This document shows, piece after piece, positions 1 to 49,798 of a stretch of DNA of 49,798 bases. Where the stretch lies: sequence record NC_101840.1; one strand, 5' to 3'. Within the stretch, counting starts at the first letter, position 1; every line of letters starts with the position of its first letter. Origin of the DNA: a phage. The notes under the pieces were generated by a model that saw only the letters and a program-made list of their open reading frames with translations, ran no database searches and had not been told where the DNA came from. Position numbers and translations under genes: made by a program.

Positions 1-78
1 GTTTTTAATTAAAAACGCATAGCCGTTAGAGCGCCTCAATCGCATTCTAACGAGCTATTTTTCTGGTAAGGTGATTTA

Positions 79-207
79 ATGGATGAGTACAAACAACCCT
101 CGCAATGGTGCAAAGAGAAGCAGGAGGAAGCACTTGAGCGCGGAGATGTAGAAGAAGCTATGAACTATTTCAAACTTGCGGAAGAATGGAAGGGGAGAGG
201 ATACTGA
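79..207 (+). CDS. hypothetical small protein (42 aa)
   Basis: ATG with AAGGTGA Shine-Dalgarno 6-7 nt upstream; stop overlaps next start (TGATG); below ORF-track size cutoff. Confidence 0.3.
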   Translation: MDEYKQPSQWCKEKQEEALERGDVEEAMNYFKLAEEWKGRGY

Positions 208-437
208 TGTTCGGCATGAACGAGGCGCAATTCAACGCAGCTAAACGCCAGGCTAAAAAGTGCGGCGAGGCAATGAAAGCGGATGTGGAAAAGCGCGGGA
301 AGTATGTTGATGAAGTAATGAAGGGCATCATTGCAGAACACTACCAGCCAATCGCGCCAATGTTGACGATCACTCAATTCATTTGGCTATGTGGTTACTT
401 GCGCGGACGTTGGGGGAACGCTTTCGACAGGGAATGA
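207..437 (+). CDS. hypothetical protein (76 aa)
   Basis: in-frame ATG of track ORF 186..437, overlapping stop of upstream ORF (translational coupling). Confidence 0.4.
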   Translation: MFGMNEAQFNAAKRQAKKCGEAMKADVEKRGKYVDEVMKGIIAEHYQPIAPMLTITQFIWLCGYLRGRWGNAFDRE

Positions 438-599
438 TTGACAACTCTTTCCTGATTGGTTAGCATGGCGTCGTTTACATAAGAGCGGCTTTGTCCGAAC
501 GCGTGACGCGATAGTCACACAACAACGGCGATATGCAGGAGGTTTTTGCAATGCAAAATAATCCGTAAGACGTATCGCCTTTTTTAATGGAGATCCAAA

Positions 600-833
600 A
601 TGATTAAATACAAATTAACCGTTTCTTTCCGTGATACCGTTATTCATCCTTTCTACAATAGCTTTGTTAACAGCTTTACAGTAGAAGCGACAAGTGATCA
701 GCTTGGCGGTGACGAAACTTGCATTTCTATCGGCAATGTTGCTTATCCGATTCACAACATTACCAGCATTAAGCGTGAGGTTGTCGCTGATGAATTACAA
801 AGTGAAGATGACGATCCGGCGAATGGGGCGTAA
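600..833 (+). CDS. hypothetical protein (77 aa)
   Basis: track ORF; GGAG 8 nt upstream of ATG. Confidence 0.4.
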   Translation: MIKYKLTVSFRDTVIHPFYNSFVNSFTVEATSDQLGGDETCISIGNVAYPIHNITSIKREVVADELQSEDDDPANGA

Positions 834-975
834 CTGCCAATCATGCAAACAGGAATATGAATGCGTAGTTGATGCTCTTGATGAACTGGAAGCAGTAGCA
901 AAAGCAAAAGAGCAATCGGGCGCTAATCCTGAAACACATCAATTTTCAATTAATCTTGTGAGGGCTTTACAATGA
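823..975 (+). CDS. hypothetical small Cys-containing protein; start uncertain (track gives GTG at 694)
   Basis: first ATG in frame of track ORF 694..975; contains CxxC; weak RBS. Confidence 0.2.
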   Translation: MGRNCQSCKQEYECVVDALDELEAVAKAKEQSGANPETHQFSINLVRALQ

Positions 976-1196
976 TCGCATTATCTTTCTGCATTGGTTT
1001 TATCATGGCTATCATTATCTTTTCCGTTGTCATGCGCTTTGCTTATAAGTTCGTGATTAATAAAGGTTGGTACGCTTCTGCCATCTGGAGCGAAAAACAA
1101 AAGAAATGGCTTGTACGTGGTCAATACCTGATGATCGGCAGCAAGATCCTAAATTCCATTCGAGCCAAAGATGGAAAAGTAAAATATACAGCTTAA
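972..1196 (+). CDS. small membrane protein (74 aa)
   Basis: track ORF; hydrophobic N-terminal helix; ATGA overlap with upstream stop. Confidence 0.45.
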   Translation: MIALSFCIGFIMAIIIFSVVMRFAYKFVINKGWYASAIWSEKQKKWLVRGQYLMIGSKILNSIRAKDGKVKYTA

Positions 1197-1201
1197 AAAT
1201 T

Positions 1202-1226
1202 ACCCGCCGCACGGCGGGTTTTTTAT
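1202..1226 (+). terminator. rho-independent terminator
   Basis: GC hairpin CCCGCCG-CACG-CGGCGGG followed by T-run. Confidence 0.55.
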
Positions 1227-1237
1227 TGCCCGTTGTT

Positions 1238-1246
1238 TGGTATAAT
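1238..1246 (+). promoter_or_regulatory. extended -10 promoter element TGGTATAAT
   Basis: TGnTATAAT about 30 nt upstream of terminase small subunit start; no clear -35. Confidence 0.3.
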
Positions 1247-1274
1247 CAGGCATCTAACCAAAGGAGGATTAACA

Positions 1275-1802
1275 ATGGCTAAAAACGTTGAGCCTGCTGT
1301 AAAGGCATTAAATTTCAAAGAGTTATATAATAAAACTTATGGCGATATTGTCACGCTAAACAACCGCCACAAGTACACGCCGGAACAGGTTTTTGATATG
1401 GCGATCCGCTATTTCACTTGGGCCGAAGAGAATCACATCCAGGCGGCTGAAACTGCTTCCTTTCAGGGTGACGTGTACGAGAGCAGAGTTTACAAGCCTC
1501 GCGTTTTCACGGTTAACGGATTCAGCTTGTATCTCGGCGTGACTGAGGCTGCCGTAAGCAAATGGCGTAAAGAGCCTGGATTCTGCGATGTGATGGAGTT
1601 TGTTGATAAAGTAATTTACGAGCAAAAATTCCAGCTTGCGGCAAATAACATGATTAATGCTGGATTTATCGGTAAAGAGATCGGCGTAGAGAAGCCAGCA
1701 ACAGTGAGCGTTGAAGCTAGCGCGGCAGCTAATGCAAGCATTGACGCAGTAACTGCCGATGAGGTGAAAGAGGCTGTTATTGATATTCTGGAGCAACTTT
1801 AA
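1275..1802 (+). CDS. terminase small subunit (175 aa)
   Basis: AAGGAGG RBS before ATG 1275 (track ORF 1233..1802 uses an upstream alternative start); immediately precedes and is coupled to large terminase. Confidence 0.55.
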   Translation: MAKNVEPAVKALNFKELYNKTYGDIVTLNNRHKYTPEQVFDMAIRYFTWAEENHIQAAETASFQGDVYESRVYKPRVFTVNGFSLYLGVTEAAVSKWRKEPGFCDVMEFVDKVIYEQKFQLAANNMINAGFIGKEIGVEKPATVSVEASAAANASIDAVTADEVKEAVIDILEQL

Positions 1803-3370
1803 TGATCATATGGGAAGATTTGACGGCGGCGCAAAAGCGAGCCATTAAAGAAATCAGTGAGCATTCATTCGAAAAGATGATCAGAATCTGGTTTCAGTTA
1901 TTGCAGGGGCAAAAATTCCAGAGCAACTGGCATTTTAGCTTATTGTGCAGTGAGGTAGAGAAGATCATCAATGGAGAGTCGCAGAATGTGATTTTCAACA
2001 TTACGCCAGGTAGCGGTAAGACTGAGATTTTCTCAATCCACATGTCACCCTACGCGTCATTGAAAAGTCGGAAGGTGAGAAACCTTAACCTTTCGTTTAG
2101 TGATGGACTTGTCCAGCAAAACAGCAACAGGATAAAGGAGATTATCGGTTCTCCTGAGTGGCAAGAGCTATGGCCAGGAAAACTGGCAAAGGCGAGCGCA
2201 AAAGATCTCATAGTTACGGATGGCGGCAAGGTTAAATTGCAAGTTAACTCACGTTCTATTGGCGGACAGGTAACAGGTTTGCGTGGCGGCTATATGGACG
2301 ATGGTTTTACTGGTATGCTGGTTCTGGACGATCCAGACAAGCCGGATGATATGCTTTCTAAGGTCAAGCGTGAGGCGATCCACATGCGGTTAAAAAACAC
2401 AGTGCGATCGCGTCGAATGAAAGACACTACGCCGATTGTTATGGTGCAACAGCGACTACACGTTAATGATTCCACCTGGTTTATGCTTAATGGCGGGATG
2501 GGTGGTATTGAGTTTAAAGTTGTGAGTATTCCGGCGCTGGTTACGAAAGAATACCGCGAAACGCTTCCTGATTGGTTGAAGCCTGAATTTGATCGTGATG
2601 TGTTGTCAAGTAAGCCAGTGATGATAGATGGCGTTGCTCATTATTCATTTTGGCCTGCGAAGGAAAGCGCGGAGGAATTGCTTGCATTGCGCAATGCAGA
2701 TCCTTATACGTTCGCCAGTCAGTACCAACAGCAACCCATCGCGCTTGGCGGCAACGTGTTTAAAACAGAGTGGTTCCAGTATTACGGCAGCGGCGAAAAA
2801 TGCGCACTTCCTAAACCGGATCGCTTTGAATACACATTTATTACTGGTGATACCGCGCAGAAGGCCGGAGAGCTTAACGACTATTCAGTTTTTTGTTATT
2901 GGGGGATGTATAAGAATCGCGTTTACTTCATTGATGGCATTCGCGGAAAGTGGGAAGCGCCGGATCTTGAATTAAATTTTATTGCCTTCGTTAATCAGTG
3001 CTGGAAGCGCAATAAGGAGTGTGGCAGCTTGCGACGTATCCACATTGAGGATAAGGCCAGCGGCACGGGTTTGATTCAGGGGGCCAAAAAGAAGATCCCG
3101 ATTGATATAAATCCCGTTCAGCGAAGCAACGACAAGGTAACGCGAGCAATGGACGCCGCGCCAGTGATGAGGGCCGGACGTGTGGCACTGCCAGAAAATC
3201 ACCCCATGCTGCCTGAGATACTGGCAGAGGTTGCAGCATTCACTTTTGATGATTCTCATCCCCATGATGATATTGTCGATAATATAGTTGATGCTGTTAA
3301 CGTAGAAATGAATTTGGCAGATGATCCGGTGGCAAGGATGAAAAAGCTGGCAGGTCTACGCAATAAATAG
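1802..3370 (+). CDS. terminase large subunit (522 aa)
   Basis: size, position before portal, Walker-A-like PGSGKTE and C-terminal nuclease-like acidic motifs. Confidence 0.85.
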   Translation: MIIWEDLTAAQKRAIKEISEHSFEKMIRIWFQLLQGQKFQSNWHFSLLCSEVEKIINGESQNVIFNITPGSGKTEIFSIHMSPYASLKSRKVRNLNLSFSDGLVQQNSNRIKEIIGSPEWQELWPGKLAKASAKDLIVTDGGKVKLQVNSRSIGGQVTGLRGGYMDDGFTGMLVLDDPDKPDDMLSKVKREAIHMRLKNTVRSRRMKDTTPIVMVQQRLHVNDSTWFMLNGGMGGIEFKVVSIPALVTKEYRETLPDWLKPEFDRDVLSSKPVMIDGVAHYSFWPAKESAEELLALRNADPYTFASQYQQQPIALGGNVFKTEWFQYYGSGEKCALPKPDRFEYTFITGDTAQKAGELNDYSVFCYWGMYKNRVYFIDGIRGKWEAPDLELNFIAFVNQCWKRNKECGSLRRIHIEDKASGTGLIQGAKKKIPIDINPVQRSNDKVTRAMDAAPVMRAGRVALPENHPMLPEILAEVAAFTFDDSHPHDDIVDNIVDAVNVEMNLADDPVARMKKLAGLRNK

Positions 3371-3386
3371 CACTAATTGCTAAAAA
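3365..3386 (+). promoter_or_regulatory. conserved junction box (variant AAATAGCACTAATTGCTAAAAA), sense to downstream gene
   Basis: one of 18 copies of the box; its TAG is the terminase stop codon; followed by TATAAT (3391-3396) and a hairpin. Confidence 0.5.
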
Positions 3387-3399
3387 GTTATATAATCAA

Positions 3400-3424
3400 G
3401 GCTGGATTTTTCCAGCCTTTTTTA
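3400..3424 (+). terminator. hairpin plus T-run (terminator or RNA stabiliser)
   Basis: GGCTGGA-TTTT-TCCAGCC followed by TTTTTT. Confidence 0.5.
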
Positions 3425-3440
3425 TTATGGAGATTTGACG

Positions 3441-4733
3441 ATGAGTGAAAAAACAAGGCTAGTTAAGGCCGATGGATACAACGAGATTTTCAAGGGCAGC
3501 AATGGCGATGGGCGTGTGGAGTCGCCTTTCTTTATGCAAGGGTTCGAATACACCACGCACGCTGATTTTTACATTCGCGACGGCCTAGCAAAACGAATCA
3601 TCGACGTTGTTCCAGAAGAAATGGTGACGCCTGGATTTAATATTGACGGCGTGGAAGATGAGGAAAGTTTTAGATCTTTGTGGGATGAGAAGCGACTAAA
3701 CGATAAAATCATTGATGCGCTTTGCTGGTCGCGTCTTTTTGGTGGCGCGGCAATTGTGGCAATCGTTCAGGATGGCAGGGCGTTAAAGTCACCTGTAGCG
3801 CCTGGTGCAATCCTTGAAGATGTTCGCGTTTACGATCGCTTTCAAGTTCGCGTAGAAAAGCGCGAAACTAATCCACGTAAGGTGCGATATGGTGAGCCAT
3901 TAATTTACACCATTTCACCTGGTGCGGACTTGCCAGAATATCAGGTTCACTATTCGCGAGTCTGTATTATCGACGGTGAGCGGCTACCAAATCAGCGACG
4001 TCAGTCAAATGATGGTTGGGGTGAGTCAATCCTGAATAAGCGATTGGTTGAGGCTATTTGTGATTACAACTACTGTGAAAACTTAGCAACTCAATTGTTG
4101 CGACGTAAGCAACAGGCAGTATGGAAAGCTAAAGGGCTTGCCGATCTTTGTGATGATGATGATGGTGTTAACGCCGCACGTTTGCGCCTTGCTCAAGTTG
4201 ATGATGAGGGTGGCGTAGGTCGTGCGATCGGCATTGATGCGGAAGATGAGGAATATGATGTTTTAAATTCTGATATTTCCGGCGTCGATTCATTCCTGGA
4301 AAAGAAGATGGATCGCATTGTATCTCTTTCCGGCATCCATGAAATCATCCTCAAAAACAAGAACGTTGGCGGTGTTAGCGCGAGCCAAAATACGGCGCTT
4401 GAAACATTCTACAAGCTGATCGATCGAAAGCGAAAGGAAGAATACAAACCAATCCTTGAATTTCTGATCCCGTTCCTGATTCAAGAGGAAGAATGGAGTA
4501 TTCAGTTTGCGCCGTTAAGCGTTCCCAGCGAAAAGGACCAGGCCGAGATCTTGAACAAGAATATTGATTCTTTGAGCAAGGCTATTGACGGTCAATTCAT
4601 GGATACAGAGGAGGCGCGCGACACATTGCGAGCCATTGCGCCTAACGTTAAACTAAAGGACGGCAATAACATTAAATTACCTGAGCAGGACGTAGAGCCG
4701 GAGCCAGGAACAACCGAGGGTAACAATCAATGA
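3441..4733 (+). CDS. portal protein (431 aa)
   Basis: position directly after large terminase, size; GGAG RBS before ATG 3441 (track start 3435 is TTG). Confidence 0.7.
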   Translation: MSEKTRLVKADGYNEIFKGSNGDGRVESPFFMQGFEYTTHADFYIRDGLAKRIIDVVPEEMVTPGFNIDGVEDEESFRSLWDEKRLNDKIIDALCWSRLFGGAAIVAIVQDGRALKSPVAPGAILEDVRVYDRFQVRVEKRETNPRKVRYGEPLIYTISPGADLPEYQVHYSRVCIIDGERLPNQRRQSNDGWGESILNKRLVEAICDYNYCENLATQLLRRKQQAVWKAKGLADLCDDDDGVNAARLRLAQVDDEGGVGRAIGIDAEDEEYDVLNSDISGVDSFLEKKMDRIVSLSGIHEIILKNKNVGGVSASQNTALETFYKLIDRKRKEEYKPILEFLIPFLIQEEEWSIQFAPLSVPSEKDQAEILNKNIDSLSKAIDGQFMDTEEARDTLRAIAPNVKLKDGNNIKLPEQDVEPEPGTTEGNNQ

Positions 4734-5485
4734 TAGTGAAAGGCGTCGTTAAACAATGGCGCTTTCCTGAAGCAAGCGAGCGGCAATTGCGCCGCTCAAT
4801 TCAGGAGGCGATAAGGGATCTTGTTGTGCTGATGCGCAGCAAAACAAAGGAAATGAAATTTGACGCGGACACCGAAGAAATCAACGCCGCAGAGGATGAG
4901 ATTAGTAGCTTCGCGTTAAAGCTAATAGCTGGCATCGCCGCATCACTTCCGGTTATCGGCCTTGCTGTTTATAAATTCAACGCAAAGCAATTTATTAACG
5001 TAGCGAAATCAACGGGAGGCACGTCAAATTCCGCCGTTATCATCCTTATGGCTATTGGGGCCAATGCGAATGAGAGTTGGTATAGGACGCTATACGGTCA
5101 ATGGCATGACATGACGATCGCATCTCTTCAAAAACTATTTGGAAACATTGTGTCTGACTGGTCAACCAATATCAGATCGGCAAACTTTCGCGGAATGAGA
5201 GATAGTCAGGTTAATGAATTGGCTGGTAAGAGGTTCGCAGTTTATAGCTCTTGGGGTAAGACAAGGGCGGAAAACATCATAGGCGCTTGGAATAGTAGAC
5301 TCATGCGCCAGCGTCTGTATGATGCAAAAGTAACTCATTATTTTTGGCATGGTATGCTTGATGACAGAGAGCGATTGCAGCATGTACAATGGGAAGGTAA
5401 GCGCATTGCGCTAGATTCTGAACATGATTTTCCTGGTGAGCCTTTCGGTTGTCGTTGTTGGGCCATACCAGATTGGAACAGTTAA
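4730..5485 (+). CDS. head morphogenesis protein (Mu F / SPP1 gp7-like minor head protein)
   Basis: synteny after portal; start overlaps portal stop. Confidence 0.5.
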   Translation: MIVKGVVKQWRFPEASERQLRRSIQEAIRDLVVLMRSKTKEMKFDADTEEINAAEDEISSFALKLIAGIAASLPVIGLAVYKFNAKQFINVAKSTGGTSNSAVIILMAIGANANESWYRTLYGQWHDMTIASLQKLFGNIVSDWSTNIRSANFRGMRDSQVNELAGKRFAVYSSWGKTRAENIIGAWNSRLMRQRLYDAKVTHYFWHGMLDDRERLQHVQWEGKRIALDSEHDFPGEPFGCRCWAIPDWNS

Positions 5486-5495
5486 GAGGTATTAA

Positions 5496-6611
5496 ATGAA
5501 AGCAAAACAAAGATTTGATAGCGCCAAAGTAAAGGCGCACTTTGATGATAACGGGTTTTTAGTTGATCGCCCTATCGTGGCGCGAATTGGTTTACAAGTC
5601 TATCAGACTCCTTTCGGTGAGCGTAGAGAATTTCGTCCTGCGTCCGAAGTATTCAAGGCCGACTCACTCGCCACCTTCGCAGGGAAGCCAGTCACGGTTG
5701 GTCACGTTACGGTAACTCCAGAAAACGCCGAAAAGGTTGTGGTTGGTTCTTGTGCTGGTGCTGGTGTGCCGAACGGGATCGGCGTAGAGGTTCCGTTAAG
5801 CATTTACTCAAAACGAGCAATCGAAAGCGCGAAGAAGCGAGACACGGCGGAGATTTCAGTTGGTTATACATCAGTTGATATTGATAAACCAGGCTGGGGC
5901 AATAATAAAACCGGTGAGTACGTTTTCGATGAGGATGTTAGCGAAGACTGGAAACCGGATTCTCCTGATTGGGTTAAGTTTGATGCAATCCAGACTGAAA
6001 TCAAGGTAAACCACATCGCTTTAGTCTTCCGAGGTCGTGCTGGTATTGCAAAATTAAACCTTGATAGTCAGCAAGATTTTCCGTATAGTGACGAAGTTAT
6101 TAACAACAAAGAGGATCAAACCATGACTGTAAAAATTAAACTGGATGGCGCTGTAGAATTTGATGTTCCGAAAGCAGTTGCGGATCACATTGAATCACTG
6201 AAAGCTGATGCCAAAGCACAGAAAGAAAAGGCGGACAGCCTGGAAGCTGAGCGAGATGCACTGCAAACCAAAGTAGATGGCATTCAGGATCAGATTGATG
6301 CCGCAGTCAAGAAAGCCAAAGAAGATGCCGCGCAACATGCTCAATTAGTAGCAGACGCTAAAGAGTTAGGAATCAAGTGCGACGGCCTGGATGCGAAAGC
6401 AATCAAGGTTGCATACATCAAAGAAGTTATGGGCAATGACGTTTCCGATAAAACTGATGCCTATATCGAAACAGCTTTCGACATCGCCAAAAACTCTGAT
6501 AAAATGGCGGCGCAGCGTAAGAGCATTAAGGGTGACTCTTTCGCGAATGAAAAACAGGATGAAGCAGGTTCTAAGCTGAATCCTAACGCTCGTTTTGAGA
6601 AACTGAAATAA
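5496..6611 (+). CDS. putative scaffolding protein with C-terminal coiled coil
   Basis: position between head morphogenesis and capsid genes; Lys/Ala/Glu-rich predicted coiled coil in C-terminal third. Confidence 0.45.
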   Translation: MKAKQRFDSAKVKAHFDDNGFLVDRPIVARIGLQVYQTPFGERREFRPASEVFKADSLATFAGKPVTVGHVTVTPENAEKVVVGSCAGAGVPNGIGVEVPLSIYSKRAIESAKKRDTAEISVGYTSVDIDKPGWGNNKTGEYVFDEDVSEDWKPDSPDWVKFDAIQTEIKVNHIALVFRGRAGIAKLNLDSQQDFPYSDEVINNKEDQTMTVKIKLDGAVEFDVPKAVADHIESLKADAKAQKEKADSLEAERDALQTKVDGIQDQIDAAVKKAKEDAAQHAQLVADAKELGIKCDGLDAKAIKVAYIKEVMGNDVSDKTDAYIETAFDIAKNSDKMAAQRKSIKGDSFANEKQDEAGSKLNPNARFEKLK

Positions 6612-6623
6612 GGAGTAATTAAA

Positions 6624-7133
6624 ATGGCTAAAATTGGAGCAAGTTATTTTGACACTATGGCGCGTGCGCTTCCTGGTCAGGTATCCGACACGTCAGCATA
6701 TAACATCGACGGCGCTTGCGTTCTTGACAAGGAAGACGGCATCCCAATCCTGGTTGGCGTGGCTGTTAAGCTAAAAGGCGTTGACTCAATGGGTAATAAG
6801 CTGATCGACGCTATTTCTGGTGGTGGTAATGTTCCTTATGGCGTTGGCGTTCGTTCGCACTTTCAAACTACGGCTGATAATGGTCGAATGGTTTATGAGG
6901 CTGGCGGCGGAATCAACGTTATGACTGAGGGCCGTGTCTGGATGATTGGCGATGATTCCGATAAAAGCAAAAAGCCAGAATATCGTGAGCCTGTAAAAAT
7001 TGATGAAAACTCTGGCAAGGTGAAAAGTGCTGGATCTATCAATACAAATTGGGTTTACACTGGCGATAAAACCACTTTTGGAACTGGCAATAATATGTTG
7101 ACTTTGTTTGAAGTTCAGGTCTTCCCAAGCTAA
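6624..7133 (+). CDS. putative head decoration/structural protein (paralogue A)
   Basis: shares YNIDG...GRVW motifs with ORF 7184..7972; strong RBS. Confidence 0.4.
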   Translation: MAKIGASYFDTMARALPGQVSDTSAYNIDGACVLDKEDGIPILVGVAVKLKGVDSMGNKLIDAISGGGNVPYGVGVRSHFQTTADNGRMVYEAGGGINVMTEGRVWMIGDDSDKSKKPEYREPVKIDENSGKVKSAGSINTNWVYTGDKTTFGTGNNMLTLFEVQVFPS

Positions 7134-7139
7134 AATCAA

Positions 7140-7164
7140 GGCGCTCGCTTGAGCGCCTTTTTTA
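7140..7164 (+). terminator. rho-independent terminator
   Basis: GGCGCTCGC-TT-GAGCGCC hairpin followed by TTTTTT. Confidence 0.55.
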
Positions 7165-7183
7165 TTATGTAAGGAGAAATGAA

Positions 7184-7972
7184 ATGGCTAAAGACTATTC
7201 ATCTGTTATGGGCCTTTCTTGCCCTGGTTGTTTGGTTGATTCTACTCGCTACAATATTGATGGTACTGGCGTTTGTGGTTCTGAATCGATCATTGCTGGT
7301 AAGGTTGTTTTCTTCAAAGAGAGAGTAGAAGGTTATAACATATTTGTTGATCAAAAAGAGGCTGATTCAGTAGTTGCTGGTATTGCGCTAAGGAGCAACA
7401 TAACAACAACAGTTAACGAGGAGGACGGGTACTCTGACTACAAAGAAGGTGATCCTATTAGCGTTGTAACTCGTGGTCGCGTGTGGGTGTTAACTGAAAG
7501 TATTGATGAAGCTCCTTCACACGGTGAAAAAGTATATGTTAATAACGATGGATTTGTTGGTAAGTCCGGCGACCAGGTTGTTGATGGGTGGATTTTTACA
7601 GGTGATTTTATGAAATTTGACAGTAGCATTAACATTGTAGGGATTCATATCAAACCTGTAATAGTACATGTTCAAAAGTTAACAGCGGCTATTATTGAAG
7701 ATGTTGATGGTAACAAGCCTGATGGAAACAGACCAAACAATGAGCCTGTTAATCTCAAGGTTACTGTAGAGCCTGAATATGCAACAGATAAAACTGGAAC
7801 ATGGGAGATTTCATTAGGAGGAGAATACGCATCAATTTCGCCAAGTGGTGAAACGGCGCAAGTAACGCCATCAAGCAATGGTGATGTATATGTAAACTGG
7901 ATGGCAAATGACGGATCTGGTGTATCTGACACATTTATCATCAACTTTGTAGATCCAGATCCTGGTCCTTAA
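7184..7972 (+). CDS. putative head decoration/structural protein with C-terminal Ig-like domain (paralogue B)
   Basis: N-terminal similarity to 6624..7133; C-terminal beta-rich Ig-like (Big_2-type) segment. Confidence 0.45.
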   Translation: MAKDYSSVMGLSCPGCLVDSTRYNIDGTGVCGSESIIAGKVVFFKERVEGYNIFVDQKEADSVVAGIALRSNITTTVNEEDGYSDYKEGDPISVVTRGRVWVLTESIDEAPSHGEKVYVNNDGFVGKSGDQVVDGWIFTGDFMKFDSSINIVGIHIKPVIVHVQKLTAAIIEDVDGNKPDGNRPNNEPVNLKVTVEPEYATDKTGTWEISLGGEYASISPSGETAQVTPSSNGDVYVNWMANDGSGVSDTFIINFVDPDPGP

Positions 7973-7990
7973 CATAAAAACATCTTGCAC

Positions 7991-8010
7991 GTTTAACAAA
8001 AAGTGCTATC
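7991..8010 (-). promoter_or_regulatory. conserved junction box, inverted relative to downstream capsid gene
   Basis: GTTTAACAAAAAGTGCTATC on + strand; followed by hairpin GGCCGTT...AACGGCC. Confidence 0.45.
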
Positions 8011-8053
8011 ATCTAGGCCGTTACATTTAACGGCCTTTTATGGAGGAAACAAA

Positions 8054-9025
8054 ATGGCTAAAAAATATGATGAACTAGATGCTACGATTGTAGCAAATCA
8101 TTTGCAGGTTCAGGGCGTTAAGGGTGATGCTTCTGATATGGGTATTTGGACCGCTCAAGAGCTACACAAGATCCGCTCTACCGCATACGAGAAAGAATAT
8201 CCGGCAGGTTCCGCGCTTCGCGTATTCCCTGTAACAAACGAGCTTTCTGATACTGATAAGACTTTTGAGTATCAGACTTTTGACAAGGTTGGCTACGCGA
8301 AAATTATCGCCGACTACACAGACGATCTGCCGACCGTGGACGCGCTGATGACTTCTGAGTTTGGCAAGGTGTTCCGCATGGGTAACGCTTTTCTGATCTC
8401 CATTGATGAGATTAAAGCAGGTCAGCGAACTGGCAAGAGCCTGTCAACTCGCAAGGCTAACGCTGCGCAAAATGCACATGATCAGCTGATTAACTTCCTG
8501 GTCTTCAAAGGTTCCAAGCCTCATAAGATCGTTGCCGTTTTCGATCACCCTAACCTTACGAAAATTGTTTCTAAAGGATGGATGAGCAAGGATGGAAACA
8601 CCAAGTTCCCTGATGTGGCAAGCGATGAACTGGAGGCTGCAATCGAGACTATCGAGGAAGTAACTAAAGGTCAGCACCGCGCGACTAACATCCTGATCCC
8701 GCCGTCCATGCGCAAAGTCCTGACGGTTCGAATGGAAAATACAACTGAAAGTTATCTGGAATACTTCCAGAAGCAAAACGGCGGTATCACTATCGACTCT
8801 ATCGCAGAGCTTGAGGATATTGACGGCAAAGGTACGAAAGGTTGCTTGGTTTACGAAAAAGATCCAATGAACATGAGCATTGAGATTCCAGAAGCGTTTA
8901 ACATGCTTCCGGCGCAGCCAAAAGACCTTCACTTCAAGGTTCCTTGCACTTCCAAGTGTACTGGCCTTACGATTTACCGTCCGTTTACGATGGTGCTTAT
9001 TACTGGCTTGAAAAAGGCTGTGTAA
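8054..9025 (+). CDS. major capsid protein (323 aa)
   Basis: GGAGGAAACAAAATG initiation region, size, position, strong terminator downstream; track ORF 8003 uses upstream alternative start. Confidence 0.65.
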   Translation: MAKKYDELDATIVANHLQVQGVKGDASDMGIWTAQELHKIRSTAYEKEYPAGSALRVFPVTNELSDTDKTFEYQTFDKVGYAKIIADYTDDLPTVDALMTSEFGKVFRMGNAFLISIDEIKAGQRTGKSLSTRKANAAQNAHDQLINFLVFKGSKPHKIVAVFDHPNLTKIVSKGWMSKDGNTKFPDVASDELEAAIETIEEVTKGQHRATNILIPPSMRKVLTVRMENTTESYLEYFQKQNGGITIDSIAELEDIDGKGTKGCLVYEKDPMNMSIEIPEAFNMLPAQPKDLHFKVPCTSKCTGLTIYRPFTMVLITGLKKAV

Positions 9026-9036
9026 TTAGATAACAT

Positions 9037-9064
9037 GGGGAGCCTTAATGGTTCCCCTTTTTTA
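9037..9064 (+). terminator. rho-independent terminator
   Basis: GGGGAGCC...GGTTCCCC hairpin followed by TTTTTTT. Confidence 0.55.
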
Positions 9065-9081
9065 TTTATGGAGCACACAAA

Positions 9082-9348
9082 ATGAGCAAAAATTTAAAAC
9101 TTAAAGTAACTGGCGTTTGCATGATTGTTATGGACGGCAAGCGTTATCATCCTGGTGATGAAATTGAAATTGAATCCGATCGCATTAATGACTCCGCAAT
9201 TGAATACCTGATCGCTCGCGGCGATGTGGAAGTTAAAGACAATTCCGAAATTAACGAGCAAATCAAGGAGAAAGCTGAGAAGAAGCGCAAAAAAGATCCT
9301 ACCGAGGGTAAGAGCCGCAAAGAACTAGAGGATGGCGGCGAATATTAA
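9082..9348 (+). CDS. hypothetical protein (88 aa), Lys/Glu-rich C-terminus
   Basis: track ORF with RBS. Confidence 0.45.
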
Positions 9349-9394
9349 TAATTGGGGCGCTTATGCGCCCCTTGTCACATCTGGAGAAAACAAA

Positions 9395-9814
9395 ATGGTA
9401 GATGAATTTTACACAGACGCTGAAATCGTTCAGCAAATCGTAAAGTTAGCGCCGCCAATGCAACAAGTTGATCCCGATTTAATTGTGGCATGGATTGAGC
9501 TTGCTAAAGAGTTTGTTTGCAAAAAGCGGTTTAAAAACTCATACCCGAAAGCGGTTGCGCTTTACACTCTTCACCTTATGACCTTAGACGGGGCAATGAA
9601 ACAGGAAGGTGAAAGCGTAGAAAGCTATTCCCGCCGCGTCGCCTCGTTCACTCTGACTGGTGAGTTTAGTCAGACGTTTGATCGAATTTCTTCCGATACA
9701 AGCGGAAAGCAGATCCGACAAACGCCGTGGGGCAAAATGTACGAAGTGTTAAACCGTAAGCACGGTGGCGGCTTTGGACTTGTAACTGGATTGCGCCGGA
9801 GATGTTGCCGATGA
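9395..9814 (+). CDS. putative head-tail connector protein
   Basis: GGAGAAAACAAAATG initiation region identical to the SSB gene; position after capsid gene. Confidence 0.4.
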
Positions 9815-10185
9815 ATTACAATGAGATTGCAAGAATGGCTACTGCTGGGATTAACTTTTTCAGCGACGCTAACGGTATGTTTAAGTGCATCACGCAGCAG
9901 GGATGGGTTGAGATTATCGGCGGAGAGGAAGTTACCAAGCCTGAGATTTCAGTGATGATAAAGGGGCTTGTTAGATCTCCGAGGACTAGAGAGGTTGACG
10001 GTGAAACGATCCGAGTAACCGACAAGTTGGGGGTATTCACCAATGAAACTGAGATCAAAAATGGTTATCAGATTGAAATTGATGGCGATCGTTATGTTGT
10101 CGTTGAAGCAAGACCAGTCAGACAGACTAACATCACGGCAGCTTATCGTCCGATATTAAGGAGGATTGCAGTGCATGGCGGATAA
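9811..10185 (+). CDS. putative head-tail connector / head completion protein
   Basis: ATGA overlap with upstream gene; GGAG 9 nt upstream of ATG 9811. Confidence 0.4.
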
Positions 10186-10618
10186 TTATAAGATCAGGGA
10201 ATTTCACGGTGATATAAGCAGGTGGATTGATTCAGTAAGCAGCGGCCTTGTTGATTGCGTTGAAATGTTCGCGACAAACGTCCACGAGGATCTTGTAAAG
10301 CGTTCGCCAGTTGATACGGGCCGATATAAAGCTAACTGGCAGGTAACAGCAAACAAGCCGCCGCTATATGCTCTCAATCAATACGATCGCGATGGTAGTA
10401 AAACCATTGCAGAAGGCAAGCGAACAATATATGCAATCATGCGGGGCGGTGGCGCGGTGCGGTCAATCTATTTTTCAAACATGCTTATTTACGCCAATGC
10501 GCTTGAATACGGGCATTCAAAACAAGCGCCGTCCGGCGTGCTGGGAATCGTGGCGGTAAAGCTGCGATCCTATATGACTAAGGCAATAAAGGATTCGAGG
10601 GCAAAAAATGCACTATGA
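10175..10618 (+). CDS. HK97 gp10-like neck/tail component
   Basis: RSPVDTGRYKANW motif typical of the HK97 gp10 family; AAGGAGG RBS. Confidence 0.5.
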   Translation: MADNYKIREFHGDISRWIDSVSSGLVDCVEMFATNVHEDLVKRSPVDTGRYKANWQVTANKPPLYALNQYDRDGSKTIAEGKRTIYAIMRGGGAVRSIYFSNMLIYANALEYGHSKQAPSGVLGIVAVKLRSYMTKAIKDSRAKNAL

Positions 10619-11009
10619 TTTAATGTTAGCGGCAAGAAAGGCGCTGGCGGCGGAATATGAATCACGATTCAAGATCGCCTATGAAAACGTTGATTTTGTT
10701 CCGCCTGGTGATGGTTCGATGTGGTTAAAATTTGACTACATGGAAGCCGACACAGATCGCATATCTCTTGATAGAAAATGCGTTTCTTATATCGGATTGG
10801 TTCAGGTTGGAATTGTTATGCCTCCTGGCGGCGGCACTGATAAAGCGCGTTTGCTGGCTAAAGAGATTGCGAGATTTTTCTATGATGGTAGAATGTTTGA
10901 AACTGGCTATATTAGCGATGGGGCAAAGGTCCACACATTACTAAAAAGTGAAACAGGTTGGTTCTTACCGATCCGTTTCAGTGTTAGGCTTGACACAAAG
11001 GAGGAATAA
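10608..11009 (+). CDS. putative tail terminator / tail completion protein
   Basis: position immediately upstream of major tail gene. Confidence 0.35.
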   Translation: MHYDLMLAARKALAAEYESRFKIAYENVDFVPPGDGSMWLKFDYMEADTDRISLDRKCVSYIGLVQVGIVMPPGGGTDKARLLAKEIARFFYDGRMFETGYISDGAKVHTLLKSETGWFLPIRFSVRLDTKEE

Positions 11010-11011
11010 TC

Positions 11012-11674
11012 ATGCACTTGCCTAATGGTTCTCAAATTTTCATCGGCGTTAATATGGGTGAGCCAATTAGCGCGACTCAAATCAGCAATGCTGATAATCC
11101 TGTTTTTACAACCGAAAACACTCAAAGCATCAAAAAAGGCGCTTATGTTCTTATTGAAACATCTTCTTGGGGCAAACTTGTTAGTCGAGTGCTTCGAGTT
11201 AAGGAAGTATCAGATAATGCAAGTGTTACTCTTGAGGGTGTTAGCACTAAAGATACAAACGTATTTCCAGAAGGACAGAACACAGCAACTTTCCGAGAAG
11301 TGAAATCTTGGGTAGAGGTTCCTTGCGTACAGGATCTTGCGCAGGACGGCGGCGAGCAACAGTATTACACTTATCAGTGTTTGGCTGATGACCAGGAGCA
11401 GCAGTTGCCGACCTACAAGAGCGCGGTTTCTCTTACCTACACTTTCGCTCATGAATATGATAACCCGATTTATCCGATCTTGCGCGAGGCTGAGGAATCC
11501 GGCGACGTAACCGCTTTGCGTATGTACGTGCCGAAAGCTAAAGAGATGCGTTGCTGGGCTGGCGTATTGTCTTTTAATGACATTCCGCAAACAACTATGA
11601 ACGAAATGGAAACTGTTTCCCTTTCTGTATCTCTGAAAGGCCGATTCACGTTCTTACCTTCCGACGTTAAGTAA
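11012..11674 (+). CDS. major tail protein (220 aa)
   Basis: AAGGAGG RBS, strong terminator after gene, position directly before G/GT chaperone and tape measure. Confidence 0.55.
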   Translation: MHLPNGSQIFIGVNMGEPISATQISNADNPVFTTENTQSIKKGAYVLIETSSWGKLVSRVLRVKEVSDNASVTLEGVSTKDTNVFPEGQNTATFREVKSWVEVPCVQDLAQDGGEQQYYTYQCLADDQEQQLPTYKSAVSLTYTFAHEYDNPIYPILREAEESGDVTALRMYVPKAKEMRCWAGVLSFNDIPQTTMNEMETVSLSVSLKGRFTFLPSDVK

Positions 11675-11679
11675 AACAA

Positions 11680-11701
11680 GGGGCGTTGCGCCCCTTTTTT
11701 C
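11680..11701 (+). terminator. rho-independent terminator
   Basis: GGGGCG-TT-GCGCCCC hairpin followed by TTTTTT. Confidence 0.6.
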
Positions 11702-11740
11702 ATTCCTGTAAAATCAATCTATCAAATAAATTAATTCCAC

Positions 11741-11760
11741 TTTTAACAAAAAGTGCTATA
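11741..11760 (-). promoter_or_regulatory. conserved junction box, inverted relative to downstream gene
   Basis: TTTTAACAAAAAGTGCTATA directly abutting the RBS of the chaperone gene. Confidence 0.45.
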
Positions 11761-11773
11761 AGGAGATCTTAAG

Positions 11774-12091
11774 ATGGCAAAGATGAAACTAACGTTAGGC
11801 CCACTGCCTGATTTTAAGCTGCCTGTTTCTTTCGTGCTTCCAAATGGTGATGAGCAAGTTATTGTTTTTACCGTGCGCCACAAGAAGGCAAGCGAAATTC
11901 ACGAACGATACACAGCAGAAAAGCCGATGAGCGACGTAGAAATGATCACCTTCCTTGCTTCCGGTTGGGATCTGGAAGATGAATTTAACGAGGAAAACGT
12001 TGCTAAATTGCTGGATTATTACCCGTCTGCGTCATTATCGCTGACTGGTCATTATATGAAAGCACTTGCGGGGCAGCGGGTAAAAAACTAA
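11774..12091 (+). CDS. tail assembly chaperone (lambda G-like, 105 aa)
   Basis: position between major tail and tape measure genes; ends just after slippery heptamer. Confidence 0.6.
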   Translation: MAKMKLTLGPLPDFKLPVSFVLPNGDEQVIVFTVRHKKASEIHERYTAEKPMSDVEMITFLASGWDLEDEFNEENVAKLLDYYPSASLSLTGHYMKALAGQRVKN

Positions 12092-12408
12092 AGCGGGCGG
12101 TTTACCTGTTTTACCTCAAGCCGCCAACTGACGCACAATTAGAGGCCGTCGGCCTATCCCGTTCAGACTACGAAGGGGAGGAGCCGCCGGAGGTAATTTT
12201 TGATGAATCAATGTTTCAATCTTGGGATCTGTTTTGCGCTATGCAGACGCAATGGAGATCGACTAGCGGCAGTGTGTATGGGTTCGACTATAACGTTTTG
12301 CCTATGCTTTTTGACATTTACAAGATTGAGGATCGGGAGATGGCGCTAAATGATTTGCGCATCATGGAACAAAAGGCGCTAGAAATGATTCATTCAAACA
12401 AAACATAA
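11774..12408 (+). CDS. tail assembly chaperone frameshift product (GT-like), via -1 frameshift near 12082-12088
   Basis: -1 frame stays open from the slippery site to 12408 (track ORF 12211..12408 is its 3' part). Confidence 0.5.
12082..12088 (+). other. slippery heptamer A_AAA_AAC for programmed -1 ribosomal frameshift
   Basis: XXXYYYZ heptamer immediately before G stop codon; conserved G/GT arrangement in siphophages. Confidence 0.5.
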
Positions 12409-12428
12409 GCGCCGCGAGGCGCTTTTTT
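12408..12428 (+). terminator. hairpin plus T-run
   Basis: AGCGCC-GCGA-GGCGCT followed by TTTTTT. Confidence 0.5.
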
Positions 12429-12447
12429 AATATCTGGAGGTTTTAAA

Positions 12448-15129
12448 ATGGCTGAAAAATACGCTGGCCTAACGCTAGGCGTTGACGTGTCGCAGGTCAA
12501 CAATGCTGTTAAATCATTGCAGCAATTCAAGAAGGCAAACGACGACGCAAAAAAAAGCGTTAATGAATTTGTTGATTCTGAGGTTGTGGCCCGACAGCAA
12601 GCAAAACAGCTTGCCGAAGAACTGGCGCGCCAGAAAGCAGAATTTAAGAAAATCCAGGAGTCAATTGATCCCACTGCATCAAAGATGGATAAGCTGCGAA
12701 AGGCAGCGACACAGCTTGATGCGCTATGGAAAAAGGGCGTTGTTCCTGATCAGACTTTTTTTGAGCTTGGGGCAATTCTTGAGACGCAGCAAAACAAGCT
12801 GATCGCAACCAAAAAAGCGATGACAGAGGAAGGCCGCGCGGCGCTTGAGGAATCAAAGAACAAGGCGCGTGCAGCGGAAGAGGCTAAAAAATTCGTCCAG
12901 GCTTTGCGTGAGCAGGAAGAAGCAGCAGGAAAAAGCAAGTCTGAATTGCTGGAAATGAAAGCGGCACAGCTTGGAGTTAGCCAGGAGGCAGCACCTTACA
13001 TCGCAAGGCTGAAAGAGCAGGAAAAGCAGATCCAGAAACTTGGGATTTCTACAGGCCAATACAAACAAGCAATGGCGCAATTGCCAATGCAGATCACAGA
13101 CGTGGTGACTTCACTTGCTTCTGGTATGCCAGTTTGGTTGGTCGCAGTCCAGCAGGGTGGACAGATCAAGGATTCTTTTGGTGGTGCATCCAATGCTTTA
13201 AAAGCGTTGCTATCTTTCCTGAATCCGGTAAACGTGGCGTTTGGCTTGCTTTCCGGCACGCTGGCAATTGCTGCATATAATGCCTACAAAGCACAGACAG
13301 AGCTTGAGGCAATTAAAAAAACCGTTCAGGAAACAACTGGCTTGAGTGGTGAGTTTGCCGAAAAGATTGCTATAGGAATCCAGGAGCTTTCCGACAAGAC
13401 AGGCGAAAGCGCCGAAGATCTGGCAAAGGCTTACATAACAACGAAAGACGGCGCGAGCGAGGCGATTAAAAAACTGGTTGACGTTGGAATGACTTATGAT
13501 GACGCAAAAAAGAAAGTCAACGAGTACAAGGGCGCGTCTAGCTTTGTCAGCTTGAATAACGAAATTGCAAACCACAAAAACAAAGTCCTTGAGTTGGGCG
13601 AGTCGTGGTATGAAGTTTTGAAAGCTAAGCGTGATTACGCTTCCCCGTCCGGCGGCCTGTTAGGTAAAGAGCTTGGCTATGTTAATCCTATGCTTAAGTT
13701 TGCACTTAACACTTATGAAGACATTGGAAAGGTCGTAAAAGATGCGAATAAGGACATGGCGGAACGAGCGGAGCGAATCGACAAAGAAAACCTGGCCTTA
13801 AACAGAGTGCGCGCAGCACAGGAGGCTTTAAACAAAGCCATTAAGGATCAGAAAAATGTGGCGCGTTCGGCTGATGAAGAACTGAAAAAGCGCGCGGCTG
13901 AAAACGTGGAGTTTAGGCGCAAAGAGCTTGAGGAAATCAAGAAGCAGGAGCAGAAAAAGAAAGAGGCTAAAGGGGGAATAGTTCGCGGCCCTACTGAGCA
14001 GCTTGATAAAGAGTTGTACGTTTTAAAGGCGCAACTGGAAACTCTTAAAGAGCATCGCACTGTTAACGATGTTATTTCTCGCCAGCGTAAATCTTTATGG
14101 AGCATCGAAAAGCAGATCGAGATCCTGGAGAATGCGCAGAGCAAGCGTAAATTGACCGGAGCGGAACAGGCGCTACTAAACGAGCAAAAGGCCGTTCTTG
14201 AAATGGCAAGACAAAAAGCTGAGCTAGGGGATCAGATTGTTTTGCAGGAGCGCAAAAACAAGCTGGAGCAAGATAGTCTTAAGTTTATCCGTGAAACTGA
14301 GGCTGCTATTGATGCGATTGGCCTTAAGCAACTTGGATACACTGAAAAGCAGATCGAGCGTGAGCTAGAGTTACGCAAGCTGCGCACCGACTACGAGGCG
14401 CAAGGCGGAAGCGTTAGCGACGAAGTTTTTCAGCAAATGGAGACGAAACTTAAGCTGTATTACCAGGCACAAGACGAGGCGCAAGGCAACTGGTTAGCCG
14501 GAGCAAAGAACGCATGGGAGCTATTCGCGGAAGATGCAAACAATGCCTATGGCAATGTTCAGCAGATCGCAAGCGAGGCGTTAAACGGCCTTACAAACCA
14601 ATTAGCGAATTTTATCGCTACTGGCAAGGCAAACTTTAAAGACTTCTCGACGGCTATCATCAAAATGATTATCCAGATGATCACGAAAATGGTCGTCTTT
14701 AATGCGTTATCTGGCCTGATGGGTGGTCAAACCTGGACGATGGGGAGCTTGCTTAAGAATATTGGCGGATTTGCTGGCGGTGGATACACTGGAGACGGCG
14801 GGAAGTATGAGCCAGCCGGAATTGTCCATAAAGGTGAATTTGTCATGACGAAGGAGGCGACGCAGCGTATCGGAGTAGGCAACTTGTACCGCATGATGCG
14901 AGGCTATGCTAACGGCGGCGTTGTTGGTGGTTCCGGCTATACTGGCGGTGGCACTGTCACTGGTGGAGCACCTCAATTTAACATCGGTGGGATTGATGTT
15001 AGCATCAATAACGGCAATGATCCGAAGGGTATCGAAACTGGTGTTAAGATGATCTTTACTGATATGATTAGACGTTCCTGTATGCAGGGCGGGGAGGTTT
15101 ACGAATTTGTTATGAGCAAGCGAGGTTGA
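12448..15129 (+). CDS. tail tape measure protein (893 aa)
   Basis: length, coiled-coil-rich N-terminal half, Gly-rich C-terminus, position after G/GT. Confidence 0.85.
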   Translation: MAEKYAGLTLGVDVSQVNNAVKSLQQFKKANDDAKKSVNEFVDSEVVARQQAKQLAEELARQKAEFKKIQESIDPTASKMDKLRKAATQLDALWKKGVVPDQTFFELGAILETQQNKLIATKKAMTEEGRAALEESKNKARAAEEAKKFVQALREQEEAAGKSKSELLEMKAAQLGVSQEAAPYIARLKEQEKQIQKLGISTGQYKQAMAQLPMQITDVVTSLASGMPVWLVAVQQGGQIKDSFGGASNALKALLSFLNPVNVAFGLLSGTLAIAAYNAYKAQTELEAIKKTVQETTGLSGEFAEKIAIGIQELSDKTGESAEDLAKAYITTKDGASEAIKKLVDVGMTYDDAKKKVNEYKGASSFVSLNNEIANHKNKVLELGESWYEVLKAKRDYASPSGGLLGKELGYVNPMLKFALNTYEDIGKVVKDANKDMAERAERIDKENLALNRVRAAQEALNKAIKDQKNVARSADEELKKRAAENVEFRRKELEEIKKQEQKKKEAKGGIVRGPTEQLDKELYVLKAQLETLKEHRTVNDVISRQRKSLWSIEKQIEILENAQSKRKLTGAEQALLNEQKAVLEMARQKAELGDQIVLQERKNKLEQDSLKFIRETEAAIDAIGLKQLGYTEKQIERELELRKLRTDYEAQGGSVSDEVFQQMETKLKLYYQAQDEAQGNWLAGAKNAWELFAEDANNAYGNVQQIASEALNGLTNQLANFIATGKANFKDFSTAIIKMIIQMITKMVVFNALSGLMGGQTWTMGSLLKNIGGFAGGGYTGDGGKYEPAGIVHKGEFVMTKEATQRIGVGNLYRMMRGYANGGVVGGSGYTGGGTVTGGAPQFNIGGIDVSINNGNDPKGIETGVKMIFTDMIRRSCMQGGEVYEFVMSKRG

Positions 15130-15131
15130 TA

Positions 15132-15482
15132 ATGAAGCTGGATCAGTTTAAGTGGTGTACGCAGGTTCAGAACGGCGGCGGGGCAATGACGTCATCGAAT
15201 AACGATCGAGAGATTGCATTCGGTAACGGATACACACAGGTAGCATCTGGAGGTTTTAACACAATCCGGCGAGAGTTTAGCATTATTTACGCTGGGCTTG
15301 ATTACAGAGATGTTGTCAAGTTCCTGAATGAGCACAGGCTAAAGCCTTTCTTGTGGATCATGCCTGATGGAAGCCCTGGATTGTTCAGGGTGAAAAGCGG
15401 CAGCGTCGGCCTTACTCCACTGTCGCCAACCGTTCAGGAAGTAAAAGCCACTTTTACGGAGCAATTTACATCAATGCAATAA
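15132..15482 (+). CDS. minor tail protein (lambda M-like)
   Basis: size and position after tape measure in M-L-K-I order; first ATG of track ORF 15126. Confidence 0.6.
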   Translation: MKLDQFKWCTQVQNGGGAMTSSNNDREIAFGNGYTQVASGGFNTIRREFSIIYAGLDYRDVVKFLNEHRLKPFLWIMPDGSPGLFRVKSGSVGLTPLSPTVQEVKATFTEQFTSMQ

Positions 15483-15487
15483 TTTAA

Positions 15488-15511
15488 AGCCGCCTTTGTG
15501 CGGCTTTTTTC
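15488..15511 (+). terminator. hairpin plus T-run
   Basis: GCCGC-CTTTGTG-CGGC followed by TTTTTT. Confidence 0.5.
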
Positions 15512-15544
15512 TTGATGTTACAATGAGCAAAAAGGAGGTAGAAA

Positions 15545-16306
15545 ATGGCTAATAAAGAATCAGGTAGAGTTGAATTTGAGAACTGCCTACAAAGTTTATA
15601 CCCAGGCGAAATTATAACGCTCGTAGAGATTGATGGGACGAAGTTCGGAGCAAATATTTACCGATTTCACAATGAGAACATCTCTTATACTGCCGAGGAA
15701 TTAATGCAAGCGCAGCAAACCGGAATCTTGCCGCCGAAAGATATTATTTTCCAGGGTGAGGTTTACGGAGCGCGACCTTTCGGTGTGAGCGGGATTAACT
15801 TCACAAGTAACGGCAGGGCAGATAAGCCTCAGCTTATAGTGTCAAACCTTGACAGCAGGGTTAGCGCCATGATCAGAAATTACAATGGCATGATGCAAGC
15901 AAAGGTGACTTTCTGGATCACGGCAAAGGAATTTATCGGAGAAGGCGGGGCAATCAAAGATGGCGCTTACAGAAAATTGGTTTATTACATTGAGCGCCCA
16001 AGCCAGTATAATAGAGAGGTGGCGAAATTTGATCTGACGTCGCCTTACGATATGGATGGACTGATGATCCCGCCGCGCATCACTCAAAGCGTTTGCTATT
16101 GGGCGCAAAGGGGGTGGTACAGGAGCGGAAAGGGTTGCTCTTATAACGGATCGGCAATGTTCGATAAAGACAATAAGCCAGTAACAGATCCATCACAAGA
16201 CTATTGCGCCGGAACTGTAACGGCTTGCAAATTGAGGTTCGGTCAGCAAAACGAATTGGATTTCGGCGGTTGCGCGGTTGCTTCACTGCTACGGAGGAAT
16301 CAATAA
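15545..16306 (+). CDS. minor tail protein (lambda L-like)
   Basis: size, position, C-terminal cysteine cluster as in L-family proteins. Confidence 0.65.
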   Translation: MANKESGRVEFENCLQSLYPGEIITLVEIDGTKFGANIYRFHNENISYTAEELMQAQQTGILPPKDIIFQGEVYGARPFGVSGINFTSNGRADKPQLIVSNLDSRVSAMIRNYNGMMQAKVTFWITAKEFIGEGGAIKDGAYRKLVYYIERPSQYNREVAKFDLTSPYDMDGLMIPPRITQSVCYWAQRGWYRSGKGCSYNGSAMFDKDNKPVTDPSQDYCAGTVTACKLRFGQQNELDFGGCAVASLLRRNQ

Positions 16307-17037
16307 TGATTAGTGCAAAAATTAAACTTGAAATAATGCAGCACGTTAAAGAGGAATACCCTAAAGAGGCTTGCGGCGTCATAACTCAAAAGTCACGGGT
16401 ACAGAAATATCACCGCATAACCAACGTGCATGACGATCCAGAAAATCATTTTGAAATGGACGCCGTAGAATACGCTGAATCGCTCGACAAAGGCGAATTA
16501 ATCGCGGTTGTGCATTCCCATTGCGGGGATGGTGCTAGTACGATACCGAGCGCGCACGACTCATGTATGTGCGATGAAATGGGTGTGTCGTGGATTATAG
16601 TATCATGGCCCGAAGGTGATATGAGAATTGTCGAGCCGCAGGAGAGGCCGCTTATCGGTCGCCCGTGGTCGCTGGGGTCGTTCGATTGCTGGGGTCTTAT
16701 CATGGCATGGCATAAACAGCACGGAGTAGTATTGAATGACTTCCGAAAGCCTTACGAGTGGTGGAAGTCAGAATATGGTGAAAATCTTTACCAGGATAAT
16801 TATTTGAAAGAGGGATTTGTTGAAACTAACGAGCCTCCAAAACCTGGTGATATGGTGATTATGCAGCTATCATCGCCAGTCTGGAATCATGCGGGGATTT
16901 ATTTGGGTAACAATCAGCTATTACATCATGCGTTTGGAAAGCTATCTCGCATTGACTTGTATTCTGGATGGTATCAGGAGCACACTGTAAAAATTTGCCG
17001 ACATAAGGATCTGAAATATGACATTGAAAGTAATTAA
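16306..17037 (+). CDS. tail assembly protein (lambda K-like; JAB/MPN plus NlpC/P60 domains)
   Basis: JAMM-like HSHCGDGASTIPSAHD motif, downstream Cys/His of NlpC/P60 type; RBS GGAGG; start from internal ATG of track ORF 16204. Confidence 0.75.
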   Translation: MISAKIKLEIMQHVKEEYPKEACGVITQKSRVQKYHRITNVHDDPENHFEMDAVEYAESLDKGELIAVVHSHCGDGASTIPSAHDSCMCDEMGVSWIIVSWPEGDMRIVEPQERPLIGRPWSLGSFDCWGLIMAWHKQHGVVLNDFRKPYEWWKSEYGENLYQDNYLKEGFVETNEPPKPGDMVIMQLSSPVWNHAGIYLGNNQLLHHAFGKLSRIDLYSGWYQEHTVKICRHKDLKYDIESN

Positions 17038-17614
17038 GCTATCTGGTTCCCTGGGGCGTAGATTTGGCGTCTTTCACAAAATGGCGGTTGACTCATACCC
17101 CGAAGCAATACGCGCGTTATCTTCCCAGGTTGAAGGGTTCAAGGACTACATGCAAAGCGAAGTAGGATCGCGAATGAAGTATGCTGTATTCGTTGATGGA
17201 AAAAACGTTGGTCAGCATGATGAAAAATCATGGAAGTGCGCGCGAGAGGTTCGAATAGTTCCTGTTCCAACTGGTTCTAAGTCCGGCGGCCTGTTCAATG
17301 TTGTTTTTGGTGCTGTAATTATGGCTACTGCTTTCATTACTGGCGGTGCAAGCCTGGCGGCTATGGGCGCTTTTGCATCTTCCGCATTTATGATGGGTGG
17401 TGCTATCGCGCTTGGCGGTGTCATGCAAATGATCTCGCCGCAGCAGGGAGGAATGAAACTGCAAAGCCAGTCAGCAGAAAACAAGCCTTCTTACGCTTTC
17501 GGCGGCGCAGTAAATACCACGGCGGCAGGCTATCCGGTTCCTTTGCCATATGGATATAGGACAGTAGGCGGCGCGATCTGGTCGGCTGGCAGCTACGCAG
17601 AGGACAAAGCATAA
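17018..17614 (+). CDS. tail assembly protein (lambda I-like)
   Basis: position after K-like gene; Gly/Ala-rich hydrophobic C-terminal half. Confidence 0.55.
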   Translation: MTLKVIKLSGSLGRRFGVFHKMAVDSYPEAIRALSSQVEGFKDYMQSEVGSRMKYAVFVDGKNVGQHDEKSWKCAREVRIVPVPTGSKSGGLFNVVFGAVIMATAFITGGASLAAMGAFASSAFMMGGAIALGGVMQMISPQQGGMKLQSQSAENKPSYAFGGAVNTTAAGYPVPLPYGYRTVGGAIWSAGSYAEDKA

Positions 17615-17634
17615 ATAGCACAATATGTTAAAGC
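17613..17634 (+). promoter_or_regulatory. conserved junction box variant (AAATAGCACAATATGTTAAAGC)
   Basis: degenerate copy; follows TAA stop of I-like gene; followed by hairpin GCGAAAACGGATTTTCGC. Confidence 0.4.
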
Positions 17635-17675
17635 GAAAACGGATTTTCGCTTTACAATTAATTAAGGAGGTGATC

Positions 17676-18152
17676 ATGTGGCGTGATATTTTTTATTATA
17701 ATGACGGTAAGTTATTTTGGGCTGTAGACGTAGGAAGAAGGATAAAGAAAGGAAGTGAGGCAGGAAGCGTAAGCAAAAGCAAGAAGAGTGGAGAAAGGGT
17801 TAGAATATCAATTGATGGAGAAAGATACTACAGGAGCAGGATAGTTTGGGAAATTCATAATGGAGAAATACCGCATGGAATGCAAGTTGATCACATAGAT
17901 CACAACACAATGAACGACAATATTTCAAACTTAAGACTTGTTAGAATGAGTGTTAACAACAAGAATAAGTCGCTTTACAGGAACAGCAAGACGGGAATTA
18001 CTGGGGTAAACTTTAGTCGCGGAAAATGGATTGCAAGAGCAAAGATTGATGGTGTTAGGCATGAATTTTACTTTGATTCATTTCAGGATGCGGCAGAAAA
18101 GAGGATAGAGATTGAAGTTTTAAACAAATTCCACATAAACCACGGAAAGTAG
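17676..18152 (+). CDS. HNH homing endonuclease with AP2-like DNA-binding domain
   Basis: HIDHNTMNDNISNLRL (HNH) motif and C-terminal GVNF...W...I AP2-like segment; AAGGAGG RBS; start from internal ATG of track ORF 17625. Confidence 0.75.
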   Translation: MWRDIFYYNDGKLFWAVDVGRRIKKGSEAGSVSKSKKSGERVRISIDGERYYRSRIVWEIHNGEIPHGMQVDHIDHNTMNDNISNLRLVRMSVNNKNKSLYRNSKTGITGVNFSRGKWIARAKIDGVRHEFYFDSFQDAAEKRIEIEVLNKFHINHGK

Positions 18153-18158
18153 ACTTAA

Positions 18159-18181
18159 CCAGCATTGCGCTGGTTTTTTTG
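18159..18181 (+). terminator. rho-independent terminator
   Basis: CCAGC-ATTGC-GCTGG hairpin followed by TTTTTTT. Confidence 0.6.
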
Positions 18182-18229
18182 TGCCTTTATAATGTGCAAA
18201 CCAAGAAACAGCACAAAAGGTTAAAAGTA

Positions 18230-21200
18230 ATGGCTAAATATATGATAAGCGGCAGTAAGGGAGGCGGTCAAAAGCCCTACGTGCCAAAAGAGATGGAAGA
18301 TAACCTGATCTCGATAAACAAGATTAAAGTTTTGCTGGCTGTATCTGATGGCGAGTGCGATCCAGATTTTACGTTGCGTGATCTTTATCTTGATGATGTT
18401 CCGGTTATTGCCAGCGATGGCACTGTTAACTACGAGGGAGTTACGGCTGAATATCGACCAGGCACGCAGACGCAAGATTACATCCAGGGTTTTACTGACA
18501 CATCAAGTGAGGTTACAGTTGCCAGAGATATTACCGGAGACAATCCTTATGTTATTTCTGTTACAAATAAAAATCTATCTGCGGTAAGAATAAAGATCCT
18601 GATGCCAGTAGGCATTAAAACAGAGGATAACGGCGATCTTGTTGGCGTAAGGGTTGAGTATGCCGTAGATATGGCTGTTGATGGCGGTTCTTATAGCGAG
18701 GTTATGAGAGATGTAATTGACGGCAAGACAAGATCAGGATACGACCGCAGCAGAAGGATTGATCTTCCTAAGTTTGATGAGCGCGTTTTAATCCGAGTAA
18801 AGCGACTGACTCCAGACAGCACATCTTCAAAGGTGACTGATAAAATCAAGCTGCAAAGTTACGCTGAGGTTGTTGATGCAAAATTCCGCTATCCTCTGAC
18901 TGGACTTGTATTCGTAGAATTTGACAGCGAATTGTTTCCTACGCAAATCCCTAACATTTCTATAAAAAAGAAATGGAAGATTATTAATGTGCCAAGCAAC
19001 TATGATCCAATATCAAGAGAATATCACGGGTCATGGGATGGGACTTTTAAAAAAGCGTGGTCAAATAATCCTGCTTGGGTTCTTTATGATCTGGTGACAA
19101 ATCAGCGTTATGGACTTGATCAGCGAGAGTTAGGAATACAGATCGACAAGTGGAGCTTATACGAGGCGGGCGTTTACTGCGATCAGAAAGTTCCAGACGG
19201 TAAAGGCGGCACTGAGCCTCGCTACCTATGCGATGTGGTGATTCAGAATCAAGTTGAGGCTTATCAGCTAATCCGTGACATTTGCTCAATCTTTCGCGGA
19301 ATGAGTTTTTGGAATGGTGAGAGCTTATCAATCGTGATTGATAAGCCGCGCGATCCATCATACGTGTTTACTAATGAAAACGTCATCAACGGTGATTTTC
19401 AGTACACAAACGCAAGCGAAAAAAGCATGTACACGCAGTGTAACGTGACGTTTGACGACGAACAAAACATGTATCAGCAGGACGTAGAGGGGGTTTTTGA
19501 TACTGAGGCGGCATTACGATTTGGATACAACCCAACAAGCATTACAGCGATCGGGTGTACGCGCAGGAGCGAAGCGAATCGTCGCGGTCGTTGGGTTTTG
19601 AAAACAAACCTTAGAAGCACTACTGTAAACTTTGCTACCGGACTAGAGGGGATGATTCCATCAATAGGTGATGTTATTGCTATCGCTGATAATTTTCAGA
19701 GTAGCAACCTAACGTTAAACCTATCGGGCCGAGTAATGGAAGTTTCAGGGCTGCAGGTTTTCGTTCCGTTTAAGGTTGATGCTCGCCCTGGTGATTTTAT
19801 TATCATCAACAAGCCGGACGGCAAGCCAGTTAAGCGCACGATCTCAAAGGTTAGCGCAGACGGAAAAACCATTGAGTTAAATATTGGATTTGGTTTTGAT
19901 GTTAAGCCTGATACTGTTTTTGCGATTGACCGTACTGATCTTGCGTTGCAGCAATACGTTGTGACAACCATCAGCAAGGGTGATGACGAAAACGAGTTTA
20001 CCTATTCAATCACGGCTGTAGAGTACGATCCGAACAAATACGACGAGATTGATTATGGAGTAAACATTGATGACAGACCGACTTCAATTGTTCAGCCTGA
20101 CGTGATGGCAGCGCCTGAGAACGTTAAGATCTCATCTTATTCTCGCGTCGTGCAGGGTGTTAGCGTTGAGACTATGGTTGTTTCATGGGATAAGGTTCCT
20201 TACGCATCGCTTTATGAAATGCAGTGGCGAAAAGGTGATGGTAACTGGCTGAATACGCCGCAGACCGCTAACAAAGAGATAGAGGTAGAAGGGATTTACT
20301 CTGGCAACTACCAAGTAAGGGTGAGATCCGTTTCTGCAAGCGGTAACGCTTCCCCGTGGTCAAAGATTGCAACCGCCACTCTGACAGGTAAAGTTGGCGA
20401 GCCAGGAGCGCCGATTAATCTTACGGCTTCTGATAATGAAGTTTTTGGCATTCGTGTCAAATGGGGTATGCCGGAAGGATCAGGCGATACGGCTTACATT
20501 GAGCTTCACCAATCGCCAGACGGAACGGTTGAAAACTCAAGTCTGCTTACGCTGATTCCATATCCTCAATATGAGTATTGGCATAGCACGTTACCAGCGG
20601 GGCAAGTTGTATGGTATAGAATCCGCAGCGTTGACAGAATAGGCAACGTTTCAAGCTGGACTGACTTTGTTCGCGGCATGGCGTCAGATGACGTTGAATC
20701 TGTTTTGGGCGACATTCTGGACAAGATTTTTGATACAGAAGCTGGTCAAGAAATCAAAGAGAACGCCATAGACAGTGCCAATAAAATCAAAGACCAGGCG
20801 CAATCAATCATACAGAACGCGTTGGCAAATGATGCAGATGTGAAGTGGACGCGAGTGCAAAACGGAAAGCGCAAGGCTGAATATGGTCATGCTCTTGAGC
20901 TTATCGCCAATGAAACAGAAGCGCGCGTAACTCAAATCGAAGAGTTAAGGGCTTCAATTGATGGCGAGATAACATCAAGCATCAAGACAGTGCAGGAGGC
21001 AATTGCCACTGAATCAGAGACGCGAGCGACTCAAATTCAGCAGCTTGATTCTAAATTCACAAAAGAAATCGACGGCGTGCGCAAGGATACTTCTGCAAGC
21101 ATTAGCGATGTAAGGCAGACAATCACTAACGAGTCAGAAGCGCGCGCTCAGGCCGTTCAGCAGCTTGACGCTAAGTTCACGAAAGAGATAAACGACCTTG

Positions 21201-21808
21201 ACGGAGTTATCAAAACAGAAGTCGAGGCTAACATCTCAGAAGTGAAACAGGCGATCGCCAATGAGACAGAGGCAAGGGTTCAGGCTGACCAGGCATTAAC
21301 AGCACGATTTGGCGACGTTGAATCTGCATTGGTTGAAAAGTTGGATTCTTGGGCGAGCGTTGATTCAGTTGGCGCTAAATACGCTATGAAACTTGGCCTT
21401 ACTTACAAAGGCCAGCAATACAGCGCAGGAATGGTGATGCAGCTTTCGCAGGGTTCATCCGGCCTTATCTCGCAAATTTTGTTTGATGCTAACAGGTTCG
21501 CCATTATGACTAGCTCTACTGGAGGGACTTTTACTTTGCCTTTCGTGGTTGAGAATAATCAGGTTTTCATTAATAGTCTTTTGGTGAAGAACGGTTCAAT
21601 CACTAATGCGATGATTGGTAATGTGATTCAGTCAAACAACTTTGTTCAAAACCAGCAAGGATGGAGGCTTGATAAAAACGGAATCTTTGAGAATTACGGA
21701 TCAACGCCAGGAGAAGGAGCTACTAAATTCACCAATGAGGGATTGAAGGTAAAAGATGCAAACGGAGTATTGAGGGTTGAAGTCGGAAGGATTACCGGAA
21801 GCTGGTAA
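18230..21808 (+). CDS. central tail fibre / host specificity protein (lambda J-like, about 1190 aa)
   Basis: length, position after I-like gene, fibronectin-III-like middle region, repeat-rich C-terminus; start from internal ATG of track ORF 18179. Confidence 0.85.
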   Translation: MAKYMISGSKGGGQKPYVPKEMEDNLISINKIKVLLAVSDGECDPDFTLRDLYLDDVPVIASDGTVNYEGVTAEYRPGTQTQDYIQGFTDTSSEVTVARDITGDNPYVISVTNKNLSAVRIKILMPVGIKTEDNGDLVGVRVEYAVDMAVDGGSYSEVMRDVIDGKTRSGYDRSRRIDLPKFDERVLIRVKRLTPDSTSSKVTDKIKLQSYAEVVDAKFRYPLTGLVFVEFDSELFPTQIPNISIKKKWKIINVPSNYDPISREYHGSWDGTFKKAWSNNPAWVLYDLVTNQRYGLDQRELGIQIDKWSLYEAGVYCDQKVPDGKGGTEPRYLCDVVIQNQVEAYQLIRDICSIFRGMSFWNGESLSIVIDKPRDPSYVFTNENVINGDFQYTNASEKSMYTQCNVTFDDEQNMYQQDVEGVFDTEAALRFGYNPTSITAIGCTRRSEANRRGRWVLKTNLRSTTVNFATGLEGMIPSIGDVIAIADNFQSSNLTLNLSGRVMEVSGLQVFVPFKVDARPGDFIIINKPDGKPVKRTISKVSADGKTIELNIGFGFDVKPDTVFAIDRTDLALQQYVVTTISKGDDENEFTYSITAVEYDPNKYDEIDYGVNIDDRPTSIVQPDVMAAPENVKISSYSRVVQGVSVETMVVSWDKVPYASLYEMQWRKGDGNWLNTPQTANKEIEVEGIYSGNYQVRVRSVSASGNASPWSKIATATLTGKVGEPGAPINLTASDNEVFGIRVKWGMPEGSGDTAYIELHQSPDGTVENSSLLTLIPYPQYEYWHSTLPAGQVVWYRIRSVDRIGNVSSWTDFVRGMASDDVESVLGDILDKIFDTEAGQEIKENAIDSANKIKDQAQSIIQNALANDADVKWTRVQNGKRKAEYGHALELIANETEARVTQIEELRASIDGEITSSIKTVQEAIATESETRATQIQQLDSKFTKEIDGVRKDTSASISDVRQTITNESEARAQAVQQLDAKFTKEINDLDGVIKTEVEANISEVKQAIANETEARVQADQALTARFGDVESALVEKLDSWASVDSVGAKYAMKLGLTYKGQQYSAGMVMQLSQGSSGLISQILFDANRFAIMTSSTGGTFTLPFVVENNQVFINSLLVKNGSITNAMIGNVIQSNNFVQNQQGWRLDKNGIFENYGSTPGEGATKFTNEGLKVKDANGVLRVEVGRITGSW
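20898..21312 (+). repeat. four imperfect roughly 40-codon repeats in the C-terminal part of the J-like gene
   Basis: peptide repeats ETEARV-TQIEEL / ESETRA-TQIQQL-DSKFTKEIDGV / ESEARA-QAVQQL-DAKFTKEINDLDGV / ETEARV-QADQAL. Confidence 0.4.
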
Positions 21809-21836
21809 AAAAGGGGGCATAGCCCCCTTTAATTTT
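21807..21836. terminator. bidirectional terminator between convergent genes
   Basis: A-run, GGGGGC-ATA-GCCCCC hairpin, T-rich tail. Confidence 0.5.
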
Positions 21837-22449
21837 AATCATAGTGTGATGCATTTATAACCAAAACAGATGAAGCGGTGTAAATACCAACAGGTCCAGG
21901 AGTTTGTGCAACCTGCCTAGAAAAAGAGTAGATCCCGTTACCATACGCGGCAGCTTGAGACTCAAAAATCATGAATCCACCTAAAGCCGGATTAGGAACA
22001 GAGTTTAATGCTGTCAGTGATGGCATTATGGCGCAAGGATAGCCCATGTTAACATCAAATGCGATCCCGCTTACGCCTACTTGCTTTGCATCTAGCGGCC
22101 TCATTTTTCCATGATAAACCATTTCACCATGAGCATTATAAAACGCTATGCCGTGACTACCTGGGGGAGTCACCATATTACTAAAAGCATAAACAATAAC
22201 CTCACCCTGATTATCAGATCTATCAAGTCTTATTGCGTGCCTTCCACCATTGTTAAATTGCGTGAATGATATGTATGATTTAGCGGTCAATCTAACAAAG
22301 AAAAAACATACCCTATCAACAGGAATTGACGAAGTAAAAACGGTTCCGGTATTAGCAGATATTACGGCCCGATCAATTAGATTAACTGGAGTGAAATCTG
22401 GACTTAACCATAACGATCCGTCTGATTTTTTTATACTCATCCCGTACAT
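21835..22449 (-). CDS. hypothetical protein (about 204 aa)
   Basis: track ORF 21835..22461; first ATG with GGGGGTG RBS. Confidence 0.45.
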   Translation of the reverse strand: MYGMSIKKSDGSLWLSPDFTPVNLIDRAVISANTGTVFTSSIPVDRVCFFFVRLTAKSYISFTQFNNGGRHAIRLDRSDNQGEVIVYAFSNMVTPPGSHGIAFYNAHGEMVYHGKMRPLDAKQVGVSGIAFDVNMGYPCAIMPSLTALNSVPNPALGGFMIFESQAAAYGNGIYSFSRQVAQTPGPVGIYTASSVLVINASHYD

Positions 22450-22451
22450 TA

Positions 22452-22730
22452 TCACCCCCAAAAAGTATATATATATCTTGAATCAGATCCAGAAAGCCCA
22501 CTCCATGTAACGGTGTCGCCACTTACCCCTAAGTTTGGTGCGCCAGGGTCGCCACCACGCCAGGAATTCATGCCAACATATATTGCTTTCAATGATTTAC
22601 CTGGCGGCCTGTTTTGGTAAGTCTTGCTACCTGATGGCTGAGTGAATTTATCAAGGAAGAAAACAGGCGTTAAAAGTCCTGTAACTTCCCTTCCTCGATC
22701 GTCATATATTGCATAACCATATTGCGCCAT
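22452..22730 (-). CDS. hypothetical protein (92 aa)
   Basis: track ORF; GAGGTG RBS; start overlaps upstream stop. Confidence 0.45.
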   Translation of the reverse strand: MAQYGYAIYDDRGREVTGLLTPVFFLDKFTQPSGSKTYQNRPPGKSLKAIYVGMNSWRGGDPGAPNLGVSGDTVTWSGLSGSDSRYIYTFWG

Positions 22731-23005
22731 TAATTACACCTCAAATCAATAAATTTACTTTCATTTTGCCAACGGTTGATAAATTTAACTTCTTTATTGT
22801 CAACGCTCAACCTGTATTGCTTTTGGCTGAATCTGTTTTCGCGGACTGCATTAATTTTGACTTCATGGAATCCGTTAACAGGGAATGTTTTAACGTTAAA
22901 TTTTGCCGTGCAATCGATCTCCTTGAAGTTGCCAGTAGGCGACGCTGCGCATCCTGTCAGAGCGGCTACAGTGGCGATAACTGCGATTAACTTTTTCATC
23001 TTCAA
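22730..23005 (-). CDS. outer-membrane lipoprotein, candidate superinfection-exclusion (Cor/Llp-like) protein
   Basis: signal peptide with lipobox LTGC; AAGGAG RBS; first gene of leftward operon beside tail genes. Confidence 0.5.
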   Translation of the reverse strand: MKMKKLIAVIATVAALTGCAASPTGNFKEIDCTAKFNVKTFPVNGFHEVKINAVRENRFSQKQYRLSVDNKEVKFINRWQNESKFIDLRCN

Positions 23006-23054
23006 TACTCCTTAGTTGTTGTTGAATGCAACTATACACGATCTTGGGCATCGC

Positions 23055-23076
23055 GTTTAGCAAAAAGTGCTATTTG
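23055..23076 (-). promoter_or_regulatory. conserved junction box, sense to leftward lipoprotein operon
   Basis: GTTTAGCAAAAAGTGCTATTTG on + strand; TATAGT hexamer about 21 nt downstream on minus strand. Confidence 0.5.
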
Positions 23077-23442
23077 TTATTTTTTGTTTTCCGGTGTTAT
23101 CGAATTTAAGACGGCGTAAATTTAGCGCAAAATTTAGACAACATAAGATCAATAAACAATCAATAAAATAGATATATACATATAAAATCAATAGTTTATT
23201 TATGTATGTATGTATATTTGTTTTTTCTTGTTATCTGCGTTTCTTGTGGTTTTGGTTGTTTGTGGTGATTTTTCTTTCTGAGTATCTGTATGTGCCATCA
23301 TTCATGTGTATGTATATAATCCGGCGTATCTGAGAGAGCATGGGAACAAGAAAAATAACACACATTAATCATTAACTTATGAGTCAAATCTGTTTTCTTG
23401 CCATCTGAGAACGTTTAGAAAACAGAAAAAACAAAACAGCTA

Positions 23443-23470
23443 TTGACTAAATCAACCAAATGGCTACAAT
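23443..23470 (+). promoter_or_regulatory. sigma70-type promoter (TTGACT-N16-TACAAT) for recombination operon
   Basis: near-consensus hexamers with 16-nt spacer about 30 nt upstream of ATG 23501. Confidence 0.5.
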
Positions 23471-23500
23471 GCACGCATAAAGCAACAAGGAGCATTAAAG

Positions 23501-24556
23501 ATGAGTGATTTTAACGCCTACACTAGCGAAGAAATGAGCAACGAGCTTTATCATGATCCTAACGCGTGGACGGCTGAATATGTCAGCGGTTCCAGCCTAG
23601 CGGAGATTTACAGCACTTGCCCGGCGTACTGGAAGTACAAGCCGCGCCAGGAAACTAAAGCACTTGTTTTCGGTACGCAGTCGCATACCAACTTTGAAAG
23701 CAAGGAGCTATTCGAAAAAACATATCGCCGCGCACCGTCGCAGGATGATTTTAAAGATCTGATCACTAGTCAAACGGCGTTAGCATCAAAGCTGAAATCT
23801 TTTGGCCTGAAAGGTACAACGGGCAAACAATACCCTGAATTACTGGAAATGCTGTACAAGTGCGGCGAGGATCTCAATGTGTGGTGGCTTATCGAAATGA
23901 TGGCAGAATGCCAGGCCGCAGCGGACGGAGTGCAGTTAATAGACGCTAAAGATTATGATGCCTGTGTAGCGATGCGGCGCGTACTTGAGGCCATACCGGA
24001 GCATAACGCTTGCATGAACAGCCCAACCGCGCAGCGTGAAATGTCAATATTTGGGATCATCAACGGCGTAAAAGTAAAAGTGCGTCTTGATCACGTTGAC
24101 GTAAACAAGGATGTAAAGGCAACAATCATTAACGGTTACGACGAAAAAGGCAGGCCGATTTATGAAGAAGTCACCTATCCAGAAGCGGTGATTATCACTG
24201 ACTACAAAACAACGGTTAGCGCAAATCCGGTTGACTTCCAGCGCCTGGCTTACAATCACGGCTATTATCTTAAAATGGCTTTGCAACATGACTTATTCAA
24301 AAAGGCTTATCCAGACGAGGAAAGGCCAGTAATTGTAAGATTGCTTGCGCAGGAGAAGAAAGAGCCTTACTTGCCGCTTGCTTTCCGCATGAATATTGAG
24401 CAATTGAAGATCGGGCGCATCCAGTACATGAGCGTGATCAACAAGTTCAACGTTTGCCAGCAGTTAGACGAATGGCCTTCGTATGCAAACGGGCAACCGG
24501 AAATTGATCTTGATACTCCTGATTGGGTTCGTGCTCAATTCAGGCATTATCTTTGA
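23501..24556 (+). CDS. PD-(D/E)XK exonuclease (RecE/YqaJ-like recombination exonuclease)
   Basis: RLDHVD ... ITDYKT catalytic-type motifs; precedes Erf-like and SSB genes. Confidence 0.6.
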   Translation: MSDFNAYTSEEMSNELYHDPNAWTAEYVSGSSLAEIYSTCPAYWKYKPRQETKALVFGTQSHTNFESKELFEKTYRRAPSQDDFKDLITSQTALASKLKSFGLKGTTGKQYPELLEMLYKCGEDLNVWWLIEMMAECQAAADGVQLIDAKDYDACVAMRRVLEAIPEHNACMNSPTAQREMSIFGIINGVKVKVRLDHVDVNKDVKATIINGYDEKGRPIYEEVTYPEAVIITDYKTTVSANPVDFQRLAYNHGYYLKMALQHDLFKKAYPDEERPVIVRLLAQEKKEPYLPLAFRMNIEQLKIGRIQYMSVINKFNVCQQLDEWPSYANGQPEIDLDTPDWVRAQFRHYL

Positions 24557-24631
24557 TAAACTAAACAAATAGCTAAACTTTTATAATGGTTGGTGATATA
24601 ATTCGCCAACCAGATAACGGGAGAATGATAA

Positions 24632-24889
24632 ATGACAGACAAAGACAATGCCACATTATTGCATTTAGAACGATTCATTGATCGAGTAACCATTGCAATG
24701 AAAGAATTTATTAAGCCGATGAACATTAAAGAGTCGGAAGAAATGAAGACTTACATCAAGGACGTGGTTGCATCCATTGACAACGTTATCCTTGTTGCAA
24801 CGATGAGCAAGGGAAACAAAGAGCGCGAGAGGTTGGTTGCTGAATCAACAGAAGAATTTATTAAAATGCTTGAAAGCGAGAAGGAATAA
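24632..24889 (+). CDS. hypothetical protein (85 aa)
   Basis: track ORF with RBS, within recombination operon. Confidence 0.45.
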   Translation: MTDKDNATLLHLERFIDRVTIAMKEFIKPMNIKESEEMKTYIKDVVASIDNVILVATMSKGNKERERLVAESTEEFIKMLESEKE

Positions 24890-25546
<657 letters not shown>

Positions 25547-25589
25547 TAAACGGGGCGCTTGCGCCCCTTTTGTCATAGGAGAAAACAAA

Positions 25590-26042
25590 ATGCACGTTAT
25601 TACAGGTGAGATTCGAAAAGAGCCAAAAGTAAAGCAAATGCCTAACGGCAGCACGCTATATGTTATTGAGCTTTCCGAACGATACAAAGACCGAGAAGGA
25701 AATTGGCAGTATACAAACTATGTGTTTTTCTTTAACGCGAAAACAGACGGCCTGAATGGTTGGTATGCTGAGGCGTTCCAGGTGGGCAAGGTTATTTCTG
25801 TTTCCTGCGATACCTTGCGAGTTGAAACGCGAGAATACAACGGAAAGATTTACAGTACCGTGCAGCCTGGCGGATTTGCAAACTTGCTATTTAGCCAGAG
25901 AGGTGAAAGCCAGCAACAATATCAGCAGCGAACGCAAGGAGGATGGGGGCAACCACAACAGCAACAGCAACAAAATACTCAACAGCAGCCGCAGCAAAGC
26001 AATCAGCCTCCGATTGACTTTGACGACGATATACCATTCTGA
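25590..26042 (+). CDS. ssb: single-stranded DNA-binding protein
   Basis: OB-fold-like N-terminus, Gln/Gly-rich linker, acidic C-terminal tail DFDDDIPF; start from internal ATG of track ORF 25539. Confidence 0.8.
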   Translation: MHVITGEIRKEPKVKQMPNGSTLYVIELSERYKDREGNWQYTNYVFFFNAKTDGLNGWYAEAFQVGKVISVSCDTLRVETREYNGKIYSTVQPGGFANLLFSQRGESQQQYQQRTQGGWGQPQQQQQQNTQQQPQQSNQPPIDFDDDIPF

Positions 26043-26045
26043 TAA

Positions 26046-26076
26046 CAAAAAGCCCCGCGTATGCGGGGCATTTTTT
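26046..26076. terminator. bidirectional rho-independent terminator
   Basis: A-run, GCCCCGC-GTAT-GCGGGGC hairpin, T-run, between convergent operons. Confidence 0.6.
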
Positions 26077-26581
26077 AGTCTAACGTGGTTGGTTTGTTTA
26101 CCAGTGCCGCTACAACCGCTTTTAGCTCGTCAATTTCTTTTCTCATCTCATCGTTTTCCGCTTTCAGTTTCTTAACGTGGTGAATCAGTGGAACAGTGAG
26201 GCGCTCATACATAACGCCTTCCGCCACCATGCCATTACTTGAAGCAATGGCAGGATCTTCTCCTTCTTGCAGCGGTCGCCAGTGAACGTACTCCGGCGCA
26301 ATTTCTCCAACCTCTTCCGCGATTAGCCCGTACCATCCCCAATCTTTACGGTCGCTTTCACAGGTTGACCGATACCACACAGGACGCATTTCAAGCATCA
26401 GATCCGCATATTCATCAATAACCGATTCTACGCTGCTCTTATAACGAGAAGAGGAAGTGGAGCGTAAAACTTGCGACACTCCAGCATTTGGATCAAGCCA
26501 TAAGTTTGCTGATTGAGCGGTTGTGTTAATATTAAATAAATAAAATGCATCGTTACCAGTTAGGGGGGTAAAAACTCCCAC
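26075..26581 (-). CDS. tail-fibre C-terminal intramolecular chaperone domain (peptidase S74-like); probably the 3' part of a frameshifted fibre gene
   Basis: SSSRYK, MRPVWYR and GLIAEEVGEIAPE motifs of self-cleaving fibre chaperone domains; GTG start and overlap with upstream ORF. Confidence 0.55.
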   Translation of the reverse strand: MGVFTPLTGNDAFYLFNINTTAQSANLWLDPNAGVSQVLRSTSSSRYKSSVESVIDEYADLMLEMRPVWYRSTCESDRKDWGWYGLIAEEVGEIAPEYVHWRPLQEGEDPAIASSNGMVAEGVMYERLTVPLIHHVKKLKAENDEMRKEIDELKAVVAALVNKPTTLD

Positions 26582-26813
26582 TATACCTTCCGCTACCCAA
26601 CTCGGATGATAGATCAGTTTGTTTTAGATACGGTTTCAACTTATTGTCAACATCAGCAGTTGATGCTTTTCCTGCAACATCCTGTTTTAGTGTCGAAACG
26701 TCATTTTTCAGCTTCGTTATATCACCAGGAATAGTAGCAACATCCTGTTTTAGTGTTGAAACGTCATTTTTCAGCTTCGTTATATCACTAGGTATAACAG
26801 TGACTGTAGCCAT
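26553..26813 (-). CDS. tail-fibre segment with perfect 20-aa tandem repeat (86 aa); likely 5' part of the same fibre gene
   Basis: AAGGAG RBS; IPxDITKLKNDVSTLKQDVA repeated twice; ends at stop just after a T5/C6 homopolymer. Confidence 0.5.
   Translation of the reverse strand: MATVTVIPSDITKLKNDVSTLKQDVATIPGDITKLKNDVSTLKQDVAGKASTADVDNKLKPYLKQTDLSSELGSGRYSGSFYPPNW
26676..26795. repeat. two tandem 60-bp direct repeats inside the fibre ORF
   Basis: near-identical 60-mers on the + strand with 2 mismatches. Confidence 0.7.
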
Positions 26814-26825
26814 TTTCCTAACTCC

Positions 26826-27104
26826 TTAAGCCCATTCTCTAATAGGCTGATCTAACTCAACCACGTATCCATTAAAAATTACGGCATCAAACTTATCATC
26901 AATGATTCGCACATTAACGAAATAGCCGTCGTTCTTTCGCGCAATCTCCTCGCCATCGTCAGATCGTGCAATTACTGTATAAGTATTGCCGATTACATCG
27001 AGCAGGATTGCATCCTGAATGGATTCGTTATCATCCCAATTAATTTTTCCTAAAAAGGCCGAAAACTCGGCCTTGTCTGAAAATTTTAATGTTAAATCAC
27101 GCAT
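26826..27104 (-). CDS. hypothetical tail-fibre-associated protein (92 aa)
   Basis: ATGA coupling to fibre gene; GGGGGAA RBS; start from internal ATG of track ORF 26826..27149. Confidence 0.45.
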   Translation of the reverse strand: MRDLTLKFSDKAEFSAFLGKINWDDNESIQDAILLDVIGNTYTVIARSDDGEEIARKNDGYFVNVRIIDDKFDAVIFNGYVVELDQPIREWA

Positions 27105-29059
27105 TAAACAATTTCCCCCAATTGATGATCTGTTAGCGCCTTGTGCCATATACGGAAGTTTCTAACGTGCCCGAAAAGATGGCGTTCGCCTGTACTTGTT
27201 TGTCCGCCAATCCTTATAGTAGCCGTTGATACTATATATCTCCATTCCGTTTTTGTTTCGCTTGACATTCTGGCATTACTTACACAACAAGTATTGTAAT
27301 CACTCTTTACTCTCATTCCTATGATCATCTTTTTTAGTTTCGCATTCTCGTTAACCCTTCTGTTTGATTTACCTATATCGCAATAAGGGAATCCATCAGC
27401 ATCGCCTTCGGCAGACCCGAAAGCAAGAATAATTCCCGCACCAGATTGATGACCTCCAGTATCGAAAACACGAGGCGCAGCGTTTGGCGTTATACTCCAG
27501 TTTTTATGAGCTTCCACAAGCACTGTAAACGGCAAATTGTAAAGGTTGTTTTTTATTGGCAATGTAACCATATCGCTTGCCCTTGTTGTCGGACTTTTAT
27601 TAGTTATAATGAATGATGAAGCGCAAGATCCAACCTCTACTTGAGGAGTTGTTAAATCCATAAAGCTATTTTCATCAAAAACTTCTCCTTGTTTATTAAC
27701 GACCTGTATTACCCCCCTAATGTAAGTTGATTCATCAGTAACTTTGTAAACTATTTCTGCAAAAATCCATTCCCCGTCTATGGTAGCGTTCTTTAGCACT
27801 ATGTTTTTTGCGTCAACTCCAGAAGTTGCCACCCCTAAGTTATCGCAATCAATAATAGCAGAAGCAACAGAAGATAAAGGATCTCCCTTGTCAAATCTTG
27901 CTGCAAATCTTACATTTTTCCCCTTAGCCCTAAAAGATATTGTAACTCCATCACCCTTTACAACTGCAATCTTATTTGCAGTAGGTCCAGCTATAACAGT
28001 GTAAGAGCCTACGCCACCTAAATATTCCCCTGGTTTAAATGTTGCATACTTAAACCCCCTTTCATCAGTCTTAGTTTCACCTCTTTCTAATCCTGGATTT
28101 GGATTCCATGATTCAGGCTTATTTGAATTTACAAAATAGTTTGTTCTCTGCCCTTCAATCAAAAGACCATCCTTTTCAAATCTAGGTTCATCAATAGCAG
28201 CATCAGTAAGCAACCCAGACTTATTAATGTAAGTAGCGGTTGATGCACGTTTAAACTTAACAATCTTGTCACCTGGCATCGTGATCTCATCATCACCTAT
28301 GACAATCTTTTTGTATGACGGCGAGAATCCGGTGATCATATCCAGGGAATCATTAAATGGTATCCACACGTCAGGTAGAGGCTGCAATAAATCTTTGTAA
28401 GGTTCTGCGGCCTGTTTTGCGTATTCCTCCGCTTGATCTCGCGCACTTTCAGCGCCTGCCTTTGCGGTGTTCGCAGCATCACGCGCAGTTTCAGCGCCTT
28501 TTCTTGCAGTTTCAGCGCCAGTCTTTGCAGTGTTTGCAGCGTCGCGCGCGGATTCAGCGGCAGCCTTTGCAGTGTCAGCACCTTTCTTGCTATTCTTTGC
28601 ATTTGTTGCGCTTGTCTTTGCGTTATTCTCGCTAGTTTTAGCTGCCTTCTGGCTTGCTGCGGCTGCGTCAGCATTTGTCTTTACGTCTTCCTGGATCTTC
28701 TGTAGCTTATCCCAATCAAAATCCTTGATGATCTCAATAAATCCAGCAAACTCCGATTCCTTCCCCTGGTAATAACGCAACGTTTCCGCTACGTCTTGCG
28801 CAAGACCGTCAACCGTTAACGAGTCATGAAGCAAGATCAGGTAATTTGTCTTCTGTACTACCGCGCCTCCAGTAGTAATTGCGCGAATGCTTGTATCGCT
28901 AATCACTTCTGTAATCACAGCAGCTTGCAAAGGTTGAGCAAGAAAGAAAATAGTTGCACCTGGGCGAATCAAGGTTAATTGCTCACGCCATTTTGTACCG
29001 TAACCAGTTACATAACCTTGCGCGTCCATAGACGCTTGGCCTTGTCTGTAAATCGCCAT
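27104..29059 (-). CDS. side tail fibre protein (about 651 aa)
   Basis: N-terminal Ala/Thr/Lys-rich fibre repeats; GGAGG RBS before ATG 29059 (track start 29083 is GTG). Confidence 0.7.
   Translation of the reverse strand: MAIYRQGQASMDAQGYVTGYGTKWREQLTLIRPGATIFFLAQPLQAAVITEVISDTSIRAITTGGAVVQKTNYLILLHDSLTVDGLAQDVAETLRYYQGKESEFAGFIEIIKDFDWDKLQKIQEDVKTNADAAAASQKAAKTSENNAKTSATNAKNSKKGADTAKAAAESARDAANTAKTGAETARKGAETARDAANTAKAGAESARDQAEEYAKQAAEPYKDLLQPLPDVWIPFNDSLDMITGFSPSYKKIVIGDDEITMPGDKIVKFKRASTATYINKSGLLTDAAIDEPRFEKDGLLIEGQRTNYFVNSNKPESWNPNPGLERGETKTDERGFKYATFKPGEYLGGVGSYTVIAGPTANKIAVVKGDGVTISFRAKGKNVRFAARFDKGDPLSSVASAIIDCDNLGVATSGVDAKNIVLKNATIDGEWIFAEIVYKVTDESTYIRGVIQVVNKQGEVFDENSFMDLTTPQVEVGSCASSFIITNKSPTTRASDMVTLPIKNNLYNLPFTVLVEAHKNWSITPNAAPRVFDTGGHQSGAGIILAFGSAEGDADGFPYCDIGKSNRRVNENAKLKKMIIGMRVKSDYNTCCVSNARMSSETKTEWRYIVSTATIRIGGQTSTGERHLFGHVRNFRIWHKALTDHQLGEIV
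28430..28640. repeat. degenerate short repeats encoding Ala/Thr/Lys-rich fibre segment
   Basis: reiterated GCNGAA/ACNGCNAAA-type codon blocks. Confidence 0.4.
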
Positions 29060-29074
29060 TTGTAAAATCCTCCT

Positions 29075-29096
29075 AAATAGCACTTTTTGCTAATGA
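29075..29096 (+). promoter_or_regulatory. conserved junction box, inverted relative to the leftward fibre gene
   Basis: AAATAGCACTTTTTGCTAATGA about 16 nt upstream of the fibre gene start on the opposite strand. Confidence 0.45.
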
Positions 29097-29123
29097 CAAT
29101 GCAGATAATAGCATTTTCAAGTG

Positions 29124-29149
29124 CAAAAAAAAACCCCGCATAAGCGGGG
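29124..29149 (-). terminator. rho-independent terminator after primase gene
   Basis: on minus strand: CCCCGC-TTAT-GCGGGG hairpin followed by T8. Confidence 0.6.
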
Positions 29150-29165
29150 CAATACTAGCGGAGTT

Positions 29166-30095
29166 TTATAGCAGTGATTCGGGCTTGTAGAGTTTTCTTT
29201 CTACTCCCTGTTTAAAATTATCGTTAACAGGCATCATTATGTCAAGCCCTCTTTCCTCTGCCGCGATTATCACATCACGATCATCTTTCCGGCAGACTAC
29301 GCGCATTCTTCTTTCTCCTTTATATCTATGCGCAACCATTTCAAGATTTGAAGGAGTAAAACAGGCCCACACCTCTTGACCAGTTGATAAATGAACATGC
29401 TGAGAATCAACCCAATCAAGGCACAAATAGATCGTCTTATCTGTACTACCTGTTTTAACAACAGATCCGCGCGTGTAGTCGCGAGCTAAAAACCAATCCT
29501 TTCCATCCTCATCAATGAAAAGCACGTTACACATTTCATCATCCAGCCCGTCATCATGCACAAGGTGACAAGGTAGCGCGTGAATGTATCGACCATCCTT
29601 GACGCCGCAATCATAATGACAATCTTCCGGCGGATATATCCCCTCATAAACGCTTAAAGGTGTGCGATCGAATTTTAATGTTTTTGCCATCACTTTTTCG
29701 CAACATTCATGACTTGCCTGTTTCCCGAACGAGTAACCAGAAGAGCGCGAAGCGCGTTTGTTTGCTCTGATCCTGTAATCTTGTGGCACTTTTCCGAGGA
29801 AGCGGCCCAAAATGTTGATGGCCTCGCTGTAAGGTTCGCCAGTTAATTTCATTAACCAACCGATCCCCGTGTCGTTGCCGCACACGTTGCAGATCGCGCC
29901 GCCGTCGCCCTCTTCATTTAGCTTATCAGTCCATCTAAAACGATCCTTACCGCCGCAGTGTGGGCAAGGTTGATGCTTTTTGTTGAAAACATCGCTATGC
30001 AGTCCGCAAATGCTTTGTAGTGCTTCACGCCATAACCCCTTCATATATGGCAAAACATCTTCTTTCTGATAGGTCATAAAGTTTTCAGTATTCAT
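29166..30095 (-). CDS. DNA primase (zinc-ribbon plus TOPRIM-like)
   Basis: CPHCGGKDRFRW zinc-ribbon motif, acidic DEDGKD TOPRIM-like motif; GAGG RBS before ATG 30095 (track start 30173). Confidence 0.7.
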   Translation of the reverse strand: MNTENFMTYQKEDVLPYMKGLWREALQSICGLHSDVFNKKHQPCPHCGGKDRFRWTDKLNEEGDGGAICNVCGNDTGIGWLMKLTGEPYSEAINILGRFLGKVPQDYRIRANKRASRSSGYSFGKQASHECCEKVMAKTLKFDRTPLSVYEGIYPPEDCHYDCGVKDGRYIHALPCHLVHDDGLDDEMCNVLFIDEDGKDWFLARDYTRGSVVKTGSTDKTIYLCLDWVDSQHVHLSTGQEVWACFTPSNLEMVAHRYKGERRMRVVCRKDDRDVIIAAEERGLDIMMPVNDNFKQGVERKLYKPESLL

Positions 30096-30106
30096 GGAAA
30101 ACCTCA

Positions 30107-30143
30107 ATAAAAAAGCCCAGCAAATATTATCATTTCGCTGGGC
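30107..30143 (-). terminator. weak terminator-like hairpin
   Basis: on minus strand: GCCCAGC ... GCTGGGC with 15-nt loop followed by T-run. Confidence 0.3.
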
Positions 30144-30150
30144 CTTATCA

Positions 30151-30627
30151 TTAGCTATTCGTGCTGTTATCACCTTTGTAGAATCGTCCGCCTGGTTCGT
30201 AGTCTGAATTTTTGACTACGCGCAACATATCGTATTTGTCGCAACGGGTAGTAAGAGGCTTACCGTTAGAATCAAACCGCAGATCTGGACGACAAAATGA
30301 TGCGCGGTATCCTTTGCATCCATTATATTTGTAGTCGTTATGCACCTTTTGTGCTCCAGCGGCTGAAATCATACCACGCTTTCGCCACTGGTTAACGACT
30401 TGCTGAGATACGCGCAGACGTCGAGCCATAGCAGGAACGCCGCCGTAATACTCGATCAGAATGTCAAGGCGAGATTTCAGGCTTGCTTTTACCTCATCTC
30501 GCAGGATAAGAAATCCGGTTCGGTGTTTTCGTGGTTTTTTGTCTTTACCTCGTCGCGTTCCGTTGTTACCGTTAATAGTGCGCTTGTCGATCTCACCCGT
30601 AGATACTGCAATTCGTGCATCTTTCAT
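30151..30627 (-). CDS. HTH DNA-binding protein (Cro/YdaS-like helix-turn-helix)
   Basis: LRVSQQVVNQWRKRG helix-turn-helix signature, basic N-terminal region; GAGGTGA RBS. Confidence 0.5.
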   Translation of the reverse strand: MKDARIAVSTGEIDKRTINGNNGTRRGKDKKPRKHRTGFLILRDEVKASLKSRLDILIEYYGGVPAMARRLRVSQQVVNQWRKRGMISAAGAQKVHNDYKYNGCKGYRASFCRPDLRFDSNGKPLTTRCDKYDMLRVVKNSDYEPGGRFYKGDNSTNS

Positions 30628-30636
30628 CTAGTCACC

Positions 30637-30658
30637 TCATAGCATTTTTTGTTAAAAC
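30637..30658 (+). promoter_or_regulatory. conserved junction box, sense to helicase gene; overlaps RBS of divergent HTH gene
   Basis: CATAGCATTTTTTGTTAAAAC. Confidence 0.5.
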
Positions 30659-30714
30659 AGTTTATTGTAATTAGTCTATTATATACTCCAAATGGCATTT
30701 TTTAAAGGTTTAAG

Positions 30715-32712
30715 ATGATTCCAAATATCGAAAAACAAATATCAGCATTAGGCGAGGCAGTAATAAAAAGCATCCAAGAGCGATTCACGGTTGGCAATAT
30801 AGTGCCTTATCCTTATCAGTGCGTTGCGTATGCAGAGATCGCAAAGCGCATGAAAAACTATGAGCATCCTTTCTTTGTTAAGGCTTCTGTATCGGCTGGC
30901 AAAACATTGATGTTTGCGATGGTTGCGGCGCAATGCCGCAAAATGGGATTGAAAATGATGGTCCTTGCTCGCCAGGCTGAAATTGTTGATCAGGATTCGG
31001 AAGAGATCAGCAATCTTGGCGTGCCAAACTCAATCTATTGCGCCGGACTGAAAACAAAAAGCGCATACTTTCCGATCGTAGTCGGTTCTGAGGGCACTGT
31101 AGTAAACGGATTGTTTAAGTCGTTAGGTGATTATGTTCCGCACGTTATCGGTATTGATGAATGTCACCAGGTGGATTGGGAGGATCTCGCGGACGCGATA
31201 GAAAATAATGAATCTTACCAGCAGATGACCACTAAGAAGGATTTGCCTGTACTGATTGGAGAAGAACAGCAATTTGATTCCAATGGCGATCCAATGTTCG
31301 GAACAGGGCGCACACAGTACACCGTAATAATCATGGAAATGATGCGTAGGTGTCGCGAGGCATACGGGCACGAATTGCGAATATTCGGCATGACTGGATC
31401 TGAGTTTCGCGGCGTGGTTCCAATACTGGTTGAAGATAAGAACAAAAAGGGATTCTGGCGTGAGCAGGTGACTAACATAGACACAAACTACTTAATCAAA
31501 TTCGGTTCGGTAGTGCCAACAAACTTCGGCGACGTAGGCGACCTGGGTTATGACCTTTCAGAGTTCGAAGCCAGTAGCGAGGATGGCGTTTCAGACTTTG
31601 ACGCTAAAACATTGCGCAAGATGGAAGAAAAGATCCATCAAGACGCAACAATGACACAGAAAATCATGGCTAAAGTCCATGAGATATGCAAAGACAGGAA
31701 CGGAGTTTTAGTTACATGCGCAGGGGAAAGGCACTGCAAGGAGGCCGCCGCCGCACTGCCGCCAGGCGTTGAATACAGGATCATAACTGGCAAGACTGGA
31801 GATAATCAGCGTAAAGAGTGGCTGAGGGAGGCATACGAGGGAAAAGTAAAATACATCTTCCAGGTACAGGCGCTTACCACTGGCGTTAACGTTCCGTTTT
31901 GGGATACTTCTGTAATACTGAGAAAGATAGGATCTCTAACATTGCTTATCCAGCTTTTGGGGCGCGGCATGCGACTGCTTAAGCAATGGCACATTGAGCA
32001 GGGATTCAAGAAAAAAGATCATCTTGTGTTGGATTTTGCAGGTACTATGGATGAGTTAGGTGATTTGTATTTCGATCCAATCCTTGAGCAAGCGCAATTC
32101 CAAAAGAGATTTACAAACGGGAAAGAGCCTAAGACTTGTCCGATATGTGGAACGCTAAACAGCTTTTACGCTCGCCGATGTATGCACGTAGACGATAACG
32201 GGAAGCGATGTGAGCATTTTTGGACTTACAGAATTTGCGAGGACCAGGTAGATCCGAGAACGAAAAAGATAATCAAGCGCGGTTGTGGAACAAAAAACGA
32301 CGTAGTGGCGAGAGTATGCCGTTGTTGCGATATTTCTCTTGTCGATCCTAACGAGAAGTTAAGCGGTAAGCACTACACCAAAAACGATTGGTGCAACGTT
32401 AAATCTTTCCGCGTTGATATGACGAAAAACCAGAAAGGAATTATTTTTTGCTATGAGCTTGAGGCCAACGGCGACACGTTCAAGGCATACGAAAGATTTT
32501 TCCCTGAGTCAGAAAGCAACATTTGCCGGACGATATGGAGAAAAATAGCATTGCAGCACATACCGGATCGCAAGATTGCTGGTATGGTGGCGAGCTATAG
32601 AAATGCTCGTAAAATAATGTCATACGCTCATCACATCATGCCGCCTGTACGCGTAACGCATCGCAAAAACGGCAAAGGTGAGGATAACATTGCAAAACGG
32701 GAGTTTGTTTAA
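30715..32712 (+). CDS. SF2 DNA helicase with C-terminal Cys-rich zinc-finger region
   Basis: Walker A SAGKT, DECH box (GIDECHQ), later helicase motifs, CPICG/CxxC cluster. Confidence 0.8.
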   Translation: MIPNIEKQISALGEAVIKSIQERFTVGNIVPYPYQCVAYAEIAKRMKNYEHPFFVKASVSAGKTLMFAMVAAQCRKMGLKMMVLARQAEIVDQDSEEISNLGVPNSIYCAGLKTKSAYFPIVVGSEGTVVNGLFKSLGDYVPHVIGIDECHQVDWEDLADAIENNESYQQMTTKKDLPVLIGEEQQFDSNGDPMFGTGRTQYTVIIMEMMRRCREAYGHELRIFGMTGSEFRGVVPILVEDKNKKGFWREQVTNIDTNYLIKFGSVVPTNFGDVGDLGYDLSEFEASSEDGVSDFDAKTLRKMEEKIHQDATMTQKIMAKVHEICKDRNGVLVTCAGERHCKEAAAALPPGVEYRIITGKTGDNQRKEWLREAYEGKVKYIFQVQALTTGVNVPFWDTSVILRKIGSLTLLIQLLGRGMRLLKQWHIEQGFKKKDHLVLDFAGTMDELGDLYFDPILEQAQFQKRFTNGKEPKTCPICGTLNSFYARRCMHVDDNGKRCEHFWTYRICEDQVDPRTKKIIKRGCGTKNDVVARVCRCCDISLVDPNEKLSGKHYTKNDWCNVKSFRVDMTKNQKGIIFCYELEANGDTFKAYERFFPESESNICRTIWRKIALQHIPDRKIAGMVASYRNARKIMSYAHHIMPPVRVTHRKNGKGEDNIAKREFV

Positions 32713-33131
32713 TGGCTATAACTGATAAAGGAGATTATCTTGAGTTTTACGAAAGAGATCCAACCGACACGAGAAAGGAAGTTAATCACCAGATAGATAG
32801 CTTTCAGTGGTTGACTTATGCTCATCCTTATTTGCTAGCGTGGCATACGGTAAACGAGAATGAGAAGTCGAAAGTAACGGCGATGATTGATCAGCAGTCC
32901 GGCTTGGTTAAGGGGGTAAGCGATTTCATCATCCTGATTGGTTCAAACGGAAAATACCCCTTTGCAGCGATTGAGATCAAACGAGTTAATAAATCAGGCA
33001 AGGGGAAAGCATCACCAGTCAGCGATGAACAAAAGGCTTTTTTGCGTCGCGTTCGCAGCTTAGGAGGATTCGCTGCGGTCGCCTACGGATTTAATCAGTT
33101 TAAGTTAGCTATTGAATACATGCTTAAATAG
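32712..33131 (+). CDS. VRR-NUC domain nuclease
   Basis: GVSDF...AAIEIK PD-(D/E)XK pattern of VRR-NUC proteins; coupled to helicase. Confidence 0.6.
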   Translation: MAITDKGDYLEFYERDPTDTRKEVNHQIDSFQWLTYAHPYLLAWHTVNENEKSKVTAMIDQQSGLVKGVSDFIILIGSNGKYPFAAIEIKRVNKSGKGKASPVSDEQKAFLRRVRSLGGFAAVAYGFNQFKLAIEYMLK

Positions 33132-33147
33132 CACTTTTTGTTAAAAC
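33126..33147 (+). promoter_or_regulatory. conserved junction box (consensus copy), sense
   Basis: AAATAGCACTTTTTGTTAAAAC; TAG is the stop of the VRR-NUC gene; hairpin TGGCGCG...GCGCCA and CATAAT follow. Confidence 0.55.
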
Positions 33148-33210
33148 TGGCGCGATGGATTGCGCCATAATTCAATAACACGAGATAGCTTTTAATAGCG
33201 GAGAAATGAA

Positions 33211-33936
33211 ATGGCTAAAGATATTTTAGATAAAGACACCCATGACGCATTCGTTAGCTTTGAGCAGTTGGAGAGAGAAACATTTATAGGGAATGCCCTT
33301 GCAACTGGAGGCCATTACCAGGCAGTAAAGCCAAATCAATATTATAAGGTAAGCGGCAACCGATACGCTGGAAGCACTACGCCGGACGTTGTGCGCGATA
33401 TGTGGAGCACGCCTCAAGAGATCGTGGAGTGGATGGAATCAGAATTTGGTGAATACGATCTCGACGCGGCAGCAAGCCATGAAAACGCAGTTTGCGAGAA
33501 GTTCTATAGCAAGGAAACAAACTGCTTAAAGCGTTGGTGGGGTAGCAACAAGCACGTATGGCTTAACCCGCCGTACAGCAACCCAACTCCATTTATCAAG
33601 AAAGCAATTGAGCAAATGGAGCACAACAACCAAATTGATGTTTTGTTGCCATCCGACAACTCTACAGCATGGTTTTATGAGGCGCAGAAAAACGCGGCTG
33701 AAATCATCTGGATCACTGGCGAGGTTTACGAAGAGGGGGGAGTGGAATATTCCCGCACCGGAAGAATCGCCTTTGTGTCTGGATTGACTGGCGAGCCTGT
33801 ACAGGGCAACAATAAGGGAAGCGTGATTTTTGTCATGCGCAAACTTAAAGAAGGCGAGGAGCAGAAAACGCGATACGTTAAGATCAGCGATATTTGCCCC
33901 TCTGTAACCGAACGCCGCGCGCGCAAACGGAGCTAA
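33211..33936 (+). CDS. dam: DNA N6-adenine methyltransferase (phage Dam type)
   Basis: catalytic NPPY motif (WLNPPYSN) and SAM-binding-like region. Confidence 0.8.
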   Translation: MAKDILDKDTHDAFVSFEQLERETFIGNALATGGHYQAVKPNQYYKVSGNRYAGSTTPDVVRDMWSTPQEIVEWMESEFGEYDLDAAASHENAVCEKFYSKETNCLKRWWGSNKHVWLNPPYSNPTPFIKKAIEQMEHNNQIDVLLPSDNSTAWFYEAQKNAAEIIWITGEVYEEGGVEYSRTGRIAFVSGLTGEPVQGNNKGSVIFVMRKLKEGEEQKTRYVKISDICPSVTERRARKRS

Positions 33937-33940
33937 CACG

Positions 33941-34198
33941 ATGAAAAAAGAGAGAAGCGTTTATTTAAATGAAACTGGCGAGTGGTTGTTATTTCGCGCT
34001 ATGGTGTGCGATGCACTTGATAAAAACCCTAACGTGAAAAAGATGATTGATTGCGATCCGTGGGAATTTTCAAGCGCATTAGATATGAGCTTTGATGAGA
34101 CAAGGAAACTCCCTCTTGAAAAATGGCACGAACAAATCAGAAATGATATGCAAGAGTTTGTAGATTCGTGGAATTTTCAGAACGGAATGATCCACTAA
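33941..34198 (+). CDS. hypothetical protein (85 aa)
   Basis: track ORF. Confidence 0.45.
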   Translation: MKKERSVYLNETGEWLLFRAMVCDALDKNPNVKKMIDCDPWEFSSALDMSFDETRKLPLEKWHEQIRNDMQEFVDSWNFQNGMIH

Positions 34199-34218
34199 TA
34201 GCACTTTTTGTTAAAACG
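34197..34218 (+). promoter_or_regulatory. conserved junction box, sense
   Basis: TAATAGCACTTTTTGTTAAAAC; hairpin GCCCGGC...GTCGGGC, ATAATT and leader TTCATCGAAACGAAC follow. Confidence 0.55.
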
Positions 34219-34267
34219 CCCGGCATTTTGTCGGGCATAATTATTTCATCGAAACGAACGTGAGGAA

Positions 34268-34453
34268 ATGAAAATGGTAGTATATAGCAAGAAAGCATTT
34301 GACCAGGCGCAACAAGCCGCACGCGAGGCGGTAAAAGGTGGAACGAAAAACAATATGCAGCTTGATTGGGGCGCTGCAATGATTCTACTTCGCGTTGCAT
34401 ATGGTCACTACCCATTAGAATTTGCGGAGGCATATTATAAGCATGAAGGTTGA
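34268..34453 (+). CDS. hypothetical protein (61 aa)
   Basis: track ORF; GTGAGGAA RBS. Confidence 0.4.
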   Translation: MKMVVYSKKAFDQAQQAAREAVKGGTKNNMQLDWGAAMILLRVAYGHYPLEFAEAYYKHEG

Positions 34454-34685
34454 GCAAGGTAGAGAGGCGGTATGGAATCACGCTAAAGAATGCGGAATAG
34501 CCGACGATATAAAGAAGATCGCGCAATACTTTGATATTGCAGATGTGAGCATAATTAGCGGAGATAAGATGACTTTCCTCAAGGAAAGGCCGCGAAAAAT
34601 GGTAAGAGTTCCAGCAGTTCCAACAAAAATTGATTTCAAAGAGGCAATGGCTAAAATCCGAGAGCCTCGCAAATATTATAAATGA
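34443..34685 (+). CDS. hypothetical protein (80 aa)
   Basis: internal ATG of track ORF 34422..34685 overlapping upstream stop. Confidence 0.4.
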   Translation: MKVEQGREAVWNHAKECGIADDIKKIAQYFDIADVSIISGDKMTFLKERPRKMVRVPAVPTKIDFKEAMAKIREPRKYYK

Positions 34686-34779
34686 GGATAGTTATCATGT
34701 GGCGCTTGTTTGTTCTACCGTTACCCGTTATCATCGCTGTTACAGTTATGTACCATATAGTGATGAGATAGGTAGCAGA

Positions 34780-35895
34780 ATGAAAAATGTAAAAATTACA
34801 GATGAGCAATTCAAGATCGAACGGGCGGCGGGTAAGACATATAAACAGATCGCTCAAGAGTACGGAATGAATGTGAGAAGCGTCGAGCGTCGCGCGGCGC
34901 GACTTGCAAAGCAAGGCCAAGTATCCACAATTGGAGCGCCTGGTTTTGGCGTTCATGGTGAGTCAGTAATGACTGACAAAGAAGGCAACATAATCCTAAA
35001 GTGGACTAAAACCAGCAAGGATAAAGAGCAATTAGAAGCATTAATGCGCGCAGCAATGGAGGCATTTAGCGAGGAAGTGCCGCGATTAGATCCGGTTCCA
35101 TTACAGGAGCGCGACTATAACGAAACGCTTTCCTTGTATCCGATCTTTGACATGCACTTAGGCGCTATGGCCCATAAGCACGAATGCGGCGAAAATTGGG
35201 ATACTGCCACGGCAGAGCGCGTTATGAATAACTTTATTGACTATGCTTTAATGTGCGCACCGGATAGCGAAAAGGCTGTCATCCTGATTGGTGGCGATAT
35301 GCTGCATAGCGACGGCCTGGAGGCGGTTACACCTGCAAGCGGTCACGTACTGGATCAAGATAGTCGATATGCAAAATTGGTTTACGTTGCCATCCGTGCA
35401 ATGCGACGCGCAATCAATAAAATGTTGTTAAAGCATAAACATGTTGAAGTCCAGATCGTAGAGGGCAATCATGACCAATCAGGAATGATTTGGCTGCGCG
35501 CAGCAATGGCGGCAGCATATGAAAACGAGCCGCGCGTTTACGTTGATGTTTCACCTCGCGTTGTGCACCACACGCAATACGGAAAAACTTTCCTTGCGTA
35601 CCATCACGGGCACACAGTGCGTAAACCGGAGACTTTGCTAATGATGTGCGCGTCAGATTGGCGGGAGGACTTCGGAAACTCAAAAACGATGTATGCGCAC
35701 GTAGGGCACTGGCATCACCAGACCGTAACGGAAACGTCGCTTGGCATCGTGGAAGTACATAGCACCCTGGCGGCAAAAGACGCATACGCAGCGCGCGGTG
35801 GCTGGCGATCTCGACGCCGTGCGGCGGTTATCATTTACGACAAAGAGCATGGAGAGGTTGGGCGATTTGTTCACTATCCAGAAATGATGAATTGA
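34780..35895 (+). CDS. calcineurin-like metallophosphoesterase with N-terminal HTH-like domain
   Basis: DxH (FDMHLG), GDxxD (GGDMLHSD), GNHD, GH and GHxH (VGHWHH) motifs; start from internal ATG of track ORF 34630. Confidence 0.6.
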   Translation: MKNVKITDEQFKIERAAGKTYKQIAQEYGMNVRSVERRAARLAKQGQVSTIGAPGFGVHGESVMTDKEGNIILKWTKTSKDKEQLEALMRAAMEAFSEEVPRLDPVPLQERDYNETLSLYPIFDMHLGAMAHKHECGENWDTATAERVMNNFIDYALMCAPDSEKAVILIGGDMLHSDGLEAVTPASGHVLDQDSRYAKLVYVAIRAMRRAINKMLLKHKHVEVQIVEGNHDQSGMIWLRAAMAAAYENEPRVYVDVSPRVVHHTQYGKTFLAYHHGHTVRKPETLLMMCASDWREDFGNSKTMYAHVGHWHHQTVTETSLGIVEVHSTLAAKDAYAARGGWRSRRRAAVIIYDKEHGEVGRFVHYPEMMN

Positions 35896-35941
35896 TGAAT
35901 TTTTATTTAAATCAATGACAAATTAAATCAAAAACTTGCAA

Positions 35942-35971
35942 AGGGGCGGCGTTTGTCGCCTCTTTTTTTTG
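35942..35971 (+). terminator. rho-independent terminator
   Basis: imperfect GC hairpin followed by T8. Confidence 0.5.
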
Positions 35972-36040
35972 TTTAATTTTTTACCATGTACGTTTATCAT
36001 GCGGTCAATATATTGACTTTAATTAATATGGAGAATAAAA

Positions 36041-36256
36041 ATGAAAGATTTTATTAACGCAGCTACCGCTGGATCTGGCGGTTCATCTATCGCAAGCGCC
36101 GCTACAGGGCAGTTAACCATTGCTATTGCCAGCTTTGTTTTAATGGCTGCATTCGGTGCATGGGGCGCTTACCTTCGCTGGCGTGATAGTAAAAAATTCC
36201 ACGAAGCGATCGAAAAAGGTGATATTCAAAAAGCTATTGAAATCAGGGGCAAGTAA
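36041..36256 (+). CDS. holin (pinholin-like, 71 aa)
   Basis: Gly/Ala-rich weakly hydrophobic first segment plus one strong TMD; directly precedes and overlaps endolysin start. Confidence 0.55.
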
Positions 36257-36747
36257 TGAGCATAAAGAACAGGGTAGCGGCTGCGGCCTTTGGCGTTGCG
36301 GTTGCCTTGACTTCTCCACTTCTTGAAGAGATCGAAGGGGTAAGATACAAGCCATACAAAGATATTGCTGGAGTATGGACGGTTTGCGCAGGAATCACCG
36401 GACCAGATGTTATCCTGGGGAAAACGTACACTAAAAAAGAGTGTGATGCTTTGTTGGCTAAACATATCCAGGTTGCTAAAAAAGAAGTTGACAAGCAAGT
36501 TAAGGTTGACATTCCTGATAGTATGCGTGCAGCAATGTACTCATTCACTTACAATGCAGGTGTGGGAGCTTTCAGAAATTCAACAATGCTGAAACTCATA
36601 AACCAGGGGAAATTAAACGAGGCTTGCGATCAGCTTTATCGTTGGGCTTATTACCATAACCCAAAAACAGGAAAGCGCGAGAAGTCTAAAGGCTTACTTA
36701 ACAGGCGCAAGGTCGAATACAAATATTGCACAATGGATCTGAAATGA
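36256..36747 (+). CDS. SAR endolysin (lysozyme-like glycosidase with signal-anchor-release domain)
   Basis: N-terminal hydrophobic Ala/Gly-rich SAR segment; catalytic E-8aa-D-5aa-T spacing ([19 protein letters not shown]). Confidence 0.8.
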
Positions 36748-37139
36748 TGAAGAATTTTTTACTTACACCAATCGCAATGGCGGTGATCTTGTCTGGATGT
36801 TCAAGCGTTACGCCACTGACCGGATTAATCGGCAGTAAGCCGGAAATCACAGCACAGGCTGGATCGGAGAACGTGAAGCAGACAGTTGGCATTACAGCAA
36901 AGCAGGACGCCAGCACAAAACAGGAAACCACAATAAAGGAATCTGCGGTTGACAAGGTGGACACGTCCAGCAAGAAGGATTTCACAACATCAACCATTCA
37001 GGCCAATACCATCAAGGCAGACAAAATTCATGTCGTGCAGGGTAATAACGGTAGATGGTACGATCCAGTAATCATATGCGTGGTTGTGTTAATTGTGCTG
37101 ATTTGTCTTTACTGGAGAGAAAAGAAAAAGGAGGCTTAA
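36744..37139 (+). CDS. unimolecular spanin (u-spanin)
   Basis: N-terminal lipoprotein signal with lipobox ILSGC and C-terminal transmembrane helix in one chain, after endolysin. Confidence 0.65.
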
Positions 37140-37157
37140 TGCCTCCTTTATTTTTAT
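37130..37157 (+). terminator. rho-independent terminator of lysis operon
   Basis: GGAGGC-TTAAT-GCCTCC hairpin followed by T-rich tract. Confidence 0.5.
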
Positions 37158-37378
37158 GCGTCGGGCCACATATGAGTTTCGTTTGTTGGCTTGTTCGATT
37201 CGTCGTACTGCCTTACTTCAATGCTGCAAGTGTCGCCGTACATTTCTGCAATCTTGCGCTCATTTTCAACCGCCGATTGCTCACTCCAGCCTGAATCCTT
37301 ATCGTAAACTGTCGGGATTTCAGAAGAAGATCCATTTGCATGATTGTATACGCGAACTACTAAAAACTTGCTGGACAT
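37154..37378 (-). CDS. hypothetical protein (74 aa)
   Basis: internal ATG of track ORF 37154..37429 with AAAAGGAAAAA RBS. Confidence 0.4.
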   Translation of the reverse strand: MSSKFLVVRVYNHANGSSSEIPTVYDKDSGWSEQSAVENERKIAEMYGDTCSIEVRQYDESNKPTNETHMWPDA

Positions 37379-37439
37379 AATTTTTCCTTTTTGGTTGGTT
37401 CGTTTCGATGAAACAAATATACCCGACACAAGGTCGGGA

Positions 37440-37460
37440 GTTTTAACAAAAAATGCTATT
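37440..37460 (-). promoter_or_regulatory. conserved junction box, sense to leftward gene
   Basis: on minus strand: AATAGCATTTTTTGTTAAAAC, hairpin CCCGACC...GGTCGGG, TATATT, leader TTCATCGAAACGAAC. Confidence 0.55.
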
Positions 37461-37576
37461 CCATACGCTTTACTGTAACCAATAACACACCATCATCATT
37501 GCATAAAACGTGTTCAGTGGTGCTAAAAGCTCGCATATCTGAATAAAGTAGCGTAAGTAAAGCATGAATAAAATCA

Positions 37577-37972
37577 TCATGTGATATTGAATTTACGGCG
37601 CAGTGCTTCAAGATCTTGTCTATTAGCTTTTGCCTGGAACAATTCATCATCGCCCATCTCCCCTATTCTAGCCATATCCCTGATCCAGTCGTTGCGCATA
37701 CCATCCAGGCTATACAATTCGAATCCGAAAGGCCGCTTTGACGATCCTTTGGACCAGTATTTTCCGCAGACTCCATCTATATAACCAGCCGTCATCATTC
37801 TTGCGCAAAATTCCTTAGATGCAAGGCTGGCGAACATTCGCGGCGTAAGTCCGGCGGCCCGTGCGAGCCGCTCACATTCTCTATGCTGATAGATAAATTT
37901 GGCTATGTGCTGCCTGTTAAACCAATCGTATGACTCACACCATTTATACAGATCAAGCAAAAACATAATCAT
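37577..37972 (-). CDS. hypothetical protein (131 aa)
   Basis: track ORF; start overlaps stop of upstream ATPase gene. Confidence 0.45.
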   Translation of the reverse strand: MIMFLLDLYKWCESYDWFNRQHIAKFIYQHRECERLARAAGLTPRMFASLASKEFCARMMTAGYIDGVCGKYWSKGSSKRPFGFELYSLDGMRNDWIRDMARIGEMGDDELFQAKANRQDLEALRRKFNIT

Positions 37973-39549
37973 CCCAGCAGTATTGGATTGACAAAAATAA
38001 CACCATTAATCACACAAACATAATTTCTTTCTTCCAGCATTGGCAGTAAGTGCCCTTCTATCCTTTTCATTACGCCAGCCTGACCAACGAAAGGTTTTAC
38101 CTTTCTCGCTGATTCGTACAGGGCGCGGATATTCAGAATCCCTTTATTAGCCTTGCCGTGCCTCGTGATCAATTCAATCAATTTACCCATTTCAGCATCA
38201 TCACCAGCATAACCAGAAGCATTGGCGGCGCTAATGTATGTTTTGCTCAATTCCTGAAACATGATCAACGCCTCTTGCATTGTTTCCACGTCGATCTCTT
38301 TCGACTTCTGCGGGTATCCGGCAGGATTAAACCAGTTACGGATAACATGCAGGACGGAAGCAAGCCTGATCACCTGTTTATCCATTTTACCCAGCGCACC
38401 GCGTAACATTGTATGAGAATACTTTCCTCCGTCTGCAAGATGCGGTTCCATATCCTGGCGAGCAATGTTGAGCACTCGCATAGCTGAACGGCTTATTTTC
38501 AGCGATATATTTGATTCGCTCATGATGTTATGCACCAATTGATAATATTGGGCTTTCAATTCAGAATCCACCGCCTCATAGGTAGAATCACCATTTTCAT
38601 CAATGAATGAGCGACGGCCTAAGAATGATTCCTCTCGGACCAACAAAAAACGCTCACTAACACCGATGCCTCGCGATCCAGCGTCCATGATTCCGCTTAT
38701 CGTTTCATCCTGGGCTATGACGCTCATACATCCAAGCGCGCGAAAACTCATATTATTGTCAGCATTAGCACGGGCAATTGATACGTGACCATTATCCCAC
38801 GCCTTAAGCACTAACTCACTGTTAGTCTTCCTTTCGCTATTTGCATAGGTCAAGCCTAACAGACTGTTAATACTTGTTGCTTCATCAGATATTACGGCAA
38901 AGTTACCTTGCTTGTTGTTGATTTTCGCCAAGCCTTCTGGAGTTGTATCTGAAACAGGAAAAGTTATATCACACATTTTTTCCAGCTTTTCCTCCAGATC
39001 CTCTTTTTCCTGGTATAGAGATTCCATATCAGCGCCGGATCTTTCGCTTTTCATCTCCTTTGCAAGACCTGCCAGCTTTGCCTGTATTTTCTTTCTTTCC
39101 TTGCGGCGTTGCTCGTTGATCTTCTCAACTTCCGCAATCATCGGAGCAATAGCCATGCTGTTGATCGCAGATTTACCAGTTGACGGCGGCTGGCTTGTAA
39201 CGACGTAAAGCGCAGTCGGCTGATCGGTTCCGTGATAGTCAACCGTAAAGCGTCCAAGCATAGCGGCAGAAATGCAGCCGATAAAGTGCATGTAAGCCGA
39301 TGATTCAGGGAATTGAACGGATCGCGCAATGCTGCGTGATAACTTGCCGACAACATCAATATCATTACCAAGAGAAATAACGGGGTAGCGATCGTGACCG
39401 CTATTCACATCCTTTACGTCGCCCCAAAAGCTGGACGACTGGCGATAGCCGTTAGCCTGAATTGATACGCGAACTGGCGAAAGGTTCTGGCTTTCAGCCA
39501 TAGCGATTATTTGTTGTGGAGTTAATTTGTTCGTTTCTAATGAAAACAT
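37969..39549 (-). CDS. P-loop NTPase, SF3-helicase-like (526 aa)
   Basis: Walker A variant QPPSTGKS and Walker B-like VISDEAT; AAAGGAG RBS. Confidence 0.55.
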   Translation of the reverse strand: MFSLETNKLTPQQIIAMAESQNLSPVRVSIQANGYRQSSSFWGDVKDVNSGHDRYPVISLGNDIDVVGKLSRSIARSVQFPESSAYMHFIGCISAAMLGRFTVDYHGTDQPTALYVVTSQPPSTGKSAINSMAIAPMIAEVEKINEQRRKERKKIQAKLAGLAKEMKSERSGADMESLYQEKEDLEEKLEKMCDITFPVSDTTPEGLAKINNKQGNFAVISDEATSINSLLGLTYANSERKTNSELVLKAWDNGHVSIARANADNNMSFRALGCMSVIAQDETISGIMDAGSRGIGVSERFLLVREESFLGRRSFIDENGDSTYEAVDSELKAQYYQLVHNIMSESNISLKISRSAMRVLNIARQDMEPHLADGGKYSHTMLRGALGKMDKQVIRLASVLHVIRNWFNPAGYPQKSKEIDVETMQEALIMFQELSKTYISAANASGYAGDDAEMGKLIELITRHGKANKGILNIRALYESARKVKPFVGQAGVMKRIEGHLLPMLEERNYVCVINGVIFVNPILLG

Positions 39550-39601
39550 TCGTTAGCTTCTCCTTTGTGGGCCGTAAATTTTAACGGCCCAATACTACCC
39601 C

Positions 39602-39623
39602 GTTTTGTCAAAAAGTGCTATTT
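39602..39623 (-). promoter_or_regulatory. conserved junction box (TTGACA variant), sense to leftward ATPase gene
   Basis: on minus strand: AAATAGCACTTTTTGACAAAAC; TAG is stop of upstream gene; hairpin GGGCCGTTAAAATTTACGGCCC follows. Confidence 0.55.
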
Positions 39624-39839
39624 GATCCGCTCTATTGCAACCAGAAGTCGATCAGGCTGGCGGTCGCTGTAGCATTCTCCTGTAATCCCATCCTTAAACG
39701 TAAAGTAAAGCGCCTTATGATATGAAAAACCAATCAGCCAACCTACCGCCGTTTTTTTGATGGGCCTGACTATATCGCCAGGCTTGAAAGTCTTTGTGGT
39801 AGAATGCGTTACTTTGTAACGGTTTTCACTGTTTATCAC
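39618..39839 (-). CDS. hypothetical protein (73 aa)
   Basis: track ORF, coupled to upstream gene. Confidence 0.4.
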   Translation of the reverse strand: MINSENRYKVTHSTTKTFKPGDIVRPIKKTAVGWLIGFSYHKALYFTFKDGITGECYSDRQPDRLLVAIERIK

Positions 39840-40222
39840 AGATATTTGCCCTCAAACAGACAACAGCCGCCAGCAGAGAATCCGACCTCTTCACGGTACA
39901 GGTTCCAGCGGTCGCCGCACTCATCAAAAACATAACCCGCAACGCTTCCAAGCGGTCGCCCTTTCTCGATCTGGTATCGCTTGCCCTGCTTAAAGTGCTT
40001 TTTGCACGGCATGTTATGATCTACAAACGTGCAAAGAACGGTCTTTGTGTTAATGGCGCGGTAATCATCTCGGTTTGCTGGAAGCCAACGGCTACCCTTA
40101 ACAAGCGTCTTAACCTGGAACTCTTCCACCTCGATCACATCATTACTTCCTGCAATCTTCTGATAAACCGTTTTAAAACGGCCTTTCATCAATACGTTGG
40201 TTTCATTACAGATAACATTCAT
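39836..40222 (-). CDS. hypothetical protein (128 aa)
   Basis: track ORF; AAAGGAG RBS. Confidence 0.45.
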   Translation of the reverse strand: MNVICNETNVLMKGRFKTVYQKIAGSNDVIEVEEFQVKTLVKGSRWLPANRDDYRAINTKTVLCTFVDHNMPCKKHFKQGKRYQIEKGRPLGSVAGYVFDECGDRWNLYREEVGFSAGGCCLFEGKYL

Positions 40223-40275
40223 GATTAGATCTCCTTTGTTTGTTCGATGTGATTATGCCAGGTTTTTACACCTGG

Positions 40276-40297
40276 CTTTTAACAAAAAGTGCTATTT
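40276..40297 (-). promoter_or_regulatory. conserved junction box, sense to leftward genes
   Basis: on minus strand: AAAATAGCACTTTTTGTTAAAAG; TAG is stop of methyltransferase-like gene; hairpin GCCAGGTG...CCTGGC and CATAAT follow. Confidence 0.55.
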
Positions 40298-41002
40298 TGA
40301 GTTTGACTCAAAGACTGCGCGAGCAAAGCCGCGCGGAGTGAGGGAGCGGATCATCTTTGTGCGCGATGACTTGCCGCCAGTTTTGGCCCAGCCTGGATTA
40401 TCTTTGTCTTCCTCTTTCGGCAGGATTAAAGCGCGTGGAGGAATAACAAAGCCGTTGCCAGTCCAGAGGCACGTTTTCTTAAAATAGCGATCACGCGCAG
40501 GAATAATATCAGGGAAGTCGGGATGTTTATCATCTTCCGGCAGATAGCCAGCGTAATCGCACGGATGGAACGTATAATCAGGCTTACGCCATAACGTTGA
40601 CAACTTGCCAACCGGATTTTCGATCATGTAAGGAACACCGAAATAATCAGCTATATCAGCCGCGATTCTGCAAGTGTCGGCGGCCTCATCCTGGAACGAT
40701 GGATTCTCAAGGCGTTTTTTGGCCCAATGGCGAGATCCGCTATTTGCAAGGTCGGTGCACGGCGGAAATGCCATAATAAAATCAGGATTGCCCCACTCAT
40801 TATTGATTGCCTTAACATAAAAAGCATCGTCAATCCAGACGTTAACGTATTCGATATTCTCATGCTGTATGCGCACTGACTGGTAATCACCGTGATCGCC
40901 ACCGTCAGCATTAAAGCAAATGCACTTATATCCATTATCAGCCCAATCTTTAACGGCTTTACCAGATCCATCAAATAGGGAGAATATTAAACCTTTATAC
41001 AT
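40292..41002 (-). CDS. compact DNA cytosine-5 methyltransferase-like protein (about 236 aa)
   Basis: motif I-like LFDGSG, PC-motif FPPCTDLANSG, ENV-like IENPVG, LTPRG near C-terminus; start at second ATG with GAGGT RBS (track 40292..41071). Confidence 0.5.
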   Translation of the reverse strand: MYKGLIFSLFDGSGKAVKDWADNGYKCICFNADGGDHGDYQSVRIQHENIEYVNVWIDDAFYVKAINNEWGNPDFIMAFPPCTDLANSGSRHWAKKRLENPSFQDEAADTCRIAADIADYFGVPYMIENPVGKLSTLWRKPDYTFHPCDYAGYLPEDDKHPDFPDIIPARDRYFKKTCLWTGNGFVIPPRALILPKEEDKDNPGWAKTGGKSSRTKMIRSLTPRGFARAVFESNSK

Positions 41003-41012
41003 CGTCATTACC

Positions 41013-41237
41013 TCAAAACGGAAAACAGCGCGGACAACCAGGATCGAAATCGCATCCACAATCATTAACAATCATAGTGGGATCTGCAAATATTGCGCTT
41101 GATTCAAGATCCATATCCATATCACCTAAAGCCTCATCAAGAGTCTTAATTTTATATGCCACTTCAAGCGCCGCCTCTTTATTTAGTCCGGCATCTTCTG
41201 CCATTTGAAGGCGCTCAAAAAATCCGTCTTGACTCAT
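41013..41237 (-). CDS. hypothetical acidic protein with C-terminal Cys cluster (74 aa)
   Basis: track ORF; CGCDFDPGCPRC motif. Confidence 0.45.
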   Translation of the reverse strand: MSQDGFFERLQMAEDAGLNKEAALEVAYKIKTLDEALGDMDMDLESSAIFADPTMIVNDCGCDFDPGCPRCFPF

Positions 41238-41350
41238 CGCATAATCCCCTTAATAACAGCCAAGATAATAGCCAGGCCAGCAGTAGTAACCAAAAAGCCA
41301 ACCGCGCCAATAATCGAATAAAAAAAGAAATCAATAGCCTTATCTATCAT
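41234..41350 (-). CDS. small hydrophobic membrane peptide (38 aa)
   Basis: ATG with GAGGTGG RBS; single predicted TM helix; ATGA overlap with next gene; below ORF-track size cutoff. Confidence 0.3.
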   Translation of the reverse strand: MIDKAIDFFFYSIIGAVGFLVTTAGLAIILAVIKGIMR

Positions 41351-41391
41351 TTCCACCTCATTTAAAAGGCGGCAAAACGCCGCCATATTAA

Positions 41392-41619
41392 TTAAAGAGC
41401 ACGCCAACTTTGAATATAGAAAGCGTTTTCTTCCAGTAATTCTTTTAACTGATCTTTATTGTATTTGCGCACCTTACCGCCTGGATTGATACCAATAAGA
41501 TAGCCGCCTTTGCCCTCGGTGATAGTGATTTGGCTAATTCCACAAGACTTATCAAGTTTTACAGCCACGCGGTGATGAGCGTCAATAGTTGACATAATGT
41601 TTAAAACTTTTGCTTTCAT
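41392..41619 (-). CDS. hypothetical protein (75 aa)
   Basis: track ORF; GAGGA RBS. Confidence 0.45.
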   Translation of the reverse strand: MKAKVLNIMSTIDAHHRVAVKLDKSCGISQITITEGKGGYLIGINPGGKVRKYNKDQLKELLEENAFYIQSWRAL

Positions 41620-41727
41620 TTAAATATCCTCAATTGAAATATGAATGGCGTCGTGCTCTTTTTCCGTCGCCGCCGTAATGGTCATTTGCAACCGCTACCA
41701 TCCAGGCATTTTTGAAAATAAATAGCC

Positions 41728-41940
41728 TCATTTCTTATTTTTCATCTTAAATTTATGGCCTGGAACACCAGCACCAATATAGCCATCGTTGTATTCCATT
41801 AAATAAAGGTGAAGGCCATTATCTGAAATTACATGAGGATCTTCTTTGAGATTTCCCATTAGCGGGTATTCTTTTCCGCGCGTAAATCTCCAAGTTGAGT
41901 CATAAGTTTCTACGCATTTAAGTTTTAATTGCTTTGCCAT
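41728..41940 (-). CDS. hypothetical protein (70 aa)
   Basis: track ORF; coupled to upstream gene. Confidence 0.45.
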   Translation of the reverse strand: MAKQLKLKCVETYDSTWRFTRGKEYPLMGNLKEDPHVISDNGLHLYLMEYNDGYIGAGVPGHKFKMKNKK

Positions 41941-42137
41941 TAGATGATCTCCATGTATGTTTCAAAGCCATTTAACTTGAACAGGCCGTTTTCACATTTG
42001 CGAACGTTCCAAGTTAGCCCTGAGTGGTACGCCTCCATATCATCAAGGTCAATGGTGATTTCAGCACCTTTCTTAAACAAACCTTTTTCGTGAGACTTGT
42101 CGCGCTTAACAACTTTAACATCAACCTGATTTTCCAT
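41940..42137 (-). CDS. hypothetical protein (65 aa)
   Basis: track ORF; GAGGA RBS. Confidence 0.45.
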   Translation of the reverse strand: MENQVDVKVVKRDKSHEKGLFKKGAEITIDLDDMEAYHSGLTWNVRKCENGLFKLNGFETYMEII

Positions 42138-42192
42138 CTTTAAATCCTCGTTTGTTGTCGATGCGCTTACTATACCAATCAGCAGCGCATCT

Positions 42193-42214
42193 TTTTTAAC
42201 AAAAAGTGCTATTT
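42193..42214 (-). promoter_or_regulatory. conserved junction box, sense to leftward genes
   Basis: on minus strand: AAATAGCACTTTTTGTTAAAAAA preceded by TAA stop; hairpin GATGCGCT...AGCGCATC with TATAGT in loop. Confidence 0.55.
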
Positions 42215-42476
42215 AGTCCAGAAATTCGATTTCACGATCTCCAGTTAACGGATTTACAAGCCAGAATCCGAGCGGTTCGCCGTGAACACCGCCATAGAAT
42301 CCAAGTGCCGTCAGATCTTCACCTTTAACGAATACCAGATTTCCGCTACGGCTTACGTGAGACACGTTAACGATAACCGGAAATGTGCGATCCTTAAATG
42401 CAGGCCGCAGGGCGTAACACCCGTTATTGAGCAAACGTGCTTTGCGCTTAACTGGAATAGGTGCATTAATTTTCAT
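42213..42476 (-). CDS. hypothetical protein (87 aa)
   Basis: track ORF. Confidence 0.45.
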   Translation of the reverse strand: MKINAPIPVKRKARLLNNGCYALRPAFKDRTFPVIVNVSHVSRSGNLVFVKGEDLTALGFYGGVHGEPLGFWLVNPLTGDREIEFLD

Positions 42477-42488
42477 GGTTATTACTCC

Positions 42489-42701
42489 TTATCGTAAAGA
42501 TTTAAAGACGTATAGTTTATTGCGGTAACTATATATCCGCATTGTTATTTCTCGCAGTGCAATATATTCCTTCCTGTTTTCCGGCAGACTGGCGAGCAAC
42601 AACAGGCAGTATTTATAAGCGCGGTCAAGATTCCTTTCCGTGCCCCTGCAATATCCCTTATTGCGCCTGGAGCGGTACAGCCATAACAATTTCTTGAACA
42701 T
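42489..42701 (-). CDS. hypothetical basic protein (about 70 aa); start uncertain
   Basis: internal ATG of track ORF 42489..42791 chosen to avoid overlap with upstream gene. Confidence 0.3.
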   Translation of the reverse strand: MFKKLLWLYRSRRNKGYCRGTERNLDRAYKYCLLLLASLPENRKEYIALREITMRIYSYRNKLYVFKSLR

Positions 42702-42702
42702 T

Positions 42703-42912
42703 TCAGATACGCCCATACAGATCGCAAACTTCGTTGATAAAACAGCGTTGAGAATCTTTATCCTGCTTCTCAAACATCGCACGGCACTCATAGCGGTGAT
42801 TATGTACGATGACTACAACCATATTTTCAGGTGCTGACGGGTGACGCGCGGAAGCGTCGCAGATTGAAACATCCATACCCATCTCATGTGCTTTCTTGAT
42901 CACATCCAACAT
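42703..42912 (-). CDS. hypothetical protein (about 69 aa); start uncertain
   Basis: internal ATG of track ORF 42703..42936. Confidence 0.3.
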   Translation of the reverse strand: MLDVIKKAHEMGMDVSICDASARHPSAPENMVVVIVHNHRYECRAMFEKQDKDSQRCFINEVCDLYGRI

Positions 42913-43166
42913 TTTTTCTTCTCCTGCAATAAGCAAACATCATTGATAAAATCAGCACGGCCCTTAATGTTGCTGATGTGGAACGTCTTTTCAGCGTACA
43001 GGCCATCACCTTCAATCACGATCATTACGCGAGTCGGTTTATTCACGGGCGCACACGAAAAGAGTGGTCGCGCCGGAAGAAATTTAGTGGTCACATCCAG
43101 GTTAGCCCTGGCGGCCCTGCAAAATGCCTCCGCCAGATCCAAATCATTTTCGGTAATCACCGCCAT
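42900..43166 (-). CDS. hypothetical protein (88 aa)
   Basis: track ORF. Confidence 0.35.
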   Translation of the reverse strand: MAVITENDLDLAEAFCRAARANLDVTTKFLPARPLFSCAPVNKPTRVMIVIEGDGLYAEKTFHISNIKGRADFINDVCLLQEKKKCWM

Positions 43167-43438
43167 TACTTTTTGATCTCCTTACTGATAAATTTCAGCA
43201 CCTGGCGCAAGAAAACTTCGTTGTTGATAGTCGCTGGCAATTCTTCTTTCACTTCTTGCGGCAGATAGATATTGCCGTGCCAGGTCAAGCAATCGTAGTT
43301 GATACGATAAGAGCAAAGCCACTCGCAATCGTTATCTGCTTCCCAAATGCAGAGTTGCAGAACATCGCCAAAATCTTCAACAGTCAGTTCCAGACCGTGA
43401 CGCTTAGCGAAATTGAAAGTGGTTTTGCTGATGTTCAT
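43166..43438 (-). CDS. hypothetical protein (90 aa), first gene of leftward early operon
   Basis: AGGAGATAGTAA RBS; preceded by box, TACATT hexamer and conserved leader CATCGAAACGAAC. Confidence 0.5.
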   Translation of the reverse strand: MNISKTTFNFAKRHGLELTVEDFGDVLQLCIWEADNDCEWLCSYRINYDCLTWHGNIYLPQEVKEELPATINNEVFLRQVLKFISKEIKK

Positions 43439-43497
43439 TTACTATCTCCTGAGCGGTTCGTTTCGATGTGTGTAATGTACCCGATCAGGTGGCATGA

Positions 43498-43519
43498 GTT
43501 TTAACAAAAAGTGCTATTT
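43498..43519 (-). promoter_or_regulatory. conserved junction box heading the leftward early operon
   Basis: on minus strand: AAATAGCACTTTTTGTTAAAAC. Confidence 0.55.
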
Positions 43520-44072
43520 GACAGTTAGCACCAGGATTGTGATCGAAATAATCAAAAGTAATCATTCGTAATCAAATCTCATCAAAATGATGATTGCCTT
43601 TGCAAATTTGATGAGAAAAGTAATCACGTTTAATCATTGGTTGCAGGGGAGATAGTGAAACCTTCCCCTCTTGCCTCACTTTTCCGCCTGGCTGTCAGCG
43701 GTTGTTGTCTTTTGTTCACCCCTGTTACCGATTTCAGGCGGCGTGTTTCCGCGCGGTTTTCCGGTGTAGCGAAAACGAAAAAAACAAAAAAATCCCTCTA
43801 TAATACATTGAAAATAAAGATTATTTATTTATATATATCTATAATGTTTTCTTTTTGTTCTCACTGTTACAGTGCTTTTTGTTGGGTGTGGTGTGGTTGT
43901 GTGTTGGTATATATGGATAGTTGCGCGCGCGGCGGATTGCATATGTATATATACTTTTTCCGGCGGATTGCGTTAACAGCGTGAACAGAAAAATAACAGC
44001 CCTGAAATCAATAACTTGCGCATGATTTTGTAGTTTTTTGATATTGGTAACGTTTTGAATACAACAAAAACA

Positions 44073-44100
44073 TTGACACGCACCAAATAGCTTTTATAAT
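44073..44100 (+). promoter_or_regulatory. consensus sigma70 promoter (TTGACA-N16-TATAAT) for rightward early operon
   Basis: perfect -35 and -10 hexamers about 30 nt upstream of ATG 44132. Confidence 0.6.
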
Positions 44101-44131
44101 GCGCCAACAGTCAACAACTGGAGGAAAGGAA

Positions 44132-44596
44132 ATGGAACAGAAGACCACTAAGGACTATTGCGATTGGCTTCGCGAGCTTGGTCGCCGCCTGGCTAGTGGC
44201 GATATTGAAGAGTATAAAATGTCACTAATTGACCTGGCCGGAATGTTAAGCGGTGACGACTGCTACAAGATCACGCGCAGTTCATCCTACAGCCGGACCA
44301 TTATCAACCGCGTTCCAGAAGTAAGGGCCGCAGGTCGGGTAAGCATCAAGGTAGAGGAAACGGAAGATGATAAATTTTACGTTTTCCGCATGGTCCGCGA
44401 ATCGAAAAGGAAAATCATCACACCCGAAGAATTGCCAGCCATCAAGGCGAGGGCGATCAAAAAGTTTGCCGATCGCTTACTGGCAGCAATCCCGAATATC
44501 GTTGACCTGGAAGGGGATAAACTGGCTGGGGCTTGCGAGGGCGTAAGCCGCTACCAGGATATGATCCGCGAAATCATCAAAGAGGAAGAGCAATGA
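44132..44596 (+). CDS. hypothetical early protein (154 aa)
   Basis: internal ATG of track ORF 44099 with GGAGGAAAGGAA RBS. Confidence 0.5.
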   Translation: MEQKTTKDYCDWLRELGRRLASGDIEEYKMSLIDLAGMLSGDDCYKITRSSSYSRTIINRVPEVRAAGRVSIKVEETEDDKFYVFRMVRESKRKIITPEELPAIKARAIKKFADRLLAAIPNIVDLEGDKLAGACEGVSRYQDMIREIIKEEEQ

Positions 44597-44865
44597 AAAA
44601 GGCATTAATCAGCGTTTTGGCGGCAATGGCATTCCTGACCGGATGTAAAGAAGATGGCGCGCATGTTGGCAATGTGCAGATGGCTAACCCTGGCGATGAC
44701 TACAGCGTAAGGGAGCTATTCACCGCTGACGGTTGCACCGTTTACCGATTCTATGACGATCGCACTGTTTACTTCACCAACTGTAAGGGAACGACTAGCT
44801 GGGAAGTGTCGAAAAGCAATGGCAAAGGCACGAAGACAGAACATATGACCGTCGAGACAAAATAG
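44593..44865 (+). CDS. lipoprotein (90 aa), second candidate superinfection-exclusion protein
   Basis: signal peptide with lipobox LTGC; ATGA overlap with upstream gene (track 44533 uses upstream start). Confidence 0.55.
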   Translation: MKKALISVLAAMAFLTGCKEDGAHVGNVQMANPGDDYSVRELFTADGCTVYRFYDDRTVYFTNCKGTTSWEVSKSNGKGTKTEHMTVETK

Positions 44866-44881
44866 CACTTTTTGTTAAAAC
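44860..44881 (+). promoter_or_regulatory. conserved junction box (consensus copy), sense
   Basis: AAATAGCACTTTTTGTTAAAAC; TAG is lipoprotein stop; hairpin GGGGCC-AGGTATAAT-GGCCC follows. Confidence 0.55.
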
Positions 44882-44934
44882 TCAAATGTGGGGCCAGGTA
44901 TAATGGCCCTACTTTCAACGAAGGAGATAAAACG

Positions 44935-45156
44935 ATGTACATTAAAAAGAAGATGAAATGCGTTTCCGTTAACTATGCTTGCTCTGGCATGTTCAAGCCT
45001 GGCGAAATCTATACGGCGCAAAAACTGAAATCATCAACCGGATCTTTTTACGTGAGCAATAGTAAGGGGCATCGCATGTTCCTGAACGGCGGCGAAGGCA
45101 CTAAGGTTATGGCACACGCTATGGTAATGGCTGAATTTGAGGAAGTGAAACAATGA
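44935..45156 (+). CDS. hypothetical protein, paralogue 1 of a tandem pair (73 aa)
   Basis: AAGGAG RBS; shares PG..Y...G.FLNGE.GT...A...AEFEEVK pattern with next ORF. Confidence 0.45.
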   Translation: MYIKKKMKCVSVNYACSGMFKPGEIYTAQKLKSSTGSFYVSNSKGHRMFLNGGEGTKVMAHAMVMAEFEEVKQ

Positions 45157-45398
45157 TCATTGAAAACAATTTTCTTTGCGTTAAGAGCAATAGACCATTC
45201 TTCACGCCTGGCAAGGTGTACCAGGGCAAGAAGGACACAAGAGATGGTCACTCTTATCATGTTCACTGCAACAACGGATACAAGTTTTACCTTAACGGCG
45301 AGAATGGAACAGAGATCGTTGCGTTTGAAAACGTAGTTGCCGAGTTTGAGCAGATTACAGACGCGGAATTTGAGGAAGTGAAAGATGAAAACAAATAA
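45153..45398 (+). CDS. hypothetical protein, paralogue 2 of a tandem pair (81 aa)
   Basis: ATGA coupling; sequence similarity to 44935..45156. Confidence 0.45.
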   Translation: MIIENNFLCVKSNRPFFTPGKVYQGKKDTRDGHSYHVHCNNGYKFYLNGENGTEIVAFENVVAEFEQITDAEFEEVKDENK

Positions 45399-45606
45399 GC
45401 GCGTCAAGCACAGGTTTACTGATAACCACGGCGACGCGATTGATGTATACAAGTTTGGCGATCGAGTTTTTATTGATGGCACGTTTGAAGGTGGGCGTAG
45501 GCCGGATTTTAGGTCGATACTTACCGTTGACCAAGTGCGCAAGCTGGCAGATAAGTTAAATGATCTGGCAGATGAAATAGAATACAAGCAAATCCATTTT
45601 AATTGA
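45385..45606 (+). CDS. hypothetical protein (73 aa)
   Basis: track ORF. Confidence 0.45.
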   Translation: MKTNKRVKHRFTDNHGDAIDVYKFGDRVFIDGTFEGGRRPDFRSILTVDQVRKLADKLNDLADEIEYKQIHFN

Positions 45607-45617
45607 TAGGTTTTATA

Positions 45618-46157
45618 ATGAAAAAATACACTTTCGAACTATGGGGCAAGAAGTACGAATTAATCACCAGCAAGCCGATTGTTATCGTTGACCTGGACGG
45701 CACACTATCGGACGGATCGCATCGTTTGCATTTGCTGCCAACTGAAAACTTGCACCTTACGGAATCGTGGAGCGAATTTAACAGGGCCGCAGCAGGAGAT
45801 TCACCGATTAAAAGCACGATCGCGATTGTTAACGGTTTGTGGGTGTCTGGATTTGCCATCGTCATCTTGACCGGACGCAGCGACGAGGTGCGCTATGAAA
45901 CCTGCAAATGGTTGAATGAGAGCGGCGTGAAGTTTGACGAAATCATCATGCGCCGCCAGGAGGACAACCGAAAGGATACGGTTATTAAAGAAGAAGCCTT
46001 GCGCGCTATTGGCCTGGACAATATTGTTTGCGCCTTTGACGATTCGCCGAACGTTGTTAAGCACTTCCGCAGCCTGGGAATCACAACCTATCAGGTCACG
46101 GAATACGACAAGCCACACGCTCACCTGCAATCTCACGGCGTGGAGTGTTTAAAATGA
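45618..46157 (+). CDS. HAD-superfamily phosphatase (polynucleotide 3'-phosphatase-like)
   Basis: motif I DLDGTL (DxDGT) near N-terminus, downstream conserved Thr/Lys/Asp-type motifs. Confidence 0.6.
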   Translation: MKKYTFELWGKKYELITSKPIVIVDLDGTLSDGSHRLHLLPTENLHLTESWSEFNRAAAGDSPIKSTIAIVNGLWVSGFAIVILTGRSDEVRYETCKWLNESGVKFDEIIMRRQEDNRKDTVIKEEALRAIGLDNIVCAFDDSPNVVKHFRSLGITTYQVTEYDKPHAHLQSHGVECLK

Positions 46158-46315
46158 CTTGGTTGCTTTTAATCTTTGTCACAAGTTACAACTCCGCAGC
46201 TATTGAGTCGCAGGAGTTCCACGGCGAATCAAGATGCCAGGAAGCGCGAAAGCAAGTTATTCTCCACATGTCAGATAGTGGGAAGGATGTAACAGCGTTA
46301 TGCGTTCGTAAATAG
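46154..46315 (+). CDS. hypothetical small protein (53 aa) with hydrophobic N-terminus
   Basis: ATGA overlap with upstream stop; its TAG stop lies inside the next box; below ORF-track size cutoff. Confidence 0.3.
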   Translation: MTWLLLIFVTSYNSAAIESQEFHGESRCQEARKQVILHMSDSGKDVTALCVRK

Positions 46316-46331
46316 CACTTTTTGCAAAAAA
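46310..46331 (+). promoter_or_regulatory. conserved junction box (variant), sense
   Basis: AAATAGCACTTTTTGCAAAAAAC; hairpin GGGCTT-GCTGTATAGT-AAGCCC follows. Confidence 0.5.
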
Positions 46332-46387
46332 CAGATCATCGGGCTTGCTGTATAGTAAGCCCATAAACAACAAACGAGGATTAAATC

Positions 46388-46651
46388 ATGGCTAACAAGA
46401 TCGAGTTTTTTAAAGCTGTAGACATTATCGACGGCGCGCCTAGCTTCTTTGCTATCCATTCTATTGACGGCAAGGATATTGGGTACAACGTTATCCGTCG
46501 AGATGGAATATCAAAAATTAGTGACCTGGTAGGCCATATTGTGTCAAACGGGAAATGCGCATGGCCCGATTCGCCACGAGAGCCGCGCCGCCGCGACATG
46601 GTAGAGCCTGTTCTGCTTTACACTCTGGTAGTAGAGGGAGAAAATAAATGA
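46388..46651 (+). CDS. hypothetical protein (87 aa)
   Basis: track ORF; GAGGA RBS. Confidence 0.45.
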   Translation: MANKIEFFKAVDIIDGAPSFFAIHSIDGKDIGYNVIRRDGISKISDLVGHIVSNGKCAWPDSPREPRRRDMVEPVLLYTLVVEGENK

Positions 46652-46833
46652 TTTTGTTACTTGCTTTTTTGGTTGTTTTTCTTTACATTTCAGGCTTATT
46701 CACGTTCCGCGCGTTTGTGAAATATTCTGGCACGACAGACAAGGACGATAAAATCGTTCTCGCTTTCTGGTTTGTTTGGGTGTGGTTAGCAATTTACGAG
46801 ATCATCAGAGACAAACAGAAATTTGAGTGGTGA
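46648..46833 (+). CDS. small membrane protein (61 aa)
   Basis: two predicted TM helices; ATGA coupling. Confidence 0.45.
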   Translation: MILLLAFLVVFLYISGLFTFRAFVKYSGTTDKDDKIVLAFWFVWVWLAIYEIIRDKQKFEW

Positions 46834-46892
46834 TTCTTGCTATGGCGCATTCATGCAGTGCGCCATGTTGAGAAAACCTAAAGGGGGAGACG

Positions 46893-47042
46893 ATGCGTAA
46901 CTTTGAAAAAATCATTACCAAAAAGAAGCGTCGCGGGTACGATGAGCATGTGGAGCTTGTGAAAAAGCAACGCAAGAAGCGCAACGAAGACAAGAAGCGC
47001 GGGAAAAAATTTAATGCGATTTTTCGCTATGGAGATCATTAA
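46893..47042 (+). CDS. hypothetical small basic protein (49 aa)
   Basis: AGGGGGAGA RBS; Lys/Arg-rich; below ORF-track size cutoff. Confidence 0.3.
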   Translation: MRNFEKIITKKKRRGYDEHVELVKKQRKKRNEDKKRGKKFNAIFRYGDH

Positions 47043-47044
47043 TC

Positions 47045-47635
47045 ATGAAACGAGACATTATCATCCTTAATGGGCCGCCAGGTTGCGGGAAGGACACTAT
47101 TGCAGCTTACCTAACGGGCCATCGTTACCCAGCGGTTAAGGCGTCATTCAAACAGCCGATGTTCGATATTGCGTTTTCCATGCTTGGCCCGACTCGATAT
47201 GATGAGTTTATTGACCTGTACAACGACCGAGAGCAAAAGGAAAAGCCTCAAGTTATCTTAGGCGGCAAGTCACCTCGACAATTCATGATCTGGATTAGCG
47301 AGGATGTAATGAAGCCAGTCTTTGGGGATCACTATTTCGGGCGTCGAATGGTTGAAGAGATTCACGAGATGTACCGAGATTTAGCGGTTGTGATCAGCGA
47401 TGGAGGATTCCCCGAAGAAATCAAGCCGCTCGTTAAGGCGGGGCATGAGGTGCATATTTGCCGATTGCATCGCGACGGCTTCACGTTTGCTGGCGATTCG
47501 AGAGACTACATTGACCTGAGCGGTTATCACTATCGAATCCATCACTATGACTTCCACTTGCAGGACGGCAAGCCGGAACTGGCTGTAAACGAGATCGTCA
47601 ATGCTGTCAAATGGAAGCACACAAAGATTAAATAG
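47045..47635 (+). CDS. P-loop kinase (polynucleotide-kinase-like or nucleotide kinase)
   Basis: Walker A GPPGCGKDT at residues 10-18; size 196 aa. Confidence 0.6.
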   Translation: MKRDIIILNGPPGCGKDTIAAYLTGHRYPAVKASFKQPMFDIAFSMLGPTRYDEFIDLYNDREQKEKPQVILGGKSPRQFMIWISEDVMKPVFGDHYFGRRMVEEIHEMYRDLAVVISDGGFPEEIKPLVKAGHEVHICRLHRDGFTFAGDSRDYIDLSGYHYRIHHYDFHLQDGKPELAVNEIVNAVKWKHTKIK

Positions 47636-47650
47636 CACTAATTGCTAAAC
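47630..47650 (+). promoter_or_regulatory. conserved junction box (variant AAATAGCACTAATTGCTAAAC), sense
   Basis: TAG is kinase stop; TATAAT 22 nt after TTGCTA. Confidence 0.5.
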
Positions 47651-47705
47651 GCGGGGCGCAATGCCTCGCTATAATGCAAACACCAATCAACGAGAGGAAA
47701 CAATC

Positions 47706-48107
47706 ATGGTGGAGTTAAACGACATTCGCGTTGGAACAAAATTTCGCGTAACCTGGGCAGATAAATATTGTGGAGTTAGCAAGGGCCAGGTTGTTGCGGT
47801 GGATAGTATTTATCGTGGTGTTAGTGGTGACTTTTGCCGTCCGCGCATCAATAATGGCTATATCATTACTCGCCGTATTGGCTTTGATAATTATTGCGTA
47901 GTGGCGACTCAAGGAGTTTTGATTGAGCTTAAGAGAATCAGCGATCATCTCGGTCGTCATGTTAAGGCAATGAAAACACCATTTCAGAGAGCGAGATACG
48001 ATGCGCGACGTATGCGCCGACTTGCGCGAAATGCGATCAAGTTCAAAAAGCCTGGCGATGATTTTTACGGCATGTATAAGGGGATTGCGCGCAATGCTGG
48101 GAAATAA
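47706..48107 (+). CDS. hypothetical protein (133 aa)
   Basis: internal ATG of track ORF 47661 with GAGAGGAAA RBS. Confidence 0.45.
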   Translation: MVELNDIRVGTKFRVTWADKYCGVSKGQVVAVDSIYRGVSGDFCRPRINNGYIITRRIGFDNYCVVATQGVLIELKRISDHLGRHVKAMKTPFQRARYDARRMRRLARNAIKFKKPGDDFYGMYKGIARNAGK

Positions 48108-48206
48108 CAATAACGCAACGAATCCTAAGCCACCTTTTGATTTTCATTCCGCAATGATTGCGGTATTATCAATGCTACTTTTTCTTTATAGCATGAGGGC
48201 GCTACT

Positions 48207-48455
48207 ATGGTTTTTAACGCATTGAAACGACTGTTTAAGCCGGAATACCGGATCGTATTTTGCCGCGACTGTTCTACTTATCATGTGCAGCGACGCAGCT
48301 TAGGCGGCAATTGGCACTATGTTACAGACGACTTTTTCGGCATCATTGCCACTGAATTTAAGTATTACAGCGATGCTTATATGTACGTCAAGAAGCGCCA
48401 CCGCTTACGCAAGTGTCGTTTTTCCGTGCTGATTCACGTTAATGATTGTTACTGA
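48207..48455 (+). CDS. hypothetical Cys-containing protein (82 aa)
   Basis: track ORF. Confidence 0.4.
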   Translation: MVFNALKRLFKPEYRIVFCRDCSTYHVQRRSLGGNWHYVTDDFFGIIATEFKYYSDAYMYVKKRHRLRKCRFSVLIHVNDCY

Positions 48456-48462
48456 GGTGAAA

Positions 48463-48645
48463 ATGAAAACTGGTATTATTATTCTTTTCCTGATTCTTTT
48501 CGGCAGTCATTTAACCATTAACTATGAGGGCATTATGGCCTTTTGGGGCAACTTGATGATGTTTGCCGCTGGTTCAATTGCTGGCTACTCTGACGGGAAA
48601 AAGGATGGTGTGCGCAAGATGCTGATGGGGCTTAAACAAAAATAA
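48463..48645 (+). CDS. small membrane protein (60 aa)
   Basis: internal ATG of track ORF 48442; two hydrophobic helices. Confidence 0.4.
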   Translation: MKTGIIILFLILFGSHLTINYEGIMAFWGNLMMFAAGSIAGYSDGKKDGVRKMLMGLKQK

Positions 48646-48656
48646 GGGGATATGAA

Positions 48657-48947
48657 ATGGCAAACAAAACTTACCGCAAACTACTGGTTAACGCTTTTGA
48701 AAACATCGCGCAGTGTAACAAGTGGAACGACTCTAAACACTCGCCAATCACAATGAAGCGCGCCGGATTCAAAAATGCTCGTTCATGGGCGCGAGCTTTC
48801 GCAGCTTGCTATATGCCGGATGGCGGACTAGGGGTGATGAACGATTTTTTGATCAACATGATAGAGGAAGCGGCGCGAGAGGATCGACCGCTGACACAGC
48901 GAGATTTTGACGGCTTCGCGCGCGATGAGCTTTACTATCTGAGCTAA
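48657..48947 (+). CDS. hypothetical protein (96 aa)
   Basis: track ORF with RBS. Confidence 0.45.
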   Translation: MANKTYRKLLVNAFENIAQCNKWNDSKHSPITMKRAGFKNARSWARAFAACYMPDGGLGVMNDFLINMIEEAAREDRPLTQRDFDGFARDELYYLS

Positions 48948-48966
48948 TAGCACTTTTTGTTAAAAC
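48945..48966 (+). promoter_or_regulatory. conserved junction box (consensus copy), sense
   Basis: TAATAGCACTTTTTGTTAAAAC; hairpin AAGGGCA-TTTGGTAAAG-TGCCCTT follows. Confidence 0.55.
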
Positions 48967-49022
48967 TTCCGCAAGGGCATTTGGTAAAGTGCCCTTATTG
49001 AAGCGAAACAGAGGAAAGCGCA

Positions 49023-49235
49023 ATGAAAATCAAAATCACCAAAATCGACACTATCAACGGCGACGGATCAATCACTCTTGAGCAATGTGGCTTGGTTGTT
49101 GGTGATGTGCTGGAAGTTGACGGACATTTCAGCGACGGATCTTATTGTGTTATTGCGCCGCGTAACAGCGAGTTTATCAAGGCTGGCGACAATATTAGTG
49201 TTAACCATGACGAATGCGAGGTAGTAGAAGAATGA
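49023..49235 (+). CDS. hypothetical protein (70 aa)
   Basis: track ORF. Confidence 0.45.
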   Translation: MKIKITKIDTINGDGSITLEQCGLVVGDVLEVDGHFSDGSYCVIAPRNSEFIKAGDNISVNHDECEVVEE

Positions 49236-49495
49236 TCACGATTAACCTGTCAGAGCAGCAAGCGCGCATTATGTTAGCGGCCTTTGGCTGGCGAGATGAT
49301 GACGGCATCCAGGCAACGGTTAAAATTCCTGAGACAGTGGCGCGTGAAGTTTTCAGCCAGCTAGAACACGCATTTGATCCTGCTGGCACTGAGCAAGCGG
49401 AAACTGCCGCATGGTTCGGAGAGAACGGATACAGAGATCAGCAAGTCGAAAACTGGAAGCGCATAAACGAGACTATGGAGGAATCAGGTTTATGA
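49232..49495 (+). CDS. hypothetical protein (87 aa)
   Basis: internal ATG of track ORF 49214; coupled to upstream gene. Confidence 0.45.
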   Translation: MITINLSEQQARIMLAAFGWRDDDGIQATVKIPETVAREVFSQLEHAFDPAGTEQAETAAWFGENGYRDQQVENWKRINETMEESGL

Positions 49496-49798
49496 TTTAT
49501 ATTCACTACTACCAAATCGGAACTAACGAGAACAAGAAAGAGCATCGTTTCATCCATGATGATTTGGACAAGGCAAAGGCACAGCAACAGGTTTTAGGCG
49601 GTGTCATTCAGGCTTTTGAGCCTGTAGAAGATATTGAGTACCGCGAGCATTTAAAAGATGTTGTTATTGATGAGATCTCTTGCTTGATTGATGATATGAC
49701 AAATCACGGCCCTGGTTCCCCGTGGGAAGATGCAGGATCTGTAACGTGGGATAAGGCCAAAGTTAAGACGCTAAACAACTTTCGAGAGATTCTCGACG
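49492..49798 (+). CDS. hypothetical protein, 3' end truncated by window edge
   Basis: ATG overlapping upstream stop; frame open to last base of window; not in ORF track because no stop is present. Confidence 0.4.
   Translation, partial: MIYIHYYQIGTNENKKEHRFIHDDLDKAKAQQQVLGGVIQAFEPVEDIEYREHLKDVVIDEISCLIDDMTNHGPGSPWEDAGSVTWDKAKVKTLNNFREILD

What the first reader, a model, noticed from the sequence alone, without database searches (positions are those of the whole stretch)
37969..39549. Orphan 526-aa P-loop ATPase with SF3-helicase-like Walker A, far from the replication module
The protein has a Walker A of the PPxTGKS type (QPPSTGKS), as in SF3 helicases and the C-terminal domain of P4-type primases, plus a Walker B-like VISDEAT. 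It sits in the leftward early block, 8 kb from the primase and SF2 helicase genes. It could be a second replicative helicase or initiator, or a non-replicative ATPase for host takeover or defence evasion.
Basis: partly seen in the sequence, partly recalled or inferred. Interest (0 to 1): 0.5.

Follow-up and report, generated by a model that had tools for sequence, protein, structure and literature searches.

The report
MCM-like replicative helicase of T1-like phage
The gene is real, but it is an ordinary, already-annotated core gene of T1-like coliphages: a DUF3987-family ATPase whose predicted fold resembles MCM helicases rather than SF3/P4 helicases, and which is most likely the phage's replication helicase.

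Summary
The 526-aa ORF at 37969..39549 (-) exists exactly as described, with QPPSTGKS at residues 120-127 and VISDEAT at 219-225. The window is a Warwickvirus (Drexlerviridae). The protein is 100% identical to phage tonn gp43 ("DNA helicase") and to the SECphi27 orthologue, and homologues occur in 925 phage records including T1, so it is not an orphan.

K126, E223, R260, Q280, R300 and K388 are invariant in 64 relatives of 22-40% identity. The Walker B aspartate is not conserved.

Relatives are fused to DnaG-type, AEP-type or DnaB-N domains. In distant phages the gene heads an operon with the primase, SF2 helicase, RecE-like and SSB genes.

The phage's own primase is only the primase half of a P4-alpha-like protein, and the phage encodes no DNA polymerase. 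The best reading is therefore a hexameric replication helicase, possibly also the initiator, working with that primase and the host polymerase. This was already predicted for the family in 2016 and is untested in this phage family. Interest is low.

The parts
37969..39549 (-). CDS of the 526-aa DUF3987-family, MCM-like AAA+ helicase (58 kDa, pI 6.6)
   Evidence: ORF list. Pfam DUF3987 E=1.7e-44 over residues 81-430. phrog_2373 'DNA helicase' E=2.6e-244. 100% identical to phage tonn gp43 and the SECphi27 orthologue. AF2 model pLDDT 87, pTM 0.85.
39259..39549 (-). N-terminal all-helical domain (aa 1-97). There is no MCM-type OB-fold or zinc domain. Role unknown; possibly a partner- or DNA-binding module.
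   Evidence: Secondary structure of the model: H11-21, H25-33, H36-41, H66-78, H82-97. It lies largely outside the DUF3987 HMM match, which starts at residue 81.
39169..39192 (-). Walker A / P-loop, Q120-PPSTGK-S127
   Evidence: Position. K126 is invariant in 64/64 diverse relatives, S/T127 in 64/64, Q120 and P121 in 62/64. It follows strand 115-119 and starts helix 126-168.
38977..39141 (-). Long charged helical-hairpin (coiled-coil) insertion in the helix after the P-loop (aa 137-191, 50% K/R/E/D). Predicted to project from the ATPase core. Function unknown.
   Evidence: Helices 126-168 and 172-191 in the model, pLDDT about 86-96. Composition. Only spurious coiled-coil Pfam and PDB hits fall here.
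38881..38895 (-). Walker B strand V219-I-S-D-E223. E223 is the conserved catalytic glutamate; D222 is not conserved.
   Evidence: Strand 216-221 in the model. E223 64/64 and S221 60/64. Position 222 is D 25, S 26, A 10 of 64.
38743..38784 (-). Beta-hairpin immediately before strand 4 (aa 256-269) carrying invariant R260. The position matches the pre-sensor-1 DNA-contacting hairpin of MCM-type AAA+ (inferred).
   Evidence: Strands 256-258 and 267-269 precede strand 272-279. R260 64/64. Model confidence here is only about 53-65, as reported.
38710..38712 (-). Q280 at the C-terminal end of strand 4, the sensor-1 position (inferred)
   Evidence: Strand 272-279. Q280 64/64 and A279 60/64.
38647..38658 (-). 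S298-E-R300-F motif directly before strand 5. R300 is the candidate trans-acting arginine finger, comparable to the MCM 'SRF' motif (inferred).
   Evidence: Strand 301-305 follows it. R300 64/64, E299 60/64, G296 64/64. The MCM motif comparison rests on general knowledge of MCM, not on a residue-level alignment made here.
38335..38565 (-). Alpha-helical lid region (aa 329-405) with conserved R383/G384/K388, the candidate sensor-2 region
   Evidence: Helices 329-343, 354-371, 380-387 and 389-405. K388 64/64, R383 57/64.
37972..38148 (-). C-terminal winged-helix domain (aa about 468-526)
39603..39622 (-). Copy of the genome-wide 20-nt repeat AATAGCACTTTTTGACAAAA, ending 53 nt upstream of the ATG. 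Probable transcription-control element, shared with the SF2 helicase gene and other early genes.
   Evidence: 16 copies in the window against 0.12 expected. Architecture shown. The same repeat is described for phage TLS with unknown function (PMC11447400).
39569..39590 (-). 7-bp GC-rich hairpin (GGGCCGT/ACGGCCC) between the repeat and the ribosome-binding site (AAGGAG at 39560-39565)
   Evidence: Read directly from the sequence. Comparable hairpins follow most early-region copies of the repeat.
37577..37972 (-). Downstream 131-aa gene ('YdbL', phrog_2794) whose start overlaps the helicase stop (ATGA). It is a winged-helix protein and a possible DNA-recognition partner.
29166..30173 (-). Phage primase, the presumed partner: Zn-ribbon + Toprim, homologous to the primase half of P4 alpha and lacking any helicase domain. 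This is the longest ORF; the tonn record annotates a 309-aa product.
   Evidence: Pfam Zn_Ribbon_Prim E=4.8e-15. Matches phrog_510 at profile positions 6-316 of 667 only. BLASTP against P4 alpha residues 20-263, E=2e-15. tonn gp57 'DNA primase'.
30715..32712 (+). SF2 (ResIII/Helicase_C) helicase. In distant phages its homologue lies immediately after the DUF3987 gene or its primase.
   Evidence: Pfam and PHROG hits. Synteny in L002 and L003.

Best explanation
The gene encodes the phage's own replication helicase, a member of the DUF3987 family. This is an AAA+ ATPase whose core most resembles MCM (superfamily 6). It is preceded by a small helical N-terminal domain and followed by a winged-helix domain.

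Inferred mechanism: the protein assembles into a ring, probably a hexamer. ATP is bound by the P-loop (K126, S127) and hydrolysed with E223 as catalytic base. Q280 acts as sensor 1 and R300 of the neighbouring subunit as arginine finger. The R260 hairpin lining the pore pulls on single-stranded DNA so that the duplex is unwound.

The helicase would act with the separately encoded P4-alpha-type Zn-ribbon/Toprim primase, the phage SSB, and the host's DNA polymerase III, because the phage has no polymerase gene. Its C-terminal winged helix, possibly together with the translationally coupled 131-aa winged-helix protein, may recognise the unmapped origin. That would make it initiator as well as fork helicase.

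Functionally the primase plus this protein equal a split P4 alpha protein in which the SF3 helicase module is replaced by an unrelated MCM-like one.

Shown here: family membership, fold, motif conservation, fusion partners and gene neighbourhoods. Inferred: oligomeric state, residue roles, polarity, partner contacts and origin binding.
For: Family: Pfam DUF3987 E=1.7e-44 and a full-length match to phrog_2373 'DNA helicase'.

Catalytic residues: K126, E223, R260, Q280, G296, R300, E306 and K388 are invariant in 64 relatives of 22-40% identity.

Replication linkage: relatives are fused to DnaG Zn-finger, DnaB N-terminal, PriCT_2, Prim-Pol and BT4734-like AEP domains. In L003 the gene order is DUF3987, DnaG-type primase, SF2 helicase, RecE-like. 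In L002 it is DUF3987, SF2 helicase, RecE-like, AAA_24, SSB. These are the same partners that form this phage's replication/recombination module.

Need for a helicase: the phage primase is only the primase half of a primase-helicase. No DnaB-type helicase or DNA polymerase is annotated in tonn or reported for T1/TLS.

Co-regulation: the same 20-nt repeat precedes this gene and the SF2 helicase gene.

Literature: DUF3987 proteins were predicted to be MCM-related replicative helicases with a C-terminal wHTH, and the family includes the essential N4 dns protein (PMC4889955). One PriCT-DUF3987 protein is an ATP-dependent 5'-3' helicase that binds its primase and is abolished by Walker A/B mutations (PMC11724360).
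Against: There is no experiment on any Drexlerviridae orthologue. I found no essentiality, DNA-arrest or biochemical data.

Sequence HMMs do not link the family to MCM, so the MCM relationship rests on a predicted structure and on the literature.

The MCM N-terminal OB/Zn domain and a helix-2 insert are absent from the model. The putative pore hairpin is modelled at low confidence.

The Walker B aspartate is not conserved.

The gene is not adjacent to the primase in this genome.

No iteron array lies in or next to the gene.

Phages that use host Pol III commonly recruit host DnaB. I could not verify T1's dependence on host dnaB/dnaG.
Confidence: 0.7

Rival explanations
1. It is an AAA+ initiator or helicase-loader-type protein, working like ORC/Cdc6 or DnaA/DnaC. 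It would bind and melt the phage origin through its winged helix and then hand over to host DnaB, rather than travelling with the fork.
For: The C-terminal winged helix matches ORC2/Cdc6 winged helices. A winged-helix protein is translationally coupled downstream. The phage depends on the host polymerase, which normally couples to DnaB (general knowledge). No other initiator is recognisable in the genome.
Confidence: 0.15
2. It is a recombination or repair motor: a branch-migration or fork-remodelling AAA+ helicase like ComM, RuvB or MCM8/9. It would serve recombination-dependent replication and concatemer formation together with the RecE/Erf system.
Against: Fusions are to primase and DnaB-N domains, not to recombinases. 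In L003 the gene directly precedes the primase. The SF2 helicase with the adjacent VRR-NUC gene is the more obvious fork-remodelling candidate.
Confidence: 0.08
3. One reading: an SF3 helicase of the P4-alpha / D5 type.
For: The P-loop has the PPxxGKS look seen in some SF3 proteins (sequence). The phage primase is homologous to the P4 alpha primase half.
Confidence: 0.04
4. A non-replicative ATPase used for host takeover or evasion of bacterial defence.
For: It lies among small early genes of unknown function. A neighbouring 128-aa gene is probably a known Mokosh trigger.
Against: No PADLOC match. It is conserved as a core gene in 925 phage records, unlike typical accessory counter-defence genes. 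All domain fusions and conserved neighbours are replication genes.
Confidence: 0.03

Closest known systems
DUF3987 (PF13148) helicases of phages and mobile elements, e.g. AgaPH (PriCT-DUF3987) and the phage N4 dns protein
   Same: Same Pfam family, well above threshold. Same conserved Walker A lysine and Walker B glutamate. Same C-terminal small winged-helix domain. Same association with primases.
   Different: It is a stand-alone protein without a PriCT, AEP, DnaG or DnaB-N fusion. Its primase is encoded 8 kb away instead of adjacent. No biochemistry exists for this clade. AgaPH's 5'-3' polarity cannot simply be assumed to apply.
MCM helicases (superfamily 6 AAA+; archaeal MCM, eukaryotic MCM2-7, MCM8/9)
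   Different: Only 10-19% identity and no Pfam MCM hit. The N-terminal OB-fold/zinc domain and the helix-2 insert are missing. There is an extra coiled-coil hairpin after the P-loop helix. The Walker B aspartate is variable. The one characterised family member runs 5'-3', opposite to MCM (MCM polarity from general knowledge).
Phage P4 alpha protein (primase + SF3 helicase + origin-binding domain)
   Same: Best functional analogy. P4 alpha is a phage-encoded primase, helicase and DNA-binding module that, by general knowledge, drives replication with the host polymerase. The window's primase is homologous to alpha residues 20-263 (E=2e-15).
   Different: The helicase module is not homologous. 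The functions are split over two genes 8 kb apart. P4's ori/crr repeats have no counterpart next to this gene.
SCCmec Cch / DUF927 MCM-like helicases of staphylococcal islands
   Different: It belongs to a different Pfam family and is a weaker structural match than MCM itself.

Membership tests
DUF3987 (PF13148) | Match to the family HMM above the curated gathering score | tested here: met
   152.9 bits against a cutoff of 27, E=1.7e-44, residues 81-430 on HMM positions 3-350 of 364. All 64 diverse relatives also match.
DUF3987 (PF13148) | Conserved Walker A lysine and Walker B acidic residue (needed for helicase activity in AgaPH) | tested here: met
   K126 and E223 are invariant in 64/64. 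The Walker B aspartate is variable. Mutational requirement reported in PMC11724360.
DUF3987 (PF13148) | [quoted passage not shown] | tested here: met
DUF3987 (PF13148) | Genetic association with a primase (fusion or adjacent gene) | tested here: inconclusive
   Not adjacent here: the primase is 7.8 kb away. Adjacent in relative L003, and fused in P0156, P0227 and others.
DUF3987 (PF13148) | ATP-dependent DNA unwinding | not testable with these tools
   Shown only for AgaPH.
MCM / superfamily 6 AAA+ helicases | AAA+ core and lid fold closest to MCM | tested here: met
MCM / superfamily 6 AAA+ helicases | Match to the MCM sequence family (PF00493) | tested here: not met
   No hit at E<=10 for the protein or at E<=1 for 64 relatives. 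No PDB sequence relative.
MCM / superfamily 6 AAA+ helicases | N-terminal OB-fold/zinc-binding domain | tested here: not met
   The N-terminal 97 residues are all-helical in the model.
MCM / superfamily 6 AAA+ helicases | Pre-sensor-1 beta-hairpin, helix-2 insert, and arginine finger before strand 5 | tested here: inconclusive
   A hairpin at 256-269 with invariant R260, and R300 before strand 301-305, fit this pattern. No insert is seen in helix 204-214. The hairpin has low confidence, and no residue-level structural alignment was available.
MCM / superfamily 6 AAA+ helicases | Hexameric ring with 3'-5' translocation | not testable with these tools
   No multimer prediction or assay was possible. 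AgaPH is reported as oligomeric and 5'-3'.
SF3 helicases (P4 alpha, poxvirus D5, papillomavirus E1 type) | Match to SF3 sequence families (D5_N, DUF5906, Pox_D5, and others) | tested here: not met
   None at E<=10. P4 alpha itself hits D5_N, DUF5906 and Pox_D5.
SF3 helicases (P4 alpha, poxvirus D5, papillomavirus E1 type) | Profile-level homology to the P4 alpha helicase half | tested here: not met
   hhalign probability 0.3%, with only 19 spurious columns aligned. The template was a single sequence, so sensitivity was limited.
SF3 helicases (P4 alpha, poxvirus D5, papillomavirus E1 type) | SF3-type fold among the nearest structural neighbours | tested here: not met

The most novel reading that the evidence does not exclude
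Drexlerviridae, one of the commonest coliphage families, would replicate with an MCM-fold ring helicase that has been adapted to a bacterial-type replisome. It would pair with a Toprim primase and host Pol III and, like the one characterised DUF3987 enzyme, move 5'-3' on the lagging-strand template as DnaB does. That would be an MCM-like motor running in the opposite direction to MCM. It might also load itself at the origin through its own winged helix plus the coupled 131-aa winged-helix protein, without a dedicated loader.
Probability: 0.3. Interest if true: 0.55.

Novelty: already known. Interest (0 to 1): 0.2.

Why it matters
The finding corrects the picture of how T1-like phages replicate. 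Genome papers on this family usually name only the primase and the SF2 helicase as replication proteins and report no initiator or origin (PMC11447400). The DUF3987 gene is often left as 'hypothetical', including in a T1 record. Recognising it as the probable fork helicase or initiator gives a concrete target in widely used model phages. These include SECphi27, which carries a 100% identical protein. BASEL-collection Drexlerviridae would also be candidates; the coupled downstream gene is present in Bas04 and Bas05. Such studies could address replication, helicase polarity in MCM-like motors, and defence systems that sense replication proteins. As a discovery it adds little. The family-level prediction dates from 2016, one member has been characterised biochemically, and this exact protein is already annotated as a helicase.

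Tried and rejected
Sequence searches against PDB, with the single protein and with a 33-sequence profile, found only coiled-coil noise. No family member has a solved structure in that PDB copy.

Permissive Pfam scans of the protein and of 64 relatives found neither MCM nor SF3 families. NCBIfam returned no hit.

hhalign against P4 alpha was null.

A search for iterons or long repeats in and around the gene (36.7-41.5 kb) gave only scattered short matches. The exception was the known genome-wide 20-nt repeat.

The sigma-70 scan found no convincing promoter upstream of the gene and no enrichment over shuffles.

PADLOC found nothing for the helicase or its neighbours.

Literature searches found nothing specific on Drexlerviridae helicase escape mutants, T1 DNA-negative amber mutants, or T1's dependence on host dnaB/dnaG. 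The supplements of PMC4889955 are not held.

A second profile search of the word-indexed protein database added only six new relatives.

GC skew follows transcription direction and gave no origin signal.

Full report
**Observation.** The minus-strand ORF at 37969..39549 is present exactly as reported. It is 526 aa with an ATG start, and an AAGGAG ribosome-binding site lies 10 nt upstream. QPPSTGKS occupies residues 120-127 and VISDEAT residues 219-225. The ORF is clearly a gene. It matches phrog_2373 ('DNA helicase') end to end at E=2.6e-244 and Pfam DUF3987 at 152.9 bits against a threshold of 27.

**Identity of the window.** Megablast shows the window is a T1-like coliphage of the genus Warwickvirus (Drexlerviridae, Tempevirinae). 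The gene is 100% identical in DNA to phage tonn gp43, which RefSeq annotates as 'DNA helicase'. The protein is 100% identical to that of the laboratory phage SECphi27. tblastn finds the gene in 925 phage records, 911 of them near full length. This includes T1 itself at 58% identity, where it is labelled 'hypothetical protein'. So it is a core gene of the family, not an orphan. The stated separation from the replication genes is correct. It lies 7.8 kb from the primase ORF and 5.3 kb from the SF2 helicase gene, with methylase and exonuclease genes and the lysis cassette between.

**What kind of ATPase.** The second half of the suggestion, a relationship to SF3 or P4-type helicases, is not.
- P4 alpha consists of Zn_Ribbon_Prim, Toprim, D5_N, DUF5906 and Pox_D5. 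None of the last three families hits the window protein even at E<=10.
- A profile-sequence comparison with P4 alpha gives a probability of 0.3%.
- No member of the family has a solved structure detectable by sequence. I therefore predicted the structure from a 33-sequence alignment, obtaining mean pLDDT 87 and pTM 0.85.
- Foldseek independently returns only MCM chains in its top 50.
- No SF3 helicase appears in either list.

This agrees with the published HHsearch-based assignment of DUF3987 to divergent, MCM-related superfamily 6 helicases with a C-terminal wHTH (PMC4889955).

**Anatomy.**
- Helical N-terminal domain, residues 1-97.
- Beta-hairpin 101-111, then strand 1 (115-119).
- P-loop, residues 120-127.
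- A very long helix that continues into a charged helical-hairpin insertion (137-191).
- Helix 204-214, then strand 3 (216-221) ending in S221-D-E223.
- A poorly ordered loop, then a beta-hairpin at 256-269.
- Strand 4 (272-279) ending at Q280.
- The S298-E-R300-F motif immediately before strand 5 (301-305).
- A helical lid (329-405), two long helices, and a winged helix (about 468-526).

**Motif conservation.** In 64 representatives sharing only 22-40% identity with the query, K126, G215, E223, R260, Q280, G296, R300, E306 and K388 are invariant. S/T127 is always present. The aspartate of 'VISDEAT' is not conserved: it is D in 25, S in 26 and A in 10 of 64. By position, Q280 would be sensor 1, R300 the arginine finger (compare the MCM 'SRF' motif), and the R260 hairpin the pre-sensor-1 pore hairpin. 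These three assignments are inferences from secondary-structure order and conservation, not from a residue-level superposition. The hairpin is modelled at low confidence. The MCM N-terminal OB/zinc domain and a helix-2 insert are absent.

**Evidence for a replication role.** The exhaustive search finds 2,635 representatives at E<=1e-3.
- Longer relatives carry the domain behind a DnaG CHC2 zinc finger, a PriCT-2 domain, AEP or Prim-Pol domains and, tellingly, a DnaB N-terminal domain.
- In two distant phage contigs (36-39% identity) the gene opens a replication operon. In L003 the order is DUF3987, DnaG-type primase, SF2 helicase, RecE-like. In L002 it is DUF3987, SF2 helicase, RecE-like, AAA_24, SSB. 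These are the same genes that make up the replication/recombination module of this window. In Drexlerviridae the helicase gene has simply been separated from them.
- The window's primase has a Zn_Ribbon_Prim domain, covers only positions 6-316 of the 667-position phrog_510 profile, and aligns with P4 alpha residues 20-263 at E=2e-15. It is the primase half of a primase-helicase and lacks a motor.
- No DnaB-type helicase or DNA polymerase is annotated in tonn. T1 and TLS are reported to lack a polymerase gene.
- A PriCT-DUF3987 protein has been shown to be an ATP/dATP-dependent 5'-3' helicase that binds its primase and needs its Walker A and B motifs (PMC11724360).
- DUF3987 is also used as a replication-gene marker for PICMI satellites (PMC10803314).

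**Most likely mechanism.** A ring-shaped, probably hexameric, MCM-like AAA+ helicase unwinds phage DNA for the phage primase and host Pol III. It possibly also recognises the origin through its winged helix and the coupled winged-helix protein. Functionally this is a split P4 alpha protein with a non-homologous helicase module. I give this 0.7.

**Rivals.**
- An initiator or loader that recruits host DnaB (0.15).
- A recombination or branch-migration motor (0.08).
- The SF3 reading (0.04).
- A non-replicative takeover or counter-defence ATPase (0.03).

The main gap is the complete absence of experiments in this phage family. I also could not verify classical data on T1's dependence on host dnaB/dnaG.

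**Novelty and verdict.** The protein is a known, annotated member of a family already predicted, and in one case shown, to be a helicase of mobile-element replication. Interest is low (0.2). The residual interest is mechanistic. This would be an MCM-fold motor operating in a bacterial-type replisome, perhaps with DnaB-like polarity and self-loading, in phages that are easy to manipulate.

Noticed in passing
window 3366, 7991, 11741, 23055, 29076, 30638, 33127, 34197, 37441, 39603, 40277, 42194, 43499, 44861, 46311, 48946 (start of each 20-nt copy): The 20-nt repeat AATAGCACTTTTTGTTAAAA occurs 16 times (nine copies match the IUPAC search pattern without mismatch) against 0.12 expected. In early regions each copy points toward the downstream gene. 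It is followed by a short GC hairpin of variable sequence, a -10-like (C/T)ATAAT, a ribosome-binding site and the ATG. The TTGTTA-to-ATAAT spacing of about 23 nt is too long for a plain sigma-70 promoter. The same repeat is reported for phage TLS with unknown function (PMC11447400).
   Followed up: partly
window 39836-40222 (-): This 128-aa ORF (phrog_2684, no Pfam hit) lies two genes upstream of the helicase. It is 98.4% identical to the only exactly-128-aa ORF in the first 50 kb of SECphi27. It is therefore very probably the '128 aa protein of unknown function' reported to trigger the Mokosh type I defence system (bioRxiv 10.1101/2022.08.27.505566).
   Followed up: partly
window 43520-44098: A non-coding region of about 580 bp lies between the divergent early transcription units. 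It contains TAATCA-type repeats at roughly 10-bp spacing (43549-43584 and 43620-43641), an A-tract (43770-43793) and AT-rich stretches (about 43800-43845 and 43905-43955). It also has two copies of CGGCGGATTGC (43930, 43961) and a perfect sigma-70 consensus promoter (44073-44100, +). It is a candidate replication origin and/or operator region. No origin has been reported for TLS (PMC11447400), and I found none reported for other T1-like phages.
   Followed up: partly
window 37577-37972 (-): The 'YdbL' gene is translationally coupled to the helicase through an ATGA overlap. Homologues were found only on Drexlerviridae-type contigs. It is predicted with pLDDT 88 to be a winged-helix protein with invariant C12, H22, H30, R35, R45 and R58. 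The 'YdbL' label in deposited records appears uninformative.
   Followed up: yes
phage records MG065640.1 and 20 other 'Campylobacter phage' entries; OR786094.1 'Streptococcus phage MBBL140': Records attributed to Campylobacter jejuni or Streptococcus agalactiae hosts carry this coliphage gene at about 80-88% amino-acid identity, in genomes of 47-49 kb. This suggests T1-like contaminants or mis-assigned hosts in public data.
   Followed up: no
window 26674-26796 and 28443-28579: There are two 63-bp tandem repeats (2.0 copies at 95% and 2.2 copies at 78%). The second lies inside the 659-aa tail-fibre ORF and corresponds to a repeat_region annotated in tonn gp58.
   Followed up: no
window 37969-39549, residues 441-525; phage record NC_049838.1 6230-6508: The C-terminal winged-helix part of the helicase also matches a separate PHROG (phrog_7327). 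In Klebsiella phage KL only this part is matched (43% identity). Several database entries hold truncated or split versions of the gene (for example P0098, P0119), which suggests frameshifts or assembly errors in some deposited genomes.
   Followed up: no

What the first reader, a model, noticed from the sequence alone, without database searches (positions are those of the whole stretch)
40292..41002. Compact C5-cytosine methyltransferase-like gene in addition to the Dam-type enzyme
ORF 40292-41002 has motif I-like FDGSG, a PC motif (FPPC), an ENV-like ENP and an LTPRG segment in canonical order, but only about 85 residues follow the ENV motif, leaving little room for a target-recognition domain. 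Together with the Dam-type N6-adenine methyltransferase at 33211-33936 the phage would carry two DNA modification activities. The truncated architecture could mean relaxed or unusual specificity, or a non-methylating derivative.
Basis: partly seen in the sequence, partly recalled or inferred. Interest (0 to 1): 0.55.

Follow-up and report, generated by a model that had tools for sequence, protein, structure and literature searches.

The report
Known compact phage Dcm-like cytosine methyltransferase
The ORF is a real, conserved gene for an unusually small DNA cytosine-C5 methyltransferase that many T1-like coliphages carry beside a Dam enzyme; a 90%-identical relative has already been shown to make 5-methylcytosine and to trigger the retron Ec86/Eco1 defence system, so the finding is correct but not new.

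Summary
On the minus strand, 41002->40292 encodes a 236-aa protein with FDGSG (10-14), FPPC (79-82), IENP (127-130), RDRYFKK (170-176) and RSLTPRG (219-225) in the canonical C5-methyltransferase order. A Pfam Dam gene (PF05869, E 2e-61) sits at 33211-33936.

The window is a Warwickvirus (Drexlerviridae) coliphage. The protein is 100% identical to BASEL phage Bas04 "Dcm-like C5 cytosine methyltransferase" and 90% identical, without gaps, to that of Bas06 KarlJaspers. The 711-bp dcm of K42, a KarlJaspers strain, was shown by LC-MS to put 5mC on retron Ec86 msDNA. It triggers that defence, and its named active-site residues C82/E128/K175/K176 are all present here.

The "non-methylating derivative" reading is contradicted. 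What remains open is the sequence specificity: CCWGG was assumed in the source I could read, not measured.

Verdict: already known, low interest.

The parts
40292..41002 (-). dcm-like gene: 236-aa compact DNA cytosine-C5 methyltransferase (711 bp including the stop)
   Evidence: ORF and translation. PHROG 757 'DNA methyltransferase' at E 3.7e-85. The protein is 100% identical to Bas04 bas04_0049 over the 236 aa and 90% identical to Bas06 bas06_0055, both annotated 'Dcm-like C5 cytosine methyltransferase'.
41010..41014 (-). Shine-Dalgarno GAGGT, 7 nt upstream of the ATG; overlaps the TGA stop of the upstream ORF
   Evidence: Read directly from the sequence. Base -9 is the second G of GAGG, here and in Bas06. 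K42 escaper phages carry a C-to-A change 9 bp upstream of the dcm start, which supports this start codon.
40961..40975 (-). Motif I, FDGSG (residues 10-14), AdoMet-binding loop after strand beta-1
   Evidence: It aligns to SLFDGIA of DNMT3A/3B and DLFAGLG of M.HhaI. The wider family consensus is S-L-[FY]-D-x-[TS]-G.
40757..40768 (-). Motif IV, FPPC (residues 79-82), with the catalytic Cys82
   Evidence: C82 is present in 109 of 117 diverse representatives. It aligns to the PC of DNMT3 and M.HhaI. C82 is one of the four residues mutated in the inactive K42 Dcm construct.
40613..40621 (-). Motif VI, E128-N129-P130 (ENV-like)
   Evidence: E128 is present in 114 of 117 and P130 in 115 of 117 representatives. 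It aligns to ENV. E128 is mutated in the inactive K42 Dcm construct.
40475..40495 (-). Motif VIII-like segment RDRYFKK (residues 170-176), leading into strand TCLW (177-180)
   Evidence: D171, Y173, K175, T177 and W180 are conserved, but R172 is not. The segment aligns to HRARYFWGN of DNMT3A. K175 and K176 are mutated in the inactive K42 construct.
40349..40462 (-). Minimal variable, target-recognition-like region, residues 181-218 (38 aa)
   Evidence: Length comparison with M.HhaI (100), M.HaeIII (111), E. coli Dcm (115) and DNMT3A (63). The segment is itself well conserved across the family: P188, G209, G210, K211, T215, K216.
40310..40348 (-). Motif IX, R219-S-L-T-P-R-G-F-A-R-A-V-F231; the protein ends 5 residues later, so there is no motif X
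   Evidence: hhalign places IRSLTPRGFARAV on M.HhaI RKLHPRECARVM (low per-column confidence). Only 18 residues run from the start of motif IX to the C-terminus, against 53-73 in reference enzymes.
33211..33936 (+). Dam-type N6-adenine DNA methyltransferase, the phage's second DNA-modification gene
   Evidence: PF05869 at E 2e-61. The syntenic Bas06 gene is annotated 'Dam-like N6-adenine methyltransferase'.

Best explanation
The gene encodes an active, AdoMet-dependent DNA cytosine-C5 methyltransferase of a compact, phage-borne family. It is a close homologue, at the same genome position, of the 'Dcm' of Drexlerviridae phage K42 (a KarlJaspers strain).

Proposed mechanism (inferred from the family chemistry). 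Cys82 of the PC motif attacks C6 of a flipped-out cytosine, Glu128 of the ENP motif contacts the base, and the methyl group of AdoMet is transferred to C5. DNA would be read by a very short (38-aa) variable region together with the catalytic loop. The enzyme lacks the C-terminal motif X helix of classical enzymes.

Proposed role. Together with the phage Dam it methylates replicating phage DNA, presumably at CCWGG, which would protect against restriction enzymes that cut unmethylated sites. As a side effect it methylates the stem-loop of retron Ec86/Eco1 msDNA, and that defence system uses this as its alarm signal.

Shown by others for phage K42: 5mC formation on msDNA that depends on C82/E128/K175/K176, and retron triggering.

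Shown here: homology and shared position, fold, motif anatomy and conservation.

Inferred: activity of this exact allele, CCWGG specificity, and the anti-restriction role.
For: Homology and shared position:
- The protein is 90% identical, without gaps, to Bas06 KarlJaspers Dcm. Residues 121-236 differ at only 4 positions.
- It is 100% identical to Bas04 Dcm.
- Gene length (711 bp), gene order and SD sequence are the same.

Experimental literature (bioRxiv 10.1101/2023.08.16.553469; published as Cell Rep 2024 43:114857):
- Expressing Dcm is toxic only when the retron is present.
- LC-MS shows high 5mC on msDNA with wild-type Dcm but not with the C82A/E128A/K175A/K176A mutant.
- Mutating the msDNA CCTGG abolishes defence.
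- 34 of 35 Ec86-sensitive phages encode Dcm.
- Later papers treat this as established.

Fold:
- AF2 model, pLDDT 87.4, pTM 0.87.
- Foldseek ranks 1-44 against the PDB are all DNMT3A/3B.

Sequence profiles:
- hhalign of the family against DNMT3A gives E 2.4e-5.
- Against an M.HhaI/M.HaeIII/E. coli Dcm mini-profile it gives E 1.3e-4, with motifs I, IV, VI and IX in register.

Constraint and context:
- 16 synonymous and 0 non-synonymous codon differences against Bas04.
- The catalytic residues are near-invariant across 117 diverse representatives.
- One family member, P0261, is fused to a D12-class N6-adenine DNA methyltransferase.
- CCWGG is not avoided in the window (127 observed, 67 expected from base composition). 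Other palindromes are strongly avoided, for example CCSGG (2 observed, 54 expected) and GGWCC (13 observed, 67 expected).
Against: - No experiment was done on this exact allele or on virion DNA.
- In the source I could read, CCWGG specificity was taken over from host Dcm by analogy, not measured.
- In dcm+ MG1655 the empty-vector msDNA carried little 5mC. The msDNA CCTGG is an imperfect duplex with an unpaired G22. So the phage enzyme does something the host Dcm does not do efficiently.
- The BASEL study found no simple link between methyltransferase genes and restriction resistance in Drexlerviridae.
- The protein does not reach any curated Pfam or NCBIfam threshold.
- Foldseek TM-scores to DNMT3 are only 0.4-0.5.
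- Motif X, which contributes to the cofactor pocket in classical enzymes, is absent.
Confidence: 0.88

Rival explanations
1. It is an active C5-cytosine DNA methyltransferase, but not a CCWGG-specific Dcm equivalent. The minimal recognition region would give a shorter, relaxed or structure-tolerant specificity: for example the outer C, CCW/CWG-type sites, or hemi-sites, mismatched sites and hairpin DNA.
For: - The variable region is only 38 aa, against 115 in E. coli Dcm.
- CCWGG was assumed, not mapped.
- The msDNA target is a CCTGG/CAAGG duplex with an unpaired G.
- It is poorly methylated in dcm+ MG1655 without the phage enzyme.
- The recognition-region residues are conserved across phages of very different hosts, from Escherichia, Klebsiella and Vibrio to Arthrobacter. 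That would be odd for a site chosen to match an enterobacterial restriction system.
- The BASEL study saw no simple restriction-protection pattern.
Against: - Changing either C of the msDNA CCTGG abolished retron defence.
- CCWGG is conspicuously not avoided in the genome while related palindromes are.
- Overexpression level alone could explain the difference from host Dcm.
Confidence: 0.3
2. It is a C5-methyltransferase-fold protein that no longer methylates DNA, or that transfers another group (such as carboxymethyl from Cx-SAM), because it has lost motif X and most of the recognition domain.
For: - Motif X is absent.
- Position 31, an Asp in 103 of 117 family members, is Asn in this subfamily.
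Against: - LC-MS detected 5mC on msDNA with K42 Dcm, dependent on the catalytic residues. K42 is a strain of KarlJaspers, whose Dcm is 90% identical to this protein.
- Cys82, Glu128 and Lys175 are under strong conservation.
Confidence: 0.04
3. Its physiological substrate is RNA (a Dnmt2-like tRNA C5-methyltransferase), not DNA.
For: - A weak profile hit to DNMT2 (E 0.25).
Against: - The best matches are DNA enzymes, DNMT3A/3B.
- DNA (msDNA) methylation was shown for K42 Dcm.
- One family member is fused to a DNA adenine methyltransferase.
- The gene sits in a DNA replication and modification gene neighbourhood.
Confidence: 0.03

Closest known systems
Phage K42 / KarlJaspers (Bas06) 'Dcm', the trigger of retron Ec86/Eco1 (Wang et al., bioRxiv 2023.08.16.553469; Cell Rep 2024 43:114857)
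   Same: - Same 711-bp, 236-aa gene at the same genome position in a Tempevirinae Drexlerviridae phage.
- 90% identical to Bas06 without gaps.
- The same C82, E128, K175 and K176, and the same SD sequence.
   Different: - Different genus: Warwickvirus here, Hanrivervirus for KarlJaspers.
- 24 substitutions, nearly all in residues 23-117.
- The K42 sequence itself was not available to me. Only its 95.4%-identical relative Bas06 could be compared.
Mammalian DNMT3A/DNMT3B catalytic domain (closest solved structures)
   Same: - Nearly identical spacing of motifs I, IV and VI: residues 10/82/128 here against 13/83/129 in the DNMT3A fragment.
- Similar local sequences: SLFDG, PCxDLS, and W-x-G-N after motif VIII.
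- DNMT3 also has a small recognition region.
   Different: - About 18% sequence identity.
- The DNMT3A catalytic domain has a 63-aa variable region and a motif X (GRSWSVP); the phage protein has 38 aa and no motif X.
- DNMT3 reads CpG and works as a dimer or tetramer. The oligomeric state of the phage enzyme is unknown.
E. coli Dcm / M.EcoRII-type CCWGG methyltransferases (Pfam PF00145)
   Same: - Same chemistry (C5 methylation) and presumably the same target, CCWGG.
- Motifs I, IV, VI and IX can be recognised. The motif IX core RRLTPRECARL resembles RSLTPRGFARA.
   Different: - 472 aa against 236 aa.
- A 115-aa recognition domain.
- Motif X is present.
- Passes PF00145, which the phage protein does not.
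- Host Dcm did not noticeably methylate Ec86 msDNA in MG1655.
M.HhaI / M.HaeIII (textbook bacterial C5-methyltransferases)
   Different: - 100-111-aa recognition domains forming a separate small domain.
- Motif X helix present.
- A canonical QxRxR motif VIII. In the phage family the second Arg is not conserved.

Membership tests
DNA cytosine-C5 methyltransferases (PF00145-type, ten-motif architecture) | Motif I (F-x-G-x-G) AdoMet-binding loop after beta-1 | tested here: met
   FDGSG at residues 10-14 aligns to motif I of DNMT3A/B and M.HhaI. In distant family members the first Gly is replaced, giving SLFDYTG.
DNA cytosine-C5 methyltransferases (PF00145-type, ten-motif architecture) | Motif IV Pro-Cys with the catalytic cysteine | tested here: met
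   P81-C82. Cys is present in 109 of 117 representatives and aligns to PC of DNMT3 and M.HhaI.
DNA cytosine-C5 methyltransferases (PF00145-type, ten-motif architecture) | Motif VI Glu-Asn-Val | tested here: met
   E128-N129-P130. E is present in 114 of 117 representatives. Val is replaced by Pro throughout the family.
DNA cytosine-C5 methyltransferases (PF00145-type, ten-motif architecture) | Motif VIII Q-x-R-x-R | tested here: inconclusive
   R170-D-R172-Y-F-K-K occupies the position. Across the family only D171, Y173 and K175 are conserved, and R172 is usually Ala. The alignment to DNMT3A HRARYFWGN has low per-column confidence.
DNA cytosine-C5 methyltransferases (PF00145-type, ten-motif architecture) | Variable target-recognition domain between motifs VIII and IX | tested here: met
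   Present but minimal: 38 residues against 63 (DNMT3A) and 100-115 (M.HhaI, M.HaeIII, E. coli Dcm).
DNA cytosine-C5 methyltransferases (PF00145-type, ten-motif architecture) | Motif IX (R-x-L-T-x-R-E-x-A-R-L) | tested here: met
   RSLTPRGFARAV (219-230) is placed on M.HhaI RKLHPRECARVM by hhalign. R219, T222, P223, G225 and A229 are conserved.
DNA cytosine-C5 methyltransferases (PF00145-type, ten-motif architecture) | Motif X (G-N-x-V + helix) at the C-terminus, part of the cofactor pocket | tested here: not met
   The protein ends 18 residues after motif IX starts, against 53-73 in four reference enzymes. There is no GN[AS]V anywhere. Most family representatives end at the same point.
DNA cytosine-C5 methyltransferases (PF00145-type, ten-motif architecture) | Score above the curated Pfam PF00145 or NCBIfam threshold | tested here: not met
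   No Pfam or NCBIfam hit for this protein even at E<=1. PF00145 hits only 5 of 82 diverse members, best E 0.0039. PDB profile searches give E 0.1-0.6.
DNA cytosine-C5 methyltransferases (PF00145-type, ten-motif architecture) | C5-methyltransferase fold | tested here: met
   [not shown]
DNA cytosine-C5 methyltransferases (PF00145-type, ten-motif architecture) | AdoMet-dependent formation of 5-methylcytosine in DNA | not testable with these tools
   Reported for K42 Dcm by LC-MS on msDNA. K42 is a strain of KarlJaspers, whose Dcm is 90% identical to this protein. Not measured for this allele or for virion DNA.
Phage 'Dcm' triggers of retron Ec86/Eco1 (K42/KarlJaspers type) | 711-bp gene with C82, E128, K175 and K176, in a Drexlerviridae genome at the same position | tested here: met
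   All four residues are present. The protein is 90% identical to Bas06 and 100% to Bas04. The same neighbours are present: a 74-aa ORF upstream, and 128-aa and 73-aa ORFs plus a DUF3987 'helicase' downstream.
Phage 'Dcm' triggers of retron Ec86/Eco1 (K42/KarlJaspers type) | Activates retron Ec86 by methylating the msDNA stem-loop | not testable with these tools
   Inferred from homology and shared position only. The msDNA sequence and its CCTGG were verified in BLR(DE3), between the retron RT and effector genes.
Dam family PF05869 (for the companion gene 33211-33936) | Match above the curated threshold; NPPY-type catalytic motif | tested here: met
   207 bits against a cut-off of 28.1, E 2e-61. 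WLNPPYS is in the translation.

The most novel reading that the evidence does not exclude
The family is a minimal C5-methyltransferase design with no motif X helix and a 38-residue recognition segment, and its specificity is not that of host Dcm. It may accept imperfect, hemi-site or hairpin CCWGG-like DNA, or a shorter site, perhaps by working as a DNMT3-like dimer. This would explain two things. First, retron Ec86 msDNA, whose CCTGG has an unpaired G, is methylated by the phage enzyme but barely by host Dcm in dcm+ cells. Second, the gene is kept by phages whose hosts already methylate CCWGG.
Probability: 0.3. Interest if true: 0.5.

Novelty: already known. Interest (0 to 1): 0.22.

Why it matters
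There is little new here for phage biology. The gene is annotated as a Dcm-like methyltransferase in dozens of GenBank records, and a close relative is the published trigger of retron Ec86/Eco1.

Three points have practical value. First, this phage should be sensed by retron Eco1. Second, its DNA probably carries both m6A (Dam) and m5C, which matters for restriction mapping, nanopore basecalling and cloning. Third, the family escapes Pfam and NCBIfam, so automated pipelines often call it 'hypothetical'.

The architecture may also be among the smallest known working C5-methyltransferases: 236 aa, a tiny recognition region and no motif X. In the sources I could read its sequence specificity has not been measured, and that is the one question still worth an experiment.

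Tried and rejected
- Pfam and NCBIfam scans of the protein gave nothing, even at E<=1.
- phmmer and profile searches against PDB sequences stayed non-significant (E 0.1-0.6). Widening the profile to 82 diverse members made it worse: SDR dehydrogenases intruded.
- hhalign in global mode against M.HhaI gave a meaningless alignment. Local mode was needed.
- The published Cell Reports version of the retron paper is not in the library. I relied on the preprint plus later papers that cite the published version.
- A literature search for direct methylome or specificity data on Drexlerviridae Dcm-like enzymes found none beyond annotation-level statements.
- I considered the longer 257-259-aa ORF that starts upstream, as annotated in Bas04 and in cluster representative P0001. 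I rejected it for three reasons: it overlaps the upstream gene, it has no SD, and the K42 escaper mutation maps to the SD of the 236-aa start.
- I considered that motif X might be supplied by a circular permutation or by the small upstream ORF. Neither sequence contains a GNxV-like motif.
- I considered the hairpin downstream of the gene as a terminator. It has no T-run on the coding (minus) strand and did not pass the scan.

Full report
**What is in the sequence**

The ORF lies on the minus strand, which the finding does not say. Its ATG is at 41002 and its stop at 40294-40292, giving 711 bp and 236 aa. A GAGGT Shine-Dalgarno sequence sits 7 nt upstream (41010-41014) and overlaps the TGA stop of a 74-aa upstream ORF.

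- FDGSG, residues 10-14
- FPPC, residues 79-82
- ENP, residues 128-130
- LTPRG, residues 221-225

Two details need correction. There is a second, irrelevant ENP at residues 99-101. And 106 residues, not about 85, follow the true motif VI.

The companion Dam gene at 33211-33936 is confirmed (PF05869, E 2e-61).

**Where the window comes from**

The region is 99.5% identical to Escherichia phage tuinn and 98-99% identical to tonn, swan01 and other Warwickvirus phages (Drexlerviridae, Tempevirinae). Many of these records already annotate the gene as 'dcm', 'DNA-cytosine methylase' or 'Dcm-like C5 cytosine methyltransferase'.

The protein is identical to that of BASEL phage Bas04 FritzSarasin. The two genes differ at 16 codons, all synonymous, which shows purifying selection.

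**The family**

The family is large and phage-borne:
- more than 3000 homologues at 90% clustering;
- 2001 representatives at 50% clustering, median length 236 aa;
- 1498 of 50,697 phage records, mainly Escherichia, Klebsiella and Salmonella, but reaching Vibrio and Arthrobacter phages.

The compact size is therefore the family norm, not a local truncation.

A few members carry extra modules. One has an HNH insertion. One (P0261) is fused to a D12-class N6-adenine DNA methyltransferase, which fits a DNA-modification role.

**Is it a C5-methyltransferase?**

Curated sequence models do not reach it:
- no Pfam or NCBIfam hit for this protein;
- PF00145 touches only 5 of 82 diverse members, at E>=0.0039;
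- PDB sequence searches stay at E 0.1-0.6, although the top hits are DNMT3B and M.HaeIII with motifs I and IV aligned.

Profile comparisons run with hhalign point the same way. The family against DNMT3A gives E 2.4e-5. Against an M.HhaI/M.HaeIII/E. coli Dcm mini-profile it gives E 1.3e-4, with motifs I, IV, VI and IX in register. E. coli Dcm came from the K-12 genome.

**Anatomy**

The spacing of motifs I, IV and VI almost matches DNMT3A: residues 10, 82 and 128 here, and 13, 83 and 129 in the DNMT3A fragment.

| Enzyme | Variable region, motif VIII to IX (aa) | Motif IX start to C-terminus (aa) |
|---|---|---|
| This protein | 38 | 18 |
| DNMT3A | 63 | 53 |
| M.HhaI | 100 | 56 |
| M.HaeIII | 111 | 58 |
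| E. coli Dcm | 115 | 73 |

With only 18 residues after motif IX starts, motif X (GNxV plus its helix) is absent.

Across 117 diverse representatives these residues are near-invariant: C82, E128, N129, P130, D171, Y173, K175, W180, P188, R219, P223 and G225. The classical second Arg of motif VIII is not conserved. The acidic residue after beta-2, Asp in most of the family, is Asn31 in this subfamily.

**What it does**

The decisive evidence comes from the literature. Wang et al. (bioRxiv 10.1101/2023.08.16.553469, published as Cell Rep 2024 43:114857) isolated four escapers of retron Ec86 from phage K42, a KarlJaspers strain. Their findings:
[quoted passage not shown] - Expressing Dcm was toxic only in cells carrying the retron.
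- LC-MS showed high 5mC on msDNA with wild-type Dcm, but not with a C82A/E128A/K175A/K176A mutant.
- Changing the CCTGG in the msDNA stem-loop abolished defence.

I fetched KarlJaspers (Bas06, MZ501090). Its dcm is 711 bp at the same genome position. Its product is 90% identical to the window protein without gaps, and nearly identical from residue 121 onward.

All four named residues are present in the window protein. Base -9 is the second G of the GAGG Shine-Dalgarno sequence in both phages. This explains the escaper mutation and supports the 236-aa start over the longer 257-aa annotation.

Later retron papers treat Dcm-triggered Eco1 activation as established. The 'non-methylating derivative' option is therefore contradicted.

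**What remains open**

In the preprint, CCWGG specificity was taken over from host Dcm, not measured. Two observations suggest the phage enzyme is not simply a copy of host Dcm activity.

First, msDNA from dcm+ MG1655 carrying an empty vector had little 5mC.

Second, the Ec86 msDNA site is an imperfect duplex. I verified the msDNA sequence in BLR(DE3), where it lies between the retron RT and effector genes. When folded, CCTGG occupies positions 19-23 and G22 is unpaired, so the opposite strand reads CAAGG.

Expression level could explain the difference, but relaxed or structure-tolerant recognition by the 38-aa segment is not excluded.

Genome composition gives weak support for CCWGG protection. 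The window has 127 CCWGG sites against 67 expected from base composition. In contrast, CCSGG (2 observed, 54 expected), GGWCC (13 observed, 67 expected), GAATTC (1 observed, 14 expected) and GGTACC (0 observed, 9 expected) are depleted. CCWGG-rich composition is also host-like, though.

The BASEL study found no simple link between methyltransferase genes and restriction resistance in this phage family.

**Verdict**

The gene is an already annotated Dcm-like methyltransferase whose close relative in phage K42 has been experimentally characterised.

The architectural point is accurate and under-described: a minimal recognition region, no motif X, and invisibility to Pfam. It is a property of a known family, not a discovery in this window. 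The one question worth an experiment is the enzyme's true sequence and structure specificity.

Noticed in passing
whole window (1-49798): Several short palindromes are strongly under-represented relative to base composition: CCSGG 2 observed vs 54 expected (20 by Markov model), GGWCC 13 vs 67, GAATTC 1 vs 14, GGTACC 0 vs 9, CTAG 36 vs 188. CCWGG (127 vs 67) and GATC (305 vs 188) are not avoided. This looks like restriction-site avoidance that spares the GATC (Dam) and CCWGG (presumed Dcm) sites.
   Followed up: partly
window 40257-40276: A 7-bp inverted repeat, GCCAGGT-TTTTAC-ACCTGGC, lies in the 69-bp spacer between the dcm stop codon and the next gene. Each arm contains a CCWGG site (40258 and 40271). 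There is no T-run on the coding (minus) strand, so it is not an obvious terminator.
   Followed up: partly
window 41003-41071 and L001 3712-3774: Public records (Bas04 bas04_0049) and cluster representative P0001 annotate a 257-aa product that starts upstream and overlaps the preceding gene. The mechanical ORF from TTG 41071 is 259 aa. The 236-aa start has the SD sequence and matches the 711-bp gene used experimentally.
   Followed up: yes
L003 2501-2586 (E. coli BLR(DE3) retron Ec86 msd): In the folded 86-nt msDNA, the CCTGG reported as the Dcm target (positions 19-23) has G22 unpaired, so the opposite strand reads CAAGG. The sensor site is not a canonical double-stranded CCWGG palindrome.
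   Followed up: partly
window 32712-33131: A VRR-NUC domain nuclease gene (PF08774, E 2.2e-10) sits between the DNA helicase and the Dam gene. Bas06 annotates the syntenic ORF as a hypothetical protein.
   Followed up: no
window 37969-39549: The 526-aa protein two small ORFs downstream of dcm matches DUF3987 (E 1.7e-44). Public records call it 'putative helicase'.
   Followed up: no
proteins P0261 and P0248 (family members from elsewhere): P0261 (563 aa) fuses this compact domain to a D12-class N6-adenine DNA methyltransferase (PF02086, E 2.5e-48). P0248 carries an HNH endonuclease insertion. In some Dhillonvirus-like phages the tblastn match to this protein also overlaps an annotated HNH endonuclease, next to a DNA helicase.
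   Followed up: partly
window 40910-40912 (residue 31): The residue after strand beta-2 is Asp in 103 of 117 diverse family members. This is the position of the ribose-binding acid in classical methyltransferases. In this coliphage subfamily it is an invariant Asn.
   Followed up: no

What the first reader, a model, noticed from the sequence alone, without database searches (positions are those of the whole stretch)
44860..44881. The box doubles as the stop codon of the upstream gene at about 11 junctions
The TAG inside AAATAGCAC is the in-frame stop of the upstream gene at 3365 (large terminase), 33126 (VRR-NUC), 44860 (lipoprotein), 46310, 47630 (kinase), 39602 and 40276. At 17613, 34197, 48945 and 42193 a TAA stop sits immediately 5' of ATAGCAC. 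Genes therefore end exactly at the box in whichever reading frame they arrive. This is the signature expected of a portable boundary cassette where genes are swapped by recombination between boxes, similar in concept to the promoter-stem-loop cassettes described in T4-like phages.
Basis: partly seen in the sequence, partly recalled or inferred. Interest (0 to 1): 0.65.

Follow-up and report, generated by a model that had tools for sequence, protein, structure and literature searches.

The report
Promoter box that ends upstream genes
In this T1-like coliphage a repeated 21-base box, most likely the upstream half of the phage's standard promoter, also supplies the stop codon of the gene before it, and these promoter units are places where related phages have gained, lost or swapped small genes.

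Summary
The window is a complete Warwickvirus (T1-like) genome with 18 boxes. At 11 of 12 junctions with an upstream same-strand gene, that gene stops on the box's TAG or on a TAA touching it. Across 133 T1-like loci, 264 of 330 non-redundant boxes end an upstream ORF this way.

The box itself is already published: the 21-nt repeat aaATAGCACnnnTTGnTAAAA of TLS, T1 and Rtp, function stated as unknown.

New here:
- The box sits at a fixed distance from an extended -10 (TGnTATAAT) and a CA start. This makes a ~75-nt promoter/5'UTR cassette, usually with a hairpin in the spacer.
- The box offers stops in all three frames, but multi-frame stops show no sign of selection. The overlap looks like compaction against a built-in backstop.
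- Comparison with relatives shows crossovers inside cassettes. The finding's own box (44860-44886) is the scar of a 1.2-2.3 kb box-to-box deletion relative to all 10 relatives.
- About half of gene-sized indel sites lie in cassettes, which occupy about 20% of gene boundaries.
- The same cassette occurs in the T4-like phage KP15.

Promoter activity is inferred, not shown.

The parts
44860..44880 (+). The box of the finding (AAATAGCACTTTTTGTTAAAA). TAG at 44863-44865 is the stop of the lipoprotein gene 44593-44865.
44860..44886 (+). Recombination scar. This is the segment shared by the two flanking alignments. All 10 relatives have 1.19-2.29 kb (2-3 small genes) between two copies of it.
44888..44912 (+). 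Spacer hairpin (GUGGGGCCA/UGGCCCUAC) with the -10 hexamer in its loop.
   Evidence: hairpins are general in cassettes
44899..44904 (+). TATAAT -10 hexamer. Predicted start is near 44911. SD is GAAGGAG. The downstream gene starts at 44935.
3365..3385 (+). Box. TAG 3368-3370 stops the large terminase gene (1802-3370). It is followed by TATAAT 3391-3396 and the terminator hairpin 3398-3419. Portal gene starts at 3441.
17613..17633 (+). Box. TAA 17612-17614 stops the tail assembly gene (17018-17614). It is the first base of a window-specific 542-bp insertion carrying an HNH endonuclease gene (17670-18152).
33126..33146 (+). Box. TAG 33129-33131 stops VRR-NUC (32712-33131). -10 CATAAT at 33166-33171. 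The dam gene starts at 33211.
34196..34216 (+). Box. TAA 34196-34198 (followed in frame by the box TAG) stops ORF 33941-34198. -10 CATAAT at 34236-34241. Next gene starts at 34268.
46310..46330 (+). Box. TAG 46313-46315 stops ORF 46145-46315. It is the right breakpoint of a 166-bp replacement in EC125, tonnikala, tonijn and SECphi27. -10 TATAGT at 46351-46356. Next gene starts at 46388.
47630..47650 (+). Box (TAATT variant). TAG 47633-47635 stops the kinase gene 47045-47635. -10 TATAAT at 47670-47675. Next gene starts at 47706.
48945..48965 (+). Box. TAA 48945-48947 stops ORF 48657-48947. Extended -10 TGgTAAAGT ends at 48990. Next gene starts at 49023.
39603..39623 (-). Box. TAG 39620-39618 stops ORF 39618-39839. 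-10 TAAAAT at 39583-39578. Helicase gene starts at 39549.
40277..40297 (-). Box. TAG 40294-40292 stops the methylase-like ORF 40292-41071. Extended -10 TGgCATAAT ends at 40252. Next gene starts at 40222.
42194..42214 (-). Box. TAA 42215-42213 stops ORF 42213-42476. The whole cassette (42134-42219) is duplicated around 424-648-bp insertions in tonnikala, tonijn and SECphi27, with the crossover at GCATCGA.
43499..43519 (-). Box heading the leftward early operon, with no upstream gene. The cassette 43453-43519 is duplicated around a 320-bp insertion in tunus, with the crossover in CATCGAAACGAACCGC.
37441..37461 (-). Box variant (ATAGCAT). The annotated upstream gene ends 118 nt away. Only a doubtful 64-aa ORF (37456-37650) ends on its TAG.
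30637..30657 (+). Box variant (ATAGCAT) in the divergent region ahead of the helicase gene (start 30715). -10 TATTAT at 30677-30682.
23055..23075 (-). Box heading the leftward membrane/exclusion gene cluster (start 22999). -10 TATAGT at 23036-23031.
7991..8011 (-). Box pointing against the flanking capsid-region genes. It is conserved in T1 and TLS. The right breakpoint (7970) of a variable segment lies 20 nt from it.
11741..11761 (-). Box pointing against the flanking tail genes. It has an extended -10 (TGaTAGATT) and faces the bidirectional terminator 11678-11696.
29075..29095 (+). Degenerate box (GCTAATG) pointing against the tail-fibre and primase genes. There is no -10 at the usual place.

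Best explanation
The box is the upstream recognition element (about -50 to -32) of the standard promoter of T1-like phages.

Each copy heads a ~75-nt cassette with these parts:
- the box;
- a 19-nt variable spacer that usually folds into a hairpin;
- an extended -10 (TGnTATAAT) read by host sigma-70 RNA polymerase;
- a CA start site;
- a short conserved leader (CATCGAAACGAAC);
- a Shine-Dalgarno sequence and the ATG.

The genome is packed so tightly that the cassette is the whole intergenic space. The upstream ORF runs straight into it. The box happens to carry stops in all frames: TAG at positions 2-4, TAA at 15-17, and TAA just before it if a T precedes the AA flank. The ORF therefore ends there, usually on the TAG after a box-imposed Lys or Glu codon.

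The cassettes are also the largest dispersed repeats in the genome. Short-homology recombination between two cassettes deletes, inserts or replaces the genes between them. This probably uses the phage's own exonuclease VIII / Erf system, or replication slippage. Because the stop lies at the 5' edge of the shared sequence, each product keeps an intact upstream gene and a complete promoter for the downstream one. The box at 44860 is such a product.

Shown here: the anatomy, the statistics and the crossovers. Inferred: promoter activity, what contacts the box, and which enzymes recombine it.
For: Identity:
- The consensus and copy number match the published TLS/T1/Rtp repeat, which is oriented with transcription about 76 nt before start codons.

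Promoter geometry:
- In 74 non-redundant cassettes, G37 is found in 62, T39 in 50, A40 in 63, T44 in 57, C50 in 43 and A51 in 53. This is TGnTAnnnT plus a CA start 7 nt later, all at fixed distance from the box.
- Start codons lie 56-84 nt from the box.
- Canonical -35/-10 promoters are no commoner than in shuffles.
- KP15's annotators independently marked the same unit as a promoter.

Hairpin:
- Mean MFE is -10.1 kcal/mol, against -4.1 for shuffles and -5.1 for coding sequence. 68% of spacers fold at -8 or below.

Stops:
- 11 of 12 junctions in the window.
- 264 of 330 junctions family-wide, in frames 184: 42: 38, against an 11.7% chance rate.
- The last sense codon is AAA in 85 cases and GAA in 39.
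- T at -3 is at background when unused.

Recombination:
- The box families are the top dispersed repeats in the genome.
- Sequence-level crossovers are seen in the box and in the leader motif.
- Breakpoint enrichment is shown.
- 12 of 24 indel sites lie in cassettes, with a median homology of 22 nt.
- The phage encodes exonuclease VIII and an Erf-like annealing protein.
Against: - No transcript 5' ends are available for any T1-like phage, so promoter activity is inferred from sequence only.
- The TTG of the box lies 5 bp upstream of where a -35 should be. The box holds far more information (11 invariant positions) than a polymerase alpha-subunit site needs, so an unidentified protein may be required.
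- Only 6 of the 18 window copies have TG exactly at 36-37.
- At 3367 the -10 is displaced and a true terminator follows.
- Three boxes point against the flanking genes.
- Per nucleotide, cassette boundaries are not hotter for breakpoints than plain gene boundaries. Half of the indel sites use other microhomologies.
- The strong bias to the TAG frame (184:42:38) is not fully explained by passive compaction.
Confidence: 0.65

Rival explanations
1. Selected module boundary. The stops inside the box are maintained by selection because they make every gene plus cassette unit freely exchangeable. The box exists mainly as a recombination site.
For: - Stops are available in all three frames, and 80% of junctions use them.
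- Crossovers lie inside boxes, and the flanking genes stay intact.
- The cassette occurs in an unrelated T4-like phage in front of native T4-like genes.
Against: - T at -3 is not enriched when the gene already stops on TAG (37/149), so multi-frame stops are not maintained.
- Boxes also head operons that have no upstream gene (43517-, 30639+, 23073-).
- The fixed phasing with an extended -10 and a start site points to a primary role in expression.
- Indels occur equally at plain boundaries through 8-18-nt microhomologies.
Confidence: 0.15
2. The box is the binding site of a phage-encoded regulator. This could be an activator at a class-II-like position (centre -41), as with Mu Mor or T4 MotA. 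It could instead be a repressor of the 'stoperator' type that blocks read-through. The stop overlap would be incidental. This overlaps with, rather than excludes, the promoter explanation.
For: - The box has eleven invariant positions and is asymmetric. It is centred at -41, and there is no usable -35.
- The box is absent from bacterial genomes apart from a phage contig and isolated chance hits, so no host regulon shares it.
- All T1-like phages encode a conserved HTH protein next to a box-containing divergent region.
- The TLS authors raise the stoperator and enhancer options.
Against: - Boxes precede genes of every class, including the first genes of the early operons.
- The cassette is kept in 117 Slopekvirus records. 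The sampled homologues of the T1-like HTH regulator are all in 37-53 kb genomes.
- These phages are virulent and have no lysogeny module.
- No binding data exist.
Confidence: 0.3
3. The box plus hairpin is an RNA-level element at the 3' end of the upstream message: a terminator, 3'-end stabiliser or RNase processing site. The stop codon is placed 16-18 nt before the hairpin so that a terminating ribosome does not prevent it folding.
For: - Hairpins are strongly enriched just after the box.
- The T1 record annotates hairpins just downstream of several gene ends as rho-independent terminators, in intergenic positions like those of the cassettes.
- At 3367 a genuine hairpin plus T-run follows.
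- The stop-to-hairpin distance is constant.
Against: - Most hairpins are followed by the leader CATCGAAAC, not a U-tract. At 44888-44912 the tail is ACUUUCAACG.
- Boxes occur where nothing is transcribed from upstream on that strand (divergent regions).
- This idea does not explain the conserved TGnTATAAT or the CA at fixed distance.
- No Rfam family matches.
Confidence: 0.1
4. The box is a sigma-54 type promoter (TGGCAC-N5-TTGC), as the resemblance TAGCAC-N4-TTGC might suggest.
For: There is superficial similarity to the -24/-12 consensus. The TLS authors mention enhancer-binding sequences.
Against: - The box has AG in place of the essential GG.
- The GC lies 2 nt too close to it.
- Position 14 is T in 46 of 74 copies.
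- A conserved sigma-70 extended -10 follows 20 nt further on.
- No enhancer-binding ATPase is annotated in the phage.
Confidence: 0.02

Closest known systems
The 21-nt intergenic direct repeat of T1-like phages (aaATAGCACnnnTTGnTAAAA), described for TLS and noted in T1, Rtp and Rogue1 (PMC11447400)
   Same: It is the same element: same consensus, about 18 copies per genome, oriented with transcription, and about 76 nt before start codons.
   Different: That paper lists its function as an open question (stoperator, enhancer site or UP element). It does not mention the stop-codon overlap, the fixed extended -10 and start site, the spacer hairpin or any role in recombination.
PeSL / PmSL cassettes of T4-like phages (Arbiol et al. 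2010; Comeau et al. 2014, PMC4122927)
   Same: Both are repeated composite intergenic units (stem-loop, promoter, Shine-Dalgarno, ATG). Both are concentrated among small variable genes and found at indel and replacement junctions. Recombination between copies is the proposed mechanism.
   Different: - PeSLs have a near-canonical -35/-10 with the stem-loop upstream of the promoter.
- Here there is no -35. A conserved box sits at -50 to -32, and the stem-loop lies inside the promoter spacer or around the -10.
- There is no sequence similarity between the two.
- The phage family is different.
- The PeSL paper never mentions stop codons.
Extended -10 promoters of E. coli (TRTGnTATAAT; own knowledge of the sigma-70 literature)
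   Same: The conserved T34, T36, G37 and T39 A40 ... T44, with a start 7 nt downstream, match this class. Such promoters do not need a -35 element.
   Different: Host extended -10 promoters have no conserved 19-nt upstream box. The exact box was found only in one phage contig and ten isolated sites among 185,579 bacterial genomes.
Activator-dependent phage promoters with a site overlapping -35 (T4 MotA box at -30; Mu Mor site about -51 to -33; own knowledge)
   Same: Both pair a good -10 with no -35 and a conserved phage-specific element just upstream. The box spans almost the same interval as the Mor site.
   Different: - No activator has been identified here.
- The box is not a dyad.
- The box-to--10 spacing (19 nt) differs from the MotA geometry (about 12 nt).
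- Boxes precede early as well as late genes.
Stoperators of mycobacteriophage L5 (cited in PMC11447400)
   Same: Both are many asymmetric sites in short intergenic spaces, oriented with transcription.
   Different: L5 is temperate and the sites bind its repressor. These phages are virulent, and the box is phased with a -10 element.

Membership tests
T1-like 21-nt intergenic direct repeat (TLS paper) | Consensus aaATAGCACnnnTTGnTAAAA | tested here: met
   18 copies in the window. ATAGCAC, G13 and A16-A17 are invariant in 74 non-redundant copies.
T1-like 21-nt intergenic direct repeat (TLS paper) | Between genes, in the direction of transcription, about 76 nt before a start codon | tested here: met
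   15 of 18 copies point with the downstream gene. Starts lie 56-84 nt from the box, typically 71-84. Three copies point against the flanking genes.
T1-like 21-nt intergenic direct repeat (TLS paper) | Restricted to T1-like (Drexlerviridae) genomes, many copies each | tested here: met
   All but one of the listed IMG/VR contigs are at most 53 kb (most 44-53 kb), with 12-19 boxes per relative. One exception is KP15.
Sigma-70 extended -10 promoter | TG at -15/-14 and a TAnnnT hexamer at -12 to -7 | tested here: met
   G37 in 62/74, T36 in 37/74, T39 in 50, A40 in 63, T44 in 57. In the window, 6 of 18 have TG at 36-37.
Sigma-70 extended -10 promoter | Transcription starts about 7 nt after the hexamer | not testable with these tools
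   Only the conserved C50 A51 supports it. No 5'-end data were found.
PeSL cassettes of T4-like phages | Repeated unit of stem-loop, promoter, SD and ATG filling the intergenic space | tested here: met
PeSL cassettes of T4-like phages | Stem-loop upstream of a near-canonical -35/N17/-10 promoter | tested here: not met
   No -35 at 17-bp spacing (positions 16-21 read AAAAcn). The hairpin lies between the box and the -10, or encloses the -10.
PeSL cassettes of T4-like phages | Found at indel and replacement junctions between close relatives | tested here: met
PeSL cassettes of T4-like phages | Excision of mini-circles between tandem copies | not testable with these tools
   Needs PCR on infected cells.
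UP element (alpha-CTD site) | A/T-rich tract at -40 to -60 matching the AAAWWTWTTTTnnAAAA consensus | tested here: not met
   The position fits, but the invariant core is ATAGCAC...G, not an A/T tract.
Sigma-54 promoter | GG at -24 and GC at -12 with fixed spacing | tested here: not met
   The box has AG in place of GG. The GC lies 2 nt too close and is often GT.
Intrinsic terminator | G+C-rich hairpin followed by a U-tract | tested here: not met
   At the finding the hairpin 44888-44912 is followed by ACUUUCAACG. The feature is met only at a few late-region copies such as 3398-3419.
Stoperator (L5-type) | Sites bound by the repressor of a temperate phage | tested here: inconclusive
   No lysogeny genes are annotated in eight relatives. 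A Cro/YdaS-like HTH protein exists, but its target is unknown.

The most novel reading that the evidence does not exclude
The box defines a distinct promoter class: an asymmetric 19-nt element centred at -41, an extended -10 and a spacer hairpin. It would be read by a so far unidentified factor or by an unusual polymerase contact. The ~75-nt cassette would be a genuinely mobile regulatory unit that combines a translational stop, a promoter and a leader. It would drive gene shuffling in Drexlerviridae and would have crossed into T4-like Slopekvirus genomes, where it sits in front of native T4-like genes.
Probability: 0.3. Interest if true: 0.7.

Novelty: new variant of a known kind. Interest (0 to 1): 0.55.

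Why it matters
- The function of the 21-nt repeat was posed as an open question for T1-like phages in 2024. The geometry found here (extended -10, start site, hairpin) turns it into a directly testable promoter model.
- The cassette crossovers give a concrete mechanism for how the many small early genes of these phages are gained, lost and exchanged. These genes include candidate anti-defence genes in phages widely used in defence-system screens.
- The result extends the PeSL idea from T4-like phages to an unrelated family with a differently built cassette.
- Practically, the cassette is a natural, self-contained "stop + promoter + leader" part. It also predicts where engineered insertions in T1-like phages will be tolerated, or lost again by box-to-box deletion.

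Tried and rejected
- Canonical sigma-70 reading of the box: TTGnTA would need a 22-bp spacer and TTAAAA a 19-bp one. The scanner finds canonical promoters only at chance level.
- Sigma-54 reading: rejected on spacing and on AG in place of GG.
- Host regulatory motif: the exact 19-mer gives 11 hits in 185,579 bacterial genomes. One is a T1-like phage contig and the rest are isolated sites without cassette features.
- Known RNA family: no Rfam match in the window.
- Selection for stops in several frames: T at -3 is at background.
- Cassette boundaries intrinsically hotter per nucleotide than plain boundaries: not supported once interval length is considered.
- Gene plus cassette moving together into KP15: rejected. 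The flanking KP15 genes have homologues only in T4-like phages.
- Literature on T1 transcript mapping: nothing found. The Rtp genome paper and the 2026 promoter-terminator coupling preprint could not be opened. Short-motif text searches returned only primer noise.
- A first ORF heuristic mis-assigned stops where TAA and TAG are in tandem or where a short last gene follows a long one. It was replaced (then 48, 51).
Full report
**1. What the window is**

The window aligns end to end, circularly permuted, with Escherichia phages ityhuna, tinuso, swan01 and tonn at 97-99% identity. These are Drexlerviridae, Tempevirinae, genus Warwickvirus. It is therefore a complete T1-like genome, and the annotated relatives give the gene map.

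**2.

AAATAGCAC occurs 12 times, against 0.72 expected from shuffles. ATAGCAC occurs 19 times, against 5.4 expected. A relaxed scan finds 18 real boxes of the form ATAGCACnnnTTGnTAAAA.

Each stop in the finding was checked against the ORF list and a per-box script:
- Seven genes end on the TAG inside the box. The stops are at 3368-3370, 33129-33131, 44863-44865, 46313-46315 and 47633-47635 on the plus strand, and at 39620-39618 and 40294-40292 on the minus strand.
- Four genes end on a TAA touching the box, at 17612-17614, 34196-34198, 48945-48947 and 42215-42213.
- That is 11 of the 12 boxes with a same-strand gene upstream.

The gene ending at 44865 is indeed a lipoprotein. It begins MKKALISVLAAMAFLTGC and ends ...VETK, with the Lys codon AAA running into the box.

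One correction is needed. In the window only two frames relative to the box are used, because the TAAs at 34196 and 48945 lie one codon ahead of the TAG in the same frame.

**3. The box is already in the literature, but its function is not**

The 2024 re-annotation of phage TLS describes a 21-nt direct repeat with consensus aaATAGCACnnnTTGnTAAAA. It has 18 intergenic copies, oriented with transcription, about 76 nt before start codons, and is also present in T1, Rtp and Rogue1. The authors suggest a stoperator, an enhancer site or an UP element, and list its function among open questions. That paper says nothing about stop codons or recombination at the repeats.

**4. Anatomy of the unit**

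I aligned 74 non-redundant copies from the window, ten Warwickviruses, TLS and T1 on the box. The first A of ATAGCAC is position 1. The alignment shows:
- ATAGCAC (1-7), G13, A16 and A17 are invariant.
- Positions 20-33 are variable.
- T34, T36 (37/74) and G37 (62/74) follow, then T39 (50), A40 (63), T41, A42, A43 and T44 (57).
- C50 (43) and A51 (53) come next, followed by an A-rich leader (often CATCGAAACGAAC) and a Shine-Dalgarno sequence.

Positions 36-44 read TGnTATAAT, the extended -10 consensus of sigma-70 promoters. CA lies 7 nt downstream, where transcription would start. On that numbering the box spans -50 to -32 and is centred at -41. Its TTG lies 5 bp upstream of where a -35 would be.

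Canonical -35/-10 pairs are no more frequent than in shuffled sequence anywhere in the genome. The single perfect one is at 44073-44100. This agrees with the TLS authors finding only three sigma-70-like promoters.

The variable spacer is not random. Positions 18-52 fold with a mean of -10.1 kcal/mol in 330 cassettes, against -4.1 for shuffles and -5.1 for nearby coding sequence. 68% reach -8 or lower. Two forms occur:
- a hairpin wholly before the -10;
- a hairpin with the -10 hexamer in its loop, as at the finding (44888-44912).

Start codons follow 56-84 nt after the box. The whole intergenic space is therefore one ~75-nt unit.

**5. The stop overlap is family-wide**

An exact-match scan of IMG/VR returned 120 loci. 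All but one listed contig is at most 53 kb, and most are 44-53 kb. Together with the GenBank relatives this gives 133 loci, 1.53 Mb, 730 boxes and 330 non-redundant junctions.

| Where the upstream ORF (at least 40 codons) stops | Junctions |
|---|---|
| Between -6 and +17 of the box | 264 (80%) |
| - in the TAG frame | 184 |
| - in the frame of a TAA just before the box | 42 |
| - in the third frame, on the TAA inside GTTAAAA | 38 |
| 7-30 nt upstream of the box | 17 |
| Read past the box | 9 |
| No such ORF | 40 |

For comparison, 11.7% of all stop triplets in the window close an ORF of that length.

The box thus offers a stop in every frame, and genes use all three. Two results argue that this is opportunistic rather than selected:
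- When the gene stops on the TAG, the base at -3 is T in 37 of 149 cases, which is background. The second-frame stop is therefore not maintained when it is not needed.
- The last sense codon is AAA or GAA in 124 cases, simply the AA flank of the box read as a codon.

Intergenic distances in relatives are bimodal, either 15 nt or less, or about 70-76 nt. This is what tight packing around a fixed-length cassette would give. The excess of the TAG frame (184:42:38) is only partly explained: the TAG frame costs one added residue, while the third frame costs five.

**6. Recombination at the cassettes, including at the finding itself**

I aligned the window to ten relatives and listed every gap between collinear alignments.

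At 44860-44886 the two flanking alignments overlap by 22-27 nt, which is the box. All ten relatives carry an extra 1.19-2.29 kb of two or three small genes, of varying content, between two box copies. At sequence level:
- The window has the lipoprotein gene and box of the relatives' first cassette.
- This is joined to the spacer, -10 and leader of their second cassette.
- The switch lies inside AAATAGCACTTTTTGTTAAAACTCAAA.

The box in the finding is therefore the scar of a box-to-box deletion.

Two further events have the same form:
- 424-648 bp in tonnikala, tonijn and SECphi27 are flanked by a duplicated 78-80-nt cassette at 42134-42219, with the switch at GCATCGA.
- 320 bp in tunus are flanked by a 67-nt cassette at 43453-43519, with the switch in CATCGAAACGAACCGC.

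Two more events touch a box on one side:
- A replacement in four phages ends exactly at the box at 46311.
- A window-specific HNH endonuclease gene (Pfam HNH_3) begins exactly at the box at 17615.

**7. How general is this, and how strong?**

I compared all 133 loci with each other at 90% identity or more.
- There are 329 clusters of homology breakpoints. 72 of them (22%) fall in cassette intervals that cover 4.2% of the sequence.
- Per non-redundant gene boundary there are 0.19 clusters at 270 cassette boundaries and 0.068 at 1137 plain ones. The odds ratio is 3.3 and p is 6e-9.
- Among gene-sized insertions with intact flanks, 35 partly redundant rows collapse by my reading to 12 cassette sites and 12 other sites. 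Cassettes make up 19-24% of boundaries, so p is 0.0006-0.005.
- The median repeated homology at cassette events is 22 nt and reaches 80 nt.

There are caveats:
- Cassette boundaries are several times longer than plain ones. Per nucleotide the two are about equally enriched over gene interiors.
- The events are not phylogenetically independent counts.
- The other half of the indels use microhomologies of 8-18 nt at plain boundaries. These lie at stop/start overlaps, in TAATGGCA, and in an 18-nt repeat GAATTTGAGGAAGTGAAA.

The fair reading is that these phages shuffle genes by short-homology recombination at gene boundaries in general. The promoter cassette is the largest and most repeated homology available: the box families are the top dispersed repeats in the genome. 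It therefore accounts for a disproportionate share of events.

**8. Where else the box occurs**

The exact 19-mer gives 11 hits in one genome each of 185,579 bacterial species. One hit is a 46.7-kb T1-like contig in a Nitratidesulfovibrio assembly. The rest are isolated sites without any cassette features. No host regulon shares the motif.

Unexpectedly, Klebsiella phage KP15 carries three consecutive cassettes. KP15 is a 174-kb T4-like Slopekvirus. The cassettes have the box, hairpin, extended -10, CATCGAAAC leader and SD, and lie at 9.7-10.45 kb. Upstream genes stop at the box there too. Two of the three are annotated there as "putative middle promoter; discovered using MEME". The segment is conserved in 117 records.

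The genes these cassettes flank have homologues only in T4-like phages. The cassette, not a gene, is what the two families share.

The conserved HTH protein of T1-like phages is window 30151-30627 on the minus strand. It has a weak Cro/YdaS-like match and belongs to PHROG 2856. Its sampled homologues are all in 37-53 kb genomes.

**9. Most likely mechanism**

- The box is the upstream element of the phage's standard promoter. Host sigma-70 polymerase reads the extended -10.
- What contacts the box is unknown. Candidates are a polymerase subunit or an unidentified factor.
- The upstream gene ends in the box because the genome is packed against a sequence that happens to contain stops.
- The repeated cassettes then act as recombination substrates. 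Because the stop sits at the 5' edge of the shared sequence, the products keep both neighbours intact.
- The phage's exonuclease VIII and Erf-like protein are plausible agents, but this is inference.

Rivals are scored in the Rival explanations section: a selected module boundary, a regulator site, an RNA 3'-end element, and a sigma-54 promoter. The main weakness throughout is that no transcript-end data exist for any T1-like phage.

**10. Comparison with known systems and novelty**

- The element is a member of the published T1-like repeat family.
- It works like the PeSL cassettes of T4-like phages. It is not one of them: it has no -35, a different order of parts and no sequence similarity.
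- The stop-codon overlap, the promoter geometry, the cassette crossovers and the Slopekvirus copies were not found in the papers I could read.
- I rate it a new variant of a known kind, of moderate interest.

Noticed in passing
window 7991-8011 (-), 11741-11761 (-), 29075-29095 (+): Three boxes point against the flanking genes. The first two are conserved in T1 and TLS and keep the TG of the extended -10. The one at 11759 would fire from about 11709 into the bidirectional terminator 11678-11696, giving a predicted 35-45-nt antisense RNA.
   Followed up: partly
L029 / L133 (Klebsiella phage KP15, GU295964.1, 9.7-10.45 kb, minus strand): A T4-like Slopekvirus carries three consecutive T1-type cassettes. 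Two of them are annotated as putative middle promoters. The genes they flank have homologues only in T4-like phages, so the cassette alone is shared across families.
   Followed up: partly
window 17613-18157: A window-specific 542-bp insertion carries an HNH endonuclease gene (17670-18152) with its own box. Relatives have either nothing, a remnant or a different HNH gene at this site.
   Followed up: partly
window 44073-44100 (+): This is the only perfect TTGACA-16-TATAAT in the genome. It lies in the divergent region ahead of the rightward early operon and is a candidate immediate-early promoter without a box.
   Followed up: no
window 26674-26796: A tandem duplication of about 60 nt with a 63-nt period and 95% identity. 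The alignments with relatives break here, so copy number or arrangement varies.
   Followed up: no
window 1260-1284, 6609-6633, 7173-7194, 8039-8063, 12433-12457, 33200-33221 and others: A conserved start region GGAG-N5-7-ATGGCTAAA (proteins beginning MAK) is shared by many genes. Similar stop/start sequences serve as microhomology at indels that do not involve a box.
   Followed up: partly
window 18208-18226 (+): The box-like sequence ACAGCACAAAAGGTTAAAA overlaps the Shine-Dalgarno and start of the tail fibre J gene. TLS has ATAGCACAAAAGGTTAAAA at the same place. It has no -10 at the usual distance.
   Followed up: no
L140 (NZ_VSMK01000220.1, Nitratidesulfovibrio liaohensis assembly, 46.7-kb contig): The 8 kb read from this contig carries five boxes with full cassettes, and the contig is 46.7 kb, the size of a T1-like genome. 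It is probably a contaminant or co-sequenced phage rather than part of that bacterium.
   Followed up: partly
window 37456-37650 (-): A small ORF of 64 aa ends on the TAG of the box at 37459 and overlaps the end of the YdbL-like gene. JLBYU01 annotates a small ORF at the matching place (8292-8486). If real, it is a twelfth junction.
   Followed up: no
330 box junctions in L001-L132 and the window: Stops inside the box are strongly biased to the TAG frame (184 against 42 and 38). The cost of the longer tail in the third frame may explain part of this, but not clearly all.
   Followed up: partly

What the first reader, a model, noticed from the sequence alone, without database searches (positions are those of the whole stretch)
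45618..47635. Split polynucleotide-kinase-like pair: HAD phosphatase and P-loop kinase separated by four small ORFs
A HAD phosphatase (DLDGTL motif, 45618-46157) and a P-loop kinase (GPPGCGKDT, 47045-47635) resemble the two halves of T4-type polynucleotide kinase/phosphatase, but they are separate genes in reversed order, about 900 bp apart, and no RNA ligase gene is evident. They may act in nucleic-acid end healing, possibly countering a host nuclease defence, or in nucleotide metabolism.
Basis: partly seen in the sequence, partly recalled or inferred. Interest (0 to 1): 0.45.

Follow-up and report, generated by a model that had tools for sequence, protein, structure and literature searches.

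The report
Phage 3'-phosphatase and dNMP kinase pair
Two early genes of a T1-like coliphage encode a phosphatase related to the phosphatase half of T4 polynucleotide kinase and a deoxynucleotide-monophosphate kinase; this is a conserved, already annotated pair that most likely feeds the phage's DNA precursor supply, and it is not a split polynucleotide kinase.

Summary
Both genes, their motifs, the 888-bp gap with four small ORFs and the absence of any ligase were confirmed. The window is almost a whole Drexlerviridae (Warwickvirus-like) genome, 98-99% identical to published phages. In those phages the two genes are already annotated as 'polynucleotide kinase (partial)/kinase-phosphatase' and 'dNMP kinase'.

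The 179-aa HAD protein is a genuine T4-Pnkp-type phosphatase domain (Pfam HAD_PNKP E 3.5e-21). The five T4 active-site residues named in PMC3592404 are all retained, Ser211 as Thr. Its best fold matches are Pnkp1 and T4 Pnkp.

In 70 of 80 related viral loci the phosphatase lies upstream of the kinase on the same strand, and in 25 of them the two genes abut. The small ORFs are therefore insertions into an older two-gene cassette. In other phage lineages the kinase sits next to an NT5C-like deoxynucleotidase or a dUTPase.

The most likely role is deoxynucleotide salvage from degraded host DNA. This is ordinary and already known, so interest is low.

The parts
44073..44100 (+). Perfect sigma-70 consensus promoter (TTGACA-16-TATAAT) at the head of the + strand early gene cluster that contains both genes
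   Evidence: 12 of 12 matches. It lies directly upstream of the first + strand ORF at 44099. It is a consensus match only; function was not tested.
45618..46157 (+). Stand-alone HAD (DxDxT) phosphatase of the T4 Pnkp phosphatase-domain type, 179 aa, with no kinase domain and no Walker A motif
46154..46315 (+). Small ORF 1 (53 aa from the ATG) with a hydrophobic, signal-peptide-like N terminus; its start overlaps the end of the phosphatase gene
   Evidence: phrog_5579 (unknown function) E 3.6e-9. Annotated as a CDS in Tuinin. In many close relatives this position instead holds a 57-aa C-terminal extension fused to the phosphatase.
46388..46651 (+). Small ORF 2 (87 aa), function unknown
   Evidence: phrog_25318 E 5.3e-6. 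Annotated as a CDS in Tuinin.
46648..46833 (+). Small ORF 3 (61 aa), hydrophobic and probably a membrane protein
   Evidence: phrog_9755 E 7e-21. Sequence.
46893..47042 (+). Small ORF 4 (49 aa), very basic (rich in Lys and Arg)
   Evidence: It has only a weak match to T7 protein 1.1 (PF08200, E 0.003), which is below the Pfam cut-off.
47045..47635 (+). P-loop deoxynucleoside-monophosphate kinase of the T5 Dnk / T4 gp1 family, 196 aa
34792..35895 (+). 'DNA repair exonuclease' (phrog_704 type). In other phages it lies directly upstream of the phosphatase-kinase pair; here it is about 10 kb away.
   Evidence: tblastn with the F20/PP99 exonucleases gives 61% identity at 34792-35886. Synteny is shown. 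This ORF itself has no Pfam hit.
46341..46362 (+). Stable RNA hairpin (9-bp stem) in the gap between small ORFs 1 and 2, with no U tract
   Evidence: -14.8 kcal/mol, z -2.7. It was not called a terminator.
46834..46874 (+). Stable RNA hairpin (17 pairs with an internal bulge) in the gap between small ORFs 3 and 4, with no U tract
   Evidence: -22 kcal/mol, z -3.1. It was not called a terminator.

Best explanation
The two genes form a conserved early-gene cassette for deoxynucleotide supply. The downstream gene encodes a dNMP kinase of the T5 Dnk / T4 gp1 family. It converts dNMPs released from degraded host DNA into dNDPs, which host Ndk then converts to dNTPs. The upstream gene encodes a stand-alone homologue of the T4 Pnkp phosphatase domain. 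It is predicted to work through an aspartyl-phosphate intermediate on D25, with D27 as the acid/base, K124 and T85 contacting the phosphate, and D142 binding Mg2+. Its inferred job is to remove 3'-phosphates from deoxynucleotides: 3'-dNMPs, and/or 3'-phosphorylated oligonucleotide and DNA ends left by nucleases. That would let breakdown products be digested further by the phage exonuclease and passed to the kinase. Both genes appear to be transcribed early from a consensus sigma-70 promoter. The four small ORFs between them are lineage-specific insertions into an ancestrally adjacent gene pair. Shown here: the family and fold assignments, the catalytic-residue conservation and the synteny. Inferred: the substrates, and the idea that the two enzymes cooperate in salvage.

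For: Phosphatase. It matches HAD_PNKP at 76 bits. The T4 catalytic residues are conserved (roles from PMC3592404). T4 Pnkp hydrolyses 3'-dNMPs efficiently, at 24 per second for 3'-dTMP (PMC3592404).

Linkage. In 70 of 80 IMG/VR loci that carry the kinase, the phosphatase is upstream on the same strand. The gap is 50 bp or less in 25 of them. In three lineages the order is exonuclease, then phosphatase, then kinase, with 4-bp overlaps: Webervirus F20, Gajwadongvirus PP99 and Ahphunavirus P2.

Context in other lineages is mononucleotide metabolism. In Vequintavirinae and Vibrio phage qdvp001 the kinase is followed by an overlapping NT5C-like HAD deoxynucleotidase; the scores are 27.3, 26.2 and 29.2 bits against a Pfam cut-off of 24.8, and 17.7 bits for KPP-1. 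In Chaseviridae the kinase is followed by dUTPase. Thymidylate synthase and a gene annotated as nucleotide pyrophosphohydrolase lie nearby in some of these phages.

Literature. T1 and TLS degrade host DNA and reuse its nucleotides, and TLS gp09 and gp14 are this same pair (PMC11447400). The KanT1 paper proposes that the two genes enhance nucleotide supply (PMC13164509).
Against: No member of either Drexlerviridae subfamily has been assayed, so the substrates are inferred from homologues that are only 16-30% identical. A 3'-phosphatase makes deoxynucleosides from 3'-dNMPs, and E. coli salvages those poorly apart from thymidine, so the logic of the pathway is incomplete. The T4 Pnkp phosphatase domain acts on polynucleotide ends in vivo, so a DNA- or RNA-end role for this protein is equally compatible with its sequence. 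The kinase occurs without the phosphatase in T5, in Chaseviridae and in at least three IMG/VR loci with full 10-kb upstream flanks, so the coupling is not obligatory. The phosphatase segment at residues 30-62, the flap/cap region that would define substrate access, was modelled with pLDDT below 50, so it gives no information on substrate size. The 80 surveyed loci are mostly fairly close relatives (at least 44% identity), so the synteny partly reflects shared descent.
Confidence: 0.5

Rival explanations
1. The phosphatase is a DNA-end (or RNA-end) 3'-phosphatase that works on polynucleotides. It would unblock 3'-phosphate termini for the phage exonuclease, recombination, replication priming or host ligase. 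Its neighbourhood with the dNMP kinase would then reflect only shared membership of a DNA-metabolism module, not a shared pathway.
For: It is homologous to the T4 Pnkp and Pnkp1 phosphatase domains, which act on polynucleotide ends (PMC3592404). It lies directly downstream of the phrog_704 'DNA repair exonuclease' in 19 of 70 loci. In PP99-like phages the kinase is followed by a DNA ligase.
Against: The pair stays together and in the same order even when it sits far from the exonuclease, as in this window and in T1/TLS-like phages. In Vequintavirinae the position next to the kinase is held by a mononucleotide-type HAD phosphatase (NT5C-like). No 3'-phosphate-generating nuclease is known in this system.
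Confidence: 0.27
2. One reading: the two proteins are the separated halves of a Pnkp-like end-healing system. The phosphatase would remove the 3'-phosphate and the kinase would phosphorylate the 5'-OH of broken RNA or DNA, which a host or phage ligase would then seal, countering a host nuclease defence.
For: The phosphatase is of the genuine Pnkp type. The gene pair is tightly conserved. In some Autographiviridae the order is phosphatase, kinase, ATP-dependent DNA ligase with overlapping genes. T4 Pnk itself accepts 3'-mononucleotides as kinase substrates (PMC2831316), so the boundary between nucleotide and polynucleotide kinases is not absolute.
Confidence: 0.08
3. The phosphatase is a counter-defence enzyme that destroys a phosphorylated immune signalling nucleotide or a toxic nucleotide analogue. 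The kinase is unrelated to that role.
For: The only support is general. Both are early genes in a cluster of small accessory ORFs behind a strong host-type promoter, a genomic setting where counter-defence genes are often found (my own knowledge, not tested here).
Against: No similarity to any known counter-defence family was seen, although PADLOC or anti-defence libraries were not searched for this purpose. The gene is conserved across many phage families and sits in a replication/nucleotide context. The conserved pairing with a dNMP kinase would be left unexplained.
Confidence: 0.05

Closest known systems
TLS gp09 ('PnkP, polynucleotide kinase, partial') and gp14 ('dNMP kinase'), with their counterparts in Drexlerviridae such as swan01, tonn, tinuso and Tuinin
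   Same: These are the same two genes in the same order, with the same spacing of four intervening genes (gp09 to gp14). The DNA of the Warwickvirus records is 98-99% identical to the window. F20's annotation names T1p62 as the T1 counterpart of the kinase.
   Different: Nothing substantive. The set of small ORFs between the genes varies between relatives, with a gap of 0 to 2.2 kb. Many close relatives carry a 57-aa C-terminal extension on the phosphatase that is absent here.
Phosphatase domain of T4 polynucleotide kinase-phosphatase (PseT, residues 148-301; PDB 1LTQ, 5UJ0)
   Different: It is a separate 179-aa protein with no fused kinase domain. It has an extra N-terminal beta-hairpin and a segment between motifs I and II that is 14 residues longer, highly conserved and poorly modelled. 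T4 Pnkp works with RNA ligase in tRNA repair, and no ligase is present here.
T4 gp1 and T5 Dnk deoxynucleoside monophosphate kinases
   Same: Same PHROG (139) and best fold match (1DEK). The GKDT P-loop is shared. So are the motif after strand 2 (FKxP here, FAKP in T5, LAGP in T4), the SPR motif, and the invariant Asp and Glu of the D-x-x-x-x-x-E segment.
   Different: Identity is only 15-27%. The protein is shorter (196 aa against 241-250 aa). This subclade has DGGF where T5 and T4 have D-V-R-F and D-T-R-Q. It also has its own RLxRxGxxFxGDSRxY lid-like motif. Its substrate range is untested.
Kinase plus NT5C-like HAD deoxynucleotidase pairs in Vequintavirinae (CarlMeissner, GAP31, KPP-1) and Vibrio phage qdvp001
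   Same: A homologous kinase lies directly adjacent to, and overlaps, a small HAD phosphatase with DxDxT and DD motifs, within a nucleotide-metabolism neighbourhood.
   Different: The phosphatase belongs to a different HAD subfamily (PF06941, not PF25109). It lies downstream rather than upstream of the kinase. It shows no pairwise sequence similarity to the window's phosphatase.
Pnkp1 of the bacterial Pnkp1-Rnl-Hen1 RNA repair complex (PDB 4XRP)
   Different: Pnkp1 is a fused kinase-phosphatase that acts together with an RNA ligase and Hen1. None of those partners is present in the window.

Membership tests
T4 Pnkp-type HAD 3'-phosphatase domain (Pfam PF25109 HAD_PNKP) | DxDxT motif with a nucleophile Asp and an acid/base Asp (T4 D165, D167) | tested here: met
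   D25-L-D27-G-T29 aligns with T4 D165-V-D167-G-T169 and is invariant in the family. Residue roles are from PMC3592404.
T4 Pnkp-type HAD 3'-phosphatase domain (Pfam PF25109 HAD_PNKP) | Phosphate-contacting Ser/Thr and Lys, and the Mg-binding Asp (T4 S211, K258, D278) | tested here: met
   T85 (in T-G-R) corresponds to S211, K124 to K258, and D141-D142 to D277-D278. R36, R87 and R112 also correspond to R176, R213 and R246.
T4 Pnkp-type HAD 3'-phosphatase domain (Pfam PF25109 HAD_PNKP) | Profile score above the curated threshold, and closest fold among HAD enzymes | tested here: met
T4 Pnkp-type HAD 3'-phosphatase domain (Pfam PF25109 HAD_PNKP) | 3'-phosphomonoesterase activity on DNA, RNA or 3'-dNMP | not testable with these tools
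   This needs an enzyme assay.
T4 Pnkp-type polynucleotide 5'-kinase domain | Sequence or fold similarity beyond the P-loop | tested here: not met
T4 Pnkp-type polynucleotide 5'-kinase domain | General-base Asp and 3'-phosphate-binding Arg after strand 2 (T4 D35, R38) | tested here: inconclusive
   By topology, the segment after strand 2 is S-F-K-Q-P-M-F, with F35, K36 and P38 invariant and no acidic residue. No residue-level structural superposition on T4 Pnk could be made. Residue roles are from PMC3592404 and PMC2831316.
T4 Pnkp-type polynucleotide 5'-kinase domain | Kinase and phosphatase on one polypeptide, with a partner ligase for sealing | tested here: not met
   The genes are separate and 888 bp apart. 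No homologue of the phosphatase among 120 examined carries a Walker A motif. The window has no ligase.
Phage dNMP kinase family (PHROG 139; T5 Dnk, T4 gp1) | Profile membership together with characterised members | tested here: met
   The window protein scores E 7.4e-51 (residues 1-189 to profile positions 81-261). T5 Dnk scores E 1.4e-51 (residues 1-246 to positions 82-266).
Phage dNMP kinase family (PHROG 139; T5 Dnk, T4 gp1) | Fold closest to T4 dNMP kinase | tested here: met
Phage dNMP kinase family (PHROG 139; T5 Dnk, T4 gp1) | Shared motifs outside the P-loop | tested here: met
   GK(D)T, the motif after strand 2 (FKxP here, FAKP in T5, LAGP in T4), and S-P-R. R78, D119 and E125 are invariant across 15 sequences that include T5 Dnk and T4 gp1.
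Phage dNMP kinase family (PHROG 139; T5 Dnk, T4 gp1) | ATP:dNMP phosphotransferase activity and its specificity | not testable with these tools
   This needs an enzyme assay. This subclade replaces the Arg of the T4/T5 D-x-R motif with Gly (DGGF), so its specificity may differ.

The most novel reading that the evidence does not exclude
The DGGF/GDSR subclade of dNMP-kinase-like proteins, which travels with a Pnkp-type 3'-phosphatase in 70 of the 80 related loci surveyed (sometimes also with an exonuclease and a DNA ligase), may have shifted its acceptor from 5'-dNMP phosphate to the 5'-OH of 3'-phosphorylated mono- or oligonucleotides. The pair would then be a functional Pnkp assembled from a non-homologous kinase. 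It could either repair 5'-OH/3'-P breaks or convert 3'-dNMPs from host DNA breakdown into usable 5'-dNMPs.
Probability: 0.08. Interest if true: 0.55.

Novelty: already known. Interest (0 to 1): 0.15.

Why it matters
It matters little as a discovery. Both genes are annotated in dozens of nearly identical published phages, and their likely contribution to nucleotide supply has already been suggested in print.

Two modest points have practical value. First, the widespread label 'polynucleotide kinase' for the 179-aa protein is misleading, because it is a phosphatase-only protein. Second, the phosphatase and the dNMP kinase form a cassette that keeps its order and strand across Drexlerviridae and Autographiviridae. 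In other lineages an unrelated deoxynucleotidase-type HAD phosphatase sits next to the kinase instead. This points to a mononucleotide-level role that nobody has tested biochemically.

T1-like phages are known to recycle host DNA, but the enzymes responsible have not been identified. This pair, together with the phrog_704 exonuclease, gives concrete candidates.

Tried and rejected
- Direct sequence searches of the kinase against PDB chains, with a single sequence and with a 27-sequence profile, found only P-loop matches. Classification therefore had to rest on PHROG profiles, hhalign and fold comparison.
- Pfam and NCBIfam gave nothing beyond the P-loop for the kinase.
- hhalign of the kinase family against T5 Dnk and T4 gp1 aligned only the N-terminal 49-74 columns. 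A 15-sequence MAFFT alignment with intermediate family members was needed to line up the C-terminal motifs.
- I tried to read the T4 dNMP kinase structure paper to map the dNMP-binding residues, but it is not held.
- Literature searches for a defence or counter-defence role of this kinase or phosphatase returned only incidental mentions, such as T7 gp1.7 and PNK used as a reagent.
- The phosphatase model was meant to show whether the segment at residues 30-62 forms a cap that would favour small substrates. That segment came out with pLDDT below 50, so nothing can be concluded.
- I considered whether the 57-aa C-terminal extension on the phosphatase of close relatives is related to the paralogous small ORFs upstream of it (44935-45398). 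No similarity was found.
- I considered whether the two intergenic hairpins are intrinsic terminators that split the operon. They lack U tracts and were not called by the scan.
- The representative-protein search and the metagenome and genome contig scans were not used, because the viral collection already answered the synteny question.
Full report
**What the window is.** The 5.8 kb around the finding is 98-99% identical to published Escherichia phages of Drexlerviridae, Tempevirinae, genus Warwickvirus (tinuso, Tuinin, swan01, tonn and others). In total 233 phage records match. The window is almost a whole genome of this type. It starts just before the terminase genes and ends inside the cluster of small + strand ORFs that precedes them. 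In the relatives the two genes are already annotated. The first carries labels such as 'putative kinase-phosphatase', 'PnkP, polynucleotide kinase, partial', '3'-phosphatase, 5'-polynucleotide kinase' or 'acid phosphatase'. The second is labelled 'dNMP kinase', 'ATP-binding protein' or 'P-loop NTPase'.

**The observation.** ORF 45618-46157 (179 aa) carries VDLDGTL. ORF 47045-47635 (196 aa) carries GPPGCGKDT. The genes are 888 bp apart, with four small + strand ORFs between them that match the four CDS annotated in Tuinin. The phosphatase gene lies upstream, which is the reverse of the domain order in T4 Pnkp. No ligase exists in the window. tblastn with T4 RnlA, T5 LigA and three phage ATP-dependent DNA ligases found nothing. 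The relative's annotation names none. The unassigned larger ORFs that were scanned are cement/decoration proteins, a helicase, an HNH endonuclease, a tail-fibre chaperone-like protein and DUF7174, and one of them matched nothing. There are no tRNA genes.

**The phosphatase.** The protein matches Pfam HAD_PNKP, the Pnkp phosphatase-domain model, at E 3.5e-21. The score is 76 bits against a cut-off of 27.6, over nearly the whole model. The next match is the class IIIB acid phosphatase family, and there are no sugar-phosphatase or 5'-nucleotidase models among the hits. Its PHROG is 415, at E 2.9e-65. By sequence, the only solved relatives are Pnkp1 of the Pnkp1-Rnl-Hen1 complex and T4 Pnkp, and in both cases only the phosphatase part matches. 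T4 PseT hits the window only through its residues 152-300.

An alignment with T4 PseT maps the residues as follows:
- D25 to D165 (nucleophile)
- D27 to D167 (acid/base)
- T85 to S211
- K124 to K258
- D142 to D278 (Mg2+)
- R36, R87 and R112 to R176, R213 and R246

**The kinase.** Pfam, NCBIfam and PDB sequence searches detect only the P-loop. The protein does match PHROG 139, 'deoxynucleoside monophosphate kinase', at E 7.4e-51. I fetched the biochemically characterised T5 Dnk, and it matches the same PHROG over the same profile range at E 1.4e-51.

Profile-profile comparison aligns the family with T5 Dnk (95% probability) and with T4 gp1 (74 columns) beyond the P-loop, but with T4 PseT only over 24 P-loop columns. 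A 15-sequence alignment spanning nine phage lineages plus T5 Dnk and T4 gp1 keeps G15, K16, R78, D119 and E125 invariant. After strand 2, where T4 Pnk has its general base Asp35 and Arg38 (PMC3592404, PMC2831316), this family has an invariant F-K-x-P with no acidic residue. T5 Dnk has A-K-P and T4 gp1 has A-G-P at the same place.

It does.

**Are the two genes linked?** Yes. I fetched 80 IMG/VR loci that carry the kinase. In 70 of them the phosphatase is present, always upstream and always on the same strand. The gaps are distributed as follows:
- 50 bp or less: 25 loci
- 51-250 bp: 14 loci
- 251-1000 bp: 19 loci
- more than 1 kb: 12 loci, up to 2.2 kb

The identities of the two proteins to the window's copies are correlated (r 0.87). 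In Webervirus F20, Gajwadongvirus PP99 and Ahphunavirus P2 the order is exonuclease or metallophosphoesterase, then phosphatase, then kinase, with 4-bp overlaps. In PP99 an ATP-dependent DNA ligase follows. The arrangement in this window is therefore an old, translationally coupled two-gene cassette that has been pried apart by small accessory ORFs. The same exonuclease type is present in the window about 10 kb away. The coupling is not obligatory. At least three loci with complete 10-kb upstream flanks lack the phosphatase, and T5 and Chaseviridae carry the kinase alone.

**What the neighbours elsewhere say.** In three genera of Vequintavirinae and in Vibrio phage qdvp001, the kinase is followed by an overlapping gene for a different HAD phosphatase. 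That protein has DxDxT and DD motifs and matches the NT5C 5'(3')-deoxyribonucleotidase model. The scores are 27.3, 26.2 and 29.2 bits against a cut-off of 24.8, and 17.7 bits in KPP-1. Thymidylate synthase, or a gene annotated as nucleotide pyrophosphohydrolase, lies close by. In Chaseviridae the kinase is followed by dUTPase. In Lahexavirus it is preceded by a protein weakly similar to nucleoside 2-deoxyribosyltransferase, below the Pfam cut-off. The recurring partners of this kinase family are thus enzymes that act on mononucleotides. This argues that the Pnkp-type phosphatase in Drexlerviridae also serves deoxynucleotide metabolism. T4 Pnkp itself hydrolyses 3'-dNMPs efficiently, at 24 per second for 3'-dTMP (PMC3592404).

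**Most likely mechanism.** Both genes lie in a + strand cluster headed by a perfect sigma-70 consensus promoter at 44073-44100, with no predicted terminator between them. They are therefore probably early genes expressed by host RNA polymerase. T1 and TLS degrade the host chromosome and reuse its nucleotides, and the enzymes responsible are not known (PMC11447400). The best-supported reading has three steps:
1. The exonuclease and other nucleases reduce host DNA to nucleotides.
2. The phosphatase removes 3'-phosphates from 3'-dNMPs, oligonucleotides or DNA ends that would otherwise be dead ends.
3. The kinase converts 5'-dNMPs to dNDPs for host Ndk.

The KanT1 paper reached a similar view, namely that the genes 'enhance nucleotide supply' (PMC13164509). 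Family, fold, catalytic residues and synteny are shown here. Substrates and cooperation between the enzymes are inferred. I put this at about 0.5.

The main rival, at about 0.27, is that the phosphatase works on polynucleotide 3'-phosphate ends for the exonuclease, recombination or replication, and merely shares a module with the kinase. A true split Pnkp gets about 0.08, and a counter-defence nucleotide hydrolase about 0.05.

**Novelty and verdict.** The genes, their annotation and their proposed role are already in the literature and in dozens of near-identical GenBank records. The idea that made the finding interesting, a split Pnkp, fails for the kinase half. What remains of interest is small. 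The 'polynucleotide kinase' label is wrong. The phosphatase-kinase cassette is strongly conserved in order and strand. An unrelated deoxynucleotidase-type HAD occupies the position next to the kinase in other lineages. No member of either subfamily has been assayed. Interest is 0.15, and the finding is already known.

Noticed in passing
Kinase homologues P0060, P0061, P0088, P0098, P0099, P0105, P0109-P0111, P0113-P0116, P0120 (not the window's own protein, which ends ...KHTKIK at 47635): Fourteen of 120 homologues of the kinase end in an acidic stretch followed by I/L-P-W (for example ...EWADDIPW and ...EEPDEIPW). From my own knowledge, this resembles the C-terminal tip of bacterial SSB (DDDIPF), which recruits partner proteins. 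It could tether the kinase to proteins that bind the SSB tip.
   Followed up: partly
window 46140-46320; relatives P0121, P0136, P0154: In many 96%-identical relatives the phosphatase is 236-264 aa long because of an extra C-terminal module of about 57 aa. Some also have a Cys-rich insert (CEGEHC...CLRC). In this window the gene stops at 179 aa and is followed by a separate small ORF that starts with a signal-peptide-like segment.
   Followed up: partly
window 44935-45156 and 45153-45398: Two adjacent small ORFs just upstream of the phosphatase are paralogues (34% identity, E 1e-14). Their function is unknown.
   Followed up: partly
window 46341-46362 and 46834-46874: Two stable hairpins (-14.8 and -22 kcal/mol, z about -3) sit in two of the intergenic gaps between the phosphatase and kinase genes. 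Neither is followed by a U tract, so they are not classical terminators. They could be RNA processing or stability elements.
   Followed up: partly
window 44073-44100 and 44099-44596: A perfect TTGACA-16-TATAAT promoter directly precedes a 165-aa DUF7174 protein (Pfam E 4e-51), which is the first gene of the + strand early cluster.
   Followed up: no
window 17625-18152: An HNH endonuclease ORF (PF13392, E 1.3e-15) sits inside the tail gene module, between the tail protein genes. It is probably a homing endonuclease insertion.
   Followed up: no
window 46893-47042: The 49-aa, very basic ORF immediately upstream of the kinase has a weak match to phage T7 protein 1.1 (PF08200, E 0.003). The score is below the Pfam cut-off.
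   Followed up: no
window 34630-35895; L003:2342-3472: The conserved 'DNA repair exonuclease' (phrog_704), which precedes the phosphatase-kinase pair in other phages, matches no Pfam nuclease or metallophosphoesterase model. The F20 copy shows only a weak sigma-70 region 4-like N-terminal match, so its fold and activity are poorly defined.
   Followed up: partly
L007:14519-15246 (phage T5): In T5 the dNMP kinase gene lies next to spanin genes that are annotated as similar to T4 PseT.2 and PseT.3. In T4 those genes are the neighbours of pseT. This is probably coincidental but looks odd.
   Followed up: no
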